IMG/VR virus record: IMGVR_UViG_3300029825_000007 | Span: 1,374 to 65,373 of that record | Source: a virus | DNA length: 64,000 nucleotides | Direction: 5' to 3' (one strand) | Shown: positions 1 through 64,000 of the stretch, piece after piece | Layout: each line of letters starts with the position of its first letter | Position numbering within the stretch: the stretch's first letter is position 1 | Notes under the pieces: generated by a model | Databases searched by the model: none | What the model was told of the DNA's origin: nothing | What the model saw: only the letters and a program-made list of their open reading frames with translations | Translations under genes and position numbers: made by a program

Positions 1-138
1 ATATAATTCATCCTGTTCTTTTGCAGACCGGAAGCATTCGCCGATACCTAACTGTAGATTTTCCTTTGCACACAGAACCTGCAACTGTGCAATTTTCTCT
101 TGCAGTCTCGGGTGCAATTCATTGATGTTTCTTCCCAT
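1..138 (-). CDS. endolysin, N-terminal 46 codons only (peptidase M15/VanY-like); the gene runs off the window start
   Basis: The ATG at 138-136 overlaps the holin stop (TAATG). The translation MGRNINELHPRLQEKIAQLQVLCAKENLQLGIGECFRSAKEQDELY fits the LHP...G.RS..EQ..LY pattern of M15 cell-wall peptidases. The gene lies directly after the holin. Confidence 0.6.
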   Translation of the reverse strand, partial: MGRNINELHPRLQEKIAQLQVLCAKENLQLGIGECFRSAKEQDELY

Positions 139-485
139 TATTTGCCCTCCTTAGTATGCTTGTCCACTACTTTGTCTAACTGCTGTTTTGCATACAATTC
201 AACGCTGTCAAAAGCATTGTCTACGATATTTGCAACCATATCTTTAGTAATGATTACTTTGAGCGGCGCAGGAATGTAATTATACAATGTATCAATTGCA
301 AACTGATGTTTCTGTCCACCAGATTTAGCAATATCCTTGTATGTATACTCTGCTTCATTAATCACTGCCGTAGCTTTATCCTGTAGTTTTTTATTGGTTT
401 TAAAGTACCATGCGATAAACCCAATCACTACATAAAGTGCAATCCTTACAATTTCTAAAACTAATTTTGTATCCATACTTTTCAC
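138..485 (-). CDS. holin (LL-H-like, single N-terminal TM helix)
   Basis: 115 aa with an N-terminal hydrophobic helix (LVLEIVRIALYVVIGFIAWYF) followed by a charged tail. It lies immediately upstream of the lysin and is translationally coupled to it. Confidence 0.55.
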   Translation of the reverse strand: MKSMDTKLVLEIVRIALYVVIGFIAWYFKTNKKLQDKATAVINEAEYTYKDIAKSGGQKHQFAIDTLYNYIPAPLKVIITKDMVANIVDNAFDSVELYAKQQLDKVVDKHTKEGK

Positions 486-778
486 TCTCTTTCTTTTTCG
501 AGATCATTAATTCGATGATTCGCCACTTTTATCTGTTCATCAGTGACCGCAACAGCCTGTTCTAGCTTATATGTTCGTTCCACAACGTTGTTGTGTTTAT
601 CGACACGTTTCGTCAATTCTGATAGCTTATAATCTATCATGTCGACTGTCTCTTTATTGGCATCTCTCATCTGCTGTTGTTGTACATCAATCTTTTTTTG
701 TTGGCTTCTCTGCTGAAAGCAATTATTCAGCATGCAAACAATCAAAGTCACACCACTACTTATTAACGCTTCAATCAC
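482..778 (-). CDS. membrane-anchored coiled-coil protein (XhlA-like lysis accessory?)
   Basis: 98 aa, GTG start, with an N-terminal TM segment followed by a heptad-rich region. It overlaps the holin start by 4 nt. Confidence 0.35.
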   Translation of the reverse strand: MIEALISSGVTLIVCMLNNCFQQRSQQKKIDVQQQQMRDANKETVDMIDYKLSELTKRVDKHNNVVERTYKLEQAVAVTDEQIKVANHRINDLEKERE

Positions 779-859
779 ACATCTGTCCTCACTTTTTCTG
801 TTTTTAAGACATAAAAATAAGACCTTGCGGTCTCGCTCGAATGTGCATGTATGCCCTCC

Positions 860-1042
860 TTAATCTTTTTCTTTTTCCTGTGCTTGAATCTGGACTTGCT
901 GTAGCTGCTGTACTATGGTCTGCAACTGTTGTATTGTGTCCCTTAATGTCTCTTCTGTTGCGATTGGTTTACTTGTTTCTGTGCGTACCTCGTTCGGCTC
1001 TGCTATTTTAGGGCTTTCACCCTGTTCCATAATCAATTTCAT
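860..1042 (-). CDS. small Q-rich hypothetical protein
   Basis: 60-aa ORF co-oriented with, and lying between, the fibre and lysis genes. Confidence 0.3.
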   Translation of the reverse strand: MKLIMEQGESPKIAEPNEVRTETSKPIATEETLRDTIQQLQTIVQQLQQVQIQAQEKEKD

Positions 1043-1063
1043 ACTGATATCTCCAATCTAAAT

Positions 1064-2380
1064 TTATCTTGGTGCGGCAGTAATAATACCATTTGATACA
1101 TCAATGCTACTAGTTGTCCATGCAATACTTCCATTTTCTGCGTCACGGATGCTTGTTACGATTGGTATCTTGCCTGTCCATCCTAGGTAGCCATCCTGCG
1201 CTGAAATATGTGTTAATTGTGCATTCATCAGCTGAAAACCATTGACGTTTATACTGCATCCGGCATATAGCGTGTTCGGTGTCATGTTCGCACCCACATA
1301 TTTATTGGAAAAAGTCCATCTCATTATATAGGTAGAATCCGATGAGTACTGCTTATTCGCCCAAGTCATATATGCACCTTGAGATTCCAAATCAAACACA
1401 AGGCCTTTTTTGCTAGTATCACTCGCATATGAATTAGTTCCGATTGCGCCGACATAGTATCCGTCCCTATAAAAATGATTTCCATTTTCATCGAATACTG
1501 CCCTTTTTTTACTATCTGTAATCCCATAGTCATAGATACCTATTTGCCCTGTGCTGATTTGCAGATATTTACTAGAATTATTAAAACCATAAATAACCTT
1601 GTCATAGTACTGTTGTACGTAAGAGCCAAACTCATTTTTTGTCACTTTGCTTTCAATCATAGTTGCCTGTTGATTGATTTGAGATTTCAGGGTGTTTGTC
1701 TCTGTCTTTGTCGCATACGTTGCAGATACAGTGGATAGTATGGAATCCCCCTTCTGATCTATAATAGTATTCATATGCAGCGTAGTGGAATAGCTTTTAA
1801 ACCTAGCATCTACAGTACTAGTAATTGAATCAGCCTTTTGGTTAATTTCACTATTCATCTGTACTGTTGTTGAGTATCCCTTAAGTTTATTATCTGTTGC
1901 AGTGTTCGCTGAATTAATGGCATCCTGCTTTGCTGTATTCATGGATGTTTTAGTTGCGTAGGTATTTGAAACCTCTGTCTTAAAACCGTTCACACTTGCA
2001 CTAATGGCTGTGTTCATAGCACTGGTGGTACTATAGTTATCTTTCAGGTTTTGTTTTGTAGCACTTATATCAGCAGACAGCCCATCTACACCGAGCTTGT
2101 AATCAGCAACTTTGCTGTCCAAAGAATCATACTTTCCTGTCAGACTATTGTATTTCGTAGTCAGGTCACTAAAATTTAAGGTCAGAGAATCCACTTTCAA
2201 TTCCACATTCGCAAGCTTGCTGTACATAGTGGTTTTAGAGTTCTGCAATTCAAGTATTTCGCTATCTGTCAAGATTGCAGATATCTTGCCTTGTACAACT
2301 TGTAGGGATGTATCAACCGCACGGAAACGCTTAATAATGGCTTCTGACGAATATATGTTTACTTCCTGTGTAAATATCAT
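1064..2380 (-). CDS. tail fibre / minor structural protein with a repetitive coiled region
   Basis: 438 aa. It has repeated Y-S-T-T..MN..I.. style segments followed by a globular C-terminus, and it sits at the distal end of the tail module. Confidence 0.6.
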   Translation of the reverse strand: MIFTQEVNIYSSEAIIKRFRAVDTSLQVVQGKISAILTDSEILELQNSKTTMYSKLANVELKVDSLTLNFSDLTTKYNSLTGKYDSLDSKVADYKLGVDGLSADISATKQNLKDNYSTTSAMNTAISASVNGFKTEVSNTYATKTSMNTAKQDAINSANTATDNKLKGYSTTVQMNSEINQKADSITSTVDARFKSYSTTLHMNTIIDQKGDSILSTVSATYATKTETNTLKSQINQQATMIESKVTKNEFGSYVQQYYDKVIYGFNNSSKYLQISTGQIGIYDYGITDSKKRAVFDENGNHFYRDGYYVGAIGTNSYASDTSKKGLVFDLESQGAYMTWANKQYSSDSTYIMRWTFSNKYVGANMTPNTLYAGCSINVNGFQLMNAQLTHISAQDGYLGWTGKIPIVTSIRDAENGSIAWTTSSIDVSNGIITAAPR

Positions 2381-2395
2381 AGATCATACCTCCTT

Positions 2396-3391
2396 TCAGG
2401 CTATTGCTCTGTTGTAATTATACTTTACGCCATCTTGATCTATCGACACATAAATCTGTGTAGTACGCAAATCTGCGTGTCCTAACAGTGTAGAAACGTA
2501 TTGTATTGGCACACCTTTACGAACTAGGTTTGTGGCAAAAGTCCGTCTAAACCTGTGTGGATGAGCCTTGTTTACATTTGCACGTTTACCAATATTTCTG
2601 ACTGCCGCTTCAATCCCCGGTTTTTCAAGCCTGTTATATGGGGCTTTCCTGCTCACGAATAAAGCGTCATTATCATCTGTTCTGGTTTTAAGATATTGTT
2701 TTAAATATTCGCAACAAACATCTGACATATAAAATGTCCTTTCCTTGTTTCCCTTTCCAACAACGATTGATTCTTTAGTGGTGAAATCTATATCATCTAT
2801 ATTGAGTGATGCCACCTCTGACACTCGTAAACCTGTGGCAGATAAAAACTCAATCAATGCCCGATCTCTCTTGTTTGTACAGGCATTCCGTATTTTAAGC
2901 ATATCAATCGCTGTGAATGGTTTCTTTTGCACATCTGGAACCTTAATATGTTTCACAGCCAGTGCCGGGTTAATACGGATAAATGATTCCTCATACATCC
3001 ATCCAAAGAAAGATGATATAATTCTACGCTTATTATCCAGTGTCTTGTTGCATATCTTCCTCTCTTCCTGATACATGGCAAGATACATACGTATGTCATA
3101 TGTATTTACCTCATTAAAGGGCTTATCTATCGCTTGCACAAACTGCGATAATTCCAGTGAGTATGCGGCGATCGTATTTTCTGACTTGCCCTCTAGCCGC
3201 TTTGTGGCAATAAACTTTTTAATTGTCCGAATATTCCGATCATCATAGGGTACTAGCTCTGTAGTCTTTTCCCTGATCTCGTAATTTTCGAATTGTATAT
3301 ACAGTGTTCGTTCAACCTTTTCAACAACTTCCTTGTCTAATCCTGTCAGTGCCACCAATACGTTTTCTATGATTTCTGTTTTCACATCCAT
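2396..3391 (-). CDS. tyrosine site-specific recombinase (XerC/D- or Rci-like)
   Basis: 331 aa. It has a SAM-like N-domain and catalytic signatures: ATGLRVSE, HPHRFRRTFAT, LLGHADLRTTQIYV. Confidence 0.85.
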   Translation of the reverse strand: MDVKTEIIENVLVALTGLDKEVVEKVERTLYIQFENYEIREKTTELVPYDDRNIRTIKKFIATKRLEGKSENTIAAYSLELSQFVQAIDKPFNEVNTYDIRMYLAMYQEERKICNKTLDNKRRIISSFFGWMYEESFIRINPALAVKHIKVPDVQKKPFTAIDMLKIRNACTNKRDRALIEFLSATGLRVSEVASLNIDDIDFTTKESIVVGKGNKERTFYMSDVCCEYLKQYLKTRTDDNDALFVSRKAPYNRLEKPGIEAAVRNIGKRANVNKAHPHRFRRTFATNLVRKGVPIQYVSTLLGHADLRTTQIYVSIDQDGVKYNYNRAIA

Positions 3392-3420
3392 AGTAATACC
3401 TCCCTAAAGTTTATAGGAAT

Positions 3421-3496
3421 ATGATATCACTATGATATCACCATGTCAATACTTAAAATATATCACCTTGACATCACCTTTTCATCATGCTACACT
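3421..3496 (+). promoter_or_regulatory. promoter for the RHH gene plus direct-repeat operators, divergent from the recombinase
   Basis: TTGACA (3468-3473), a 17-nt spacer, then TACACT (3491-3496). ATGATATCAC occurs twice (3421-3430 and 3432-3441), and there are further TATCACC/CATCACC copies. Confidence 0.45.
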
Positions 3497-3517
3497 GTTT
3501 TTGGGGAGGTGAATATA

Positions 3518-3676
3518 ATGTCAATCGGTAAAAACAACACTAGGATGATTGTTACAATTCCTATCAAACTGAAAGAGCAACTTGACGCTCTCGCAGAAGA
3601 AGAAGGAAGGTCTACAAGTAATCTGGTAGTAAAAATAGTAAAAGAATACATTGAACAGAACCAGAGCCGGGAATGA
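3518..3676 (+). CDS. ribbon-helix-helix (CopG/Arc-type) DNA-binding protein
   Basis: GGGGAGG RBS 8 nt upstream of the ATG. The translation MSIGKNNTRMIVTIPIKLKEQLDALAEEEGRSTSNLVVKIVKEYIEQ has a typical beta-strand-helix-helix layout. Confidence 0.75.
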   Translation: MSIGKNNTRMIVTIPIKLKEQLDALAEEEGRSTSNLVVKIVKEYIEQNQSRE

Positions 3677-3696
3677 ATCCGGCTCTTATTTTTTTG
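3663..3696 (+). terminator. rho-independent terminator after the RHH gene
   Basis: AGAGCCGG-gaatgaat-CCGGCTCT followed by TATTTTTTT. Confidence 0.7.
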
Positions 3697-3716
3697 CATA
3701 AATTCAATCTCCTATC

Positions 3717-3726
3717 CGCCGATTTA
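3717..3726 (+). repeat. recombination core S1 (CGCCGATTTA; extended form CCGCCGATTTAGA)
   Basis: One of four copies of the same 10-nt core within 1.7 kb. It is read as Ala-Asp-Leu in the downstream open frame. Confidence 0.7.
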
Positions 3727-4014
3727 GATGTTAAAAGCAAATGGAATATACTGGATCAATATAATATTCCTGTCACCGAAGAAGAAAAAGTAAAACATAT
3801 AACTCCGTATCCGACAGGGAAAAGTCCAGAAGAATTTTTGGTTTCTTATGGCATTGCAAACGGAGGTCAATCTTATGGTGGATCAACAATCGTTTTACAA
3901 GTCAATGAATCCAAACCATGCCATGTTCCCGTATATGGGTCATATAATGAGAAAATAAGCGGAATCCTAACCGTATACAACGAATTTTTAGACGAATCTA
4001 AAAATATTGTGTGA
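3727..4014 (+). CDS. silent alternative C-terminal cassette B of the receptor-binding protein (no credible own start)
   Basis: The frame is open from S1 onward (..SADL|DVKSKWNILDQY...). The nominal ATG at 3673 lies inside the RHH terminator hairpin and has no RBS. Confidence 0.55.
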   Translation, partial: DVKSKWNILDQYNIPVTEEEKVKHITPYPTGKSPEEFLVSYGIANGGQSYGGSTIVLQVNESKPCHVPVYGSYNEKISGILTVYNEFLDESKNIV

Positions 4015-4120
4015 TCTAAATTTGGACAAGCAATAGAAACATACCGGTTAAAAATATACTATCGTTAAGACTAGATATTAAAATTATTTATTACAAATAA
4101 ATACTATATACAAAGTCACT

Positions 4121-4654
4121 TTATGAGCTTATAGGTTGTATTGTATAATCCATATTCACAGCGTTACCAACTATATAATAAACATAGCCATAGTAATTTG
4201 TGAACGCTATTTCGGCGCCTGTGTCAATACTGGTAATAGTTACATAATCACTAAGAGAAGCATGCGCACTCATGGGTACTTTGCCGGTTGAAACGGAAGG
4301 AATTAGTGACACAAACGCTGCCCCATGTGTTGCAAAAAATAAAAAGCTTATGACATTCCCACTAGAGTGACTATCTATGGGAACTGTTATTCTAAACTTT
4401 TTAGTGTTACCCATTGCAAACCCTTTAATAGATTGCCTGCCTAAATCGGCGTTTAAACCGTTAATTGCCCCCGGTAAGGTCTTATTGCTTGTATTAAGTG
4501 TGCTGTATGTTTTGCTTGTCAGTTTATTTAAGATCGCATCTGCAAGTTTATTATAATCAATCCGCTTTGTATCCTCTGAATCCTCTAGCAACATAATATC
4601 ACTGTCAGATGGATTGTCCTTTTTTGTCAATTCTGATAAATATGTATCTGCCAT
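4121..4654 (-). CDS. tail-fibre/receptor-binding protein, currently expressed form (constant N-terminus 4452-4654 plus cassette A 4121-4441)
   Basis: GAAAGGAAAAA RBS upstream of the ATG. The N-terminus MADTYLSELTKKDNPSDSDIMLLEDSEDTKRIDYNKLADAIL is fibre-like. The core site lies in frame at ..GLNADL|GRQ. Confidence 0.65.
   Translation of the reverse strand: MADTYLSELTKKDNPSDSDIMLLEDSEDTKRIDYNKLADAILNKLTSKTYSTLNTSNKTLPGAINGLNADLGRQSIKGFAMGNTKKFRITVPIDSHSSGNVISFLFFATHGAAFVSLIPSVSTGKVPMSAHASLSDYVTITSIDTGAEIAFTNYYGYVYYIVGNAVNMDYTIQPISS
4442..4451 (-). repeat. recombination core X (CGCCGATTTA on the minus strand) inside the expressed gene
   Basis: The plus strand reads TAAATCGGCG at 4442-4451. 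It is in inverted orientation relative to S1 and S2. Confidence 0.7.
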
Positions 4655-4728
4655 AATGTTATTTTTCCTTTCTAAAATGAATTATTTTTATATATTTTAT
4701 TTCTATATTATTGTCTCCGTTCTTTCAC

Positions 4729-4738
4729 CGCCGATTTA
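4729..4738 (+). repeat. recombination core S2 (CGCCGATTTA; extended form CCGCCGATTTAGA)
   Basis: It shares an identical 13-mer with S1 and is read as T-A-D-L in the open frame that continues into ORF 4769..5083. Confidence 0.7.
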
Positions 4739-5083
4739 GAGACCGTAGATTTTACGCCACAAATACAATTGCTAAAGGGGGTAAAATTAGCGACTTATTC
4801 TGAGGCATCTTGTACAGGTAACATGGTAATCCTACATCTTCACGTACAATTACCGACTGATTTCCCGATTAACGTAATAACAAATATAGCTACTCTACCA
4901 CCTGTTTTTTCTCCGAAATCTGCAAAGTTTCCGACAGTAGTGCAGTACGCGGATGAGTGGAGCATATCATCAGGTGGGTTATGCTACGGATATTTAGGTG
5001 GATTGGTGGGGTTACAAGTTTCAATACCCGAGAAAAATACCAAATGGTTAGATATTTCAACGACATATTTTCGTAAAGTTTAA
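4739..5083 (+). CDS. silent alternative C-terminal cassette C
   Basis: The frame is open from 4676 with no ATG or RBS (..FTADL|ETVDFTPQIQLLKGVKLATY...). It is on the opposite strand to the surrounding operon. Confidence 0.55.
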   Translation, partial: ETVDFTPQIQLLKGVKLATYSEASCTGNMVILHLHVQLPTDFPINVITNIATLPPVFSPKSAKFPTVVQYADEWSISSGGLCYGYLGGLVGLQVSIPEKNTKWLDISTTYFRKV

Positions 5084-5101
5084 AACTTAAGGCCTAGCTC
5101 A

Positions 5102-5425
5102 TTATAATCGTATAATCGTGTAATCAAAAAAGCTTGATGCAACTATGGTAACTTTGCTCCAGTTATTGCCATTAAAAGTAAAAGTGATATCATCATAGTC
5201 CGGATTAGATGTGTCAAACGTTACTATTTTATCACCAAATAATGTGTTAACATACATGTTTCTGGGGCCAGCACGTAAAGAGTAATTTACTACACCTGTG
5301 CTTACGCCAAAGTTACCATTGAAACTAGCCATATATAAGAATACATCAGTCTTGATTACACTTTTTGCAATTCTAATCGTAATAGAACGATATGATTCGG
5401 AACTTATTGAAAAAATCTTTTTCGA
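5102..5425 (-). CDS. alternative C-terminal cassette D (possibly also translated from a TTG overlapping the upstream stop)
   Basis: It begins ..IIADL|SKKIFSISS with the same core in frame, and is about 108 aa like the other cassettes. Confidence 0.5.
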   Translation of the reverse strand, partial: SKKIFSISSESYRSITIRIAKSVIKTDVFLYMASFNGNFGVSTGVVNYSLRAGPRNMYVNTLFGDKIVTFDTSNPDYDDITFTFNGNNWSKVTIVASSFFDYTIIRL

Positions 5426-5435
5426 TAAATCGGCG
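5426..5435 (-). repeat. recombination core S3 (CGCCGATTTA on the minus strand)
   Basis: The plus strand reads TAAATCGGCG at 5426-5435, 5 nt downstream of the stop of the 977-aa tail protein. Confidence 0.65.
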
Positions 5436-5439
5436 ATAA

Positions 5440-8373
5440 TCAATCTGTTTTCCCAATTAGTAAGTATTTTCCCTTCTTTGTCATTAATTTCTTTTTATCC
5501 TTTTTGGTAACAAGATACATAAGTGTTCTTGTGCCAAACTGGCCGATATATGTTGCACCGCCCAATCCGGAATCGTCATTTTTCACGGTTATACTATATC
5601 CTTGCCCTGCATATCCGTTAGATGTTTCTGATTTTCTATACCATGAAAACCATGTAAATGGATAACTCTTTGTAACCTCTTCCCCCGCCTTATATACATG
5701 TGCTGTCAACGTTGTTGTTCCATTTCCATTATCTGCATAGGTGACGTTGTACATCAGTATCTTGTCCGATACGCCGTGCAATTGATTCTGTGTGTCTGTG
5801 ATATCTGTCTTAATGCCGTCTACACTTGTCTGTATTGTAGTTACGTGCTGATTAGTTTCAGCAACAGCATTCTGTACACCTTTGATATCTTCTGCTAAGC
5901 CTTCTGCATCCGTCAAAACTACAAGATTCTGGCTGTCCAGTACATTCTGACCACCACTAGCATAGAGCGTAACTTTAATGGATTTTACATCTTTGCCCTG
6001 TGGTGTATAAACTTTCGTTGCTTCATCTTTAGAGGATAAATAGGTCTGTGTAAAGGTTTCTCCGTTACTGCTTTCTTCTACCTTAAATCTCCCGGAATAT
6101 GCTTGTACCGAATTGCCATCATTATATTGACCTGTGAGCGTTATATTTGCCGGAATAAGCGTTCCATTTTGCTTTCGGACAATCGCTAAAGTGGATGCCT
6201 TTAAACTGTAGGAAACGCCTGTACGCCCATCCAGAGCCTTACTAATACTGAATCGTTTGACAAGCCTTGTTTTCTCATCATCTGGATTAGCACTGTAAGA
6301 TGCTTCAATGTCAACATAGCCGTCATTTACGGTTAAATTAGACACTTGATAAGTATGTGTTGCGTTGCTCCATACACCTGTCAATCCTGTGGATGCAGTA
6401 ACTTTATAAGTTGCATTGTCAGATACATCTAAATCTCCGAGATACACATACATGGTGGTTCTACAATTGGTAAAATCACCACCGCTGCCATCTGCATTTG
6501 TGTGTACAACATGGCTGTCATTACTGAGAACCGCCGATATACTATCCAGTGATGAGATGCCGTTAATTGCTTCAATCGCCTGATCTGCTGTGTTCTGTGC
6601 TGCTTTAACGCTATTTGACATCTGTGAAAACACCATATCAAGTGATTGCTTTTTATCATCAAAGTAGATTAGGTTTGATTTTATGGTAGTATCACCGTTG
6701 TTGATCTCTGTGACAACACTGTTGATATCTAGTTTACTTCCGGCTATGTTTGCGTTGTCTGCAACCATGCTGTCCTTGATAATAGGGTCTTTAATGGCAT
6801 CCGCTGTCAGTCCTAGAGCATTCCACATGATCTTGCCATTAGCATCTGCAACGTAATAATTAAATTCTCCATTTGCATCTTGTCCGGCTTGCATACGGAT
6901 ATTACCGTCTTTATCTTTCCACTGCTGTGTATTACCGGATATTTGTACCCCACCGTCTTGAGAACCAATCATGATTTGGTCTGTGTATATCCGGCCGGAA
7001 AGTAACTCTCTCACATTGGCTATATCTGCAAGTACAGAACGGATAACCGCTGTGTCAATGACCGCATTTTGTGATGTCAAGTGTATATTCTGAATATCTC
7101 CTATTCCGGCATTCCCGGATAACAGAGATTTGATATTTGCTGTGTCTGCATCTAAGATACCAATATCAGCTTTGGCGGCATCCAAATCTGTTACTGTTAA
7201 TTCTTTGAATTTTCCATAATCTACATCCAGATTTTGTATATGTGCGTCTACTGCATTTAAATTCTTAATTGTCGCAAACGTAATATTCGCTGTCTCAACG
7301 TCTAATTTATTTGCAATAGCATGGTCTATCAATGCAAGTTTGATATTCCAACGGTCCTGTGCTTGTACGTTAGGACCCTTAAAACCTGTTTCTTGTTCGG
7401 ATTCAGATTTTCCGACCGCTTGTATTGTTGTTTTGATACCACCGTCATAATCTTGTGTCAGCATCATAACTGGCACTTTAAAACTTTTCCCTTTGCGGTC
7501 TTTCACTGTAATGATATCCCAAGGGTCTATACGTGGGTCACCGAGGAACCCAACTTGTCCCGGCATGTAAGAATAGTTTTTAAGGTTATTCCATACACCA
7601 TTGAGCATTGACTGTGTCATAAATGGATTGGAGAAACTTATCTCCCTGATTCCACTTCCAACACTGATTGAGATATCCTCTCCTTGCTCGTCTTTGCCTG
7701 TATAACACGTTATTTTTTGTAATTGGAACAAGTAATCATTATGCTTAAAAGAATCGTAGTAGCGGTTATCAGCGACTGTGTATTCGCTATCTGTGTAGGT
7801 CTTAATCTCAACTTGTCCTGATCTATTACAAATAGCAAATCCGCCATACATTTGTGATATATATGACAGTACTTCTCTGCACGTATATCCAACTGGTTTT
7901 TTCATGCTGATAGATGTCAAGCCGGATGTTATAACCTGAACATTTGTAATCGTGCTGATTGCATTTAAAATAGCGACCGTATTTGTTGTATCCGGCAAAC
8001 TCAAAAAACATGGTTTTTCCATTCTCATCATACGGTCATAAGCAGTCACCCTTGAAAACTCTTCATCAGCTTGTGGCTTTTCACATGTAAAGAATCCCAT
8101 TGGGATATATTGCATACTGTCATTGACTTCAATACCGATCTTTAATTGTATTTCGTGCCCCTCAAGCAACACATCTGTTGCAATACTCAAGTCTATATAT
8201 TGTGATACCGCTGAACCAATAGAAAAATCAGATTCACTGTTCGAGCCGCCATTAATTGTAATACTCTTGATGCCATCTGTGATATCAGTCTTTCCATCAA
8301 CAGTTATCAGAGCACGGAACATTCTAGTGTCTTGCTGTAGAACCTCTTCAATATCTTTATTTACTTGATACAT
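5440..8373 (-). CDS. tail-tip / tail-associated large structural protein (Tal-like, prophage-tail family)
   Basis: 977 aa, lying downstream of the tape measure and small tail proteins. The N-terminus (MYQVNKDIEEVLQQDTRMFRALITVDG...) is typical of siphovirus minor structural/tail-tip proteins. Confidence 0.7.
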   Translation of the reverse strand: MYQVNKDIEEVLQQDTRMFRALITVDGKTDITDGIKSITINGGSNSESDFSIGSAVSQYIDLSIATDVLLEGHEIQLKIGIEVNDSMQYIPMGFFTCEKPQADEEFSRVTAYDRMMRMEKPCFLSLPDTTNTVAILNAISTITNVQVITSGLTSISMKKPVGYTCREVLSYISQMYGGFAICNRSGQVEIKTYTDSEYTVADNRYYDSFKHNDYLFQLQKITCYTGKDEQGEDISISVGSGIREISFSNPFMTQSMLNGVWNNLKNYSYMPGQVGFLGDPRIDPWDIITVKDRKGKSFKVPVMMLTQDYDGGIKTTIQAVGKSESEQETGFKGPNVQAQDRWNIKLALIDHAIANKLDVETANITFATIKNLNAVDAHIQNLDVDYGKFKELTVTDLDAAKADIGILDADTANIKSLLSGNAGIGDIQNIHLTSQNAVIDTAVIRSVLADIANVRELLSGRIYTDQIMIGSQDGGVQISGNTQQWKDKDGNIRMQAGQDANGEFNYYVADANGKIMWNALGLTADAIKDPIIKDSMVADNANIAGSKLDINSVVTEINNGDTTIKSNLIYFDDKKQSLDMVFSQMSNSVKAAQNTADQAIEAINGISSLDSISAVLSNDSHVVHTNADGSGGDFTNCRTTMYVYLGDLDVSDNATYKVTASTGLTGVWSNATHTYQVSNLTVNDGYVDIEASYSANPDDEKTRLVKRFSISKALDGRTGVSYSLKASTLAIVRKQNGTLIPANITLTGQYNDGNSVQAYSGRFKVEESSNGETFTQTYLSSKDEATKVYTPQGKDVKSIKVTLYASGGQNVLDSQNLVVLTDAEGLAEDIKGVQNAVAETNQHVTTIQTSVDGIKTDITDTQNQLHGVSDKILMYNVTYADNGNGTTTLTAHVYKAGEEVTKSYPFTWFSWYRKSETSNGYAGQGYSITVKNDDSGLGGATYIGQFGTRTLMYLVTKKDKKKLMTKKGKYLLIGKTD

Positions 8374-8397
8374 ACAACAGACACCTCACTTTCTTTC

Positions 8398-8793
8398 TTA
8401 TTCGGTCATTAACTCCAATACTGTCACTTCATGTATGGACAGGGAATCAAATTTATCACTGTCGCAACGCTCTAAATCATCTAATGTGACGGTTTGGATA
8501 TCAATATCATTCTCTATTTCAAGTAATTCGGTTACTTCGCTTGTATAGGATTTCTGGGCTTCCTCATTCGGAAATATGTATCTGTTATCTTCAATAACCG
8601 GATTGTCATTTTCATCTTTTTTTGCATATTGTTCTACAATTTTATTTCTTTCAGCTTCATAGGCAGTCGCAACTGTCTCCATAGCTTTCATGTTTTTAGT
8701 AATCGAAAAACTTACCTTGATAGGCAACTTTTTATTCTGTAATTCTGACAAACCATTTAAAAATGTAATTACCTGAGTATTAGTTAGTTTCAT
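8398..8793 (-). CDS. tail-module hypothetical protein
   Basis: GGGAGGAA RBS 6 nt before the ATG at 8793 (MKLTNTQVITFLNGL...). The longer ORF in the track overlaps the upstream gene. Confidence 0.45.
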   Translation of the reverse strand: MKLTNTQVITFLNGLSELQNKKLPIKVSFSITKNMKAMETVATAYEAERNKIVEQYAKKDENDNPVIEDNRYIFPNEEAQKSYTSEVTELLEIENDIDIQTVTLDDLERCDSDKFDSLSIHEVTVLELMTE

Positions 8794-9055
8794 CTTCAAT
8801 TCCTCCCATATCTGTTTCTGGTCCATCTGTTATCTGTGACATTCTCTGATCTTCTAAGTCATAGATCATATCGTCAAACTGTGCCATATCAGCCCGGCAC
8901 TCTCTCCTGTTGGCATCATATAAATCCATATCAGTGATATTTTTATTAACCGTACTTGAGCCATTTTCCGGAACTTGACCGGTCATGAATACTGCAGGCT
9001 TTCCGTCTATCAAAGACTGATAATTTAATGTTGTACTTTTTGTACCTTTAAGCAT
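8780..9055 (-). CDS. tail-module hypothetical protein
   Basis: 91-aa ORF co-oriented with, and lying between, the tail genes. Confidence 0.4.
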   Translation of the reverse strand: MLKGTKSTTLNYQSLIDGKPAVFMTGQVPENGSSTVNKNITDMDLYDANRRECRADMAQFDDMIYDLEDQRMSQITDGPETDMGGIEDETN

Positions 9056-9067
9056 TACTGCTCCTCC

Positions 9068-9433
9068 CTATTTCTCAATGAGATCAACCTTTACACCTAC
9101 ATATGTTTTAAATCCGTTGTAATAGCTATAGACCGGATATGATGGTGTTCCGGCATAAAACCTACGAGTGATTCTTGAGTTAGTGGCCGGGTCTGTAAAA
9201 GTCGCATTAAAAAAAGCAGGCGAAACAGCTGAATCAACAACTGCTGCCTGACTTCTTGTCAATGGAATAAATTCACAGGTTAACTTATATTTAATTGCCA
9301 CCAAGTCCCCTATCACTTCACCATTGGCTGCTCGGCCTGTATTAGCAGACCAAACTTTTTCTCTTGTTATTGTAAGTCCATTTGCCTTTAGTGGCGGCAT
9401 AGTAACACCGCCAATTACTAATGGGTCTGTCAT
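9068..9433 (-). CDS. small tail component at the post-tape-measure (distal tail) position
   Basis: 121 aa, immediately after the tape measure gene. The call rests on synteny only. Confidence 0.4.
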   Translation of the reverse strand: MTDPLVIGGVTMPPLKANGLTITREKVWSANTGRAANGEVIGDLVAIKYKLTCEFIPLTRSQAAVVDSAVSPAFFNATFTDPATNSRITRRFYAGTPSYPVYSYYNGFKTYVGVKVDLIEK

Positions 9434-9448
9434 ATATACCGCCTTTCT

Positions 9449-12400
9449 TTAAAATTCAAAATTAAAAGGGAATGGCAACTTCCCAGATGATTTTACACGT
9501 TTTGTAACTTCTTCAATAATAAAATCTGTAATCTGCTTATTACCAATCTGTATATTGACTACTGGTGCTTGATTGTTGTTATTATCTGAATGAGCATTGC
9601 TAAATACTTTATCCATTCCGTCAACAACTGCATTTTTAATAGCATCTGCAATAACGGCATTGTTGGCTACTGCATTTTTATTTCCGACTTTACCAACCAT
9701 TTCTGGATTTCCAAACTCATTCATTCCCCATATTTCACCAGTTGGGAAACCACCTTTTTTATACCAGTCAATTCCAAACTTCGGTGTAGAAAACTCAATA
9801 CCACCAATTGAATGTTGTGTTGATGACATATTAATGTGCGGTAATGGAATATGGAAATTTGAGAATCCATCTGCAAAGTTTTTAATTGCATTTCTTCCTA
9901 TTTTCCATAACCCTCCGAGTTTATCACTGATTTTACCCGGCAAACTAGTAAATTCCTTTGCGATATTCGAAACAGCAGTTCCGGCATCGCGTTTCATACC
10001 TGCCCAATCACCGGAAAGGATTTGTCCTATGACACCCCAATCACCACGTGTGTCATTCTCAGTTTTGTTCCATGCTTTTTTGACCGTATCTGCAACTCCG
10101 CCGAACTTTTCATTGGCTTTTGTTTTTAACCCAGACCATGTGTCATTTACTTGTTGACTTACGGAATCCCATGTACTTTTAGTATCTTTTTTTGTTTCTC
10201 CCCACCAGTTTGATGCTGAATCATGGATGTTCTCAAATGTTTCAGAACCCCATTTTTTTAGATTTCCCCATGCGCCACTCATCTGATCGCATACAGAATC
10301 CCAAGTAGCCTTTGAATTTTTTTTGGTTTCATCCCACCAACCAGAAACGGATTCATATACTTTTTTAGCAGCATCTTTGATCTCATCCCAATGAGTGATA
10401 ATCAATCCAACACCAATCGCAACACCGGCTATCAAAGCACCTGTAGGGCTAAAAACAACAGAACCGATAGAATCTAGACTGGAACTAACTTTAGCTACTG
10501 CTTCTGCAATAGCAGGTGACATATCCATTAATGGTCCCATAAATTTTGCAACTTCTGATGCAATGGTAAACCCTTTAAATAATGCTTTAATAGCAAGTAA
10601 TCCAGAACCAAGTGCTAGAATAACCTTTCCGTCTTTAGTGTCAAACAAGCCAGATATAACACCGCTAAATGCTGTCCAAATGATATCCAATAAAGTGCTT
10701 GCAATGCCTTTCCAGTCTATAGAACCAAGAAATTCACCGATATCTCTACCGATTTGTTTCCAGTCGGTATTCTGCACAACTTCATTAATCGTACCAAGCA
10801 AATTCATTGTAAGATCACTTAAAGATTTACCCAATCCAGCCCAGTCTGTGTTGTGAATGAAATAATTGATTCCGTTATAGAGATTTTTAGCAATATCATT
10901 CCAATGAACCGTATCGTTAAAGTTATTTAAAATATCCCTAAGCCCATTAAGCCCACCAGACAATACACGACCAATAGTAGTAAAATTAACTTTTTCAAAG
11001 ATACCATTGATTCCATCACCGAACTTCTTACCCATAAGAGCATAATTAAGTCCGGGGTCTTTTTCACCATTACCGTTGAAAAATCCGTCTAAGATATTCC
11101 AGATAATCATGAATTTGTTTCCAAGAAAGTTTCCGATATTCTCAAAGTTTACTTCGGTAAAAATTCCATTCACACCTGTTGCAAATTTAGCACCAAGATT
11201 CTTCCAGTTAATGCCCTCAATTAATAAATTAAGCGTATTGATTATCGTGTTAATTCCTGCGCCAACAGTTCTACCCATTAAGTCCCAATCAATGTTATCA
11301 ACAAGACTATTAAAGGTACGTGTAAACGCATTGCAGAAATACGTGATCTTTGGCCCGACATTATTCCAATTAATGGCATCATAAACTTTCTGCATTCCTT
11401 TATTGAACCCATCAGCTATGATTTTGCCTAGCCCCTCCCAGTCTTCACGTTTGATTGCATCACGCATTTTTTTAGCAAAAGCACTGATCTCTTTATCTAT
11501 CGGAACTGTAGTAAACATATCAGCAGGCGATACACCAGTGTATTTTGATGTTCCTGGTGTTTCTGTGTATGTAGTAGGGTCTTTTGTATTGTCATTTAAG
11601 ACATTTAATTCATCAAAGCCCATAATTGTGCGCTTTAACTCTTTGACAGCTTTATTCGCTTTTTTAGTGCCTTTAGTAGCTCTTGTACTTTGATCTTCAA
11701 GAACTTTACCGTAATCCTGATATACTTTCTTAGCTTGAACAGCGTATTTCTTTCCTGTAAGTGCTGCAAAGAATTGACCAACTGCATTTAAGGCTTTAGA
11801 GATCATTTCTATGAAGACACTTAAATATGGTGCAACTACATTAACAATAGGTGCGAACGCTACTGCAAATGCGTTTTTGAGCATTAAAAGAGCAGATATG
11901 ATACTTGATATGCTCTTGTTATATTCTCCGCTGTATTGAACTAGGTTTTTACTTCCCTCTGCTATTGCAGTTTTAATACTAGAAATAAGCTGAAACACAC
12001 TAGAATACAATACAGACATTCCGATCATATGGCCGATTGAAGTCTTCTTCCCTGCTTCTTTTTTGAATCCAAGTAATGATTTAAGAGCATTTCCAATTTC
12101 TCTTTGAACAGGCTTAAAAGCATTCCCAACTTTATTTCCAAACTTACCTATGGATGAATCCATTTTGCCGAATAGTTGTTTTCCGGCATTAGCAAATTTT
12201 GAAAATTTAGCCAGCTGTTCTTTTGCTTGTTTCGCTGAATTTCCTTCTGCTTGTAAACCTTTTTGTGATTCCTGTGCAGACTTATTTAACTCTTTATTAT
12301 TTGTACTTACTTTGGCTTTTTCACGTGCTAAATCTTGCATTTCTTTAGCAGTCATACTAGCCGCCTTACCTTCACCAGATAGGGCTTGATTAGATATTTT

Positions 12401-13228
12401 TGCTAACTCTTCGAGATACTTTTTCTGCTCTTTTTGAGCAAGTAACATCTCTTGCATTTGCTCATAAGCATCATCAAAATCATTATCACCGAATGACAGC
12501 CCCTGATCTGATAAGGATTTTAGTTCTGATTTTAGGCTTGACACATTGACTTCAAAGTCCTGTGTGTCTGATATAGTACCTTTAAATTCACCTGATAGAT
12601 CGTTAAGTGATTGTGTCATTGACACAATTCCGCTATCATCTACTTTTGGCTCTATATCCGGAAAATCAAAATTATAATCGTTAGGGTCAGGCTCTTCAAA
12701 CTTTATAGGAATTGGTTCATCTGTGAATCCTTTTTCATTCAAGAGTTTCATTTTACCTGAATCTTCCCAAAAGTTTTTAGGACGATTGGCCGATTGGATA
12801 GCTTGCAATTCAAGTAGTTTTTTCTTGTATGAATCTAATTCGTTTGTAGCCCTTACGATATCATAGGAAAGACTTTTAAACTCTTGTGAATCCTTATTTA
12901 TACCGAATGTCTCTTTTTTATCTTTCCGAGCATTCAAAGTTTTTAAACGATTCTCAAGTTTTCCTATTTCTATCTCAACGTCTTTGATGTTGTTCGTATC
13001 AACATTGATTTTACCTATGTCTTTGATGCTTTTCATAAAGTCTTGATATGCGACTTTGGCTTTCTTAACCTTTCCAGTACCAAAGTCTATATCTTGCTTT
13101 GACGCACTAGTAAGAACGGTACGAACATCTTTTAAAGCATTTTTTAGATCATCTAATTGAGATATAGCTTTTTTTGATTCTGTTTCAACTAAAATCTCAA
13201 GAGAATCTATCTGGCCGTTATCAGCCAT
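9449..13228 (-). CDS. tail tape measure protein
   Basis: About 1259 aa. It has a coiled-coil N-terminal third, a hydrophobic glycine/alanine-rich centre and repeated W..ETKK motifs. AAGGAGGG RBS upstream of the ATG at 13228 (MADNGQIDSLE). Confidence 0.85.
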   Translation of the reverse strand: MADNGQIDSLEILVETESKKAISQLDDLKNALKDVRTVLTSASKQDIDFGTGKVKKAKVAYQDFMKSIKDIGKINVDTNNIKDVEIEIGKLENRLKTLNARKDKKETFGINKDSQEFKSLSYDIVRATNELDSYKKKLLELQAIQSANRPKNFWEDSGKMKLLNEKGFTDEPIPIKFEEPDPNDYNFDFPDIEPKVDDSGIVSMTQSLNDLSGEFKGTISDTQDFEVNVSSLKSELKSLSDQGLSFGDNDFDDAYEQMQEMLLAQKEQKKYLEELAKISNQALSGEGKAASMTAKEMQDLAREKAKVSTNNKELNKSAQESQKGLQAEGNSAKQAKEQLAKFSKFANAGKQLFGKMDSSIGKFGNKVGNAFKPVQREIGNALKSLLGFKKEAGKKTSIGHMIGMSVLYSSVFQLISSIKTAIAEGSKNLVQYSGEYNKSISSIISALLMLKNAFAVAFAPIVNVVAPYLSVFIEMISKALNAVGQFFAALTGKKYAVQAKKVYQDYGKVLEDQSTRATKGTKKANKAVKELKRTIMGFDELNVLNDNTKDPTTYTETPGTSKYTGVSPADMFTTVPIDKEISAFAKKMRDAIKREDWEGLGKIIADGFNKGMQKVYDAINWNNVGPKITYFCNAFTRTFNSLVDNIDWDLMGRTVGAGINTIINTLNLLIEGINWKNLGAKFATGVNGIFTEVNFENIGNFLGNKFMIIWNILDGFFNGNGEKDPGLNYALMGKKFGDGINGIFEKVNFTTIGRVLSGGLNGLRDILNNFNDTVHWNDIAKNLYNGINYFIHNTDWAGLGKSLSDLTMNLLGTINEVVQNTDWKQIGRDIGEFLGSIDWKGIASTLLDIIWTAFSGVISGLFDTKDGKVILALGSGLLAIKALFKGFTIASEVAKFMGPLMDMSPAIAEAVAKVSSSLDSIGSVVFSPTGALIAGVAIGVGLIITHWDEIKDAAKKVYESVSGWWDETKKNSKATWDSVCDQMSGAWGNLKKWGSETFENIHDSASNWWGETKKDTKSTWDSVSQQVNDTWSGLKTKANEKFGGVADTVKKAWNKTENDTRGDWGVIGQILSGDWAGMKRDAGTAVSNIAKEFTSLPGKISDKLGGLWKIGRNAIKNFADGFSNFHIPLPHINMSSTQHSIGGIEFSTPKFGIDWYKKGGFPTGEIWGMNEFGNPEMVGKVGNKNAVANNAVIADAIKNAVVDGMDKVFSNAHSDNNNNQAPVVNIQIGNKQITDFIIEEVTKRVKSSGKLPFPFNFEF

Positions 13229-13244
13229 ATGTGTGTCCCTCCTT

Positions 13245-13571
13245 TTACTTTTCGGTGCGACCAAAGTTTGCTTGCATAACCATTAATTTACTCAAGAACA
13301 ACTGTCTTTCTTTTTCCTTTTGCTCTTCTGGAATATTCTCTGGTTTCGTTTCATTTTTGTTATAAGACACTGGTTGATTCGGATACTTTGTTTTCCTGTC
13401 AAACATAGAGCCAAGAACCAACATCATATATGTGCCGATATTCCATGCCAAAAAATCAAGATCTTTATCTTTTTGTTCTCTTTTCTTTTCACCATATTTA
13501 AAATACCTTGACAGCTTTTTAGGTGTGGATTTCCAAAATATATCCATTGGAATCTCGTACTTCACTGCCAT
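13245..13571 (-). CDS. tail assembly chaperone, downstream (T-like) frame
   Basis: It lies between the G-like ORF and the tape measure. Its frame stays open at -1 through the end of the upstream ORF. Confidence 0.45.
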   Translation of the reverse strand: MAVKYEIPMDIFWKSTPKKLSRYFKYGEKKREQKDKDLDFLAWNIGTYMMLVLGSMFDRKTKYPNQPVSYNKNETKPENIPEEQKEKERQLFLSKLMVMQANFGRTEK

Positions 13572-13591
13572 AGGTATATAGATTTCATAAA

Positions 13592-13939
13592 TTATTTCTG
13601 TGAAACTTTTGTACTCTTTTTGTGATCCTGTGGAATCTGTATTTTTTCTGCCTTTTTCTTTTCTTTCAGGCTTTTGAAAAAACCCGATTCATTCACCGCT
13701 GTCATAATTTCTGTAAAGAGAGTTCCAAGATCTCCCCCACTTAAAAGATGTGCTTGCAATTCTTCTCCCGCTTCATCTTCTGAAACATTCTCAATCCATG
13801 CGATAAATCCACGAATCATAGTAATTGTCCTAGGATTTTTTTCATCTGCACCTATCAGATTGACACCTTTATCTTCAAGATCACACATTGCATTCATGTC
13901 TAATTCTGGAACTGCATATTCTTTACCATTAATTTTCAT
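13592..13939 (-). CDS. tail assembly chaperone (G-like)
   Basis: 115 aa, acidic core, located between the major tail protein and the tape measure. Confidence 0.5.
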   Translation of the reverse strand: MKINGKEYAVPELDMNAMCDLEDKGVNLIGADEKNPRTITMIRGFIAWIENVSEDEAGEELQAHLLSGGDLGTLFTEIMTAVNESGFFKSLKEKKKAEKIQIPQDHKKSTKVSQK

Positions 13940-13995
13940 AAATATATTTCCTCCCTGAAACCTTGTTATAATTTAATTTGTTATCTTTGCCTGAC

Positions 13996-14050
13996 CGATA
14001 AAACCCCGACCGACAACAGCTTGTTCAGCCGGGGGAATTATTCCCCCGAA
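13996..14050 (-). repeat. conserved 3' element, copy 1 (end of the major tail gene plus a downstream hairpin)
   Basis: By eye it is about 80 percent identical to 16874-16931. On the minus strand, CCCCGGC...GTCGGGG is followed by TTTTAT. Confidence 0.6.
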
Positions 14051-14511
14051 TCACCAAAATCAACTTTGTCATCAAGCCCGACATACTCATTGATCGTTAG
14101 AGAAATAGGTACTGTTAAAGCACCATTCTGTTCAATAGACGGTAAGGGAATTTTTTCACCCGGAGTAGCTACAACAAAGAAACCTTTAGAAACACCGGGA
14201 ATAAGTACTTCATACCATGTGCGCTTACCGGAATTCTTCGCTGTCTTAGAATCATCAATCATTTTCATTAATTCTGTGGCACGCTCTTCGCTGAAATTAA
14301 ATACCGGGGACCATGTACCGCCTGTATCCTGTCTTCCCTCTGCATACTGTGTAATCTTGTCTTCCAGTGCTGATACGTCAATCTGTTCGGATTCAAGATT
14401 GATTTCTGGAATTGAATTACATCTCTTTAACTGTGTAAAAGTGTTTGGTTTTGTTCCAGGAGTAGTTTCAATGCCGTACCCAAAAGTAATACCAAGACTT
14501 GTTAAATCCAT
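14038..14511 (-). CDS. major tail protein
   Basis: About 157 aa. AAGGTGG RBS upstream of the ATG at 14511 (MDLTSLGITFGYGIE...). It lies upstream of the chaperone pair. Confidence 0.65.
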   Translation of the reverse strand: MDLTSLGITFGYGIETTPGTKPNTFTQLKRCNSIPEINLESEQIDVSALEDKITQYAEGRQDTGGTWSPVFNFSEERATELMKMIDDSKTAKNSGKRTWYEVLIPGVSKGFFVVATPGEKIPLPSIEQNGALTVPISLTINEYVGLDDKVDFGDSGE

Positions 14512-14550
14512 ACCTTTTTCCACCTTTCTTTACATAAAAAAAGAAGTCCT

Positions 14551-14952
14551 TTAAAGGGCTTCACCATTGCCTAATAGCCTTGTATATCGGCTTGTTACGC
14601 GTTTTATAGATTGTTGTGAGTTATCCATAGGTGTCGGACCATAAGTACGTCTAAACCCCATGTTAAGCATTTCTTGATGCGCTAAATCATCTATGCCATA
14701 CGCTTTAATTAATGCCCCGGCACCATCTGCATAAGAATCTGTCTGTATTGTTACATTAGCATGTGTTTCGTTCCCCTCTGTATCAGTTCTCATTGTTGGA
14801 TATCCAAGTAATTTAACCGAAAAATATGGAAAATCCGAAACCTCTTCTGTGGTGCTCATAGATGAATTGTCACCGACTTTCGGATAGACTGATTTTGCAA
14901 GCCTATCAAAAATATCATAGATTGGATTCTTTATAACATCCAAGGCAATCAC
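14551..14952 (-). CDS. tail terminator / tail completion protein (by position)
   Basis: 133 aa, lying between the gp10-like protein and the major tail protein. Confidence 0.4.
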   Translation of the reverse strand: MIALDVIKNPIYDIFDRLAKSVYPKVGDNSSMSTTEEVSDFPYFSVKLLGYPTMRTDTEGNETHANVTIQTDSYADGAGALIKAYGIDDLAHQEMLNMGFRRTYGPTPMDNSQQSIKRVTSRYTRLLGNGEAL

Positions 14953-15462
14953 CTACTTTCCTTTTTCTGCAAACACTTCACTCGCTATCTTTGCAATTTC
15001 CATAGACAATTCTTGTGCAGTCTCATACATAAAAGGCCTTGATGGCATTCCGCTTGTGTGGTGCCATGCACCATCACGATAATAATTCCAACCACCATTA
15101 CCATGTTCATTGATGTCATATCTCCATCCGACAATTGAAACGTCAGGATGAGGATTGCTCTTGCCTTTAACTCCTGTACCAAACTCGACATATGCCGCCC
15201 ACGGACAGCCAGTATAAATCTTATAAGATGCACCATCTTGTAGTACATCACCTGATCTGACTTGCATGCTGCTTAGCAACTCTGCAGTGTATACGGCATC
15301 CTTTTCTGATATCTTAAATTTTGCAATATGTACACCGTCTGTAGCTAATCTCTTTGCAAGTTTTTTAGTCTTTTCGACTATTTCTTTTTGGTAATCCTCA
15401 ATCTCTTTAATTGCCTTATCTATGCCTTCGGGACTTAGCTTGCAGTGAATTACCTTGCTCAT
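14953..15462 (-). CDS. neck protein, HK97 gp10-like
   Basis: 169 aa. The N-terminus is coiled (IDKAIKEIEDYQKEIVEKTKKLAKRL) and the gene sits in the head-tail joining block. Confidence 0.45.
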   Translation of the reverse strand: MSKVIHCKLSPEGIDKAIKEIEDYQKEIVEKTKKLAKRLATDGVHIAKFKISEKDAVYTAELLSSMQVRSGDVLQDGASYKIYTGCPWAAYVEFGTGVKGKSNPHPDVSIVGWRYDINEHGNGGWNYYRDGAWHHTSGMPSRPFMYETAQELSMEIAKIASEVFAEKGK

Positions 15463-15464
15463 AC

Positions 15465-15869
15465 TTATACCCTCTTAGAAATACCATATCGAGCGACCAA
15501 ACCGACTTGTGTATCTATTACTTTTTTAACAATATAATCTGGCTTTGTCACAGGTTCGCCAAATTCTTCTTTTAGCTTTAATTCACCTGAATCATCAACT
15601 TGTGGAATATTATCTACAAACAATAGTTCATTTTCTGTAAATTGTATTTTATGTTTATTGTATACAGTAACTTCACGGTCATAATCTGGAACAATTCCGG
15701 CACCAATTTCTTGAGGTGTTCCGGCTGTTGCTGATACACTACACTGATACAAAACAGGTTTACTATAAGCGTCATACTTTTCGCCAGTGTTTTTCCCATC
15801 TATCAGAATAGGTTTCTTATCTACTTTGACCGACCATATTTTTTGATTCTGTTTTTTTCTTCCACGCAT
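15465..15869 (-). CDS. head closure / head-tail adaptor protein (by position)
   Basis: 134 aa, downstream of the connector-like gene. Confidence 0.4.
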   Translation of the reverse strand: MRGRKKQNQKIWSVKVDKKPILIDGKNTGEKYDAYSKPVLYQCSVSATAGTPQEIGAGIVPDYDREVTVYNKHKIQFTENELLFVDNIPQVDDSGELKLKEEFGEPVTKPDYIVKKVIDTQVGLVARYGISKRV

Positions 15870-15988
15870 TGATAATCACTTCCCTTTACTATAAAAATAA
15901 AGATTGTTCCACTTCCCTACCTCGCACCATGTGGTGGAACCCCTACGGCAAATGAGGGAGGACGCACTTGCCATGCACCGTCTTTATT

Positions 15989-16336
15989 TCAAATGAATCT
16001 TGCTATCGGTATGATGTTCGCATACAGTTCCGATTCATTAATAAATGATACCGATACATTGTTCTCAGAATGGGATTTCTCACCCTCTGTACCTTGTCTG
16101 TTCCAAGCATTCAAAACCGCATAAATAATTGTACCGTAATAATTTTCCAGATCATCAAGAATCATTGTTTCGGAATATTCAGATGGATAATTACGATACT
16201 TTTTTACGTTGTCTATTGAAAGCTTTACGAACAGGTTTAATTTATTTTCATCATCTGATGTGATATCATCTTTGAGTAGCGTCTTAGCGTCCTCTAATAT
16301 CCTGTCATTTAATGTTTTTGTTTCTGCCATTTTCAT
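15989..16336 (-). CDS. head-tail connector protein (gp6-like)
   Basis: 115 aa. Its size and position after the capsid genes are typical. Confidence 0.45.
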   Translation of the reverse strand: MKMAETKTLNDRILEDAKTLLKDDITSDDENKLNLFVKLSIDNVKKYRNYPSEYSETMILDDLENYYGTIIYAVLNAWNRQGTEGEKSHSENNVSVSFINESELYANIIPIARFI

Positions 16337-16342
16337 ACCTCC

Positions 16343-16498
16343 TTATTTTTTCGGAGGTCTACCACGTCTTTTAGGCTGTTCCGTATTTGTCTCAACATGA
16401 GCAGGCTTTTTATATTCCTCAAATCCGCTCTGTTTGAAAGCAGCAACTTGTACCGGATTATCAACTTCAAAGACTAGGTTTCCTTTTACTAACTTCAC
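16343..16498 (-). CDS. small protein with a C-terminal AT-hook-like tail
   Basis: GTG start 7 nt after a GGGAGGAA RBS. 51 aa, ending ..EQPKRRGRPPKK. It is not in the ORF track because it is under 60 aa. Confidence 0.4.
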   Translation of the reverse strand: MKLVKGNLVFEVDNPVQVAAFKQSGFEEYKKPAHVETNTEQPKRRGRPPKK

Positions 16499-16528
16499 TA
16501 AAATTTTCCTCCCTTGTGTTACGATTAC

Positions 16529-16819
16529 TTATTCTTCAACCGTTACAGTGACAGCAGATGTGGAATTATCAGATAGCGTCATAACTCCGCCTGTGATTTT
16601 ACCGTCTGCGTCTGTTGTAAGCGAAAGGGATTTTAGACTTTTACCATCAGTGCCTTTAGGCCCGGTTGTCCCTGTCTCGCCCTTTTCACCTTTAGCACCG
16701 TCCTTACCGGGTGGGCCTTGTGGCCCTACCTGATTCGTTTCTGCTAATAACTGCAACTGATTCATGAGTTCCGCTGTAATTACATCTCCAATTTTCCATA
16801 CATGTTTGGGGTCTGCCAT
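16529..16819 (-). CDS. collagen-like repeat protein (head fibre/decoration candidate)
   Basis: It contains an uninterrupted Gly-X-Y run, GPQGPPGKDGAKGEKGETGTTGPKGTDGK, and lies directly downstream of the capsid gene. Confidence 0.6.
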   Translation of the reverse strand: MADPKHVWKIGDVITAELMNQLQLLAETNQVGPQGPPGKDGAKGEKGETGTTGPKGTDGKSLKSLSLTTDADGKITGGVMTLSDNSTSAVTVTVEE

Positions 16820-16873
16820 ATAAAAATCAATCTCCTAACTGTGTGCGCGTTTACTGTGTTATAACTGCCTTTT

Positions 16874-16931
16874 CGATAACCCCCGAACCGACAATTGGCT
16901 GTTCGTCAGCCGGGGGTGTTATTCCCCCGAA
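16874..16931 (-). repeat. conserved 3' element, copy 2 (end of the major capsid gene plus a downstream hairpin)
   Basis: It is homologous to 13996-14050. Both genes end ..SGE-stop within the repeat. Confidence 0.6.
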
Positions 16932-17752
16932 CCGACCTTATTTACAGCGATTGCATTCTTTTTCTGGTTCAGAACGAAAGCGTCAAATCTTACACGTCCC
17001 TCAACAAGGAAGCCAGAGATACCAGGTGCATCAGAATGAATCTTATATTCAGTCAACTTAACAGGAGCGGGCATAACGATAGGATTCGTAATAATAACAT
17101 CAACACCGGCCGGGAAATAAGACGTAGGTGCTTTAATTACCGGAATATCATCAATAGTACCGATCTGACCGTTCAGAGCAATTCTAGTAGCAAGATCACC
17201 CATTTTAGTGAACGCAGAATCAAGTTTAATCTTGTTGTAAAATGCCGGGGTCACAATTGCAACTCGTCCACCCTGTGGGGCTTTCGCATCATCCAATTTC
17301 TCTTGCAAACCAAGGAAAGTTTCATATGCATTATCTTTCGTAGTTGTCACGTTTGTCAGATGAGAAGGATTCACACCCGCAACGATTTTGGAAATTCTGT
17401 ATGTATCAATCCCCGGAATTACTACCTGAGAAATTTCTCTTGCCAGTGCAGTTCCAGCTACCATGGTTCCCAGAGTATCCTGTACGGATTTCTGGTCGAT
17501 TGTAAATGTAAAGGACTTGTCTTGAGTGAGCATCATGCTCTGTACTTCATTCTCAAGCTCATCCGGTGTGCCATAGCGGTTAGAACCAGACAGTTTATAG
17601 TCAACCCAATCTTTTACCGGAATAGAAAATACTTTAATTGCTTCTACTCCAATCCAGTCATAAGAGTTATTGATAACACCCTGTGTAAGAGCACTCTGTG
17701 TAAATGCTTCATCAACAAGTGGAGAATATTTATCTGCATAATTAATAGCCAT
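16919..17752 (-). CDS. major capsid protein
   Basis: 277 aa, directly after the scaffold gene. The N-terminus MAINYADKYSPLVDEAF is typical of Firmicutes siphovirus capsid proteins. Confidence 0.7.
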   Translation of the reverse strand: MAINYADKYSPLVDEAFTQSALTQGVINNSYDWIGVEAIKVFSIPVKDWVDYKLSGSNRYGTPDELENEVQSMMLTQDKSFTFTIDQKSVQDTLGTMVAGTALAREISQVVIPGIDTYRISKIVAGVNPSHLTNVTTTKDNAYETFLGLQEKLDDAKAPQGGRVAIVTPAFYNKIKLDSAFTKMGDLATRIALNGQIGTIDDIPVIKAPTSYFPAGVDVIITNPIVMPAPVKLTEYKIHSDAPGISGFLVEGRVRFDAFVLNQKKNAIAVNKVGSGE

Positions 17753-17779
17753 AATTTATACCTCTTTCTTTTATAAAAA

Positions 17780-18346
17780 TTAATATCCCTTTAATCCCTT
17801 TTCGAATCCGGAAACAAAAGGGTCTTTTTCATTGTCATCATCTTCATTTCCACCTTGCGGTTCAGGTCGATTTCTTAACCATTCCTGTTCGGCTTCTTTG
17901 ATCTTTAGTTCCTGATTTCTTTGAATATTGGAATTGACAGTTTCTTCGTCACCCTCCAAATCCGCTTTTGCCGTAGCAGCCGCTAATTCTTCGGTCATTC
18001 CCAATCGCATGTAGTTTTTTGTTTTGGTGCTAAGAGCGATCTTATCTTCCAGACTTTTCACATAGGCTTTGTGATTCTCTTCCGCAATCTTCTTTTCTTC
18101 GGCTTCTTCTTCCTCAGCGGTCATTTTTGCTTTTAATTTCTTTCTTAACTCAGCAGTTTCAGAAGCGGCTTTGTCAAAAGAATTTTTTAGTTTTAACTTC
18201 TCGGCTCTTTCCTGTGCAAGCTGTGTTGACAAGTCTTCAATAGATGGTTCATTTGTCTCTTCATTGTTTTGGGATGTGGTATCAGGATTGGTATTTGTTT
18301 CTTTTTCAATTTCCTGATTTCCATTTTTGTTTAATTCATCTGCCAT
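17780..18346 (-). CDS. capsid scaffolding protein
   Basis: AAAGGAAA RBS upstream of the ATG at 18346 (MADELNKNG...). The protein is highly charged and helical, and lies between the head-morphogenesis and capsid genes. Confidence 0.6.
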   Translation of the reverse strand: MADELNKNGNQEIEKETNTNPDTTSQNNEETNEPSIEDLSTQLAQERAEKLKLKNSFDKAASETAELRKKLKAKMTAEEEEAEEKKIAEENHKAYVKSLEDKIALSTKTKNYMRLGMTEELAAATAKADLEGDEETVNSNIQRNQELKIKEAEQEWLRNRPEPQGGNEDDDNEKDPFVSGFEKGLKGY

Positions 18347-18490
18347 AACTGTCATTTCCTTTCTGCGTTTTTTAGACTTCTCTGTCTGATAATTGTTTTT
18401 GCGTTTTAGACACTTCTCTGTGCTTGTTGCGTTTTTTGATAAGGGAGATTTCTCTATCTCCCGCTTAAATTTAAGCAATAAAAAACAGAT

Positions 18491-19108
18491 CTATCGAAAT
18501 GTCTCGATGCATCTGCAATTCACTATCATTTCTGGTGGTGCGCCTAAGGAATCATCCATAGGGAACATCATTTTGTAACCACCGATATTGAATGGTTCGT
18601 TAATTGGCCTGATTTGTCCATCGGCAACATAATGCGCTTTTCTGGTTTTTTCATCTCTATGTGAGTGCCACACATGATATCGGTATCCGTGCTTATTGGC
18701 ATTGTCGCTGTTTTTATGGTTATACATCAATTCTGATTCATTGAGCGAAATGTCCTTTGCTCTAGTGGGCTTAAAAGCATTATTAAGGCTGCCACGTTTC
18801 CAATTAACTGTAGTATCAATAATGTCTTTTGCGAAATTCTTAGAACGCTGTGTGCCCCAAATATCAAAGTCACCAATCAATGTAGCTTGTTTATAAATCT
18901 CTTCTAATTGGTTAATATAGACATCTGCCATAACTGCGAACATTTCCGGGTCAACATCATATGATACTTTCAGCTTGTTAAAAAAGGGAACTAACAAAGT
19001 GTAAAATCGCTTTGCCGTTCTCTCTCTTCTCTGTTTTTCGTCTTCTGGTATATCTATTGTGCTAAAATATAATTTATTGATTTCATCAAATCCGAATATT
19101 GTAGGCAT
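18491..19108 (-). CDS. minor head / head morphogenesis protein (SPP1 gp7 family)
   Basis: The C-terminal motif ..HSHRDEKTRKAHYVADGQ...PPEMIVNCRCIE is characteristic of this family. The gene follows the portal gene. Confidence 0.7.
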   Translation of the reverse strand: MPTIFGFDEINKLYFSTIDIPEDEKQRRERTAKRFYTLLVPFFNKLKVSYDVDPEMFAVMADVYINQLEEIYKQATLIGDFDIWGTQRSKNFAKDIIDTTVNWKRGSLNNAFKPTRAKDISLNESELMYNHKNSDNANKHGYRYHVWHSHRDEKTRKAHYVADGQIRPINEPFNIGGYKMMFPMDDSLGAPPEMIVNCRCIETFR

Positions 19109-19117
19109 TTATATCAC

Positions 19118-20701
19118 CTACTTCCCTATGACCGGGCTATTGCTTGCCTGATCTGACAAATCCTGATCATCAAGATTCTTCTTTATGTCCTCTGTAAACT
19201 TGTCTGTACCCTCTTCTTGCGGCTCCAATGTGTTAGGGGCATCATTCTTTATCTTGCTATCCTGATAGTCCTCTATACGCTTTTTAGAATCATTCCAAAC
19301 TTGCTGTGGGTCGCTGAACAGATCAATAACCTTAAGAGCGTCTCTGCCGTCAACCATATTATTTATAAGAGTTGCATAAGCATTGACTTTTGTTATCATA
19401 TCGTAGGTTTTATTGCGTTTGAACTGTGGTTCAATGTCAGATATTTTTAAGTCTCTCAACGGATTGTTAGCATCCAAATCGCCAGACTTATTTATTATTC
19501 TAAGAATCAGCCTTAATTCTCGCATTCTTGCTTGCCTGATAATCTGCGATTCCTTACATGCCGCAACTTCCGCAGCACTCCATCCAGAACTCATACTCAT
19601 CGCTGAACCTGTTGAGCCACCACCCGGCTCACTTCTCAATGGAACATCACACTTCTGCAATATCGTATCTCTACGTCTCTTAATATCATTTGTAATACCA
19701 GAATAGTCAAACTGAACTGACATTGGCTTGATATTGGGTTTCTTGCCATTTGCATCACCATGTGGAGGTGTCTCGGTACTTATCCAATCACCAGATTCTG
19801 GCTGTTGAACATTTCCTTCATCATCTTTGGGAAATTGAATATCATTCGCCCACCATAGCGTCTGAGTCGTCTGCGTTACTTGATTAGAGAAGTCAGAAAC
19901 AAGAACATTCAAAGCATTCATATCACTTAATTGACGCTCAAAACATCCCATTCTGTCATAGGACCGGATATATTCTATTATTGGAATCATGCCCCAAGGG
20001 TTCATCTCTCCTGACCGAGATCTTTCAGTAAAATATAATTTTTCTGTTGGATTTCCGTTTATCATTCTCGGCGATAGTTTTACCTCATATCGTAATTCAT
20101 CTGTAAAACACGTATATAGCGTTTGTCCGTCTTTAGTGGTTCGATACATAACACCAAGAACCGGACGTTGCGTAACGTCATTTGCGTAAACGACAAAGGT
20201 ATGCAGTGGATTAAGTGTATACAGATCAAATACGGAACCGCCATCATAATCATGCTTCATATCAACGTATCTGTATCCGATACCTACAATTTCAATATAT
20301 CTTGCCAAATCCTGATCTTTGGAAAAACATCCCTCATCATCCAACATTTCATTGAGCATCCCAACAGCATTATCATCCTTGTCACTGTTGGAATTGTTAA
20401 GGTCCTTACTTCCGCGCTGAGATAATGTAATCGGATTTCCCCAATTATATCCGAGCTTAAATTCTGTAATCTGATTAGCAACATTATCCACGATCTTGTT
20501 GTTGACATCTTTCCGAATGTTCTTCTCGCGATTTAGAATCGGCTGATTGCCTTTCTCGTAACTCAAAAGTAATTTCATATCAGCGACATTGGCATAGTGG
20601 TATGGCAGTGAATCTTCAAGGACCTTGAATACTTGATTTGCACTCATTATCTCTGTTATGTCTGTGTATATCTTTTTTCTTCCCATCTGTTCCATTGTCA
20701 T
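19118..20701 (-). CDS. portal protein
   Basis: 527 aa, between the terminase and the gp7-like protein. AAAGGTGGTGA RBS. The gene ends with TAG. Confidence 0.75.
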   Translation of the reverse strand: MTMEQMGRKKIYTDITEIMSANQVFKVLEDSLPYHYANVADMKLLLSYEKGNQPILNREKNIRKDVNNKIVDNVANQITEFKLGYNWGNPITLSQRGSKDLNNSNSDKDDNAVGMLNEMLDDEGCFSKDQDLARYIEIVGIGYRYVDMKHDYDGGSVFDLYTLNPLHTFVVYANDVTQRPVLGVMYRTTKDGQTLYTCFTDELRYEVKLSPRMINGNPTEKLYFTERSRSGEMNPWGMIPIIEYIRSYDRMGCFERQLSDMNALNVLVSDFSNQVTQTTQTLWWANDIQFPKDDEGNVQQPESGDWISTETPPHGDANGKKPNIKPMSVQFDYSGITNDIKRRRDTILQKCDVPLRSEPGGGSTGSAMSMSSGWSAAEVAACKESQIIRQARMRELRLILRIINKSGDLDANNPLRDLKISDIEPQFKRNKTYDMITKVNAYATLINNMVDGRDALKVIDLFSDPQQVWNDSKKRIEDYQDSKIKNDAPNTLEPQEEGTDKFTEDIKKNLDDQDLSDQASNSPVIGK

Positions 20702-20931
20702 TCACCACCTTTCTGTTGTCATTGTTGAACGTACATCCGCTTGAGGTATTATGATTATGTGTTATCCACTTTTTATCTCTGAAATAAATTTTCATATTTT
20801 CACACTCAAAAAAAGCATCACTCGGACTTCCATTTCCGGGCAACGCTCTTTTATGTCAAATTTTTATATACTTTTTTACAATACCATTATATCACATCTA
20901 TTCTGGTAATTGTGGTACACGTGTCCTATTA

Positions 20932-21372
20932 TCAATCTTTGTGTAATTTACTCATGAATCTATCAATCTTTTTTCCAATCGCTTCTCTTGAATAGCACAA
21001 TTCATCTGCTATCTCCCGGTCTTTCATTCCGTCTATGTATTTCATTTCAAATATCTGTCTCATTTCCAGATCGTCTATGTTTTCTATAAACTTTTCAATT
21101 TCGATCTGCATAGTTTCGGCAATTTCTTCATTCGCTTTGATATCAATTAATAGTTGTGCCCTCTGTGACTGTTTCTCTTTATCACATTTCATCCCAATAC
21201 CAGAAACAACGAAATGTGCTTCTGCATAGGGAAACTGATTCATGGAACCTTTTACAACGCCATGCTCTGTGACTTTCAGAAATTCAGAGACACGTTTCTT
21301 TTTTTTACGTAGTCTTTCAATTTCTTTTTGCAAGTAAATATATTTTGAAAGGTATTCTCTTGTTATTTCCAT
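20932..21372 (-). CDS. sigma-70 region-4-like / ArpU-RinA-type transcriptional regulator
   Basis: 146 aa. The C-terminal HTH (LEMRQIFEMKYIDGMKDREIADELCYSREAIGKKIDRFMSKL) resembles sigma region 4. Confidence 0.5.
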   Translation of the reverse strand: MEITREYLSKYIYLQKEIERLRKKKKRVSEFLKVTEHGVVKGSMNQFPYAEAHFVVSGIGMKCDKEKQSQRAQLLIDIKANEEIAETMQIEIEKFIENIDDLEMRQIFEMKYIDGMKDREIADELCYSREAIGKKIDRFMSKLHKD

Positions 21373-21383
21373 TTTAAGCCCTC

Positions 21384-23093
21384 CTAGAATGGTGAATGCA
21401 TAATTGTAGTCTTGACTGTGAAACCGCCCTCTATGAACCGCTCAAGCTGTACCAGACCATCAGGAGAATCATCATGTTCATTCTTGCCAATCTGAACAAA
21501 CATGCACAACTCATCTACAGCCTTGTTGTATTCGTCAGTACGCATATAACGTTTTGTTTCTTGATCATCTTTTCTCTTTAATCTCTGTAATTCATAATTC
21601 GCTTTCAAGAAAATAAATCTCCGTTTGATATCACCAGAATACTGAATGATTTTTGCCATCTTAGCCATAGTGTTTGGGGCTTTTGTACTTGTCACACTGC
21701 ACTTGTATCCATCTTGTTCCAAAAGCTCATCTATCTTATCAGCGTACATATTACCGCCGTTATTAGCTTCAAAATTGATCTGCTGAATTTCATATTCTTT
21801 TATTTTACCTGCGACTAATGGTAGAGTAGTTTCTTTCGGTCCTGCATTGAATATCCAATCAACGATGTAAACGTCACCGTTCTCGTATTCAAACCCAATA
21901 GGCATGGACAATGAATCACCACCACCCCACGCCACATCACACGCACTTACAGCCCTCACAAATCCACTTTCTGGTAATACACCATTAAAGAATCGTAAAT
22001 CATCTTCTGGGAATAACAATCCTTCTCTTACGAATGGTCTCTGCTGGTATTTTGCCATCCATTCATTTTTATCAAGTCGGTCTCTCATATCCAGATAATA
22101 TTTTGTTGAGAATCCGCAGCCATACATATAATCAAAATTTGATTCATCATTTTCATTTAATGCAGGGATTTTTCTAAACCGGTAATTTTTATCATTCTTA
22201 TGCTCTTTTTCAACACGGCCTAATGGGTCTATGACATTCCATCTTGTACCGACCATTAATTCCCTGGCTCCATCTTTTTTACGGTCTACAAGGATATTTA
22301 AATAGTCCTGATACCTATTCTCTAATCGCCTAGGGTTTAAAGATTCTTCACGGTCACGGACTAAATCATCCACATACAAATATCCATCAGGTGATATATC
22401 TACAGCACCTGTCCATGTTCCTTCAATTCCTCGACAAGTCAGAGTTGCAAATCTATCAGGGTCACCCAATGTGATTTCTTTCTTTTCTGCTGATTTATTT
22501 GTAATGTTTCCGACTTCTGGAAATATTTCATGAAACGTGTATTCCTCTGTATTAATCAAATTAAGCATTTCACCGTAAAATCCATCCGCTAATATTCCGG
22601 AGTGTCCGGACATAGCATTGTGGCTGTTAGGACGCTTGCCCAGTATCCATGATAAGAAAAATATACACAGAGTGCTCTTGCCCACGCGGCTTGCAAGAGA
22701 CAATCCATAGAACTCAATTGCCCTATCTTCCAAGTCCTGCAAATCATTTACAACTGTCTTTAATGTTTTCTGTCTCGGCAAGTAAAATCTCTTTCTGGGA
22801 TCTCTGTTCTTCTCCATGTAAATCAAGTATGATTCAAATTTATCCCTTGATTCGAACAGCAAACACTGATAATACAGATCAAGAAACTTTTGGTCTTTTG
22901 TATCACTTGTCAATCTAACAGCCCATTGTTTTACAAAACCAGATACCTTATAGCAATATTCTTTTTCGTTCGGATAATCTTGTTTCATGTACTGTGCAGA
23001 TGATAATAATGCAAGCAGCACTTTATATTCTGGTCTCGTTCCTAATCGCTGTTTTAACGCATTTATCCTTTTTTGATGCTCAATTAACTGCAT
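21384..23093 (-). CDS. terL: terminase large subunit
   Basis: 569 aa. It has a Walker A-like motif (SRVGKST), an acidic Walker B-type motif (LYVDDLV), and the size and position of a terminase with a nuclease C-domain. Confidence 0.8.
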   Translation of the reverse strand: MQLIEHQKRINALKQRLGTRPEYKVLLALLSSAQYMKQDYPNEKEYCYKVSGFVKQWAVRLTSDTKDQKFLDLYYQCLLFESRDKFESYLIYMEKNRDPRKRFYLPRQKTLKTVVNDLQDLEDRAIEFYGLSLASRVGKSTLCIFFLSWILGKRPNSHNAMSGHSGILADGFYGEMLNLINTEEYTFHEIFPEVGNITNKSAEKKEITLGDPDRFATLTCRGIEGTWTGAVDISPDGYLYVDDLVRDREESLNPRRLENRYQDYLNILVDRKKDGARELMVGTRWNVIDPLGRVEKEHKNDKNYRFRKIPALNENDESNFDYMYGCGFSTKYYLDMRDRLDKNEWMAKYQQRPFVREGLLFPEDDLRFFNGVLPESGFVRAVSACDVAWGGGDSLSMPIGFEYENGDVYIVDWIFNAGPKETTLPLVAGKIKEYEIQQINFEANNGGNMYADKIDELLEQDGYKCSVTSTKAPNTMAKMAKIIQYSGDIKRRFIFLKANYELQRLKRKDDQETKRYMRTDEYNKAVDELCMFVQIGKNEHDDSPDGLVQLERFIEGGFTVKTTIMHSPF

Positions 23094-23152
23094 AAAAATA
23101 GAGAACCTCCCTACAGTGTAGTTATGGCTCTCTCATGGCTCTATTTAAATAT

Positions 23153-23335
23153 TTACTTATATGAATTGCATAACGCTTCATATGCGTATGAAAGATTAGA
23201 CACGCTTTCTGAAATTATGTTGTCAGATGTGTTTATAGAGGAATCAGTAATATCACTTAGGCACAAGTCTATTGCATCTATAATTGACTCTTTTACTTCT
23301 TCTACACGTTGCTGTGCATTATCTTTTTCAGTCAT
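23153..23335 (-). CDS. small acidic hypothetical protein
   Basis: 60-aa ORF upstream of terL on the same strand. Confidence 0.3.
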   Translation of the reverse strand: MTEKDNAQQRVEEVKESIIDAIDLCLSDITDSSINTSDNIISESVSNLSYAYEALCNSYK

Positions 23336-23347
23336 TTAATTATCTCC

Positions 23348-23515
23348 CTATCCTTTTATCATACTATCAATTGAATCAAGCATTATTGACCATGCCAGAC
23401 AAGCTGTAGAACTACGATATATTCCTTTGAAATAATAATAACATCCTAATATTAGCGCAATTGTGCTTGATACAGTAAGTATTATTTTTATAGTATATTT
23501 TATAACATCTTTCAT
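23348..23515 (-). CDS. small membrane protein
   Basis: AGAGGAG RBS upstream of the ATG at 23515 (MKDVIKYTIKIILTVSSTIALILGCYYYF...). Two hydrophobic segments. Confidence 0.4.
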   Translation of the reverse strand: MKDVIKYTIKIILTVSSTIALILGCYYYFKGIYRSSTACLAWSIMLDSIDSMIKG

Positions 23516-23516
23516 C

Positions 23517-23711
23517 TCACATCTCCTCTGCATTACTCCATGATCGTTCTGGAATACATACATTAAACTCTTTCTTGCAATTACTTCCTTTACATTTTAG
23601 AGATAAATTATGTATAACAGTTTTACTATTAATTTTTAGATTCTTTTTTCCACAATATGGACATGTAACCCATTCTTCTTCATTTTCATCAAACTGAATT
23701 CTGCCTAACAT
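23517..23711 (-). CDS. zinc-ribbon protein
   Basis: It has CPYCGKK...C..SNC cysteine pairs. 64 aa. Confidence 0.4.
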   Translation of the reverse strand: MLGRIQFDENEEEWVTCPYCGKKNLKINSKTVIHNLSLKCKGSNCKKEFNVCIPERSWSNAEEM

Positions 23712-23769
23712 CAGATTATCTCCAATCTATAATTGCATTTTGTATACATTAAATATTAAAAAATAAAAA

Positions 23770-23862
23770 TCAGACTGGCAAGATTCGAACTTGCATCTTA
23801 GAGAATATAAGGAGTGGAAGATTGAAAATTCTCTACGCTTTTCCTAATTAAGCTACATTCTG
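23770..23862 (-). tRNA. tRNA-like module 1 with an expanded anticodon arm
   Basis: The minus strand reads CAGAATG-TA-GCTT-AATTAGGA-AAGC-G-TAGAG(AAT)...(ATT)CTCTA-AGAT-GCAAG-TTCGAAT-CTTGC-CAGTCTG-A. The acceptor, D and T arms are canonical, but the anticodon position holds an 8-bp stem with a 21-nt loop. Confidence 0.55.
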
Positions 23863-23951
23863 TTAGTGACGGGAACGTTTCTCAGGGTTGTTCTTTAACC
23901 GCCACTGTTGCAGTTCATTTGTATTTCCCACCAACCACAACAAAGGGATAA

Positions 23952-24023
23952 CTGAGATAGTTGGACTCGAACCAACAACTTCCTGATTAACGGCCAGGCG
24001 TTCTACCATTGGACTATATCTCA
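23952..24023 (-). tRNA. tRNA-Asn(GUU)-like
   Basis: TGAGATA-TA-GTCC-AATGGTA-GAAC-G-CCTGG-CCGTTAA-TCAGG-AAGTT-GTTGG-TTCGAGT-CCAAC-TATCTCA-G. 72 nt, no encoded CCA, position 33 is C instead of U, and there is one D-stem mismatch. Confidence 0.65.
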
Positions 24024-24026
24024 TTA

Positions 24027-24565
24027 TTACAAACATGATTAACGTTTCCGCTTATTCCCTATAGATTCAATCATATTCGATCACAGTGATGACAAGTCTG
24101 AACTTTCGGGAGCTACCCTAGGCTTCTTGCCACGGTCGAGCACTGGGAGGATTGACTACCTCCAAATTTCACGCATCATTCAGATTATATGTTTTCCATC
24201 ATATGGTATTTGCTGATTGCGCTACTTTAACATTCCGACTTGTGTTATACTCGCATTTCTGCGATTCACAGCAAAAATAATGGCTTATTGGAAATTCCTG
24301 TCTAGTCCGTAGTCTTCCGCACCACTCACATCAACAGGTTATTCTTCCACAGGAAGCGTCTATTGTGCCACCCACAAGGGAACTATCTTTGATTACTCTA
24401 TAATGATACACTGCATGATTTTGTTGTCGGATTCCCGGCTTCTGTCTGACATTCGCATATCAGTCAAAGAATCATCAAGCAAGTATCCCAACTTGACTTT
24501 TCTCAATTCCATACATCTCGGAGTGGATGTTACCCATTTATGCACCGAGGTAATCATGTTTGTAA
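24027..24565 (-). ncRNA. large structured RNA domain (ROOL/GOLLD-class candidate)
   Basis: There is no credible ORF, and the region is visibly more G+C-rich than its flanks. 24027-24041 (TTACAAACATGATTA) is perfectly complementary to 24551-24565 and closes a domain of about 540 nt. Local hairpins lie at 24146-24163, 24251-24264, 24344-24356 and 24517-24549. The domain is flanked on both sides by tRNA(-like) genes. Confidence 0.5.
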
Positions 24566-24660
24566 AAAGAACAGTAGGGTTTGAACCTACAACTCACTGC
24601 GACTTACATTTATCAACCGATATGCACAGTGTGTCTAACTCCTCTATGAGTTATGTTCCT
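24566..24660 (-). tRNA. tRNA-like module 2 (non-canonical core)
   Basis: It has a 7-bp acceptor stem (AGGAACA/TGTTCTT, one G-U) and a canonical T arm (GTAGG-TTCAAAC-CCTAC). The D position holds a 6-bp stem (TAACTC/GAGTTA). The anticodon position holds a CACTG/CAGTG stem enclosing 27 nt, which includes a TATC-GGTT-GATA hairpin. Confidence 0.45.
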
Positions 24661-24929
24661 TTGATTCCGGGCTATGTGGATTTTATATCGCTGCTTGCGG
24701 GATGAATAGTTACGCTGATGCAACGCCCGGATATTGTATCAGAAATTCCTACCGGACCTTGTGACGGTCCTTTAATCAGCATTCCGCTAGTAGGGAAAGG
24801 AGGTCTTCTAAATGAACACCGCATAATCTATCACTGCAATTCACGGTATGTAGAAACTAGAAGATGTGAATGTGATAGAAAGTAGTGAGTAGTGGAATTG
24901 CACCACCTTTAACTACGTCTCACTAAAAT
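24661..24929 (-). ncRNA. further structured non-coding segment contiguous with the RNA locus
   Basis: No ORF is present. Helices include CCGGGC (24668-24673)/GCCCGG (24725-24730), the GGACC-TTGTGAC-GGTCC hairpin (24764-24780), and GTGAG..TAG..TGG-AATTGCA-CCA..CTA..CTCAC (24886-24923). Confidence 0.35.
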
Positions 24930-25091
24930 TTAAATCCAGATTAGAATTGAGTTTATAAAAAACATTGTCATTATTCCTGACATAACTCTTTGTGTATCAC
25001 CTGCGGCACCACGATTTCCTGATGATATTAGAGCCATAAGGAATATATTTAACGCTGTTATTATTGCTTTTATTGGAATTAGAATCATCAT
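24930..25091 (-). CDS. small hydrophobic peptide (53 aa) coupled to the serine recombinase
   Basis: Its ATG overlaps the recombinase stop (TAATG). Translation: MMILIPIKAIITALNIFLMALISSGNRGAAGDTQRVMSGIMTMFFINSILIWI. It is not in the ORF track. Confidence 0.4.
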   Translation of the reverse strand: MMILIPIKAIITALNIFLMALISSGNRGAAGDTQRVMSGIMTMFFINSILIWI

Positions 25092-25651
25092 TATATTAAA
25101 CTCTCTTCTCTTAATTTCCTGTCTAATGTTGACCTTGTTATGCCTAATTTTTTGGCAAGCAATGTCTTTGTCATATGCCCATTTTTATAAGCTTCATATC
25201 CTGACTTTAAATCATCAATGCTTATATCTTTAAATCTTCCATTATACTTTCCACTGGATTTTGCAATCTCAATTCCTTCGCGCTGTCGTTCCAACATGTT
25301 TACACGTTCAAATTCATTAATCGCACCAATCATTGTAAGCATTAATTTTCCAGTAGCCGTTGATGTATCAATGTTTTCCTTGTTGCTTACCAGATGAATG
25401 CCACGATTATTCAATGTTTCAACAATATCAAGTAAATCTTTTGTGCTTCTCGCAAGTCTTGAAAAATCATGAATATAAATCACATCACCAGGTTCTGATT
25501 CTTCCATCATTTTCTTAAACTCTGGTCTATCTGTGTTCTTACCTGATATTTTTTCTTGATACCAAACATCAATATTATGTTGCTCTAATTCTTTAATCTG
25601 TCTCGCTTCATTCTGCTCTATCGTTGATACTCTTACGTATGCTCTGTTCAT
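25091..25651 (-). CDS. small serine recombinase (resolvase/invertase family)
   Basis: 186 aa. The N-terminus AYVRVSTIEQN carries the catalytic Ser. It also has the ..DRPEF.. and ..SRLARS.. motifs and a C-terminal HTH (KTLLAKKLGITRSTLDRKL). Confidence 0.85.
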   Translation of the reverse strand: MNRAYVRVSTIEQNEARQIKELEQHNIDVWYQEKISGKNTDRPEFKKMMEESEPGDVIYIHDFSRLARSTKDLLDIVETLNNRGIHLVSNKENIDTSTATGKLMLTMIGAINEFERVNMLERQREGIEIAKSSGKYNGRFKDISIDDLKSGYEAYKNGHMTKTLLAKKLGITRSTLDRKLREESLI

Positions 25652-25781
25652 AGCTGTTCCCCTCTTTTTTGTGATCTATAGGTATTATATCTTATAGGTC
25701 GTAATATGTCAAGATGTTATTGCTTATAAATAGTAATTATGTTAAAATAACAATCAGCACCATAGGAGGTGGCTATATTAC

Positions 25782-25982
25782 ATGAGAATACGATTAAAAC
25801 AAATTCTTGATCAACAGGGGAAAACACGGAACTGGTTATCTGTTCAAACTGGCATCAGCTACAATGCTATCCATCAATTATACGAGGAACGGACAACCAA
25901 AGTTGAGTTTGATACTATTGAGAAAATATGCAAGGCACTTCAATGTACACCAAACGATATTTTTGAATTAGAGGACAATTAA
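25782..25982 (+). CDS. XRE-family HTH protein
   Basis: MRIRLKQILDQQGKTRNWLSVQTGISYNAIHQLYE.. is a Cro/C1-type HTH. The gene is divergent from the serine recombinase. Confidence 0.7.
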   Translation: MRIRLKQILDQQGKTRNWLSVQTGISYNAIHQLYEERTTKVEFDTIEKICKALQCTPNDIFELEDN

Positions 25983-25999
25983 GTCCTCTTTTTGTTTTT

Positions 26000-26413
26000 T
26001 TAAAATTTTTCGAAATAGCTATATGGCAAATCGTACTTTGTCGCAAGCAACATATTGACAACACTACCTATGTCAGCACGTGTAGTAACTACATTCCGCT
26101 GACAGCACATATATGACAGAATAGCATGAAGCATATCGTATTCATTGAATTCATCCATATCAAATGTATACATCATGGAAAGATCTATCCCTAGTTTTTC
26201 ACTCCAGTATTTTGTGCATCTATCTAACTGTTTCTGAGAATGGAATACTTTTATTGGCTCTTCACTGACCTTATCAAAATCCAGTTCACATGTCCCAACA
26301 TCATATTTGAAATAATCATGTCTATCATTCTCACTCATACATTGTCTACATGGATAATTAATTTCTGAAACATCTGCATTTATACATGTTGCACATAAAT
26401 CAGGTTTACACAT
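26000..26413 (-). CDS. cysteine-rich hypothetical protein
   Basis: 137-aa ORF with N-terminal C..C....C..C pairs. Confidence 0.4.
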   Translation of the reverse strand: MCKPDLCATCINADVSEINYPCRQCMSENDRHDYFKYDVGTCELDFDKVSEEPIKVFHSQKQLDRCTKYWSEKLGIDLSMMYTFDMDEFNEYDMLHAILSYMCCQRNVVTTRADIGSVVNMLLATKYDLPYSYFEKF

Positions 26414-26415
26414 AT

Positions 26416-26685
26416 TTACTCCTTATCCGGGACATGCTTATTCTCCCACTTTTTATATGCATCAATATAAGTTTCATGTTTATCGCCATTATATGTAACC
26501 TCATAGTACATACCGTCGCTTATTGTAGTGCTTAATAATGCTTTCCAGTTCTGTAGAGTTTTACAGAACCAAACAACAAATACATCATCAGTATCTAATT
26601 CAAAATTGTCTGTCCGGTCACAACGGCCATTAAAATAGTCAATAACCAGACCTTTTGCTTTGTCTAACATGTCATCACTATGCAT
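26416..26685 (-). CDS. hypothetical protein
   Basis: 89-aa ORF tightly packed with its neighbours. Confidence 0.4.
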   Translation of the reverse strand: MHSDDMLDKAKGLVIDYFNGRCDRTDNFELDTDDVFVVWFCKTLQNWKALLSTTISDGMYYEVTYNGDKHETYIDAYKKWENKHVPDKE

Positions 26686-26981
26686 TACTTATCTCCTTTT
26701 ATACTTCTCCATCTTCTATTACCTTTGCTTTTATCAATTGAGTAATCCTTTGATAGCACATAGCCTTTTAACTTATCAGCTGAAATACGATACACTGGAA
26801 CCTCATGTCGCGTAACTTCAATGGTGACATTTGTGGCTAACACAGAACCATCCGGCAATACTGAAATGACTTTATAATCTCCATCTTTTTCATGCAGGCG
26901 GCGCAAGAGATCATCCCTGTAATATTCATTTCTCTTGATAATATCGTTTACTTTGAATTTGCTTTTATTAAATAGTTTCAT
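26685..26981 (-). CDS. hypothetical protein
   Basis: 98-aa ORF with a start/stop overlap with the downstream gene. GGAGATAAGCA RBS. Confidence 0.4.
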   Translation of the reverse strand: MKLFNKSKFKVNDIIKRNEYYRDDLLRRLHEKDGDYKVISVLPDGSVLATNVTIEVTRHEVPVYRISADKLKGYVLSKDYSIDKSKGNRRWRSIKGDK

Positions 26982-27000
26982 TGCTTATCTCCTTTTTTAT

Positions 27001-27045
27001 AAAAAATTTCCTCGGTGGGGCGAGATGGTCACAAGACCATGCCCC
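27001..27045 (-). terminator. rho-independent terminator downstream of terS
   Basis: The minus strand reads GGGGC-ATGGTC-TTGT-GACCAT-CTC-GCCCC followed by a T-run (AAATTTTTT). Confidence 0.55.
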
Positions 27046-27206
27046 CTACAGACCCCCTAACCGGGTTAATTGCGACACAAGATAAATATTGATTTTTTTC
27101 GTTGTGATTATGCACAAAAAATATGCAAATTGCTGATTGTCTGATAGGCTATGCTCTACGTTACAATTACAATTGCATACAATAACGGCATATTATCAGA
27201 CTATTG

Positions 27207-27809
27207 TTAAAAATCCGGCTCAATATCGCTGTCCTTGCTCTTATCCTGTGCAATTTCTGCGATCTCTTGATCGGACAACTGCGGTTGCTGTGCATTGCTA
27301 ACCTCTATGCGCTGTGGTGTCTCTACCCATCCGTAGTTAGCTTTTAGGGCAAATATACATCCGATACTGTTTTTTTCGGTCGCTCCATCTGCTAGGCTGG
27401 ACTCGCATTCGCGTTGCCATTTTCTGACCGTTCGAGAGTGTTCTGACTGGGTTCCTTGCCCGTTTGACCGATATTCTCCGGTTGCCCATGTGGTAAAAGT
27501 ATCGTTGCTAATCCCCACTAAAAGACTAAAGTTAAGTAGTGTAGGTCTTTTACCAAATGAATAACACATATCTGTATATATATCCCATATATTATCTAAC
27601 AATTTAATATTACTAGTATCTATTTTGTTATATTTAAACACATGTCTATATATATACTTACACATACCAGTAAATAAAGAACCATTATTATATATATCAT
27701 CTCTATCTCTTAAAGTATCTCTATACTCATCACTGTACTGTATTATTTTATTATTATATATCTCTATTGTATTACCATTATTATCTTTAGACTTTATTGT
27801 ATTAGACAT
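27207..27809 (-). CDS. terS: terminase small subunit
   Basis: 200 aa. The central region (PTLLNFSLLVGISNDTFTTW....SRTVRKWQRECESSLADGA..NSIGCIFALKANYGW) matches the HTH/oligomerisation pattern of Firmicutes phage small terminases. The 5' third is extremely AT-rich. Confidence 0.6.
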   Translation of the reverse strand: MSNTIKSKDNNGNTIEIYNNKIIQYSDEYRDTLRDRDDIYNNGSLFTGMCKYIYRHVFKYNKIDTSNIKLLDNIWDIYTDMCYSFGKRPTLLNFSLLVGISNDTFTTWATGEYRSNGQGTQSEHSRTVRKWQRECESSLADGATEKNSIGCIFALKANYGWVETPQRIEVSNAQQPQLSDQEIAEIAQDKSKDSDIEPDF

Positions 27810-28149
27810 TTATATACCTCATTTATATATTTACTGTATTTATATATTATTACTTTATTTATCTTGTTTATATATACAATACATAAATATAAAAAAATTA
27901 CCTGTAAACTGTATATATATTAACTATATACTGGTCTCAGGTATTATTGTACTGCTCTGTTTATTGGATTAATTATTATTATACCACAATATCTAGTACT
28001 AGTCTAGTCTTAAACACAAGATATTGTAAATTGTTTTGTGATTGATAAATATAAAAGTGATGTATATTTATAACGCTCTTAAATACGTCTAAAATCCATT
28101 TTAAACATTCAGGCAAACAAGTATCCACTATGCATATTATAATTGCAAA

Positions 28150-28470
28150 TAGATATCAAATAGACGCATACAGGCATGAATGATCTGATTGCGATAGATG
28201 TACATGTAAAAATAACCTGCCTGCCAGATCATGTGCGCTTTTGCACTTTAGTGTAGTGACGTGTCGCCGCGTACATCCAGCTACAGCGGGCAAAGCCCGG
28301 TCAACATGGTAGGCGGAAGCCGGTAGGAGGTGCGGTTTTAGCATCTGCTAAGATGCGTTGCACCGTAACCCGATAACCTACAGCAGCCATGGTCTTAATC
28401 TTTTAATCCCTTTGGGTTTGATGTCTTTAGGTTTTGTGTTTTACGTCTTTTATCTTCTACCCCCCCCTAT
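28150..28470. ncRNA. G+C-rich structured non-coding element, copy A (orientation unknown)
   Basis: There are only implausible ORFs. Hairpins include GCATCT-GCTA-AGATGC nested in GGTGC..GCACC (28328-28365), CGGGC-AAA-GCCCG (28287-28299) and GATGTAC (28196-28202)/GTACATC (28271-28277). It is homologous to the reverse complement of 63610-64000. Confidence 0.4.
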
Positions 28471-28703
28471 TTGCAGAAAAAGAAAAGAACCAAAAGAAAA
28501 AGATTTTATTTATAAAACCTTTATTATTATATATTATATATATTCTTTTATAATCTTTTATTTTACTCTTTATATCTCTTCTCTTTATGTTACTTTCTCT
28601 TCTCTCTTTTTCTCTTTTGTTTTTCTATGTCCTTTTCTTAACTTTTTACTTTGTGCAAATATGCCAAATTTAATGCTATAAATTTGTGTAAAATTAATCT
28701 AGA

Positions 28704-28749
28704 ATATTTGTAAATAACCCTTGAAACATATTTGCAAATATGCTATGCT
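28704..28749 (+). promoter_or_regulatory. promoter P1 with two operator copies
   Basis: TTGAAA (28721-28726), 17 nt, then TATGCT. ATATTTGTAAATA lies upstream, and the perfect palindrome ATATTTGCAAATAT (28728-28741) lies in the spacer. Confidence 0.6.
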
Positions 28750-28799
28750 ATATACATAGCAAGGGAACAACAAAACCAAAAAAACGGAGGACAAACAAA

Positions 28800-29204
28800 A
28801 TGAAAAAAAATATAAGCATTGAAGAAATCAAGAATGTAGTTGAAAATACAATCTTCGACTCTTATGGAATCAGGATTGACGAATGTAAGTATGAAGTGGG
28901 AGATATTGCTAATAACTCCCACGAACTTTATCAAGACCCAGATTTTGACGAGGACGGCAACCTTCTTTTTCCAGAAGGTGAAGGCATCTATGAAGGTTTT
29001 TATGATGCCGGAGAAATTGACGGAACCTGTACCATCGGTTTCGACCCCGAGGATGACGAAAGCATCCAAACGGCAATAGATCGTGTCCGCATCTACTGGG
29101 GGAAACATGTAACTGTTGTCGGCGGTGATGGTTATGGATGGGGAAATGACCCCGGTGAGTTAATTATCTCCAATGCGGAGGTATTAGCAGTAATTGAAAA
29201 ATAA
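28800..29204 (+). CDS. small acidic protein, paralogue of 30044..30460
   Basis: ACGGAGGA RBS. 134 aa, rich in Asp/Glu. The C-terminal ..ISNAEVLAVIEK matches ..MEDAKVLDIIF in the paralogue. Confidence 0.55.
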   Translation: MKKNISIEEIKNVVENTIFDSYGIRIDECKYEVGDIANNSHELYQDPDFDEDGNLLFPEGEGIYEGFYDAGEIDGTCTIGFDPEDDESIQTAIDRVRIYWGKHVTVVGGDGYGWGNDPGELIISNAEVLAVIEK

Positions 29205-29231
29205 AAAAGTCAAAAAAGTTGTAACATATGC

Positions 29232-29260
29232 TTGACGAATATTTGTAAATATGCTATGAT
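29232..29260 (+). promoter_or_regulatory. promoter P2 with operator
   Basis: TTGACG, 17 nt, then TATGAT. ATATTTGTAAATAT (29239-29252) lies in the spacer. Confidence 0.6.
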
Positions 29261-29299
29261 AATATCAGATAAAGAACAGAAAGCAAGGAGGAAACAAAA

Positions 29300-29581
29300 A
29301 TGAAAAAAATCAACGATGAAAACATTGAGGAATTGCATACGATTATAGATAGCCTTGAAAAAAACGAACTCGTAGAAATTGACACCATGTATATAGGAGG
29401 GAAAGAAAAAAATAAAGTCAGTGAATTAATTTCATCCCGAGTTATTGTTCCAGTTGATGATGATCTTAAATTTGTAAAACCAGAGCTTTTGTACAGGTAT
29501 TTTACAGGAGATATAATTATGACTGGTAAACACTTATATAAAAAGCTAAGACCGTGGGAATATAGATTCGTAGAAAAGTAA
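29300..29581 (+). CDS. hypothetical protein
   Basis: AAGGAGGAAA RBS. 93 aa. Confidence 0.5.
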   Translation: MKKINDENIEELHTIIDSLEKNELVEIDTMYIGGKEKNKVSELISSRVIVPVDDDLKFVKPELLYRYFTGDIIMTGKHLYKKLRPWEYRFVEK

Positions 29582-29627
29582 TCCGCCCGGAGGTTACGAG
29601 GGCAAGAAACATAGATATGAAAATTAT

Positions 29628-29654
29628 AGCCGGGATAATCTCCCGGCTCTTTTT
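29628..29654. terminator. bidirectional terminator between convergent genes
   Basis: AGCCGGGA-taatc-TCCCGGCT with T-runs on both strands. Confidence 0.65.
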
Positions 29655-29865
29655 ACTGCTCTTCTGCTCCGTTCATGCGTGCAATTTCTTTGTCTACGCA
29701 CATTTCCACAAACTTTGATCTACTCATCCCTCTTAGCTTCGCAGCAGTGTTCCACTGCTCCGCTTTACCGGATAGTTTATCTACTGTAACCACTACCCGA
29801 TCGTATTTTTCCCTTTGAAATTTATTTTGATATTTGTATTGCGTTTCCGCATCTTTGTAAGCCAC
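29653..29865 (-). CDS. ribbon-helix-helix protein, candidate repressor of the P1-P3 regulon
   Basis: GTG start after GGAAGTG. ..YDRVVVTVDKLSGKAEQWNTAAKLRGMSRSKFVEMCVDKEI has an RHH layout. Its own promoter (TTGACA, 17 nt, TAGAAT) is followed by the same 14-mer, found at 29895-29908. Confidence 0.55.
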   Translation of the reverse strand: MAYKDAETQYKYQNKFQREKYDRVVVTVDKLSGKAEQWNTAAKLRGMSRSKFVEMCVDKEIARMNGAEEQ

Positions 29866-29956
29866 GCTGTCACTTCCTTTTTTATCTATCTAATATATTT
29901 ACAAATATTCTATCATATAAATTCATCCCTGTCAAATTTAAAGATAAAAAGTCAAT

Positions 29957-30002
29957 ATATTTGTAAATAACCCTTGACGAATATTTACAAATATGCTATA
30001 AT
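29957..30002 (+). promoter_or_regulatory. promoter P3 with two operator copies
   Basis: TTGACG (29974-29979), 17 nt, then TATAAT (29997-30002). ATATTTGTAAATA lies upstream (29957-29969) and ATATTTACAAATAT lies in the spacer (29981-29994). Confidence 0.65.
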
Positions 30003-30043
30003 AAAGATAGTTAAAGAAGAGATAAAAAACAGGAGGTCACAAA

Positions 30044-30460
30044 ATGACAAGAACAGGAATGATTAAAAAAATTGAGAAGGCAATTGAAAAATACGAATTT
30101 GAATATTCAAATCTCGGTATCAGATTTGAAAATAAAGAAAGGACCATAGGCGAAGAAATTGAGGACTACTCAAAATCTAACGCTGATAGAGATGATGAAA
30201 GAGAATTTCCAGAATATGGGTCCGAAGAATATGAAGAAATGGATGAACTCGATGGAGTATGTGCCTACTATATTGACACATACAGAGATGATGTGGATTT
30301 AGGATTTAACGATCCCAAAAGAGAAAATGACATAGAAAGATTTTATGAAGCTAATCACTGCTACATTTTAGGATGTGATCGCGTATCTAGTAACATGTAT
30401 GCAGAGGATGAGGGAGAAATAATTATGGAGGATGCAAAGGTCCTTGACATAATTTTTTAA
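30044..30460 (+). CDS. small acidic protein, paralogue of 28800..29204
   Basis: AGGAGG RBS. 138 aa with a long Asp/Glu-rich stretch (DRDDEREFPEYGSEEYEEMDELD). Confidence 0.55.
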   Translation: MTRTGMIKKIEKAIEKYEFEYSNLGIRFENKERTIGEEIEDYSKSNADRDDEREFPEYGSEEYEEMDELDGVCAYYIDTYRDDVDLGFNDPKRENDIERFYEANHCYILGCDRVSSNMYAEDEGEIIMEDAKVLDIIF

Positions 30461-30481
30461 AAAACAAATAGTAAATAAGTG

Positions 30482-30510
30482 TTGACGGTTCACACTATGT
30501 GTGATATAAT
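30482..30510 (+). promoter_or_regulatory. promoter P4 (consensus, no operator)
   Basis: TTGACG, 17 nt, then TATAAT, with a TG-containing spacer end. Confidence 0.6.
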
Positions 30511-30543
30511 GTATTTAGATCAAGAGATGAGGAGAAAGGTGTT

Positions 30544-30849
30544 ATGAAGATTATTAGCAGTCAGAAATTCATCAACTACGACATCGTTGATGAGAAAATT
30601 GAAAAATATAATAATCGGAAAAGCATTACCCTCCCGATTATTGATGCCGGGATAACTGACCTCGATGGGAATGATTTATTTATCCTCATTGACGGACACC
30701 ATTCAAAAATTGCAGCGGAAGAATTGGGGATTGAAATCTCATACGAAGAAGTCCCCAATGAGTACGGATTAGTAGGTGACGATTTGTTGATAGCCGCCCA
30801 CGTGGACAGCGATTGGTACTACGTTGACAGTGGGCAACCCGTCTGGTAG
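30544..30849 (+). CDS. ParB N-terminal (ParB/Srx)-like domain protein
   Basis: LFILIDGHHSKIAAEELG resembles the DGHHR box of ParB-like nuclease/NTPase domains. 101 aa. Confidence 0.45.
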   Translation: MKIISSQKFINYDIVDEKIEKYNNRKSITLPIIDAGITDLDGNDLFILIDGHHSKIAAEELGIEISYEEVPNEYGLVGDDLLIAAHVDSDWYYVDSGQPVW

Positions 30850-30933
30850 TTATTTGCTCCCGGCGGTAAAGCGTAGCATCAAAGCGACCGGGTACCTGGC
30901 GAAAGCCAAAATAAAAAACAGGAGGAATTTAAG

Positions 30934-31203
30934 ATGAAAGCAAAAATTTTAGAAACAGGGGAAATCGTAGAACTGCCAAAAATCGCTATTGAAAACGATG
31001 ATTTGGTACAGGGGAATGTAACCAAGGTCGATAACTCTGATTACAACATCGAAATGCCACAAGCCGATTATAACTGGTGGCAGAAAGTCCAGAAAGGTGT
31101 TGATATCGCCGAATCTAACCCAGCTGTGTACGATACCACAGACTATACGTATGAGGATTACCTTATGATCGTAGATGATTTCTCCTCGGATGATGACATC
31201 TAA
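30934..31203 (+). CDS. small acidic protein
   Basis: AGGAGGAA RBS. 89 aa, ending ..DDFSSDDDI. Confidence 0.5.
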   Translation: MKAKILETGEIVELPKIAIENDDLVQGNVTKVDNSDYNIEMPQADYNWWQKVQKGVDIAESNPAVYDTTDYTYEDYLMIVDDFSSDDDI

Positions 31204-31310
31204 AATCAAAGGGGCAGTACCAACTAAAGCACCTGCCCCCAATAGCAACCCAATAACAGGTCACTGTTACAGTATAGCAGTGATCTCCATCAAAAACAAG
31301 GAGAACAAAA

Positions 31311-31865
31311 ATGAAATTAAACAATTTAGTAGAAGATAACAAGGTAACTGTTTATGGATTCCCGGCATTCAAAGGACTTGAAGATTTCTGCAAGGGGACA
31401 TCTGATTCAAGTTTTGTAATATCAACTCTGTCCCCGGCAATCATGCATGATATGGGTATCAATTCGTATTATGCCCCTGTAATCCCTAGAAATAGTCGAT
31501 TCAATACGACTGAAGAAGTTTTAGACGCTAATCTTGATGTCAACCAGGTTTTCGTAATGGAGTTTCCGTCATGGGACTTGATTAATGAGGATAAAATTGT
31601 TATTGTCTCAAGGCACAAGGCGACAATCGACATCCTGCAAGACATGTATCCCGATGCGCCGGTCCTGTCCGGGAACGTGTCCGCATCCGACTTGAAAAAT
31701 TGTCACGTAATCGGTACGTTGCCACCAGCGTTGATTGCAGAGTGCAAGTCGTACAGAGCGGTAACCATCAAGGATTATAACGCCGCTGTGGATGGCGATT
31801 TATCCGCAACGGAAATTAAAGATAGACTAGTTATCAGCGAGCCTATCTCAGTAACCATAAAATAA
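31311..31865 (+). CDS. protein with a C-terminal Csx16 (VVA1548)-like domain
   Basis: IVIVSRHKATIDILQDMYP....HVIGTLPPALIAECKSYRAVTI recalls, from memory, the ..SRH.GA.EW....VIG.LP..LAA.. pattern of that CRISPR-associated family. Confidence 0.35.
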   Translation: MKLNNLVEDNKVTVYGFPAFKGLEDFCKGTSDSSFVISTLSPAIMHDMGINSYYAPVIPRNSRFNTTEEVLDANLDVNQVFVMEFPSWDLINEDKIVIVSRHKATIDILQDMYPDAPVLSGNVSASDLKNCHVIGTLPPALIAECKSYRAVTIKDYNAAVDGDLSATEIKDRLVISEPISVTIK

Positions 31866-31913
31866 TAGCACTCACCTGTCCTATCGGGTATACGGGGAAA
31901 GGAGAATAATAGA

Positions 31914-32438
31914 ATGAATCAATATGACATGTACGCAGATAATGTCTGCTACTTCCCTAGCGATGCAGAAATTTGTAAGTCGTGTCATGGATACGCTTAC
32001 TTGAACCCAGACTTTAACAACATCTGTCCTTATGCAATAAAATGTAGGGAGGATGTTAAAAGAAAGGAAGAAAAAATGAAAGAGCAAAAAAGAAACACAT
32101 TAGAACAATCAGCAAAAGTACTTAGAGAAATTCTAATTAATCGTAAATCTATATTGATGTACGATGTCAACATGAAATTTTCTGGAGGTGTGTCTTTAAC
32201 AATAACTCCACATCAGAATAACGAAATTATTAAAATGGTGCATTGTGACACCATAAAAGATTTGGGTATAATAGTTAACAAAAATGGAAGCTATAGCATA
32301 CTTGTCGATACTATAACCCCAGCGAGGATAACTCTTTTAAAGGTTACAGGGGCTTTCAATGTTTGTGTAACTACACCACAGGGCACCCGCACATTGGAAA
32401 TCGGTACTGATATTACAGTGCCTGGTAAACAAAAATAG
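31914..32438 (+). CDS. hypothetical protein with an N-terminal Cys cluster
   Basis: 174-aa ORF with a GGAGAATAA RBS. Confidence 0.45.
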   Translation: MNQYDMYADNVCYFPSDAEICKSCHGYAYLNPDFNNICPYAIKCREDVKRKEEKMKEQKRNTLEQSAKVLREILINRKSILMYDVNMKFSGGVSLTITPHQNNEIIKMVHCDTIKDLGIIVNKNGSYSILVDTITPARITLLKVTGAFNVCVTTPQGTRTLEIGTDITVPGKQK

Positions 32439-32503
32439 GGTACTCACAAATTTAAATTTTGTATTTGATTTGACCCATGTTAAATGGGAGAAGGAGGAAC
32501 ATT

Positions 32504-33028
32504 ATGACGGGGGTAATTAAGTGTATTAAAGACCATTCTGTAAATTTTCAAGATTCTCTTTACGTGATGGATATCGAGGAAGGGTCTATCTGGTGGGCTA
32601 GTGATACCGCCGATGATGATTTTGGGTTTGTTACAAACGTAAAAGATGGTAGAGAGTTTGATGTCTGGTGTTTCGAAGCCGGTGTACTAGACCCAAGGTT
32701 CTGGGTGTGTGCCCCTCATGCTATGGACAATGACCACAGATGGATTAATGAGCCCATGAATGCACGGTTCGACAGTTTATGCGGCCGTACATATTATGTT
32801 AAGACTGTTGCAGGAGAGGTTCATCGGGTGTTTAATCAAGAAGAAAGAATCTTGATTGATGGTGATGCTTTTAAACACATTTCAATCCCATGGACAGATA
32901 TTGTCTCTTTTATACCGGCACCGATAGAGCCTAAAAACTATGCTTACAAGCTTCGTTTCAAGGAGGAGTTGAACTGTTATGTTAAAGACTATGGCAATGG
33001 AATTGTGAGCTTTAGTCACATTAGGTAA
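32504..33028 (+). CDS. hypothetical protein
   Basis: GAAGGAGGAA RBS upstream of the ATG at 32504 (MTGVIKCIKDH...). Confidence 0.45.
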   Translation: MTGVIKCIKDHSVNFQDSLYVMDIEEGSIWWASDTADDDFGFVTNVKDGREFDVWCFEAGVLDPRFWVCAPHAMDNDHRWINEPMNARFDSLCGRTYYVKTVAGEVHRVFNQEERILIDGDAFKHISIPWTDIVSFIPAPIEPKNYAYKLRFKEELNCYVKDYGNGIVSFSHIR

Positions 33029-33078
33029 TATGAAATATCTAAAGCATAAAAAGGAGCGCAAGAAGATGGGGTGTAGAA

Positions 33079-33360
33079 ATGGAAGATGGCCCCGATATTG
33101 TTGATGAATTTGTCATTGGAAAAGAAACAAGAGCCTTCATTGAAGGCTGTATAAACGATTCTTGTTTTAAAGGCTGTTGGTTTACCAATGACAGTAACAA
33201 TATCATTAGCATAGAAAAAGATTACGAAAATCATCCGTCTGGTGGATATGATTACTCCATTGAAATCGACATGTGCAGGGGGATGTACAGGACGCTAAAA
33301 AACGAAAGTGATGCAACATTTTCAAGTTGGGTGCCTGTACCACATTTGAAAGAAGACTAA
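33079..33360 (+). CDS. hypothetical protein
   Basis: 93-aa ORF on the same strand as the island. Confidence 0.4.
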   Translation: MEDGPDIVDEFVIGKETRAFIEGCINDSCFKGCWFTNDSNNIISIEKDYENHPSGGYDYSIEIDMCRGMYRTLKNESDATFSSWVPVPHLKED

Positions 33361-33452
33361 AAGAAGTAGCACCGCACCCATGCTAAAAATGGAAGAAACA
33401 TGGGATGCCCTTTCGCTAAATAAAAAAGAAATCCTCAATACCGAGGGTGAAC

Positions 33453-33800
33453 CTAGTCGTTAAGCTGCTTCTTCCTGTGCTTCCTTATCCTTTTGGCATT
33501 CCCCGAAGGATCCTCTAATTTATAAAGTCCTTTTTTGTATGGTGTGTAATTATTCATTGCTTTCTTCCCAAGTCCAACTTTAATGGCAATTTCGTTGTCA
33601 CACATGCCGTGTTCTCTAAGGAACTTAATTTCATCGTAAGTTTCGGATGTGTACACTCCTGCTGTGACCAGGATCTTTTTAATTTTACTTGCACTATATC
33701 CGGTTATTTTTGATATCGTATTTAGAGATATGTTAGCGTTATAAGAAGCAACAACCTCTGAAACAATATCTTGTTGTTCCGAATTTCCTTCTTGTTCCAT
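33453..33800 (-). CDS. HTH-containing small regulator
   Basis: It has two HTH-like segments (LNTISKITGYSASKIKKIL and MCDNEIAIKVGLGKKAMNNY). It is the only minus-strand gene in this part of the island. Confidence 0.45.
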   Translation of the reverse strand: MEQEGNSEQQDIVSEVVASYNANISLNTISKITGYSASKIKKILVTAGVYTSETYDEIKFLREHGMCDNEIAIKVGLGKKAMNNYTPYKKGLYKLEDPSGNAKRIRKHRKKQLND

Positions 33801-33945
33801 AATGCCTCCTACAGATATTAAATTTATTTTTTATTCGTAAGATAATTATAGCATAATTTACAGGAAAGGGAAATGGGAGGACAAAATAGAAGGTTGATGT
33901 ATTGCTCAACAAATGGTACGATTGAAAGTAAGGAGGTTAGATGAA

Positions 33946-35211
33946 ATGCCAAAAAAACCAGATATGTCACTTATCGGCAAGAAATATAACATGCTGACAG
34001 TGCTAGAGTTGTCTGATAGACTAAACACTAGCGGAAATCGTATGTACAAGTGCCGTTGCGATTGTGGAAATATCCAGTATGCCACAAAGTGGCAGTTGAT
34101 AAATGGTTATCTGCAAAGTTGCGGATGTATAAAAAAACGACCAAAAAAAGATATTACCAATCAAAAATTCGGAAAACTTACAGCCTTATATCCTGTTGGA
34201 CCGAGCGTTTCAAGTGGCACCCTGTGGCACTGCCGCTGTGACTGTGGTAATGAAGTTGATAAGCCCACAAGCGTATTGGTTTCTGGTGGCGTGAAATCCT
34301 GCGGATGCCTAAGAAAAACACACAACCGCTCAAATTCGTCTGGAACTATAGGCGTAACATTTTATAGTAACAAATGGCGCGCCCATATAACGGTCGATAG
34401 AAAACAATATAATCTGGGAGCATTTTCGGAAAAAGAAGATGCCATAGCGATAAGAAAAGAGGCGGAAAAAATTGATCCTTCTGATTTTGAGGATTGGTAT
34501 AAAAAAATAGATAAAATTTCAAAAAAACAAACTGAAAAGGAAGCCCATATTTCTTGCACGCCCAAAGGTAAAACCATTCGAGAAGGAAACACCTACGGAA
34601 ATATAAAGGTTATAAGCTTATACAGTTATAACCCCAAAACGCACTATTATAAATATAATTGTAAATGTAAAAACTGCGGTTATACTTTTATAGATAGCGC
34701 TCAACGAATTTCTATGCATGCAAGGAATAATAGTTGCCCCGAATGCTTCAAAAGGCAAAAGGTGGCAGAAAGGAATGAAGATGCAAAAAAGTATATTGGC
34801 ATGCGTTACGGTGAATTAGAAGTTGTTGGTTATGCTGGTTTAAAATGTGCATCAAAAAATTTGAGATATGCAATCCCATACATGATATGTAAATGTCATG
34901 AGTGCGGAGACACCTCGGAAATACCGCTTGCAAAGCTAAAAAGCGGACAAACAAGCAAATGTGTGCACTGTGTAAAAAGAGACACATCTGATCACAAAGG
35001 TGTGAGCCTTGATAAAAAATCACATAAATGGAGGGCATATGTAACTTTTCAGAGAAAGCAATATAATTTAGGATTCTACGATAATATAGACGATGCTCTT
35101 TCATCCAGAAGAAAAGGGGATGAAGAAATGTTTGAAAGTTTCGTTGGGTGGTATAAGGAAAACTATCCCACACAATGGGAACAACTGCAAAAGGGGAGGA
35201 AAAATCAATGA
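33946..35211 (+). CDS. zinc-ribbon repeat protein with two AP2-type DNA-binding domains
   Basis: AAGGAGG RBS. It has four C.C.CG....C/SCGC modules and two AP2-like segments (GVTFYSNKWRAHITVDRKQYNLGAFSEKEDAIAIRKEAE and GVSLDKKSHKWRAYVTFQRKQYNLGFYDNIDDALSSRRKGD). Confidence 0.6.
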   Translation: MPKKPDMSLIGKKYNMLTVLELSDRLNTSGNRMYKCRCDCGNIQYATKWQLINGYLQSCGCIKKRPKKDITNQKFGKLTALYPVGPSVSSGTLWHCRCDCGNEVDKPTSVLVSGGVKSCGCLRKTHNRSNSSGTIGVTFYSNKWRAHITVDRKQYNLGAFSEKEDAIAIRKEAEKIDPSDFEDWYKKIDKISKKQTEKEAHISCTPKGKTIREGNTYGNIKVISLYSYNPKTHYYKYNCKCKNCGYTFIDSAQRISMHARNNSCPECFKRQKVAERNEDAKKYIGMRYGELEVVGYAGLKCASKNLRYAIPYMICKCHECGDTSEIPLAKLKSGQTSKCVHCVKRDTSDHKGVSLDKKSHKWRAYVTFQRKQYNLGFYDNIDDALSSRRKGDEEMFESFVGWYKENYPTQWEQLQKGRKNQ

Positions 35212-35600
35212 ATACAGATCAAGCACTGAATGCAGTATTCAGTATATTCAATAAGTATAACGGTGTAGTTAATCCTACCGTCAATGCAAAAATAGATCCA
35301 TTTCGCATTGACGATCTGGAGTATATGTTCCGGGGGAAGGGAAGACAGAAAGTGGCTTTTGGACTCCATTATATTGAGAAGCCTAACGTACTCTGCTTTC
35401 AGTTTGATTGGGATTTTTTAACACAAGATAAAATAGAAGCAGCAATTGTAAGTGGCCTTTATTTTATCGAATTAGTCGACTGGGGCAGGGTATTTGTCCA
35501 AGGAAGTTTTTGTAGCAACGATCAATATGTCGATACGCTTCGTAGAGCGTGCGATCTTTTGTCCATAGGGACAATTTATAAAAAATTAGAGGAGGAGTAA
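35208..35600 (+). CDS. hypothetical protein
   Basis: Its ATG overlaps the upstream TGA (ATGA). GGGGAGGAAAA RBS. Confidence 0.45.
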   Translation: MNTDQALNAVFSIFNKYNGVVNPTVNAKIDPFRIDDLEYMFRGKGRQKVAFGLHYIEKPNVLCFQFDWDFLTQDKIEAAIVSGLYFIELVDWGRVFVQGSFCSNDQYVDTLRRACDLLSIGTIYKKLEEE

Positions 35601-35605
35601 AAAAA

Positions 35606-35983
35606 ATGAAATATGAATTATTTTCAAGATTATATAGAGACTGTAAACTGTACAGCAAGCCGACAGGGAAAAATAAAGAGCTGTATATCCATGAAAGGGG
35701 ATATCAAGACTGGATGGATGGGTATAGTCCAGAAAGCATCATAAACACTCTAGAATCAATTTGGTCGCTTTACTGGATAGATATGAGCGATATTAGAAAA
35801 GGTCTGGGATTGACACAATATGAAATGTCTCAGAGGTACTATACATCTAAAAGAACCGTAGAAAGTTGGGAAGCATCCGGGAAAGGTAAAAGAAACATAA
35901 CAGATTCACAAAAAATGCTGATTGCCTATTCAATTTTTGAATCTGAAAGGGATGGAAAGAATGGAAACACTGAAAACACCTAA
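35606..35983 (+). CDS. XRE-like HTH protein
   Basis: It contains GLTQYEMSQRYYTSKRTVESWEAS, an HTH segment. Confidence 0.5.
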   Translation: MKYELFSRLYRDCKLYSKPTGKNKELYIHERGYQDWMDGYSPESIINTLESIWSLYWIDMSDIRKGLGLTQYEMSQRYYTSKRTVESWEASGKGKRNITDSQKMLIAYSIFESERDGKNGNTENT

Positions 35984-36725
35984 GGGAAGACATATAAGAG
36001 AAGGAAACATATATAACAATGTCAGGGTCGTAAGCTTATATAGTTATGACCCAAAAAACAGATACTACAAATATAAATGCGAATGTCTAAATTGTGGTAC
36101 TACTTTTATATCCGGATCCCAAACAATTACAAATTATTCAAAAAACAATATTTGCCCTGAATGTCTTAAAAAGGAAAATGAAATAAAAAGAAAAAAAGAA
36201 TCAGAAAAACATATTGGTGAAAGATACGGATATCTTGAAATTATCGGATATGCAGGATTAAAAAAACTCGATCAAAAACGTTCGGTCATTACTCCATATA
36301 TGATATGCAAGTGTCATAAGTGTGGAAGTACTACAGATATACCTCTTACTAAGCTTGTAAATGGATATGCAAATGAATGTGCAAACTGTAGAAAAAATTA
36401 CCTAGAAAAGGGATGGAAGGCAAATGAAGATTATCACAAAGGTGGTTCTTATATCGGAAGTATTGAAAGCAGAAAGCTAAATAAAAATAACGCATCCGGA
36501 CATAACGGCGTTTCATGGAATAAGAAGCAAAAAAATTGGCGAGCATATATCGTATTTAAAAGAAAGCAATATCATTTAGGGACCTATGAAAAACTAGAAG
36601 ATGCTGTAAAAGCAAGAAAGGAAGGTGAAAAAGAGATATACGGGAGTTTTTTAGCATGGTATAAAGAAACATATCCTGAGTATTGGAAAAGGTTTGAAAG
36701 GAATAAAAAGAAGAAAAATGAATGA
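35961..36725 (+). CDS. zinc-ribbon/AP2-domain protein, paralogue of the C-terminal half of 33946..35211
   Basis: By eye it is about half identical over KGRHIREGNIYNNVRVVSLYSYDPKNRYYKYKCECLNCG.... AP2 segment: GVSWNKKQKNWRAYIVFKRKQYHLGTYEKLEDAVKARKEGE. Confidence 0.6.
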   Translation: METLKTPKGRHIREGNIYNNVRVVSLYSYDPKNRYYKYKCECLNCGTTFISGSQTITNYSKNNICPECLKKENEIKRKKESEKHIGERYGYLEIIGYAGLKKLDQKRSVITPYMICKCHKCGSTTDIPLTKLVNGYANECANCRKNYLEKGWKANEDYHKGGSYIGSIESRKLNKNNASGHNGVSWNKKQKNWRAYIVFKRKQYHLGTYEKLEDAVKARKEGEKEIYGSFLAWYKETYPEYWKRFERNKKKKNE

Positions 36726-36989
36726 TTATTGTAAAGGAATTATATATGCATCTAGTTCTATTGTTCATGATCAGGGGAAAGCCGGTCCTACATAGAAATG
36801 CATGGAGTATTGGATAAGTCAAAAAGAAATGGGAATAAATTTGTAAAAAAGCTGAGGTTACGAATATATGGAAATGAAAATGTATGGAATAAATGGAATG
36901 AAATATTATCAGAAAAGTAAAGGGCTTGTGAAAGGCTCTTTATATTTTGTCATACGTGCAAAAGCTCCTTTCTTACGTGTAAAATATAG

Positions 36990-37170
36990 TAACCATTCCT
37001 ATTTGATACCCCACGTGATACCCTGACGATACCACATGTCTGCAAACCCTTGATATATAAGGTTTTTTGAAAGCTGATGACGAGAATTGAACTCGTACAT
37101 ACAACTCTATTTTTCCAGTAAATTCAAGGCTTTCAAGCTCTTTTGTTTGATACCCTTTGATACCCCAGGT
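36990..37170. promoter_or_regulatory. attP-like region: arm-type repeats plus a tRNA 3'-end fragment
   Basis: There are five copies of (T)GATACC(C) at 37003-37036 and 37148-37170. On the minus strand, 37073-37096 reads ACGAG-TTCAATT-CTCGT-CATCAGC, which is a T arm plus acceptor 3' strand with no 5' half. Confidence 0.55.
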
Positions 37171-37171
37171 A

Positions 37172-38386
37172 TCATTTTATCATAAAATCAGGTATGTTAC
37201 TTACGATATCTGCTCTTTCTAACTCAGATCTTCGATTCCTATGATAATGTTCTTCACTGGTTCCGATATCAGTATGACCTAGCAATCCGATCACCATACG
37301 GTTATCAATGTGATTATCCATTAAGATAGTCCCATATGTTTTTCTGATTTTATGAGGGGATTTAGGGACAATGTTAAGTTTTTTACAGAGCCTTGAAAGC
37401 CTTCTCCTAACAGAATATGATTTAATTCTATCTCCATCACGGTTTGTAAAAATAAACTCTCCAAAAGGATTAATATGCTGCACCATTTTAGAAATCCATC
37501 TATAGTCTTTAGGTATAGCAATGTCCCTGATTCCGGCTTCTGTTTTCGGAAAGTCTTTAACCTCAAAGTGTGTGTTGCCAGAACCATCATTATATCTGGT
37601 CTCTGTTCTCTGCACCTTTACAGATATACCGTTGAAATCTTCATGTTTCAATGCCACTGCTTCCCCTATTCTCATCCCGGTAACAAACATTAATAAAAGG
37701 CATAGATTCTTTTCATCAATGTTATTTTCGAGATATTCAAGCATCAATGGCATTTCTTTTTCGTCAAACACTTCTTCTCTATCATCCTTTATAGTTTTAT
37801 GGAAGTCAGTTTCTGAAAGGTCAAGTTCATCAAAAATATCCTCGATTCTGAAATCTATCAGTTTCCGCTTTTTTGCTCTTTTGAATATTCCTTTTGTAAT
37901 TGTCTTAAGATTAGAAAAGGCTTTTGCGGAAAGCTGATGTTTTGGTATCTGCTCCTCAAGAAAATCTGTTATTTCTTCCGGATGTATAGCCTTTATACGG
38001 GATTTACCCAGTTCACTATAGAAACGGTCAAACATCTGTATATAACGGCTGTGTGAGGACTGAGAGATCTTCTCGAGGGAAAGTCTTCGATCATTCCATT
38101 CACTGAAAACTTCCTGAATGGTTGGATTCTCTTCTTGCTGTTTCCAATAATCCACAAGAACATCTTCTAATGCTTGTTTTGACTTCCGCTTCCGTGGAGT
38201 TCTGCCCGTTTCTGTTGGTATATAAGTGTGCCAATTATTGTCTTTACCATGCCATATCTTATAAGGATGCTTTTCTAGTAATTCCTGTCTATTTTTCATT
38301 TTTATTTTTTTTTGCACGTATGACAGATCTATCATACCATTGTCAACGGCATATTTCAATAATTCACTATTATTCATTTTTGACAT
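37172..38386 (-). CDS. int: tyrosine integrase
   Basis: 404 aa. It has a SAM-like domain and catalytic motifs: GMRIGEAVAL, HKIRKTYGTIL, LLGHTDIGTSEEHYHR. Confidence 0.85.
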   Translation of the reverse strand: MSKMNNSELLKYAVDNGMIDLSYVQKKIKMKNRQELLEKHPYKIWHGKDNNWHTYIPTETGRTPRKRKSKQALEDVLVDYWKQQEENPTIQEVFSEWNDRRLSLEKISQSSHSRYIQMFDRFYSELGKSRIKAIHPEEITDFLEEQIPKHQLSAKAFSNLKTITKGIFKRAKKRKLIDFRIEDIFDELDLSETDFHKTIKDDREEVFDEKEMPLMLEYLENNIDEKNLCLLLMFVTGMRIGEAVALKHEDFNGISVKVQRTETRYNDGSGNTHFEVKDFPKTEAGIRDIAIPKDYRWISKMVQHINPFGEFIFTNRDGDRIKSYSVRRRLSRLCKKLNIVPKSPHKIRKTYGTILMDNHIDNRMVIGLLGHTDIGTSEEHYHRNRRSELERADIVSNIPDFMIK

Positions 38387-38438
38387 TCTCCTTTTATAAA
38401 AGGCTTAAGAAATCAATCTCAAGCCCTATAGAAATGTC

Positions 38439-38735
38439 TTATGTAATATTATTTTTTTCTATCAAGTCACTTAATGCTTGTACAGTACGTTTATTAGTAT
38501 TGTCTATCATCCCAATATAGGCACGTAGTGAAATCTCTTTGCCCTCTGTTATACTGCACTGTTCAAGCTTTAAAAGTTTCTCAATGCAATGTGGGATACT
38601 GGAATAATTTCCAATTTTCCGGCTTGCATCTCTGCGTTTACCATCCTGTGTATGGCCTATATATCTTTGCTTTAAAGTATAATTAGGCTCTTTAATCTCA
38701 ACAAAATAATCATCTATTAAATTAACTATTGTCAT
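38439..38735 (-). CDS. hypothetical protein
   Basis: 98-aa ORF in the early operon. Confidence 0.4.
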   Translation of the reverse strand: MTIVNLIDDYFVEIKEPNYTLKQRYIGHTQDGKRRDASRKIGNYSSIPHCIEKLLKLEQCSITEGKEISLRAYIGMIDNTNKRTVQALSDLIEKNNIT

Positions 38736-38752
38736 TGTTTAAAAATCCTTTC

Positions 38753-38968
38753 CTATTTTAAATGCGTTTTATAGACGCTATGCGGATTTTTGCTGTTACT
38801 GGCTCTGTCGAATGCTCGTTGACGATCAAGAAAATTATAATGATTGTAGTTGTAGGCATTACGTTTTGTTAATTCAACACATCTTTCATGTGCAAAATTT
38901 ATATATGCAGGACAATCAGAATGGCATCCCACATAACGTGATTCACAATTTCGGCAAGGTGAAATCAT
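38753..38968 (-). CDS. cysteine-rich small protein
   Basis: C..C....C...C pattern. 71 aa. Confidence 0.4.
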   Translation of the reverse strand: MISPCRNCESRYVGCHSDCPAYINFAHERCVELTKRNAYNYNHYNFLDRQRAFDRASNSKNPHSVYKTHLK

Positions 38969-39417
38969 CTTGTTTCCTCCTCAATTTCTTGATGCAGTTG
39001 CTTTCTGGCTCTATTCTCAAAATCTGACATAAATACTTTTATATAATCTTTGCAAAAGTTTCCATCATGTGAAAGCCTGAAATTGCTGAATTCCTGTACA
39101 ACATTACTCCAATAGTTATCATCTACTGATGAATGTATAGGAAGAAGCTTTTTATACATAATAAATCCATCATTCAAGGTCTTTATAACCTTTTCTTCTG
39201 GTTCTCTTTCCTTATTTTTAAAATAATTCAGATACATGTTAGAGTAATTTGTGCAAAAGTCATTATGATATTTTTGCTTCAGGCTTCTAAATTCGTTATT
39301 AATATCATCCATCATATTTAAATTTTCATCATCGTTCATAGGAAGAAAGCTTTTGAAAAGTTTAAATCCCTCTTTAAAAATGTTAAATTCTTTTTTAATA
39401 TCTGCATTTCTCACCAT
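38965..39417 (-). CDS. hypothetical protein with an internal duplication
   Basis: 150 aa. Two similar halves: ..FKEGFKLFKSFLPMNDD..NFCTNY.. and ..LNDGFIMYKKLLPIHSS..NFCKDY... Confidence 0.4.
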   Translation of the reverse strand: MVRNADIKKEFNIFKEGFKLFKSFLPMNDDENLNMMDDINNEFRSLKQKYHNDFCTNYSNMYLNYFKNKEREPEEKVIKTLNDGFIMYKKLLPIHSSVDDNYWSNVVQEFSNFRLSHDGNFCKDYIKVFMSDFENRARKQLHQEIEEETR

Positions 39418-39431
39418 TTCATAGCCTCCTA

Positions 39432-41450
39432 TCAGTCTTCAAATGGGGAAATTTCATCCAATGGAGAAAAACCATCTTCGTCTTTATCCCACCCATAGAT
39501 TTTATTTTCAGCTTCATAATTTTTGAGACGTTTTGTCTCTTTTTCGTAGAAAAGTGGTACAAATACATCTTGTGTGCCACCATCTCTATCTTTTGCTATC
39601 TCTATAACATTTGTAGCGTCATAGATAGGGTTATCGTCTTTCCATGCGAACATCTGATGCGTTAAACGCTTGAAATCATCATTAACTCTATGAACAATAA
39701 AACCATTGTCAGCCGCATTTGTAAGATCACCAGTTCCGGATATATCATCAAGCCTTAGGAATCCCATTGCTTTACGAGGATGCGCTACAAAAAGGATATG
39801 TACATTCTTCTCTTCTGCCAACTTTTTTAGCGACCATGTGAATTTGGATTGTGCATCATACTTATTCATATCAAGGCCAGATATATCGAAAGCCATTAAA
39901 TTATCCAAAACAAGGAAGTCTAGTTTGTATTCATCTATAGCCTTTTCAAACTCTTTATATATTTGCGTGTAATTATTTCCATATGAATTGTTGAAAAGTA
40001 CAAACTTTCTACCCATCCATTGTGCAATTTTCTTCTGAATATCTTTCGGTGTATTGTAGTATCCTTCGAATTGCGTAGGTGCTACATGTGCTTTCCCGGC
40101 CGCTTGCTGATTCATCCACCGCATAAAGTTTTTAGGTGCTAATTCTCCTGAAAAGCATCCAACATTAAATCCATTATCAATGGCTGATAAAATCATTTGT
40201 GATAATATTGTTGACTTAGATGCCCCTCTCAGGCCTGATAAAACAGATATTTTACCTTTGCATAGACCTCTTAATCTATGGTCTAATTCATCAATTCCGG
40301 TCTTGATAAATGTTTCATCTACATGTGGCATATTAAAAATGCTTTCTGCTGTATAAAATAGCGGTTTTCCTTCTACAGGCTCTAGCTTTTTAGGTGGATG
40401 ATTTGTATATATTCTTTTTTCATAGTTCATTTGTTTCTTCTCATATGCATCTGGTTCGTAAAGCATCCTGACATCACGCCATGTCTTTGTTGAACACGAA
40501 TTGTGAAAACAGTGAAAACCGATAGAACCATTGCTTAAACGAAAAATACAAGCATCTTTACCGGTGTGATTACTGTCAAAAGGGCATTCATTAAGGACAT
40601 ATTTGTACCCATTCGAAAAACTTTCTCTTGTGTATCCTACATTATATTTATTGAGCCATTCTTCAAGATCAAACTCTCTCGGATTGTAGTTGTTGTATGG
40701 CTGCGCAGGCTGTGGCTGTGGATAAATATCTGCTAATTTCTCAAGATATTTTGGGTCTGTAACCTTCAAACAGTCAGGGCAACCCACTATTCGGCTCATT
40801 CGGTGTGGTCTTAGCTTGCTGTCAGTACCTTTTTGTGCCAATGTACCATATAATTTACATACTCTGGATGGGTTGAAATTTGTCATATCAACATCAATTT
40901 CATTATCCGTGAACAGCATGCTCAGAGTTTTTAAGCATTTCTCAAGCAGTTCCCTTTTATCAGGCTCATTTTTAAAATGAATTTTGTAAAGCAGATGAAC
41001 TCCATTCCCACTAAATCCCAACAAGGGCTGTTCAAAACCGATACTTGCCATAAATTTATAAACAGCATTTCCTTTATCTTTAGCTTTCTGCAATTGTTCG
41101 GCTGTGGCAGATGTTCCGGTCGGTCTTTTTGGGTCTAAATCCACCATTAACCAATCATAGCCCACAACGTCATTATCGCTTGTTGTAGCCTTACTATGAT
41201 ATTGAAGTATATTCTTCTGCGAACGGTCGAAACATGCAGGATGTAAGGCGTTTAGGGTCATGTAGATGTTGTACTCACTTCCATCATGGAATATCTGTAA
41301 AGCATCAATTAAATGGTCTGCATCACAAAAGTATCCGCTATAAACTTTTTTATTTTCACAAATCACACGAATTTCAAAAAGTTGATTATCAGGTTTCATG
41401 ATATTGATCGTTTTTCTTATCTCTTTTTCGTTAAATTGCGCTATTGCCAT
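39432..41450 (-). CDS. bifunctional primase-polymerase / DnaB-like helicase
   Basis: GGGAGGAGCAAGG RBS. It has prim-pol motifs (LMVDLDPKR and NGVHLLYKI), a zinc motif (CPFDSNHTGKDAC...FHCFHNSC), Walker A (GLRGASKST) and Walker B (FLVLDNLM). Confidence 0.75.
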   Translation of the reverse strand: MAIAQFNEKEIRKTINIMKPDNQLFEIRVICENKKVYSGYFCDADHLIDALQIFHDGSEYNIYMTLNALHPACFDRSQKNILQYHSKATTSDNDVVGYDWLMVDLDPKRPTGTSATAEQLQKAKDKGNAVYKFMASIGFEQPLLGFSGNGVHLLYKIHFKNEPDKRELLEKCLKTLSMLFTDNEIDVDMTNFNPSRVCKLYGTLAQKGTDSKLRPHRMSRIVGCPDCLKVTDPKYLEKLADIYPQPQPAQPYNNYNPREFDLEEWLNKYNVGYTRESFSNGYKYVLNECPFDSNHTGKDACIFRLSNGSIGFHCFHNSCSTKTWRDVRMLYEPDAYEKKQMNYEKRIYTNHPPKKLEPVEGKPLFYTAESIFNMPHVDETFIKTGIDELDHRLRGLCKGKISVLSGLRGASKSTILSQMILSAIDNGFNVGCFSGELAPKNFMRWMNQQAAGKAHVAPTQFEGYYNTPKDIQKKIAQWMGRKFVLFNNSYGNNYTQIYKEFEKAIDEYKLDFLVLDNLMAFDISGLDMNKYDAQSKFTWSLKKLAEEKNVHILFVAHPRKAMGFLRLDDISGTGDLTNAADNGFIVHRVNDDFKRLTHQMFAWKDDNPIYDATNVIEIAKDRDGGTQDVFVPLFYEKETKRLKNYEAENKIYGWDKDEDGFSPLDEISPFED

Positions 41451-42103
41451 CCTTGCTCCTCCCACAAATCTTCCATTGACATCTGTTCCGGTTCTTTTTT
41501 CTCTTTTGGAATTTCATTTTCATCTGGTAAATAATCTTGATATCCAGAATTAAGCCATGTGGAGCCATGCTTATATTGGAGATCAAAACCTCTTTTGCGT
41601 TGTTTCTCGACATCTTCCTTATATTTTTGTAGCGCATATTCCAAAGTGGGAAGACCGACTTTCTCAAGTTCTTTTTTCTTCTTTTTAGACACACTGGCTT
41701 TCCCTTTTTTGTTTGGATATTGTTTCCAAATTTCTTCAAAAACTGGAAATTCTTCTTCTTTTTTGTCTGGCTGCTTTTCTGGTTCTAGTTCTTCCATTGG
41801 ATGCATTTTTTCGGATTCTCGCACAGTTACCATACGCATAGAACGCTTTTCAACCTCTTTTGAGCCGCTTTTATATATAATGTTGACAACTATATACCCT
41901 TTAGCCTTAAGGCTTCTTATGATGGCACACACACGGTTCTTTGACAGGTCAAAAAAGTCTGCAAAATAAGCGTTTTGTGCAAAGCATCCGTCCCCACAAT
42001 CTAAACTGTCTATCTCAACCAACATCACTTTTTCTTCTAAAGTCAAGGTTTTATCTAGCCATATTTCTTTTGGTATCCATATACCTTTGAATCCTCTTTC
42101 CAT
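41441..42103 (-). CDS. replisome organiser / DnaD-like winged-helix replication protein
   Basis: N-terminal wHTH (GIWIPKEIWLDKTLTLEEKVMLVEIDSL...RVCAIIRSLKAKGYI). It sits immediately upstream of the primase-helicase. Confidence 0.5.
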   Translation of the reverse strand: MERGFKGIWIPKEIWLDKTLTLEEKVMLVEIDSLDCGDGCFAQNAYFADFFDLSKNRVCAIIRSLKAKGYIVVNIIYKSGSKEVEKRSMRMVTVRESEKMHPMEELEPEKQPDKKEEEFPVFEEIWKQYPNKKGKASVSKKKKKELEKVGLPTLEYALQKYKEDVEKQRKRGFDLQYKHGSTWLNSGYQDYLPDENEIPKEKKEPEQMSMEDLWEEQGWQ

Positions 42104-42238
42104 TTTGAAAACTCCTTAGATGCAGGGGAACAAGTTAAAAAAGAGTATAAAAAACACAGATAGGCTTATTCCCCTATAAAATTCTTAATTTTATTCTTTT
42201 TTGTATTGGTCTCAAGTGATATTTGCTGATTGAAATTA

Positions 42239-42913
42239 TCAGCAGTCTGATGTGTGTAATAAATCTATAATTTTTTTACCTGTTTCGTTCGGACTGCAAA
42301 ATTGAAATTCGCATCCATATTTTAACTGGCATGTTAACATTGATTTTGCTAGTGTCTCACCTTTTGTAGGCGGTTTCTTCGGTAATGGTATATTTTGCCA
42401 CTTTCCTATATTGTGCATATATTTAATCTTGTTGTATCTATGCATCCTCGGATTCTGCCATTTAAAGACATCATCAATTGTATGTATACTCGGTTCTTCC
42501 ACAAGGATAATCATTTTAGCGTTCATCTTCTGTGCTAGAATTAATTCATCCCTGAATCTTGCATGACTTCCAGAACAGATATTACCAGCGACTTCCAGAA
42601 GATCTTTTTTAGTATCTACAGATATCAAGATATCTGCTATCAAATCGGCTTTTTTAAGCTTGTCCGCTCTGCGGTCGATAGTTTCTTGCATCTGGCCTGT
42701 AACAAGGCAATAATCACCAAATGGCAAAGGTATAGGTACTACCGTGTACCCCAATCTTTCAAGTTGTCTGTGCTTACTAGCATTATTCTTCCCATGAGAA
42801 CCAGCAAACTGATTTTTGTCTGCGGCTATTTTAAATGTCTGACTGATTGGCAATTTCTTCCAACTCCTTTCTGATTGTAACATTTGTGTCTTCCTCAATT
42901 GCACCCCATACAT
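42239..42913 (-). CDS. ERCC4/Mus81-like nuclease (candidate junction resolvase); start uncertain
   Basis: It has ..PLPFGDYCLV.. and ..SVDTKKDLLEVAGNI..SHARFRDEL.. motifs. Confidence 0.35.
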   Translation of the reverse strand: MYGVQLRKTQMLQSERSWKKLPISQTFKIAADKNQFAGSHGKNNASKHRQLERLGYTVVPIPLPFGDYCLVTGQMQETIDRRADKLKKADLIADILISVDTKKDLLEVAGNICSGSHARFRDELILAQKMNAKMIILVEEPSIHTIDDVFKWQNPRMHRYNKIKYMHNIGKWQNIPLPKKPPTKGETLAKSMLTCQLKYGCEFQFCSPNETGKKIIDLLHTSDC

Positions 42914-43175
42914 CTTCTACAGATATATAACCATCTTGAAATGCTTCGTACTGATGCAACATTTCGTCTTTAAACCTTGTTAAACGCTTTTCTCCCCATC
43001 CAAATTTATCATGCAATGCAATAATGGGTAATCCCATCAAAAGGTCAAAAGACGTATTCATAGCTTTCATAGTGATCTCTTGTTTCATAGCTTCAAGCTG
43101 TGATTCTGTAAGATTGTATGTACGTTCTTTCTTCTTTTGTTCTCTCTGCTGTCTGCGTAATTCTGCTCGTGTCAT
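42831..43175 (-). CDS. hypothetical protein
   Basis: ATG at 43175 after an AAGGAGAAGAG RBS (MTRAELRRQQREQKKK...). Confidence 0.4.
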   Translation of the reverse strand: MTRAELRRQQREQKKKERTYNLTESQLEAMKQEITMKAMNTSFDLLMGLPIIALHDKFGWGEKRLTRFKDEMLHQYEAFQDGYISVEDVWGAIEEDTNVTIRKELEEIANQSDI

Positions 43176-43402
43176 ACCTCGCTCTTCTCCTTCTCTGGAA
43201 TGTAATAGCATCTTAAATCGTTTGCATAAAATTCGACAATACTGTTAAATACTCTTTTTGCTCTGATCGGCGATTTGTATATCCCTAATATTCCTGTTTC
43301 GCCTGACAAAGTTTTATAACAAATTCTTTCGTCAACGATGCTCAATATTTCGATATTGTCAAAGTTAATTATTATATTTTTATCCTGACTTATGATTAAC
43401 AT
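43172..43402 (-). CDS. hypothetical protein, intact paralogue of 47131..47406
   Basis: MLIISQDKNIIINFDNIEIL... aligns with MLIRSQDKARLINLNNVEKV.... Confidence 0.45.
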   Translation of the reverse strand: MLIISQDKNIIINFDNIEILSIVDERICYKTLSGETGILGIYKSPIRAKRVFNSIVEFYANDLRCYYIPEKEKSEV

Positions 43403-43486
43403 TTTTTATGCCATCCAATCTCTAAATTTTTTTTATATACTCGAACCCAATCTCCATTAATTCTCATATAATTATCCTCTTTTTAT

Positions 43487-43753
43487 TTAATTACAGTTCC
43501 GCGTCTTGCCAGTTCCCACAGCGGATTGAAGTAGTCTGGAATATCCGCATCTGTGAGTACATTTTTCTGTGCACCGCTGACAGCATTTTTCATATCCGCA
43601 GTAGCAATCGCATTTTTTTAAAGTGGCTGCACAGGCTTTTTCTGTGAATCTTGCCATTGGCTCCGGCTTTAAGAAGTCAAATATATCCATCTGTCCATTC
43701 ATGTCTTCACCGCCTTTTCTAAAAGGAGCCGGGATTCCTATTACAGTGGTCAC
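43487..43753 (-). CDS. cysteine-rich hypothetical protein
   Basis: 88 aa with a C-terminal CDCYCGYEKCCQRCTEKCTHRC cluster. Confidence 0.35.
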   Translation of the reverse strand: MTTVIGIPAPFRKGGEDMNGQMDIFDFLKPEPMARFTEKACAATLKKCDCYCGYEKCCQRCTEKCTHRCGYSRLLQSAVGTGKTRNCN

Positions 43754-43779
43754 TGCTCCAACTCTTTTCTATAATTTAA

Positions 43780-44499
43780 TTATTTAATCCCTGTACTGCC
43801 AATTCCACCTCTATTTGTATCAGATAGTTTGTCCACGGTTTCAAACACTATTTTCGGTTGATTCCTGACTATCCTGAACTGGCAGATACGATCATTCTTA
43901 TGTATCTCCGTATCTCGTAACGCATACGCCGGAAAATGCCATATATCTTCATTACCCGAATAACTATTATCTATTACTCCCATGTGGTTCGTTTGAATAA
44001 TACCAAAATTCTTAAACGTAGAACTTCTAGGCACAACATGTGCTTCATATCCATCAGGAAGTTTCATGGCAAATCCTAATGATATGAGTTTAAATTCTCC
44101 TTTTTTTAAAGAAACGTTTTCTGCTGATCTTAAGTCTATCCAATCACCGCCTATTTTTTGCTCCATTGGAATCATATCTGGTTCTGCATATCTCACAAAA
44201 ACAGGATATTTAAATCGTTCCATCCTTTCATCTTTATCTGAAAGATATACTCTACTTAACTTTTCTCCATGATTGCTTGTTTTCATTGCTTGTATCACTT
44301 TCATTGCTTTCAATTCACTATTCGTTTTAAGCTCATGTTCATTTACCCACCGAAATGGAAACTTTTCACTGTTTACTTCTATAAAATAATCATTTTGATC
44401 TGTTATTTTATCGTGTATCATACTCTTTACGATTGCTGTCTTCCACTCATTATCTGTAAATAAATTCACCTGCTGTTCTATTTCAAATTTATATTTCAT
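43780..44499 (-). CDS. dut: dUTP diphosphatase with an N-terminal extension
   Basis: The C-terminal half has dUTPase motifs: [23 protein letters not shown]. Confidence 0.75.
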
Positions 44500-44510
44500 C
44501 TTCTTCCTCC

Positions 44511-44822
44511 CTACTTTTCATCTATAATCACCGTTCCGGTTGTATAGTAAATCACATGGCGTTTGCCATTCTCATCATCAAACTTAATCCTATTACTATC
44601 ATAATCAACATCAAATTTCCCTTTATATTTTTTTATCACATCACCTTCAAAGTCATATACAGTAACTTCTCTCTCAATGCCACCAGATACATTACTTTTA
44701 AGATCTTTAACTGTTCGCTTTCCTGATTCTGTTCTTGTAAATCCTATAACTGCTCCACATAACACTGCTAAAATTCCTATAACAATAACTGTATTTTTAA
44801 TATAATCTTTATTTATCTTCAT
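44511..44822 (-). CDS. membrane-anchored hypothetical protein
   Basis: N-terminal TM segment ([17 protein letters not shown]). 103 aa. Confidence 0.4.
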
Positions 44823-45022
44823 TCCGCATCCTCCTCTGGTGGATTCATAAACTTACTCATATAAAACGGTTCAAACTCATCTGTACAACACTGCCATTCT
44901 TTCCCATTCCCTACATCTACACCATACTTAGGTTCCTTTGGCCCCGGATGTACATATGTAATCACTCCCGGTACCTTATATAAATTTGTTTTGATCGCAA
45001 CCCATTGCCCGTATTTAAACAT
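44819..45022 (-). CDS. hypothetical protein
   Basis: AGGAGGATACAA RBS upstream of the ATG at 45022 (MFKYGQWVAIK...). Confidence 0.4.
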   Translation of the reverse strand: MFKYGQWVAIKTNLYKVPGVITYVHPGPKEPKYGVDVGNGKEWQCCTDEFEPFYMSKFMNPPEEDAE

Positions 45023-45032
45023 TTGTATCCTC

Positions 45033-45440
45033 CTAGTCTTCAGTATTTTCTTCATACTCAAATCTGGATATTATTTTCACATGATCATCGGTAACTTTAA
45101 GCATTTCCGCAACTCCACATTTGAGATCAGCAATTGTATCACTTGTTACTTTCCTTAGCTTATCAAGGTTATCATAATCCAAATTTACTTGAGAATAGCC
45201 AATGCTCCCTTCTCCTCCATACATTTCAGAATCTGATATTTCAAAATAAATTGCTACTGTAACGTCCATCTCTATCCTTTCCGGCAGAGGACTACTCCCC
45301 TGCCTAACAATGATATCATTCTGTTTCTTGCCTTCTCTCACTGGTTTCATCCACTTTATCGGCTCTACGTCTTTCATGGATTCTGCATATGTAATAGGGC
45401 TTTCTACGTAGTTTAGATGATCGAATAGTTTATTTTTCAT
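45033..45440 (-). CDS. hypothetical protein
   Basis: 135-aa ORF in the early operon. Confidence 0.4.
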   Translation of the reverse strand: MKNKLFDHLNYVESPITYAESMKDVEPIKWMKPVREGKKQNDIIVRQGSSPLPERIEMDVTVAIYFEISDSEMYGGEGSIGYSQVNLDYDNLDKLRKVTSDTIADLKCGVAEMLKVTDDHVKIISRFEYEENTED

Positions 45441-45467
45441 TCTTCTTTTCCCCTGTCTTATATGGAG

Positions 45468-46619
45468 TTATCTGTTGTGCAACTTAATTCCTTCTTTGCC
45501 CATGATGTACACTTTTTCGCCAATTAAGACTGCGTAAAGCATTTCACCAGATCTGTAGTGCTTTGCTTTCGCCATCACAATTCCAATATCTCCATTTTTA
45601 GGGTCGTGAAATTCGTTCCACTGATTTGCAAATTTAGGCAAATATTTGTCTATCCATTCCTCATAAAGGGAGTAGCAGGCTTTGCTATTCACAATTTCAA
45701 CCGTATCACAAACTTTAATTTCTTTATTGGAGGGTTTTAGCTTTTCAATCTCCGCTTCAAGCTTTTCACATTCATCAGCAAACCTTTTGACTTTTCTCTC
45801 TAAATACTGGGCTTCGCTTGTAAGGTCGGCATTCATGCTTTCTAATTCCTTGACTTTATCTTTGGATTTCTCGTTTTCGTCCACCAGTTCCTTGTTAATC
45901 TCTTTCTGCTTGGATAACTGTTCTTCCAGATCATCAATCCGATTTGTGGCATGTGCATAATCTCTAATCAATTCTGCGTGCTCATCAACCAGTTCCTTAT
46001 TGATCTCTTTCTGTTTCGACAACTGTTCTTTCAAATTCGCTTTTTCTTCGCCCAGATTATGCACAGCAGTATCTTTATTCCTTTTCAACTGTGCAAAATT
46101 TTCAGCCCAACTCGTATTCGAAATTTCCAGATCACGGATTCTTTCTTTCAGCTGTTCGTTCTCTTTTTTCGCATCCTTGGACACCTCTGGAAATCCCATC
46201 AGTCGGCTATACGCAATGTCCGAGCCTATCTCAAAATCATACTCATCATCTGGATGGCACCTCGCAACTGCGGTTTTTGTTATATCTGTCATACCTCCAC
46301 GAGATGTGTATATAGCAAGTGTTTTATTTCCGTCTCTGATTATGGTTATCGCTTGAGTGTTGTCTTCCATATCTTTTTCCTCCAATTTTTTAAGATTCTG
46401 TCCATAAGTCATTACGCTTGTGTCTCCGACATCAACAACATATCTTCCCAAAGGTGTGACTCTGATTATCTTTGCATTTTTTCCATTCCAGATCACTCTA
46501 TCCCCAACTTCCAATTTAAATAACTTTCCCGCCGTGTTTATACGGACGTTTCTTGTTATATTCCATTTTTTCTCTAATAGCTGATTCCAAATCAATGCCA
46601 TAATGGCCGCACATATCAA
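45468..46619 (-). CDS. coiled-coil protein with a tandem internal repeat; true start probably downstream of 46516
   Basis: EQLSKQKEINKELVDE is duplicated. The annotated 5' end overlaps the MazG gene by about 100 nt. Confidence 0.45.
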   Translation of the reverse strand: MICAAIMALIWNQLLEKKWNITRNVRINTAGKLFKLEVGDRVIWNGKNAKIIRVTPLGRYVVDVGDTSVMTYGQNLKKLEEKDMEDNTQAITIIRDGNKTLAIYTSRGGMTDITKTAVARCHPDDEYDFEIGSDIAYSRLMGFPEVSKDAKKENEQLKERIRDLEISNTSWAENFAQLKRNKDTAVHNLGEEKANLKEQLSKQKEINKELVDEHAELIRDYAHATNRIDDLEEQLSKQKEINKELVDENEKSKDKVKELESMNADLTSEAQYLERKVKRFADECEKLEAEIEKLKPSNKEIKVCDTVEIVNSKACYSLYEEWIDKYLPKFANQWNEFHDPKNGDIGIVMAKAKHYRSGEMLYAVLIGEKVYIMGKEGIKLHNR

Positions 46620-46836
46620 ACACGCGAATCACAACATCAGCCAATTCAAACGGAATGCCACCGGCTGGGGAATAAAATTCTTTCGGATCAAGTCCTCTCC
46701 GGTATTCTTCCAATGCCTCTGACAATTCGCTGTGGCATAAAGCTATCAAGGTTCCAAAATCCGGTTCCTTCTCCCACCAACCATGTTCTACCGCTGTTTT
46801 ATGTGCTTCTTTTACCAATTCATTTATTTGTCCCAT
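46516..46836 (-). CDS. MazG-like nucleotide pyrophosphohydrolase
   Basis: EAHKTAVEHGWWE....ALCHSELSEALEEYR....ELADVVIRVFDMCGHYGIDLE has an all-alpha NTP-PPase pattern. Confidence 0.7.
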   Translation of the reverse strand: MGQINELVKEAHKTAVEHGWWEKEPDFGTLIALCHSELSEALEEYRRGLDPKEFYSPAGGIPFELADVVIRVFDMCGHYGIDLESAIREKMEYNKKRPYKHGGKVI

Positions 46837-47128
46837 CTTCACTTTCGTCCATTGCTTCCAGACGTTCAAACGTCTTTTCGTATTTGGCTTTCAGATCCGC
46901 TACCTCCCGGCATTTATCTGCGTATAGCTTATCTATTTCTAGTAGCTGTTCCGGTGTCAGGCCGATATCTTCATAGGCTGCAAGCTTGTTAATCGCTTCT
47001 CCATCATACGCTCTTATTTCTTCACAACGACGGTAATATAATCCATCCACGGATGTCAAACCTCTATCATAGACTGTCTTGTCTGTGTACCAATGTCCGT
47101 ATGTATCACGCTTAGTTAATCTATTCAT
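46820..47128 (-). CDS. hypothetical protein (shares a LAAYED.GLTP.E motif with 49701..50036)
   Basis: 102-aa ORF. Confidence 0.4.
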   Translation of the reverse strand: MNRLTKRDTYGHWYTDKTVYDRGLTSVDGLYYRRCEEIRAYDGEAINKLAAYEDIGLTPEQLLEIDKLYADKCREVADLKAKYEKTFERLEAMDESEDGTNK

Positions 47129-47130
47129 CC

Positions 47131-47406
47131 TTAATCCTCCACTTCACTATCCTGCGGCATCTGAAAACTATATCTAAATCTTTCCGATTGATTCTCCCAT
47201 GCATCCTGTATCATATCCAGCGCCTTGATTGCCGCTTCTTTTGTGCGATACTAGCCAAGCCTAGCTGAAGGTATATCAATTACAAAACGTTTGCTTTTAT
47301 CATCGTCCAAATTAGTGTAACTGTTGCCTACCATTCCATAAGCGCATACTTTTTCTACGTTGTTTAGATTTATTAGTCTTGCCTTGTCCTGACTTCTAAT
47401 TAACAT
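47131..47406 (-). pseudogene. paralogue of 43172..43402 interrupted by an in-frame TAG (or requiring readthrough)
   Basis: Strong RBS (GAAGGAGGAA). 91 codons with TAG at 47253-47251 (..IPSARLG*YRTKEAAIKAL..). The paralogue has Ile at this position (..GILGIYKSP..). Confidence 0.6.
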
Positions 47407-47428
47407 TCCCTATTCCTCCTTCATAAAT

Positions 47429-48262
47429 CTATACCCCGGTACCCGTATAGCCCGTTGGGTTTACCGGCATCACACCTGGCATATCTGTAAATGAAATCTG
47501 ATCATCTCTATAATTCAGCATTTCTTCCTTTGCCCTGCGGTAAAAATCTTTCGATATCTCAAACCCATACCCATTTCTTTTAGTTTCTTGACACGCTCTA
47601 AGCGTTGAACCGCTACCTGCGCATGGGTCTATCACAACGTCTCCCTCATCTGTAAATATTTCTATAAGCCTTTTCAATACATTTACTGGTTTTTGTGCTG
47701 GATGAATTTTGGGATATTCTTTTGTGCTGTCTCTCTTCCACTCAAACCAATTGAATACCATTTTCCCATTATTCCTAAACTTTGGAAGTTTGTTCCTGTA
47801 AAGAAGCAATGCGTATTCAGTAGCACCGCATACCCTCATGTTCGCTTTCAGCACCTGAGGACTATAATTTTTACAGAAGATCAGTGGAATGTTATGTTTA
47901 AATCCATATTTTTCGGCGTATTTAATAACCGTCTGTATCTGCTCGAAACTACAAAATACTATCATGCACGGAGCATCAGAAGACTTTCCTCTCCCGTTGC
48001 TCTTCTCCGGTTCCTTTTTCAGCAGCCGATTGCAAAAATGGAAGTATTCCGCAATGTTAAAATTAAAATCTGTGTTAAATGCCGCCTTTTTAGCAAGCTT
48101 GCTTTCCCCGTTTTTATTGTCCCCGCCTATGTACCACATGGGATTGGAACCATAAAAGTTATTGCCTATGTTGTACGGGATATCTGCGATTACAAGCTGT
48201 GCTTTTGGTATCCCATACCTTTTATAATTCTGGAAATTGTCATTAATTAATTCTGTTTTCAT
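47429..48262 (-). CDS. DNA methyltransferase (N6-adenine/N4-cytosine, beta-class order)
   Basis: Motif IV-like (IADIPYN) lies near the N-terminus and motif I (VIDPCAGSGST) near the C-terminus. Confidence 0.7.
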   Translation of the reverse strand: MKTELINDNFQNYKRYGIPKAQLVIADIPYNIGNNFYGSNPMWYIGGDNKNGESKLAKKAAFNTDFNFNIAEYFHFCNRLLKKEPEKSNGRGKSSDAPCMIVFCSFEQIQTVIKYAEKYGFKHNIPLIFCKNYSPQVLKANMRVCGATEYALLLYRNKLPKFRNNGKMVFNWFEWKRDSTKEYPKIHPAQKPVNVLKRLIEIFTDEGDVVIDPCAGSGSTLRACQETKRNGYGFEISKDFYRRAKEEMLNYRDDQISFTDMPGVMPVNPTGYTGTGV

Positions 48263-48322
48263 ATTTTTTTAGAAGCCCGGTATACCCTTACCTCTGCAGA
48301 AGGCTGGCTCCTTTCTATTTTG

Positions 48323-49009
48323 CTATTCTGTGTATGCAAACATTTCTTCCTGTGTGTATCCGCTTCCTGCATCATCCACGAAATCAAATAAATTCATTTG
48401 TGATGAATATTCAGAAAGTCTTTTGCTTGCCAATTCGTAATATTGTTTATCAAATTCAAACCCGACATAATCAAGTCCGTTTTTTCTGCACGCTATGAGG
48501 CTGCTTGCACTGCCTACATGTGTATCCAGTATCTTGTCTCCCTTTCTTGCGTATTTATTTAGAATCCAGTCGTATAGGTCTACTGGTTTCTGTGTCGCAT
48601 GGATTCTGTCTCTTTCATTGCTCATGCCGACCCATTCTTTTGAGGTCCCGTCAAGATTAGTCCACGCATATTCACACATCGAAAAACTCATGGATTCCGA
48701 TATTTGAGGCTTCCTCCATATTAAAAAACATTTTGTTGGTGGAAGGTCAAAGTAATTTCCACCCCATATGATTGATTTTCTACTTACTCTGAATAATTCA
48801 TGGAAATACTTTTTATCTGGTGCTGAATTATCCCAATATGCTTTTGGGTAATCACTCTTTTTATCTCCACTTCTGCGCCCCATATTGTTGTTTATGTTAA
48901 TTCCATATGGAGGGTCTACAATGGCCAAATCAAAATATTTATCCGGGAATTGCTTCATCCCCTCCATGCAATCCATGTTGTAAAACCCAAAGTCTAACAT
49001 ATTTTCCAA
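48323..49009 (-). CDS. DNA methyltransferase (N6-adenine/N4-cytosine, beta-class order)
   Basis: Motif IV (IVDPPYG) lies at the N-terminus and motif I-like (ILDTHVGSASS) at the C-terminus. Confidence 0.7.
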   Translation of the reverse strand: MENMLDFGFYNMDCMEGMKQFPDKYFDLAIVDPPYGININNNMGRRSGDKKSDYPKAYWDNSAPDKKYFHELFRVSRKSIIWGGNYFDLPPTKCFLIWRKPQISESMSFSMCEYAWTNLDGTSKEWVGMSNERDRIHATQKPVDLYDWILNKYARKGDKILDTHVGSASSLIACRKNGLDYVGFEFDKQYYELASKRLSEYSSQMNLFDFVDDAGSGYTQEEMFAYTE

Positions 49010-49065
49010 AAAGGAACCGATGCATCTTTACCCGGCCGGGGTTCCGACTCCTTTCTTAGATTTTT

Positions 49066-49239
49066 CTATTTTGCTGCAATCGCTTCTGTGCTCAAAATAT
49101 CAAGCCTCATGATTGACTCCAACAACACCTTGCTGTTATAAACAAAGGCTCCACAGTTCTTACACTTTCTTTGCAATTCTTTGTCTTTAGTTTCATATCG
49201 TCTTACAAACCCACAATTAGGGCATATGTATTTCTTCAT
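49066..49239 (-). CDS. small zinc-ribbon protein
   Basis: AGAGGAGAAAA RBS. MKKYICPNCGF....CKNCGAF... It is not in the ORF track. Confidence 0.45.
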   Translation of the reverse strand: MKKYICPNCGFVRRYETKDKELQRKCKNCGAFVYNSKVLLESIMRLDILSTEAIAAK

Positions 49240-49264
49240 GTTGTTTTCTCCTCTAAATGGCGGT

Positions 49265-49507
49265 TTAGTGATTCAATTTTTCACACCAATCACCATTAAT
49301 CTTCCTCATGGTGTAATCTCCTGTTATAATCCTGTCACTACAGTCAATTGTCATCTCTTCACAATTAACAGAAATAGTCACACAAGTCATATCTGGATAT
49401 AATTCTCTTATAATTTCCAATATCTCTTTATGCTTCTTGTCTTTATTCGTCATACCTACTTCTTTCCCCGGCTCAGCAGCCGGACGCTCTAATACATACT
49501 TTTCCAA
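49265..49507 (-). CDS. hypothetical protein
   Basis: 80-aa ORF. Confidence 0.4.
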   Translation of the reverse strand: MEKYVLERPAAEPGKEVGMTNKDKKHKEILEIIRELYPDMTCVTISVNCEEMTIDCSDRIITGDYTMRKINGDWCEKLNH

Positions 49508-49692
49508 GCTACAACTTCACCATCTTTATACTCTTTACTTTCAGGATTTCTCCAACAATAACTTCGATAGTCATAATATCCAATACCAGTAGTGCCATCA
49601 GTGAACTTTACATATACATCTTCGGTCAGATTCTTGTAAGGTGGCACGATCTACGGTGTATCTTCTTCTACGGGTACCCATTCATCTTTCAT
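49489..49692 (-). pseudogene. DUF551-like protein interrupted by an in-frame TAG at codon 14 (or requiring readthrough)
   Basis: MKDEWVPVEEDTP*IVPPYKNLTEDVYVKFTDGTTGIGYYD...GEVVAWK. The TAG is at 49653-49651. The neighbouring gene has the same W(I/V)PV(D/E)E..P and ..GEVVAW.. pattern without a stop. Confidence 0.55.
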
Positions 49693-49700
49693 ACACCCTC

Positions 49701-50036
49701 CTATTCTGCCTTGCACGGTTCCGGCAGTGGCATCCAGGCAACAACCTCTCCGCTGTCTGCCCATAAGCAAAAACCCTCACCCCTGGTGTAATCCGTAGTA
49801 GCCACAAACTCATCATCCATGCAAACCAATACATATGCATATCCATCTTCGTCAAGTTTAGGCAACTGTTCATCTACCGGAATCCAACCGGTAAGCATCT
49901 TGCCGTCCGTGATTTCATCTGGGGTAAGTCCGGTATCTTCGTAGGCTGCCAGTCTATCGATTGCTTGCCACTCATGCACCCCGGTATTTAATTTATATCC
50001 AGCCTCATATCTGGCTTTATGTGTTAATCTCTCCAT
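49701..50036 (-). CDS. DUF551-like protein
   Basis: ..GWIPVDEQLPKLDEDGYAYVLV......GEVVAWMPLPEP. Confidence 0.5.
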   Translation of the reverse strand: MERLTHKARYEAGYKLNTGVHEWQAIDRLAAYEDTGLTPDEITDGKMLTGWIPVDEQLPKLDEDGYAYVLVCMDDEFVATTDYTRGEGFCLWADSGEVVAWMPLPEPCKAE

Positions 50037-50513
50037 CTATTTTCCCTCCTTTTCTTCCCATGCTTTATAAAACTCACTGCCTTTAATTTCTTCAAACATT
50101 TTAGGATTGTTAAAATCATATTGACTTTGAAAACTGGCATATAAAACATTATTTGACATAAATAATCGTGAGCTTGTTCTTCCAAATAGATTAAATTCAA
50201 AATCAATATGTGGCCTTTTTGGAGTTGTTATTCCCCTTTCCTTGCACCATAAAACCCATTTCTTTGACGTTTTAGAATTAAGCTTAAAATTTCCTTTATC
50301 GTTCTTTTTAAACTCATTTCCAAACTTTTTGCAATCATTATCTGTAGGAACGATAGTCAAACTGTCGCTTGCTAAATATATTTCTGTAGCTTCTATCCCT
50401 TCCTCTTTCGCAAATTCCTTAAACGAATCGCACATTTTGTGTATCATATCTTGATAAACTAAATAATCTTTATAATATCGGCATTCATTTGGTATGATAT
50501 AAAACTTTTCCAT
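50037..50513 (-). CDS. hypothetical protein
   Basis: 158-aa ORF. Confidence 0.4.
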   Translation of the reverse strand: MEKFYIIPNECRYYKDYLVYQDMIHKMCDSFKEFAKEEGIEATEIYLASDSLTIVPTDNDCKKFGNEFKKNDKGNFKLNSKTSKKWVLWCKERGITTPKRPHIDFEFNLFGRTSSRLFMSNNVLYASFQSQYDFNNPKMFEEIKGSEFYKAWEEKEGK

Positions 50514-50532
50514 TTATTTCTCCTCCTCTTGT

Positions 50533-51171
50533 TTAAAATTCCGGTAACTTTCCGTAATCATCAAGTTCTTTGTATTTCTTTATGTACCAGTCAGATTTCT
50601 TCTGGTCTTCTTCCGCACTTCCTTTACTTCCGGCTCTGTACCTGTACTTCCATGCGCACAGTTTACAAAAGGCTTTTGTTTCATCCACACCGAATAGGGC
50701 AATCATTTCATCTATGCATTCCATTTCGTGGCACATATAGTGGTTTGGATGATTAACCGCATCTTCAGTATTTCTCTCTGAATTAGAACAGTTTTCGCAT
50801 GGTTGGAGTAAGGATTCTTCAACTTCTTTTCGTAATCCAGAAATATTTATTGTATAAGTTGCTATACACTTATCAGGATGTTCAAAAGTTTGCAGAGCTA
50901 TAGTATTTACCTTTTCAACGAACCCATAAGACACGGTTCCATCTGGAAAATTAACTCTAACTGCATCATTTTCCTTGAACTTTGGTTCAAATTCTTCATT
51001 TTCTTCATTCCATGGTTCTATCGCACTTTCCGAGTAGTATTCACACCTACCACCTTTAGCACTATTAAATATCACCTTATATGGGAATACATCATCAAAA
51101 TCTATGTTTGTTATGATTCCCATTTGGCCAGAATCATAAGTTTTTACTTTATCTCCAAAATTATAAATCAT
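50533..51171 (-). CDS. DUF3310-domain protein with an N-terminal extension
   Basis: The C-terminal VNHPNHYMCHEMECIDEM...AFCKLCAWKYRYRAGSKG matches the DUF3310 pattern. Confidence 0.5.
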   Translation of the reverse strand: MIYNFGDKVKTYDSGQMGIITNIDFDDVFPYKVIFNSAKGGRCEYYSESAIEPWNEENEEFEPKFKENDAVRVNFPDGTVSYGFVEKVNTIALQTFEHPDKCIATYTINISGLRKEVEESLLQPCENCSNSERNTEDAVNHPNHYMCHEMECIDEMIALFGVDETKAFCKLCAWKYRYRAGSKGSAEEDQKKSDWYIKKYKELDDYGKLPEF

Positions 51172-51555
51172 TTATCCCTCTTTCTGCCCCCTGCGGGGTC
51201 TTATATCATGTATATAGTTTAAACGTCTCACACTGTTTACACGTAGGCCTGTTTGATCTGCTATTTCCCGGTAACTTAGTTTACTGTTTCCCAACAGTTT
51301 GATTGTTTTATTTGTCTGATCTTTGTCGTAATTAACCTTATAGCGGCTCAAATACTCTGCTTTGCTATCAAGTTCTTTTAGCTTTTCAATAAAAAGTTCC
51401 GGGTCTATATCTTCTGATATGAGAAGTCCAAACCATTTTGACCGGATGAACTTCTCTATCTCTTCTTTGTCTTTATTTTTACAGGCAGCCTTATAATCCT
51501 TGACAGTCTGAATAATAATTGCTATGCGTAATTCGTTAATACCATCAGGATTCAT
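51172..51555 (-). CDS. HTH-containing hypothetical protein
   Basis: C-terminal ..LSYREIADQTGLRVNSVRRL.. HTH. Confidence 0.45.
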   Translation of the reverse strand: MNPDGINELRIAIIIQTVKDYKAACKNKDKEEIEKFIRSKWFGLLISEDIDPELFIEKLKELDSKAEYLSRYKVNYDKDQTNKTIKLLGNSKLSYREIADQTGLRVNSVRRLNYIHDIRPRRGQKEG

Positions 51556-51569
51556 TGAAAATCACCGCC

Positions 51570-51977
51570 TTAATTAAATGGGAGTTCCTCATCAATAGAA
51601 TCTGGAATATTCGCAAAATCTTCTTTGTTGCTGTTATTCGCTGCTTCTGACTGGCTTTTCTTACTCTCAACAAATTCATGGTGATCTACAACAACATCTG
51701 TTGTGTACACCTTTACACCGTCTTTGTTGGTATAAGAACCAGTTTGGATGTGCCCGGTGACTGCGATCTTCATTCCTTGATGCAAATATTTTTCGGCAAA
51801 CTCTCCATTCTTTCCAAAAGTAATGCAATTTATAAAATCAGCATTCTGTCCGTCTTTGGTCTTAAAGGACCTGTCAACTGCCAATGCGTACTTTGCAATT
51901 GCTGTCGGATTTTCTCCCTGTGAGTAATAGACGCTAGGGTCTCTCGAAAGTCTACCTATTAAAACCACATTATTCAT
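51570..51977 (-). CDS. ssb: single-stranded DNA-binding protein
   Basis: AAGGAGAAAAA RBS. MNNVVLIGRLSRDP... is an OB fold, and the acidic tail ends ..DEELPFN. Confidence 0.85.
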   Translation of the reverse strand: MNNVVLIGRLSRDPSVYYSQGENPTAIAKYALAVDRSFKTKDGQNADFINCITFGKNGEFAEKYLHQGMKIAVTGHIQTGSYTNKDGVKVYTTDVVVDHHEFVESKKSQSEAANNSNKEDFANIPDSIDEELPFN

Positions 51978-51990
51978 AATGTTTTTCTCC

Positions 51991-52722
51991 TTATCCAAAT
52001 ACTGGCTTATCCAGTTTAATTTCAAGTCCCGGTTCTGCAATTCTTGCTTGAAAATTACCAGGTAACTTGTTTAATGTCTCTATATAACTTTCCGGGTCGC
52101 TGTAACTCCCCAGATGCACTAAAATCACGTTTTGCAGATCTGATGATACATTATCCTTAATTACATCAAGTGTTGTCTCAAAAGCGCAATGGCCTTGTAT
52201 CTTATGCTTGTAATTTGCCATACTATCATCTATCAATGACTTGCTGTAATTTGATTCAATCAAAATATGATTAAGATCAAATCCTGTCAGATCATATCCT
52301 ATGTATTCCATGTCTGTTGAAAATAGAAGATTCCCCATTTCCCGGTGATGGATGATATATCCACAATTAGGAACGCTATGTGGTACTTTAAACGGTATCA
52401 CCTGAAAACTGCCTATATGCTTAGGCTTTAAATCATCCAATCCTATCACATGCACACCATTGATCTGCTTAATATTCTTAGCCTGTTCATGACCGGAATA
52501 GCACTTGATACCTCGTTTACGATACTGTTTGATATATTTGCAATGGTCACTTTAACCATGCTCATGAGATATCAGGCATCCTATTACCTTTGATGGTTCA
52601 AAGTCTATAGCCTTATTGACTGCTGTAAAAGGTACTCCTGCTTCCAATAACAATGTTTCATTCTCTGCTATCAACGCATATCCGTTACCCTTACTACTTG
52701 AACCAATACATCTTAAGAACAT
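51991..52722 (-). pseudogene. metallo-beta-lactamase-fold hydrolase interrupted by an in-frame TAA inside the HxHxDH motif
   Basis: AGAGGGTGA RBS. MFLRCIGSSSKGNGYALIAENETLLLEAG....LISHEHG*SDHCKY... The TAA is at 52554-52552. Removing the 6 nt TAAAGT restores HEHGDH. Confidence 0.65.
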
Positions 52723-52726
52723 ATAA

Positions 52727-53149
52727 TCACCCTCTTTCTTCTAACAATTCTTGTTTTTTCATGCGCCTATATTCATTCTGCTTTTTCCTAATTTCTTCTC
52801 TGTGTCTATAATAATATCGTTTATTAGCTTCTCTCGTTGCTTCTGTAGTATTTGCTCTCCTATTCCTTTCCTTATATTTATCTGTTCCTTTAAATCTTTC
52901 TTGAGTTGCTATACCTTTCTCAGATTTCCTATATCTAAGTAATACTTTTTTGCCTTTTTCTGAACGTTCATATTCTCTTTGCTTTATTTTTCGATGCATA
53001 GTTCTATTATCAAGTCCATCTATAGTTGCAAAATCTTCAATTTTTCTTGTTTGTTCCCGTTCTCCGGGGAATGTACCCCCGGCATAGCAATCGCCAAGAG
53101 GGCAATTAAAACAGTCTGGATAGCAGCACCCCTCTGGAACATAACTCAC
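52727..53149 (-). CDS. basic protein with an N-terminal Cys cluster
   Basis: 140 aa. A CCYPDCFNCPLGDC cluster is followed by a Lys/Arg-rich helical region. Confidence 0.4.
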   Translation of the reverse strand: MSYVPEGCCYPDCFNCPLGDCYAGGTFPGEREQTRKIEDFATIDGLDNRTMHRKIKQREYERSEKGKKVLLRYRKSEKGIATQERFKGTDKYKERNRRANTTEATREANKRYYYRHREEIRKKQNEYRRMKKQELLEERG

Positions 53150-54090
53150 TTTCCATCATCCTCACTTTCCGTCTTATCAAAATCAAATACATTATCTGGC
53201 TCTTCAACCTCAACATCTTCATCTGATACTTTCTCTGGTGCGTTATCTTCGGGTTCATCAAACACGCTGTTATCAATAGGCATCTTCTCTTTATTTGCTT
53301 TATCCTCAATTTCGACTTGCTGATCTGCCAGTATAATGTCCTCTGGCTCTTTCATATCCTCTTTTTCATCCATATAGGCGATCATGCTGTCACCGTATGT
53401 GTTATTAATAAATTTCAGCAAACGATTCTTTACGGTCTTTTCTGCCATCTGGTCTGCAAATTTTTGGTGAGCACCGTCACCTTTTTCTTTGTATCCATAT
53501 CCTTGTTTCCATGCCTGTTTAATCTGGCTGATATTCATAACTTCGGCGATTTTCTCACCATCACTCATAATAGCCACTGCATAAGCCCCAATAATGCGGT
53601 TATTATCAATGTTTTGAAAATCCTGTGTATGTTCATCAATAACGGTCATTCCATCCTCTTTATGGTATTTAAACGTATCCCCGTCATAGATCACACTGGC
53701 ATTTATTTTCTTCATTCCGTATCTTCTGGAAATTGCAGTGTTCCCAAAATAAGATTTCTGGAATTCACACCGGGTACCGTATGCGATAAAATATCCTTGT
53801 TTCTTCTGGACAGATAAGCCATATGTAGCCATATCCATGATGGAGTTCGCAATACTCGATTGTGAGCACTTTTGCAAGATGGATTTTCCGTCTTTCCCCG
53901 GTTCCTTGAGTGCAAGATAAGCACCTGTCAGAGCGTTTGTTACATTGTAATCTGGTGGAAATGTAAGTCCGATCTGTTCTTTCTGCTTTAACTGATTGGC
54001 AAGGCCATCAATAAAAGCATTATTTACAATTAATTGTGCATCCTGATTTCCTTTATCCTGTGTAGCCTGTGTTTTCTTTGCTGTTGCCAT
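53146..54090 (-). CDS. recT: RecT-family single-strand annealing protein
   Basis: ..YFGNTAISRRYGMKKINASVIYDGDTFKY...AYAVAIMSDGE...QKFADQMAEKTVKNRLLK. It has an acidic C-terminus. Confidence 0.75.
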   Translation of the reverse strand: MATAKKTQATQDKGNQDAQLIVNNAFIDGLANQLKQKEQIGLTFPPDYNVTNALTGAYLALKEPGKDGKSILQKCSQSSIANSIMDMATYGLSVQKKQGYFIAYGTRCEFQKSYFGNTAISRRYGMKKINASVIYDGDTFKYHKEDGMTVIDEHTQDFQNIDNNRIIGAYAVAIMSDGEKIAEVMNISQIKQAWKQGYGYKEKGDGAHQKFADQMAEKTVKNRLLKFINNTYGDSMIAYMDEKEDMKEPEDIILADQQVEIEDKANKEKMPIDNSVFDEPEDNAPEKVSDEDVEVEEPDNVFDFDKTESEDDGK

Positions 54091-54092
54091 AA

Positions 54093-56030
54093 TTATTTAA
54101 CCTCCAATTTATGTTCATCACTTCTTGACATAGTTATCAATTGTTGTTCCATATCCGGTATGCGGTCCGCATCAACCTCTGATGCTTCATCTAAGAATAT
54201 AGGAAGATTCAGTTCGTTTACTTTCTGGAATCCTCTTGCAATGTCAATTTCAGCCAATTTCTTATCTCCGACATTCAAAGTCTGATAGTAATTTACACCA
54301 TCAACTTCAATCTGACAGCAATCTTCAACACCTCCATTGATAAGCGGCCTGCTGAATCTGAACTTCACGATATCAAAGTTTGTATTTACAAGTTCGGATA
54401 ATTTCCGGTTCTTCTCTACTCCAAACTTCTCCACCAGATTGATCTGCTTTTCAATATCGGCTTCTTTCTGAGATACATCTGTAAGCTCTGTTTCGAGTTC
54501 TGCAATCCTTGCAGCTCTCTGTGTTTCATCAGCTTTTATTTTATTTTTCTTTGCTCTCCAGTCAGATAATTCATCCAACAATTCAGCTTTCTTTTTGTTT
54601 AATTCATCCCGGTTATCATCAGGCGTAGTTTCTGATTCAAGTGCTTTATTTTTAGCATCAAGTTCATTACAGATTCTTTCATAGTCCTGATTATGGGATA
54701 AATCAGGCTCTTCTTTCAGCTCTGCAATCCGTTTTTCTAGCTCTTCAATTTTCTGTTTGGCAGTATCAATTTTTAGATTATGCTCTTTGGTCTCTTCTAC
54801 TAGATTGTCTAAATCGGATGTAATCTGCTTCATGGACTTCTTAAGGTCAATACCTTTTGATTCCAGATCAGAAGTATGTCTTAATTGCTCCCTTTCAAAG
54901 TTGCTTTTCAGTTCTGCAACCTTTTCTTCTTGCTTTTCTTCTGGCAACTGACTTCCACATAGCGGGCATTTAAAATCTTTGTCCGGTTCTTCGAAAGACT
55001 TTGCTTTCTCCGCTTTCCATTCTTCTTGCATACTATTGAAATCAGCTTTGTACTTTTTATGTAAATTCTGTTTCTGAACTATAATATTTTCATTCAGTTT
55101 TATCTGAGATTCAGCGTCTTTTATAGTATCTTTTGATCTGTTTAACTCTCTTTCTAAATTTCTCCTTTTATATAGAAGGGAATCTGTAGCATCCTGTTCA
55201 ATGCCTGATTTTTGCGTTTTAAGAGACATTAACTCTCTTCTGGTTCTGTCTACCACTTCCATAGATTTTTCAGTTGTAGACAGCTTAGAATCAGTCTCAT
55301 CAATGCTTTTTTGTAGTTCTTCAATAGCATTGTCAATTTCTTCTATGCCTGTAGTTTCGCCTGATGTTTTGCTAACTTCATCAATTCTTACTGGAATCTC
55401 TTTTAATTTTTTATCAAGAGACAGTCTGTCTCTTTTTAATTTTTTCAAAGTTTCTTCAACTGTATGTCCCATCATGATATCCGAAACACCGTTAAATTCT
55501 TCACTGGCAAACTCTTCTGCATCAAATCCGAACAACTCTTCAAGCGTGTTTCTCTGGTCCGCAGGTGCAAGTGTTAAAAACTTCTGTGGATTGCTACAAA
55601 ATAGAAACGTATCTGTCGGACAAAAATTACTTAAAAACTCTTCATATGCATTTGGTTTATAAGGAAAACCGTCAATCTCAAATTCATTGATATTCCCTTC
55701 GAATTTCTTATCTGTACCACCTCTATGTTTCACCCACTTCTGTTTCTGTGTCTTTTTAATAACATGCTGCTTACCATCCATAAGGACAGTAAAAGTAGCT
55801 ATAATATCCACAAAATCAACTGTTTTTCCGCTTTTCAGCGGTCTTACATTGTCTGCCTGTCTGCCATCCGGCGTAGTGTTGAAAAACACCCAATAAAACG
55901 CATTCATAATCGTAGACTTGCCAACTCGGTTCCTACCTCTTAAGTCTGTTTTATGTGTAAAATCAACATGCTGTTTCTCAAATTTCATAAAATTCTCTAA
56001 ATCTAATTCTTTCAATTCTAATGTCTTCAT
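54093..56030 (-). CDS. Rad50/SbcC-like AAA ATPase with coiled coil and a zinc hook
   Basis: AGGAGAA RBS upstream of the ATG at 56030. It has a P-loop (GRNRVGKST), a long coiled coil with a central CPLCG motif, and C-terminal DEASEVD. Confidence 0.7.
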   Translation of the reverse strand: MKTLELKELDLENFMKFEKQHVDFTHKTDLRGRNRVGKSTIMNAFYWVFFNTTPDGRQADNVRPLKSGKTVDFVDIIATFTVLMDGKQHVIKKTQKQKWVKHRGGTDKKFEGNINEFEIDGFPYKPNAYEEFLSNFCPTDTFLFCSNPQKFLTLAPADQRNTLEELFGFDAEEFASEEFNGVSDIMMGHTVEETLKKLKRDRLSLDKKLKEIPVRIDEVSKTSGETTGIEEIDNAIEELQKSIDETDSKLSTTEKSMEVVDRTRRELMSLKTQKSGIEQDATDSLLYKRRNLERELNRSKDTIKDAESQIKLNENIIVQKQNLHKKYKADFNSMQEEWKAEKAKSFEEPDKDFKCPLCGSQLPEEKQEEKVAELKSNFEREQLRHTSDLESKGIDLKKSMKQITSDLDNLVEETKEHNLKIDTAKQKIEELEKRIAELKEEPDLSHNQDYERICNELDAKNKALESETTPDDNRDELNKKKAELLDELSDWRAKKNKIKADETQRAARIAELETELTDVSQKEADIEKQINLVEKFGVEKNRKLSELVNTNFDIVKFRFSRPLINGGVEDCCQIEVDGVNYYQTLNVGDKKLAEIDIARGFQKVNELNLPIFLDEASEVDADRIPDMEQQLITMSRSDEHKLEVK

Positions 56031-56040
56031 ATCAGTTCTC

Positions 56041-56589
56041 CTATTCTTCAATGTTATATACTGCAAGTTCCTTTGTTGTGTGACATTTTCCGTCTTTGAA
56101 AAAATCACGGCTCTGTAGCCGTCCATGTACGGTAACCTCATCACCTTTTTTATATTTCTTTGAATAACTTGCTGTTGTTCCAAAGAAGATTATCGGAACA
56201 TATGCAAAACGTTCATTCACCTTGTACTTAAGAGTGGCAGAGGAAACTTTCTTTCCGGTCTTTGTAACCTTGTAATATACAGGATTGCAAAATGTGCCAG
56301 TAATACCGATATTGTTTATATCAACAGAATTGCTGTCGATCTTTGTGATCTTTTCTGCTACAATATAACTTTCCAGAATATCTGATATACGGGAATTTAA
56401 TGTGCCTGTTATGTATAGCTTTTCAGAACTCGAAATAACATCTTTTGCTTTTGCAATTACGGTTACGAGATCTTCTGTGCCGCTCTTCCTTTTTGTAGCA
56501 ACTACAAGTTCGTAGTAATGTTCTCCTTTTAAATTTATTTGTTCACCACAGATGTCTAGCACACTGCAGACTATTGTTGCTTTATTCAT
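56041..56589 (-). CDS. OB-fold (SSB-like) protein
   Basis: 182 aa. The C-terminal half (..VPIIFFGTTA...GDEVTVHGRLQSRDF..) resembles an SSB OB fold. Confidence 0.35.
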   Translation of the reverse strand: MNKATIVCSVLDICGEQINLKGEHYYELVVATKRKSGTEDLVTVIAKAKDVISSSEKLYITGTLNSRISDILESYIVAEKITKIDSNSVDINNIGITGTFCNPVYYKVTKTGKKVSSATLKYKVNERFAYVPIIFFGTTASYSKKYKKGDEVTVHGRLQSRDFFKDGKCHTTKELAVYNIEE

Positions 56590-56861
56590 TTTCTATCCCC
56601 CCCTAGTTTGATATATTTGATAAAATTTTCTGTCAATTTCTGACTTTCTTTTGACGAATTTTTATCCATTTCATTCGCAACTATTAACATAATTGCAATT
56701 ACTAATGGATAATCTACAGCTGGCATACGTAAAATCTCTTTTGAAAACTCAGCCATATAGTGAGCCATTGCATCTGATATAACTTCCCCGGCTTTATCAT
56801 GATTGCCCTCCATTATGTGGGCGGTTGCTTTATTCAAATATCCTATGGGTATAAAATCCAT
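56586..56861 (-). CDS. hypothetical protein
   Basis: 91-aa ORF. Confidence 0.35.
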   Translation of the reverse strand: MDFIPIGYLNKATAHIMEGNHDKAGEVISDAMAHYMAEFSKEILRMPAVDYPLVIAIMLIVANEMDKNSSKESQKLTENFIKYIKLGGDRK

Positions 56862-56880
56862 TTGAATTCATCTCCTTTTC

Positions 56881-57039
56881 TTACTTTTCTGTTGAGCCTT
56901 TGGGCTTGTCTGTAAATCCTATTTCCTTAAGTGCATTTCCAATGGCGATATGCCATTCTTTTTCACGATACTTAGGTATCTGATATACCTGATCGCTGAT
57001 TGTCTGTAATATTACTGCAATCATTTCATCACGGTTCAT
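56881..57039 (-). CDS. small hypothetical protein
   Basis: ATG at 57039 (MNRDEMIAVILQ...). Confidence 0.35.
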   Translation of the reverse strand: MNRDEMIAVILQTISDQVYQIPKYREKEWHIAIGNALKEIGFTDKPKGSTEK

Positions 57040-57040
57040 A

Positions 57041-57217
57041 TCACATCTCCCTTTTTCGCATCTCTTCAATAACTGCTAAGATACAGAAATAAAGAAAAAC
57101 ATAAAACATGACTACTATAAAAAACGCGTTCAGTATTTCGCATTGTCCGTACATAAGTCCGCAAAACAGAACTAATGCCAACATGCTACTTAATACTGCC
57201 GATTTTATATACATCAT
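57041..57217 (-). CDS. small two-TM membrane protein
   Basis: GAGAGGGGGA RBS. MMYIKSAVLSSMLALVLFCGLMYGQCEILNAFFIVVMFYVFLYFCILAVIEEMRKREM. It is not in the ORF track. Confidence 0.4.
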   Translation of the reverse strand: MMYIKSAVLSSMLALVLFCGLMYGQCEILNAFFIVVMFYVFLYFCILAVIEEMRKREM

Positions 57218-57239
57218 GACCGTATCCCCCTCTCATTAA

Positions 57240-57878
57240 TCAGCCTTTATATTCAATGAATTGTGCGTACATATTTTTATTAACCTCTTCTATAGTTTTG
57301 TAGCGATAACCCCAGCCATACGGTTTGCAATTATCGTCAACGAACATTCCATACCTTACTGTATATTTTTTCCCGACTGTAAAGCGTCCTAGGGTATCAC
57401 TGACGCAGATCATATCTGTATTTAATAAAGAAGCTTTTTCTTTAGACTTCTTGTCCACATAAGCAGATACCTTATCTGTGATTTCATCAAAGTCGAAATC
57501 CGATAATAAATCAAATAAGTCTATACACGTGCCAAACGTTTCTTTCATAGATTTATCATTTCCATAATTAACACGTATCCATTTCCATACTTCATTAGGT
57601 GTAAGAACTGGATATACATCTTCTAACATATTATCAGTCAGATAATATCCCATTTCTTCTATCTGATATAACCCATCATCAGGCAGAACTTTGTATATTC
57701 TAAATGTCTTTCCACAATAACTTTTCATAGAGTTGATAAAATATGTTTTGCAATTTTTATTTACATCATTAGGAACAAGAATTTGTGATATACCTTCACA
57801 AATTTCCCTTGCTTCATATTGATCTGCCATATCATTCCATTTTCTAACCTTTACTAGATCGCCTACTTTATATCTCAT
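57240..57878 (-). CDS. hypothetical protein
   Basis: GGGAGGAAG RBS upstream of the ATG at 57878 (MRYKVGDLVKV...). Confidence 0.4.
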   Translation of the reverse strand: MRYKVGDLVKVRKWNDMADQYEAREICEGISQILVPNDVNKNCKTYFINSMKSYCGKTFRIYKVLPDDGLYQIEEMGYYLTDNMLEDVYPVLTPNEVWKWIRVNYGNDKSMKETFGTCIDLFDLLSDFDFDEITDKVSAYVDKKSKEKASLLNTDMICVSDTLGRFTVGKKYTVRYGMFVDDNCKPYGWGYRYKTIEEVNKNMYAQFIEYKG

Positions 57879-58660
57879 AGTTTTACTTCCTCCCAACTTA
57901 ACTGGCTATTTGTATTAAGAATCAAATCTTTTAAATAGGTAGATGGTTCATATTTTTCTATGAACTCATGTGCTAATTCTAAGTACTTTCTCTGAATTGC
58001 CTTATAGCTGTTCAACCCATCTCCAAACTCTCTTTTAAGCTGAATATAGGCATCTATAAATGCTTTCTGTCTAACAGACTTATCATTGTAGGCATTTGAT
58101 TTCTTACCACCCAGCAGATTTACTACTTTCTTTTTTAAATGTTTCTGTAGTTCATCTGATTCACACGCATAAAGAGGAACATCAAACTCCAATCTATCCA
58201 TACGCTTGTCCATTTCAACGGTGCGCTTATCCAATACAAATATTGCTTGCAGTTCCTTTGACATATCCGGAACTGTATATGTACCTGTCTTTCGGATCGT
58301 TGGTAGTACTTCTGATGTTACCCAGTGTTTGAATCGCTTTGCTGAATCAAGCTTGCTTCCGAATATTAAAGCGTATAAGCCGGATTCATTAATTACGGTA
58401 AACCCTCTATTTGGGATATCTGCGCTTATAAAATTCACAGGGAAAACATCTTTAGGCATGTGATTTTCTATGGTCGCAATTTCCGACCTTTGAAGAATTC
58501 TCCTATCCTCTTCGGAAACATGGGTGATTATCGCATCTTTCGTGTTTTTGTATCCCAGTGCTTCTGCAACGTCTTTCCCCACGAAAAAGACTTCATTATC
58601 AATAGTTACTGTTCTTACTTGTCCAAATTCTGGACTATCAAAAATTTTCAAGCTGTTCAT
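57875..58660 (-). CDS. antirepressor (Bro-N domain plus C-terminal domain)
   Basis: MNSLKIFDSPEFGQVRTVTIDNEVFFVGKDVAEALGYKNTKDAI is a Bro-N signature. Confidence 0.7.
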   Translation of the reverse strand: MNSLKIFDSPEFGQVRTVTIDNEVFFVGKDVAEALGYKNTKDAIITHVSEEDRRILQRSEIATIENHMPKDVFPVNFISADIPNRGFTVINESGLYALIFGSKLDSAKRFKHWVTSEVLPTIRKTGTYTVPDMSKELQAIFVLDKRTVEMDKRMDRLEFDVPLYACESDELQKHLKKKVVNLLGGKKSNAYNDKSVRQKAFIDAYIQLKREFGDGLNSYKAIQRKYLELAHEFIEKYEPSTYLKDLILNTNSQLSWEEVKL

Positions 58661-58701
58661 ATGTCCTCTCTTTCTATTCAATCAGTTCATCAAACGCAGC
58701 T

Positions 58702-58992
58702 TTATGAGGCATTAAATTCCTTTACCCATACATCAGCAAATAATTTGAAAATCTCAAAACACCTTTCGGCATCTTGATATGTTAATATTAGGTTTGTTAC
58801 GGTCATTTTACGGCTCACAATGTGTGAATATAGTTCTCGTGTAGCTGTATCGCAAGCATGTTGCAAGCCCCAAAAGCTTTTATTATGCACCTTACAAACT
58901 TGGTTGTAATATTCTTCTGCCAACCTCTTATATACAATGTTTGGTGATAATCCACATTTTTCGCATTCACTTAATTCTATGGTTATTTTCAT
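58702..58992 (-). CDS. hypothetical protein
   Basis: 96-aa ORF, the second gene of the early operon. Confidence 0.4.
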   Translation of the reverse strand: MKITIELSECEKCGLSPNIVYKRLAEEYYNQVCKVHNKSFWGLQHACDTATRELYSHIVSRKMTVTNLILTYQDAERCFEIFKLFADVWVKEFNAS

Positions 58993-59000
58993 GCGCCCTC

Positions 59001-59198
59001 CTACATTAGCAATTCATCAACCGTGCACTTTAAAATATCAGCAACTTTTTTTAAGCTCCTTGCAGACGGACTAACTGTGTTCCACTTACACATACTTCCT
59101 ATTGCAATCTCCGCTTCTTTCTCTATGGAATTAATTGAAAGTCCCATTTTTTTAGCTTTGTGACAGATATTGTCATAGACTTTTACTTTGCCCACCAA
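59001..59198 (-). CDS. Cro-like XRE HTH protein
   Basis: ..KKMGLSINSIEKEAEIAIGSMCKW.. is an HTH. It is the first gene of the leftward early operon and is divergent from the CI-like gene. Confidence 0.6.
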   Translation of the reverse strand: MVGKVKVYDNICHKAKKMGLSINSIEKEAEIAIGSMCKWNTVSPSARSLKKVADILKCTVDELLM

Positions 59199-59218
59199 TA
59201 GACACCTCCTTTACTATT

Positions 59219-59416
59219 TATTAACTCTGAATAAATCGCTAAAAGTTGTTGACTATATGTAGAAAATATTATATAATTTAGCTGTCGAACGAAATTACAT
59301 AACTGTCAACTGGCATTTTTCTAATCGCTGTCCTTTGCGATTTATTCAGAGGACTTATCTTTATTATACGCGATTAATTCAGAATGTCAATAGTTTTCTT
59401 TGCGATTTTTTCAGAA
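59219..59416. promoter_or_regulatory. immunity switch region: four 15-bp operators and a consensus rightward promoter
   Basis: GCGATT(T/A)(A/T)TTCAGA(G/A) occurs at 59337-59351, 59370-59384 and 59402-59416, and inverted at 59225-59239. TTGACT (59249-59254), 17 nt, then TATAAT (59272-59277). Confidence 0.6.
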
Positions 59417-59432
59417 TTATTTAGGAGCGTAT

Positions 59433-59789
59433 ATGAGCATAAAAGAACGGATACAAGAACTATGTAGAAAGAACAATATATCTATGAATAAGCTAGAAGG
59501 TCAATTAGGGTTTGGAAAGGGATATATAAGCAAATTAGGGGACGCAACCCCTAGTTCAGCTAAGTTACAGAAAATTGCAGACCACTTTAATGTTTCACTG
59601 GATTATATTATAAATGGAGAAGATTCAGATAAATATTCCGTAGAGGACGCCAAATTCAATGCCGCTGTAGCGAAAGACAAGCAGCTCCAAAGGATGCTAC
59701 AGTATTTCGTGAAATTAGAACCTGCTAAAAAAGACATGGTCGAACAAATGTTGAAAGGCCTTTCTGAAAACGAGGAATCTCCTAAGTAA
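59433..59789 (+). CDS. CI-like repressor (XRE HTH, no peptidase domain)
   Basis: TAGGAG RBS. MSIKERIQELCRKNNISMNKLEGQLGFGKGYISKL... 118 aa. Confidence 0.65.
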   Translation: MSIKERIQELCRKNNISMNKLEGQLGFGKGYISKLGDATPSSAKLQKIADHFNVSLDYIINGEDSDKYSVEDAKFNAAVAKDKQLQRMLQYFVKLEPAKKDMVEQMLKGLSENEESPK

Positions 59790-59863
59790 TTTCTGGAATA
59801 CATCTTGCCATTTCTTCCATAAAAAGGTAAAATAGTATTAATATTACGAGGGAGGAAATAGGC

Positions 59864-60484
59864 ATGAGAAAAAAACTATTTATTATTCTTATGGCTGGAG
59901 CAATTAGTTTATCATTTAATGCTTGTGGAAACGAATCAAGAAATACGAGCACCAGTCAAGCAAGCACATCATCATCTACTGAAGAAACCGGGTTAAAAGC
60001 AGATAAGAACCTTCTGAGTGTGGAGGTTACTATCCCTGCAAATCTTATTGGGGACAATGAAACCGCACTAACCGAGGAATCTAAAGAAGCCGGAATTAAA
60101 GAGATTACTAAAAATGATGACGGTTCTATCACTATGAAGATGACAAAAGATGCGCACAGAAAACTATTAGATGATTTGAAATCCAGTGTGGATGACACTA
60201 TTAATGAAATGGTTACAGACAAGGAAAACTATCCATCCTACGATAGTATCACCTACAATGATGATTTAACAGAATTTGATGTTAATGTAGATTCTTCTAT
60301 ATATGGGGGATTCGATTCTCTTGCTGCGGCTTTCACGTTTTATTTACAGGGGAACATATATCAGTCACTCAACGCTGTTTCTAGTGACAAAATAAAAACC
60401 ATTGTGAACTTTATAGATAAGGATACTGGAGATATAATTGAAAGTGGGGATTCCTCTGCTTTAAATTCTGATGCGTCTGAATAA
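59864..60484 (+). CDS. lipoprotein
   Basis: Signal peptide with a lipobox-like SFNAC. Ser/Thr-rich linker. Confidence 0.6.
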   Translation: MRKKLFIILMAGAISLSFNACGNESRNTSTSQASTSSSTEETGLKADKNLLSVEVTIPANLIGDNETALTEESKEAGIKEITKNDDGSITMKMTKDAHRKLLDDLKSSVDDTINEMVTDKENYPSYDSITYNDDLTEFDVNVDSSIYGGFDSLAAAFTFYLQGNIYQSLNAVSSDKIKTIVNFIDKDTGDIIESGDSSALNSDASE

Positions 60485-60517
60485 TATTTTTCAACAAATA
60501 GAAAGTGAGATGAATTC

Positions 60518-61075
60518 ATGTACAAGAAACTCTTAACACTTATTTTAACGGCAACAATGATTATGCCGTTATCCTCTTGTGGAGAGGCTTCTAGTGTCGA
60601 TATGGATACTACAAAGACAACTTCCGAAAATGTCACAGCAGAAGAAGAATCAAAAGCAACTACTAAAACCGAATTTTCCACAGGCGAAACATGGGAAGTT
60701 GAAGGACAATGGAGGGTAACTGTGAACTCGGTTACTCCTACAGATGAAAGAAATGAGTTTTTCGATAAGGAGCCGGCTGCCGTATATGTGATTGAGTACA
60801 CATATGAAAATCTGGGATATGAGGATGAATATGGACTTACTGATGGGCTGCTTGTTGATTTCGGTTCTGGTCAAATTGTTGATGCGGGGAAAACAATGGG
60901 ATATGAATATCCAGGAGGCTTTACCAACTACGCAGAACCAGTGCCTATCGGCGCGTCACATACCGCACAATCATACATTGGAGTAAACACGGCGGGTAAT
61001 TTTACCGTTAAAATAACTGAATACGGCTCTGATAGCAAAAAACAATCTGCAACATTTATTTGTAATGTAGAATGA
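60518..61075 (+). CDS. lipoprotein (DUF4352-like beta domain)
   Basis: Signal peptide with LSSC. ..WEVEGQWRVTVNSVTPTDE...YVIEYTYENLG... Confidence 0.55.
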   Translation: MYKKLLTLILTATMIMPLSSCGEASSVDMDTTKTTSENVTAEEESKATTKTEFSTGETWEVEGQWRVTVNSVTPTDERNEFFDKEPAAVYVIEYTYENLGYEDEYGLTDGLLVDFGSGQIVDAGKTMGYEYPGGFTNYAEPVPIGASHTAQSYIGVNTAGNFTVKITEYGSDSKKQSATFICNVE

Positions 61076-61104
61076 TGTAAATTGGATAAAATGAGGGAAT
61101 AATT

Positions 61105-61563
61105 ATGGCTAAAATAATTAAAATAAATAACACATATGGCGTTGTTTCAATAGGCACGAATGACGGTGGCATTGATGAAGTGAGGATTAGCGATTTTCAG
61201 TTTGTGCCACAAATTGGAGACGAAGTAGAAATTTTTAAATCAGAAAATGAAGTCATTATCAATAAAATTGAGAAGAAAGCCAACGCTTCAGATGGTGGAA
61301 TTAATATTAATGTCCAAAACACAAACGGAAACGCAAACCCAAGCCAATATACTCATGGGAAAGCCGTAAATAAAGTGGTTTATTGTGTTTTAACGTTCTT
61401 CTTGGGTGGCATCGGCGTTCACAAGTTTTACGCTGGGAAAATTGGGATGGGAATTTTATACCTCTTACTATGTTGGACTTGGGTTCCTGCATTCATTGCA
61501 CTTATAGAGTTTATTATTGCCTTGACAAAGAAATCTGATGATAACGGAATGATAATTATTTAG
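61105..61563 (+). CDS. TM2-domain membrane protein
   Basis: ..NKVVYCVLTFFLGGIGVHKFYAGKIGMGILYLLL.. is a TM2 signature. Confidence 0.65.
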   Translation: MAKIIKINNTYGVVSIGTNDGGIDEVRISDFQFVPQIGDEVEIFKSENEVIINKIEKKANASDGGININVQNTNGNANPSQYTHGKAVNKVVYCVLTFFLGGIGVHKFYAGKIGMGILYLLLCWTWVPAFIALIEFIIALTKKSDDNGMIII

Positions 61564-61684
61564 GAATATGCGTTATAAAAAGGGTGACATATAGTCACTC
61601 TTTTCTTGTTTTACTCTATATAATCACTTCTCTTTTTCCCAATTCTGTATTATAATAATAGCAATAGTTGAGGGAGGTAAGCAC

Positions 61685-62212
61685 ATGAACAACCATGGTG
61701 ATAACATAACTGAAAGAGATTTATTCGAGAGGGAAGAAAAGGGCAAGGAAATACTCGACAACGGTCAAAGAGTGGTAATGAAATTTAAAACCAAATGGAA
61801 ATATAGTATAGAGGTTACAAAAAATTCTATCAAATTAACATGTAAAGGTCTTTCCAGTCCGCTTAATGGAACAAGAACATTTAACATAAATCAAATCCTC
61901 ACTGCGGAATACAAAGAGCCAAAAACTCTTTCAGACGGATGCATAAAGTTTGTGCTTGTGGGAAACGGCGAAAACCTCCGTAACCTCTGGGCATCCTCAT
62001 ATGACCCGAACGCAATTATATTTACAAAAAAAGAAGACAGATTAATGAGAGAATTAAAGGCGTTTGTTGATTACCAAATTGAAAAATCACCCCAGCAAGA
62101 AAGCAGCAATTCTAATCTTAATGACCTAGAAATGTTAAAACAGCTTACAGATAGGGGCATACTTACACAAGATGAATTCACAGCTAAGAAAAAACAAATT
62201 CTGGGATTATAA
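61685..62212 (+). CDS. PH-like/SHOCT-domain protein
   Basis: The C-terminal LEMLKQLTDRGILTQDEFTAKKKQILGL is a SHOCT motif. Confidence 0.55.
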   Translation: MNNHGDNITERDLFEREEKGKEILDNGQRVVMKFKTKWKYSIEVTKNSIKLTCKGLSSPLNGTRTFNINQILTAEYKEPKTLSDGCIKFVLVGNGENLRNLWASSYDPNAIIFTKKEDRLMRELKAFVDYQIEKSPQQESSNSNLNDLEMLKQLTDRGILTQDEFTAKKKQILGL

Positions 62213-62257
62213 AAATAAATGTTTAAAGAGGGAACGATATATTCGCTCCCTTTTTAT

Positions 62258-62485
62258 TTACGGTTTTTCATATTCTACTATGTATATATAGTAGAATCTT
62301 AATTTTTGTAAAGGCATTCTGTCGATTAGTGCCTTTATCATTGCTCTGTAGTCCTCTTCTGTCAACTCCTGTTTTTCTTCTACCATTGTTCTTTGCACCC
62401 TCCATTTTCTCCGCACTCTGAAATTCCTTGCTCTTATTATAGAACATATGTTCGTATAATGCAAGAACATTTTAAGCGCACCCAT
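62258..62485 (-). CDS. small hypothetical protein (start uncertain)
   Basis: The ORF lies downstream of the HTH gene on the same strand. Confidence 0.3.
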   Translation of the reverse strand: MGALKMFLHYTNICSIIRARNFRVRRKWRVQRTMVEEKQELTEEDYRAMIKALIDRMPLQKLRFYYIYIVEYEKP

Positions 62486-62569
62486 TATTTATCTTTTTGC
62501 ATAATGTTATAGTATCTTATAATCTTTACAAATTTGTTAAATCTTTCCAAATGTCCCTAGTTTGGGACG

Positions 62570-62767
62570 CTATTTATAATCTGATTCATAGAGATCACTG
62601 ATTGATACTTTTAACCCCTTTGCCAGACGTTCCATAGTGTCCATTCTAGGCGAACTAATCCCCAATAGGATGTTCTCTATAGATGAGCGTGGAATACCTG
62701 TCAAAATGGAAACCTGACGGATTGTCAGATCTCTTTCAACCATGATCTCATACAATTTAATTTTCAT
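62570..62767 (-). CDS. XRE-family HTH protein
   Basis: ..LTIRQVSILTGIPRSSIENIL.. HTH. Confidence 0.65.
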   Translation of the reverse strand: MKIKLYEIMVERDLTIRQVSILTGIPRSSIENILLGISSPRMDTMERLAKGLKVSISDLYESDYK

Positions 62768-62898
62768 AGTATTAGTATCTCAATTTTACATTTACTATTC
62801 CACATGTAAATAATGGCAAAATGATTGATTTTTCCCAGTATGAATAGTAATATAATAATAACTTATTAAATATTTTACTTTAGGGAGGAAATACACAT

Positions 62899-63408
62899 AT
62901 GGGTTGTCTAACTATTATTTTAATCATCATTGCAATATTCGCAGCTATGGCGTATGCTCTGAGCATCATATTTGTTGCAGACGTAATTGCTTTTATTGCG
63001 ACATGTGCAGCTGTAGGAAAATACGATCAAATTAAAAAACTGGAACCGGGTAAAATGATCTGTCCGAACTGTGGCAGTGATAATGTACATATCGAACATA
63101 TTGAGTCAGGATATCAAGGTTATTCTGGCAGTTTACGCAAGGACAGCAGAATGACAAGTTTCAACGCAAAAGTTCAACGGACCAGAGTAGGACATTGTAA
63201 TGATTGCGGTTTTGAATATGATTATCACACCCAGTCAGAAATTGATGATGCCAAAAAAAGTGCAAAAGGCATGATATACTTGACCGGAACAGTACTTTTA
63301 CTGCTCGTCATTTTAAGTGGGTTCATTGCTAAAAACTGGAACAATGGAGATAAAGAAAATAACACTTCATCATCACAGCTAGTCAATGAATCTGTTTTAT
63401 ACATGTAA
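62899..63408 (+). CDS. membrane protein with a cytoplasmic zinc ribbon
   Basis: N-terminal TM hairpin, CPNCG....CNDCG, and a C-terminal TM segment. Confidence 0.5.
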   Translation: MGCLTIILIIIAIFAAMAYALSIIFVADVIAFIATCAAVGKYDQIKKLEPGKMICPNCGSDNVHIEHIESGYQGYSGSLRKDSRMTSFNAKVQRTRVGHCNDCGFEYDYHTQSEIDDAKKSAKGMIYLTGTVLLLLVILSGFIAKNWNNGDKENNTSSSQLVNESVLYM

Positions 63409-63441
63409 CATTGAATAATATACATTTTATTCACATAAACT

Positions 63442-63466
63442 GGAGCCTTAAAATGGCTCTTTTTTA
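63442..63466 (+). terminator. rho-independent terminator
   Basis: GGAGCC-ttaaaat-GGCTCT followed by TTTTT. Confidence 0.65.
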
Positions 63467-63479
63467 TTGCAAAAATATC

Positions 63480-64000
63480 TTATAGCACCCCTATTCAGTT
63501 CCAAACATACCCCCTATTCGTTTTCAGAGGGAGGGGGTCGCGGATATATATTATATATATAATAAAGGTTTTAGGTTTTATAAAAGCATAAAATAAAAAA
63601 GAAAAAGAAAAAAGCATTCGCTCCGCTCACTACTTCCGGCTACGGAAATCCTCTCGGATTCCCTAAGATCTACTGTCTTAACCCCAGAGGGGATTACGGT
63701 TTTAAGATATCGGCTATGTAAAGCATCTGTGTGTCTGTATGATTCAAGTCTGTGAAAGAGAAGAACAAGGCCATGAAGACGATAGCTTGTTTATCTATCC
63801 GCTAGGATGTTGCAATATGACGCTATGCGCTGGCTATGTGGCTTAATAAACCTTGTTGGCATAGATTTATATATCTCGTAGCATAAAGGCTGTTAAAACC
63901 CTAAAGACAGAGCCTGTAAGACAGACGGATGTCGCCTGTATACCGCAAGGGATGTCAACTCTCTGTATCTACTTTCATTGTACGGATTGTATACAATATA
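63480..64000. ncRNA. structured/AT-rich non-coding element, copy B (truncated by the window end)
   Basis: There is no credible ORF. It is collinear with the reverse complement of 28150-28620: a shared AT-rich block containing ATAATAAAGGTTTTA, homopurine/homopyrimidine and G/C runs, then a G+C-richer structured part. Confidence 0.35.

Follow-up and report, generated by a model that had tools for sequence, protein, structure and literature searches.

We analysed a 64-kb stretch of viral DNA (hereafter the window), whose source is a temperate siphovirus-like phage of gut Clostridia. An island of small genes opens a plus-strand accessory block (~28.7-36.7 kb) at its promoter-proximal end, and the stretch just before the island adjoins the small terminase gene. 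Near-consensus promoters precede these genes, and a gene on the opposite strand is predicted to encode a ribbon-helix-helix (RHH) repressor (Table 1).

Table 1 Features of the island, in window coordinates. O, operator; P, promoter; a dot marks a feature without strand.
Feature	Position	Strand	Description
O1a	28704..28717	.	ATATTTGTAAATAA, 1 mismatch; ends 3 nt 5′ of the P1 -35
P1	28721..28749	+	TTGAAA-17-TATGCT, extended -10 TG; drives gene 1
O1b	28728-28741		ATATTTGCAAATAT; fills the P1 spacer
Gene 1	28800..29204	+	134 aa, pI 4.05, net charge -22
P2	29232..29260	+	TTGACG-17-TATGAT; drives gene 2
O2	29239-29252		Single copy, within the P2 spacer
Gene 2	29300..29581	+	93 aa, pI 5.7
Terminator-like hairpin	29628..29648	.	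Bidirectional, 8 bp (6 GC), between convergent gene 2 and RHH gene
RHH repressor gene (predicted)	29653..29865	-	70 aa, GTG start, pI 9.1, monocistronic
RHH-promoter operator	29895-29908		Covers the final 2 nt of the -10 box plus the start region
RHH promoter	29895..29935 (with operator)	-	-35 TTGACA 29935-29930, 17 nt, -10 TAGAAT 29912-29907
O3a	29957..29970	.	ATATTTGTAAATAA, 1 mismatch; 3 nt 5′ of the P3 -35, between divergent -35 boxes
P3	29974..30002	+	TTGACG-17-TATAAT (11/12); drives gene 4
O3b	29981-29994		Within the P3 spacer
Gene 4	30044..30460	+	138 aa, pI 4.21, net charge -23; divergent paralogue of gene 1
P4	30482..30510	+	TTGACG-17-TATAAT; without the 14-mer
Gene 5	30544..30849	+	101 aa, pI 4.22, LIDGHHSKIAAEELG motif
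Gene 6	30934..31203	+	89 aa, pI 4.05, C-terminus DDFSSDDDI
Gene 7	31311..31865	+	184 aa

The original prediction, made from the letters of the sequence, had described strongly acidic products, two of them paralogues and another ending in DDFSSDDDI. All of this was confirmed. Genes 1, 4, 5 and 6 have pI values of 4.05-4.22 and net charges of -13 to -23, values that fall within the lowest 5% for ORFs in the window. Phages commonly encode small acidic proteins. Genes 1 and 4 share 27% identity (E 1e-8), gene 4 being without the NNSH/DxDxDG segment of gene 1, and the acidic terminus belongs to gene 6. A GGAGG ribosome-binding site, together with the N-termini of homologues, backs the start of gene 1 at 28800. 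Searching family collections, we assigned gene 1 to phrog_18666 and gene 5 to phrog_4807, both function-unknown families, and obtained no PHROGs match for genes 2, 4 and 6; relatives of gene 2 were likewise not detected in Pfam or the PDB. Gene 5 is tentatively ParB/Srx-like on weak matches, and gene 6 is only weakly similar, at the level of repeats, to the blades of PLL/PHL propeller lectins. Gene 7, which lies beyond the range of the original prediction, has a sub-threshold match to Csx16/Cas_VVA1548 of the cA4 ring nuclease family (Pfam E 0.02 at 15.5 bits, the cut-off being 25; PADLOC Csx16 E 0.0012) in which only residues 98-162 align. No homologue of gene 7 was found among the viral contigs searched, and genes 1, 5, 6 and 7 are conserved as a block in locus L004.

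Save for weak partial PADLOC matches, the cargo matched nothing in PADLOC, Pfam or NCBIfam. Modelling gene 1, we obtained a globular alpha/beta fold (pLDDT 90) that matched no PDB structure with an E-value below 0.5, Ocr, ArdA and Acr structures included, and a phmmer search of the PDB returned nothing meaningful for its sequence. The comparison with anti-defence proteins proposed in the original prediction yielded no match by sequence (PADLOC, Pfam, NCBIfam, PHROGs) or by the gene-1 fold. The suggested DNA mimicry finds no backing either, gene 1 having no sequence or fold similarity to Ocr, ArdA or AcrIIA2/4-type mimics.

Scanning both strands of the 64 kb for promoters (at least 10/12 matches, 17-nt spacer, extended -10 TG), we found only 8 sites, 4 of which fall in 29232-30482. 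The four near-consensus sigma-A promoters reported previously at 28721, 29232, 29974 and 30482 all proved to have 17-nt spacers. P1, P2 and P3 are copies of one ~50-bp cassette. Allowing at most one mismatch, the 14-mer ATATTTRYAAATAT occurs exactly 6 times in the window, as had been claimed, with 0.33 copies expected and 6 copies reached by 0/100 shuffles. All six copies lie at 28704-29994, a 1.3-kb interval surrounding the RHH gene, and none elsewhere in the 64 kb; those at 28704 and 29957 carry one mismatch each. In full form the operator reads (C)ATATTTG-CAAATAT(G), a palindrome of 14-16 bp. O1b, O2 and O3b fill the -35/-10 spacers and contribute the TG of the extended -10. In all, there are two operators at each of P1 and P3, a single one at P2, and one covering the start site of the RHH promoter. 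This is an Aca-type layout, with six inverted-repeat sites on the regulator's own and neighbouring promoters, four in all. The paired operators lie 24 bp apart, a non-integral number of helical turns, which counts against the model set out below.

The original prediction had located these sites correctly, apart from some end coordinates that were off by one. Their placement in the spacer or just upstream of the -35 was upheld at P1-P3, as was the copy at the -10 of the divergent RHH gene, where it overlaps the final 2 nt of the box and the start region. The claim of an operator common to four consensus promoters did not survive, as the 14-mer is present at P1-P3 and the RHH promoter and absent from P4. 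The spacer of P4 has its own perfect palindrome, TCACACTATGTGTGA (TCACAC-TAT-GTGTGA, 30490-30504), and the upstream operator position holds only a decayed half-site. With the 14-mer missing and a different palindrome in its place, P4 probably lies outside the RHH regulon, in which it had been included.

We also examined the 70-aa product of the minus-strand gene. Its predicted layout comprises an N-terminal helix, the ribbon RVVVTV and two helices. In the AF2 model (pLDDT 82), residues 21-29 (RVVVTVD) are extended and residues 34-44 and 49-69 are helical; the ribbon is shown as coil rather than strand since the model is of a monomer. Performing Foldseek searches, we find that most matches, the top three among them, are RHH proteins (MazE-mt10/Rv0298, Arc, CopG, FitA and AtaR, the top ones being antitoxins) with rmsd 1.7-2.5 Å over 40-51 columns; owing to the short length of the protein, the E-values are weak (0.17 or higher). 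The family profile matched the Arc repressor best in the PDB (E 0.012), and Arc structures 1b28, 1myl and 1baz were among the profile and Foldseek matches. By itself the protein has no Pfam match; among 16 family members, TacA1 is matched in 7/16 and NikA-like in 4/16, and others match RHH_1, RHH_5, RepB-RCR_reg, Arc and DUF6290. Judged by these profiles and the model, the protein is a member of the ribbon-helix-helix (Arc/MetJ/CopG) superfamily with a strand-helix-helix core of ~45 residues. Its relatives are 61-83 aa long, make up at least 1,462 clusters at 90% identity, and have LPD18 and LPD29 proteins among their neighbours. An RHH antitoxin of a type II toxin-antitoxin pair is not supported, as the gene is monocistronic, adjoins no co-transcribed toxin, and is followed by the terminator at 29628-29648 and then by a convergent gene.

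Comparing loci, we noticed that the ribbon and the palindrome change together. The ribbon RVVVTV pairs with ATATTTRYAAATAT in the window and L006-L009 only. RITVMA (proteins P0094, P0127, P0078 and P0150) pairs with CATAGTTTAAATATG in L021-L028 and L032-L033, and RINLTV (P0072) with three copies of CATTGYRCAATG in L029-L031. At every locus the site sits in the spacer and/or just 5′ of the -35 of a consensus promoter adjoining the RHH gene. Since both partners change while the promoter position stays constant, this is strong comparative evidence for a repressor-operator pairing. As indirect evidence, the covariation suggests that RHH dimers may bind the repeated sites through their paired ribbons. 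Loci without the RHH gene have no 14-mer and carry other palindromes, together with an HTH_26 gene. In L004, for instance, a 90% identical gene 1 comes with a regulator of the HTH_26 type, and both operator positions are taken by TACACG-N6-CGTGTA sites; homology to the window begins exactly at the -10. Part of the operator repetition could be traceable to promoter duplication, because P1-P3 share the ~50-bp cassette; the separate site on the RHH promoter and the cross-locus covariation speak against duplication as the sole source. One RHH repressor gating the whole set and itself, as originally predicted, is thus supported by the covariation for P1-P3 and its own promoter and not for P4.

The gene-1 domain was found in other contexts as well. 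It occupies approximately residues 1292-1403 of a 2,380-aa ORF in L020 that also contains LPD5, LPD1, PBECR5 and LPD3, and it lies inside an ORF of at least 2,579 aa in L016. The full-length domain alignment retains G23, R25, E72, G75, Y99, D117 and E120, and by this alignment gene 1 is a stand-alone form of a polyvalent-protein domain. A gene-1 homologue in an RHH-headed operon (L021) accompanies a truncated homologue of the Cas8c N-terminus (Pfam E 1.7e-19), and another is followed by an orphan Dam-like methylase with DUF4942. Homologues are likewise found at the ends of prophages. These genomic contexts favour a counter-defence or establishment role for the cargo. The anti-defence function proposed earlier thus gains from the polyvalent-protein, methylase and Cas8c-fragment contexts and lacks a match to any known anti-defence protein.

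Turning to the phage as a whole, we located its single tyrosine integrase in the window at 37172-38386 and four TGATACCC repeats, candidate arm sites, at 37004-37165, just past the integrase stop codon. The attP is thus likely to lie at about 37.0-37.2 kb; it had been placed next to the island, and the integrase and candidate arm sites are ~5.8 kb beyond the island end. A CI/Cro switch occupies 59.0-59.8 kb (CI 59400-59789), with operators unrelated to the 14-mer, and a recognisable antirepressor (Bro-N/ORF6C, 57875-58681) adjoins Cro. From this arrangement, the putative RHH circuit is not the main switch of the phage.

Combining the site positions, the RHH fold, the ribbon-operator covariation and the genomic contexts, we propose, with a probability of about 60%, that P1-P3 and the autoregulated RHH repressor constitute an accessory regulon that silences early counter-defence or establishment genes; binding, repression, timing and cargo function are what we infer here. 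RHH dimers would occupy the operators in the -35/-10 spacers, cover the extended -10 TG and exclude RNA polymerase. Repression would be tighter at P1 and P3 because of the second operator 24 bp upstream, and the operator over the start site of the RHH promoter would give negative autoregulation and a steady RHH level. Upon DNA entry into a repressor-free cell, a burst of genes 1, 2 and 4 would be followed by self-shut-off, and in the lysogen these genes would be silent. Their products would most likely be early counter-defence or establishment proteins, and P4 with genes 5-7 would form a neighbouring unit outside the control of the 14-mer operator. The burst on entry, already suggested in the original prediction, follows from such a repressor circuit, and the same behaviour is experimental for Reg576 (PMC6294495).

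Two other readings of the cargo appear about equally improbable to us. The first takes the RHH protein as a maintenance repressor of the Mnt/Arc type, as in P22 immI, and genes 1, 2 and 4 as antirepressors or inter-phage conflict proteins that would inactivate CI-type repressors of this phage or of resident prophages. Arc is indeed the best PDB match of the family profile, the Pant/Pmnt pair is likewise built from an operator in a strong-promoter spacer and a divergent repressor promoter, other phages are known to encode small acidic antirepressors, and a gene-1 locus (L010) lies near an AntA/AntB protein. Against it, none of the island proteins is similar to Ant, Bro or KilAC, the recognisable antirepressor of this phage sits elsewhere, by Cro, and the gene-1 domain keeps the company of a methylase and a Cas8c fragment and is found in polyvalent proteins of the early-invasion kind (PMC5512222). 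The second reading regards the cargo as morons for lysogenic conversion or superinfection exclusion, which would shield the lysogen, and has the RHH protein tune their level rather than act as an off-switch. Homologues at prophage ends, the classic moron position, as well as independent promoters and a terminator would suit morons, but core-spacer operators in near-consensus promoters under an autoregulated repressor predict silence in the lysogen, genes 1, 2, 4, 5 and 6 are small with 1, 4, 5 and 6 strongly acidic, and no PADLOC defence model was matched beyond the weak partial matches. Slightly less probable still is that another factor (a host global regulator or other phage protein) binds the palindromes, or that these were merely inherited in the duplicated cassette, the RHH protein being an orphan antitoxin or a partition/replication regulator: the cassette copies and the antitoxin-type matches (TacA1, DUF6290, the top Foldseek matches) fit this, yet the RHH gene is monocistronic, terminator-ended and without a toxin partner, the RHH promoter carries a sixth site that is not part of the cassette, the operator tracks the ribbon across six independent locus groups, RHH-less loci carry HTH_26-associated palindromes in place of the 14-mer, and to our knowledge the 14-mer resembles none of the Cheo/LexA, CodY, cre or Rex boxes.

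Should the RHH-operator pairing hold, early, self-limiting counter-defence operons in gut Firmicute phages could be found by sequence, from a small RHH gene accompanied by a palindrome in the spacer of a consensus promoter; as far as we know, known Acr/Aca baits do poorly in these phages. The three ribbon types, with three operators in the same promoter geometry, offer a natural data set for RHH recognition rules. A bolder reading, which we entertain only tentatively and consider rather doubtful, is that the RHH family is a very large Aca-like family in gut-Clostridia phages whose operators mark hundreds of counter-defence operons, and that the gene 1/gene 4 domain represents a novel class of inhibitors of defence, acting for instance on type I-C CRISPR-Cas or restriction. 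On this reading, the ribbon sequence and its cognate palindrome would directly reveal the specificity of an RHH protein.

The original prediction could name nothing like this regulatory logic, but P22 Arc/Mnt, Aca14 and Reg576 are close precedents. As a regulatory principle the switch design is already known; the RHH family and the cargo are uncharacterised. In P22 immI, two cooperating RHH proteins, Arc and Mnt, control Pant/Pmnt, the cargo is the Ant antirepressor, and the 21-bp Arc operator comprises two subsites. Shared with the window are a small RHH repressor in a temperate phage, an operator in a strong-promoter core, a divergent promoter pair and independence from the CI/Cro switch, whereas the Ant cargo, the cooperation of two RHH proteins and the two-subsite operator have no counterpart here.

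Aca14 (WP_005725436.1/HDR1349883.1) is a 66-aa RHH anti-CRISPR-associated repressor that was shown experimentally to repress its own and a neighbouring operon via an AT-rich inverted repeat in the promoter core, and its cargo includes the co-opted CRISPR parts Csx20 and a Cas5f homologue (PMC13551039). By description it resembles our RHH protein in size (66 versus 70 aa), in an extra helix beyond the RHH core, in the AT-rich inverted repeat in the promoter core and, on our prediction, in targeting its own and a neighbouring operon; its CRISPR-derived cargo may be compared with the Cas8c N-terminal fragment in L021 and the weakly Csx16-like gene 7. It differs in gene arrangement, aca14 being part of the acr operon and the RHH gene being divergent and monocistronic, and in that its repeat overlaps the -10 whereas our operator fills the spacer with a second copy 5′ of the -35; the island is also without a known acr gene.

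Reg576 is an RHH repressor of establishment genes in the Bacillus plasmid p576 and clade II pLS20-family plasmids (PMC6294495, PMC8708921), with an experimentally shown transient burst after DNA entry (PMC6294495). It too belongs to a Firmicute mobile element on which several similar promoter cassettes drive small, mostly function-unknown genes (its set also has anti-restriction genes), with one operator on its own promoter and two on strong targets (one at our P2), and with operons shuffled between elements. The element is a conjugative plasmid rather than a phage, and the Reg576 site is a direct repeat, TTATCCC, 5′ of the -35 and 5′ of the ribosome-binding site rather than a spacer palindrome. 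The RHH profile returned no chain named Reg576 from the PDB copy searched at E-values up to 10, and a tblastn search against plasmids returned nothing.

For the cargo, the closest parallel is the LPD domains of polyvalent proteins, in which the same domain occurs in giant proteins and as a solo gene (PMC5512222). Although no Pfam LPD model matches gene 1, its domain behaves in the same manner, being present inside giant multi-domain proteins and solo in phage accessory regions. Gene 1 makes a well-defined target: it encodes 134 aa, its confident model has no solved relative, and its domain occurs in polyvalent proteins and beside a methylase and a Cas8c fragment.

The window holds all, or a large part, of the genome of a temperate siphovirus-like phage, whose main lysis-lysogeny switch lies at 59001-59789. 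The small-gene island (genes 1 and 2, the RHH gene and genes 4-6, with gene 7 just beyond) opens a plus-strand block at 28.8-36.7 kb, with the small terminase gene (divergent) on one side and the integrase gene (convergent) on the other. MAGs of Eubacterium, Roseburia, Lactonifactor and further gut Clostridia contain relatives of the island genes. Searching isolated phages for DNA similarity to 27000-33000, we found nothing beyond a 95-bp promoter-like match in Streptococcus phage Cp-7. Within the minus-strand block, the stretch from the large terminase gene to a small resolvase gene includes a full-length ROOL RNA (RF03087, 345 bits; gathering score 99) that directly adjoins tRNA-Asn, with tRNA-Glu nearby. 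Between the small terminase gene and the island, where the intergenic DNA is otherwise AT-rich, lies a GC-rich patch (plus-strand folding z = -2.1; no Rfam match at E up to 1), possibly a structured RNA or packaging site. Downstream of CI, a plus-strand block encodes a protein with a sub-threshold match to the Lar (restriction alleviation) zinc ribbon (E 2.7e-4).

Positions of the island features and of the surrounding phage features in the window
Feature	Position	Strand	Remarks
SPP1-type portal	19118-20701	-	
Large terminase	21384-23093	-	
tRNA-Glu	23770-23862	-	
tRNA-Asn	23952-24023	-	
ROOL RNA	24022-24573	-	
Small terminase	27207-27809	-	
GC-rich patch	28230-28400		
P1	28721	+	two operators: first ends 3 nt upstream of -35; second fills spacer and supplies extended -10 TG
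Gene 1	28800-29204	+	
P2	29232	+	one operator, in spacer alone
Gene 2	29300-29581	+	
Terminator-like hairpin	29628-29648	both	between gene 2 and RHH gene
RHH gene	29653-29865	-	70 aa
RHH promoter		-	one operator, over last two -10 bases and start region
P3	29974	+	two operators, arranged as at P1; 24 bp centre to centre
Gene 4	30044-30460	+	
P4	30482	+	no operator; other perfect palindrome TCACACTATGTGTGA in spacer (30490-30504); upstream site reduced to right half
Gene 5	30544-30849	+	101 aa
Gene 6	30934-31203	+	
Gene 7	31311-31865	+	184 aa
AP2-like pair	33913-35211, 35922-36725	+	
TGATACCC and CGATACCA repeats	36980-37170		four TGATACCC at 37004-37165; one CGATACCA
Tyrosine integrase	37172-38386		
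DnaB-like helicase and RecT	between 39 and 56 kb	-	
65-aa ORF	59001-59198		putative Cro by position; divergent from HTH_19 gene
Bro-N/ORF6C antirepressor			next after Cro-position ORF
CI-like HTH_19 repressor	59400-59789		opposite direction to 65-aa ORF
Lar-like protein	62899-63408	+	169 aa

The original prediction placed an RHH repressor inside the island, and we consider the assignment to RHH sound. The 70-aa protein alone matched no Pfam model, and a word-indexed search returned only the protein itself. A full HMMER scan recovered 19 remote relatives, and the profile built from them reached at least 1,462 clusters of proteins of 61-83 aa. Family members match the RHH-clan models TacA1, NikA-like, DUF6290, RepB-RCR_reg, RHH_5, RHH_1 and Arc, and the best PDB match of the family profile is the Arc repressor (E 0.012). 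In agreement, the AF2 model (pLDDT 82) begins with a helix, followed by an extended RVVVTVD stretch and two further helices, and its Foldseek neighbours are for the most part RHH proteins. Phmmer against PDB returned nothing, tblastn against plasmid and phage collections gave no match, and no relatives were found in viral contigs. A 77-aa RHH-looking protein at one database locus was rejected as a family member (hhalign probability 1.8%).

As predicted, the 14-mer ATATTTRYAAATAT (at most one mismatch) occurs six times at promoters, all within 28704-29994, against an expected count of 0.33 in the window; none of 100 shuffles reached six. The promoter scan returned four plus-strand promoters and one minus-strand promoter for the 70-aa gene. 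Under a strict filter (at least 10/12, 17-nt spacer, extended -10 TG), just eight sites remain on both strands of the whole window, four of them within 29232-30482; P1, at 9/12, falls below it. All four plus-strand promoters had been thought to share the operator. This stands for P1-P3, and extends to the repressor's own promoter, but P4 has no 14-mer, so the set is corrected to three promoters plus the repressor's own. The P4 palindrome (TCACAC-TAT-GTGTGA) occurs once in the window. At another locus, the gene-1 promoter spacer has a comparable TCAC-N6-GTGA site, next to a putatively HTH-like ORF. In an exact scan, no viral contig matched the promoter-operator cassette. Scanning metagenome contigs for ATATTTRYAAATATGCTAT, we obtained at least 120 single matches from unrelated environments; among the matches listed, none had the RHH gene, any island gene or two sites, and we regard them as chance occurrences of an AT-rich 19-mer.

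We compared six locus groups with family members: the window together with L006, a locus sharing its operator, and five further groups. All six have a palindrome in the spacer of a consensus promoter adjoining the RHH gene, often with another copy a short way before the -35. Across the compared loci the palindrome follows the ribbon, the predicted DNA-reading segment of RHH, with three ribbon types and three operators. RVVVTV goes with ATATTTRYAAATAT (the window and near-identical copies only), RITVMA with CATAGTTTAAATATG (four proteins at ten loci, with differing cargo) and RINLTV with three copies of CATTGYRCAATG (loci L029-L031); none of these loci had the operator of another ribbon type. 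L004, a locus with a 90% identical gene 1, presents the converse: the RHH gene is absent, a divergent HTH_26 gene stands instead, and TACACG-N6-CGTGTA sites occupy the same two promoter positions as the window operators. Repeats of approximately TCTGAATAAATCGC lie in the CI/Cro intergenic region and are unrelated to the 14-mer.

Local RHH-operator pairing best explains the ribbon tracking, the L004 converse and the unrelated CI/Cro repeats taken together. Judging from these sequence comparisons, we consider it quite likely that RHH, by binding the palindrome, gates P1-P3 and its own promoter. The pairing results argue against two other origins of the repeated sites, recognition by a host factor and mere duplication of a cassette. 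We rejected the 14-mer as a CI operator because the repeats of the CI/Cro region differ. A toxin-antitoxin reading of the RHH gene was dropped, since there is no partner gene.

Performing blastn between the window and L004, we find that the homology starts exactly at the P1 -10 and picks up again inside the P4 spacer (breakpoints at window 28749 and 30497 versus L004 7953 and 8407). Therefore, 29198-30496 (gene 2, RHH and gene 4 with their promoters) is an indel, and regulatory parts were swapped as modules. Promoter cores appear, from such alignments, to be junctions for the exchange of regulator and cargo modules. Other gene-1 loci have additional palindromes or repeats within the promoter spacer. 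The gene-9 homologue of L004 is inverted. The gene-1 leader (A/C)CATAGCAAGGA is conserved after the -10 (window 28755-28775; L001, L004, L013, L017 and L018), irrespective of the regulator and operator type, and may be a 5′ UTR element of the cargo gene.

Under the RHH-operator pairing, a repressor sitting on the spacer and covering the extended -10 would exclude RNA polymerase. With two sites at P1 and P3 and one at the repressor promoter, the targets would be more tightly repressed than the repressor. In a repressor-free cell, P1-P3 and the RHH promoter of the incoming DNA would all fire at once and later shut down.

Turning to the cargo, genes 1 and 4 are paralogous (27% identity, E 1e-8) and genes 1, 4, 5 and 6 lie within the most acidic 5% of window ORFs, which bears out the expected paralogy and acidity of the products. 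Gene 1 has no Pfam model, belongs to PHROG 18666, a family of unknown function, and has a narrow family of 35 clusters. Its AF2 model, of high confidence (pLDDT 90), had no neighbour with E < 0.5 among PDB structures, and only two uncharacterised viral proteins matched in BFVD. When ten sequences, from solo genes as well as from segments of polyvalent proteins, are aligned, G23, R25, E72, G75, Y99, D117, E120, A126 and V128 are invariant and cysteine 77 is not conserved. The DxDxDG-like DFDEDG loop, which is missing from gene 4, could be a Ca-binding motif. No gene-4 relatives were found in viral contigs.

The entire gene-1 domain also lies inside a giant ORF of 2,380 aa with LPD5, LPD1, PBECR5 and LPD3, and inside a second of at least 2,579 aa; gene 1 is thus the free-standing form of a domain of polyvalent proteins. 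LPD18, LPD29 and pieces of methylase-type polyvalent profiles are among the neighbours of RHH relatives. At prophage ends, gene-1 homologues adjoin large serine recombinase or lysis genes. At another prophage end (L021), a gene-1 homologue shares an RHH-headed operon with a 245-aa protein (5568-6305, +) matching the first 225 positions of the Cas8c (Cas_Csd1) Pfam model (E 1.7e-19), which may be a Cas-derived decoy or anti-CRISPR. Another homologue has a Dam-like methylase with DUF4942 downstream. At L017, the ORFs downstream (5294-7076, -) resemble Cas1 and Cas4 by eye, which we take as a sign that this copy may adjoin a host CRISPR-Cas locus. Iyer et al. tied the class of polyvalent-protein domains to the early invasion phase (PMC5512222).

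Gene 5 carries a LIDGHHSKIAAEELG motif (DGHH), like the DGHHR motif of the ParB/sulfiredoxin fold, and weakly matches ParB/Srx-type proteins, SerK (NCBIfam, E 3.7e-4) and PHROG 4807 (unknown function); a ThsA macro-domain match (PADLOC, E 0.0035) was discarded as short and partial. Gene 6 resembles Photorhabdus PLL/PHL propeller lectins at the repeat level (E 4e-6), just a lead because this score sums several weak blade-repeat alignments of individual E of at least 1. Gene 7, which at L004 is conserved as a block together with genes 1, 5 and 6, has sub-threshold matches to Csx16/Cas_VVA1548 over residues 98-162; Csx16 has been proven to be a cA4 ring nuclease (PMC12409355). Gene 2 had no relatives in any library searched. 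Phmmer against PDB gave noise only for genes 1, 2, 5 and 7, and viral contigs yielded no relatives of genes 5 and 7.

The TGATACCC repeats directly follow the integrase stop codon, as candidate integrase arm sites, and with CGATACCA they are probably attP arm-type sites. The accessory block would then end at the prophage boundary. The island itself, expected next to attP, is about 5.8 kb short of these candidate sites. The last genes of the block, before the putative attP, are a pair with sub-threshold AP2-domain matches (28.5 and 28.4 bits; cut-off 33.3), of which the first encodes a cysteine-rich protein.

In summary, the feature is real and well organised, and as cargo it carries a domain family, also present in polyvalent proteins, with no known function. 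The gene contexts give coherent support for a counter-defence or establishment role, and we assign counter-defence to the cargo tentatively; nothing found points specifically to the DNA mimicry first proposed. For the RHH-gated regulation and counter-defence cargo combined, we estimate a probability of roughly 0.6.

The original prediction could name nothing like this regulatory logic. P22 Arc/Mnt is the classical phage precedent for RHH-gated logic. Aca14, to which we liken the window RHH by its published description, is an RHH repressor of 66 aa; it binds inverted repeats rich in AT and represses its own operon as well as an adjacent anti-defence one (PMC13551039). The Reg576 system of the Bacillus plasmid p576 has demonstrated fire-then-shut-down behaviour (PMC6294495, PMC8708921). 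The regulatory logic is therefore already known. The island differs in details: the window repressor gene is divergent and monocistronic and the palindromic sites lie inside the promoter spacer; no similarity was detected between its repressor family and Reg576. The island is best classed as an uncharacterised case of a known type, the self-limiting accessory or anti-defence regulon that an RHH protein gates on mobile elements, and it shares with Reg576 the identical one-versus-two operator asymmetry and the reuse and shuffling of promoter cassettes (PMC6294495, PMC8708921).
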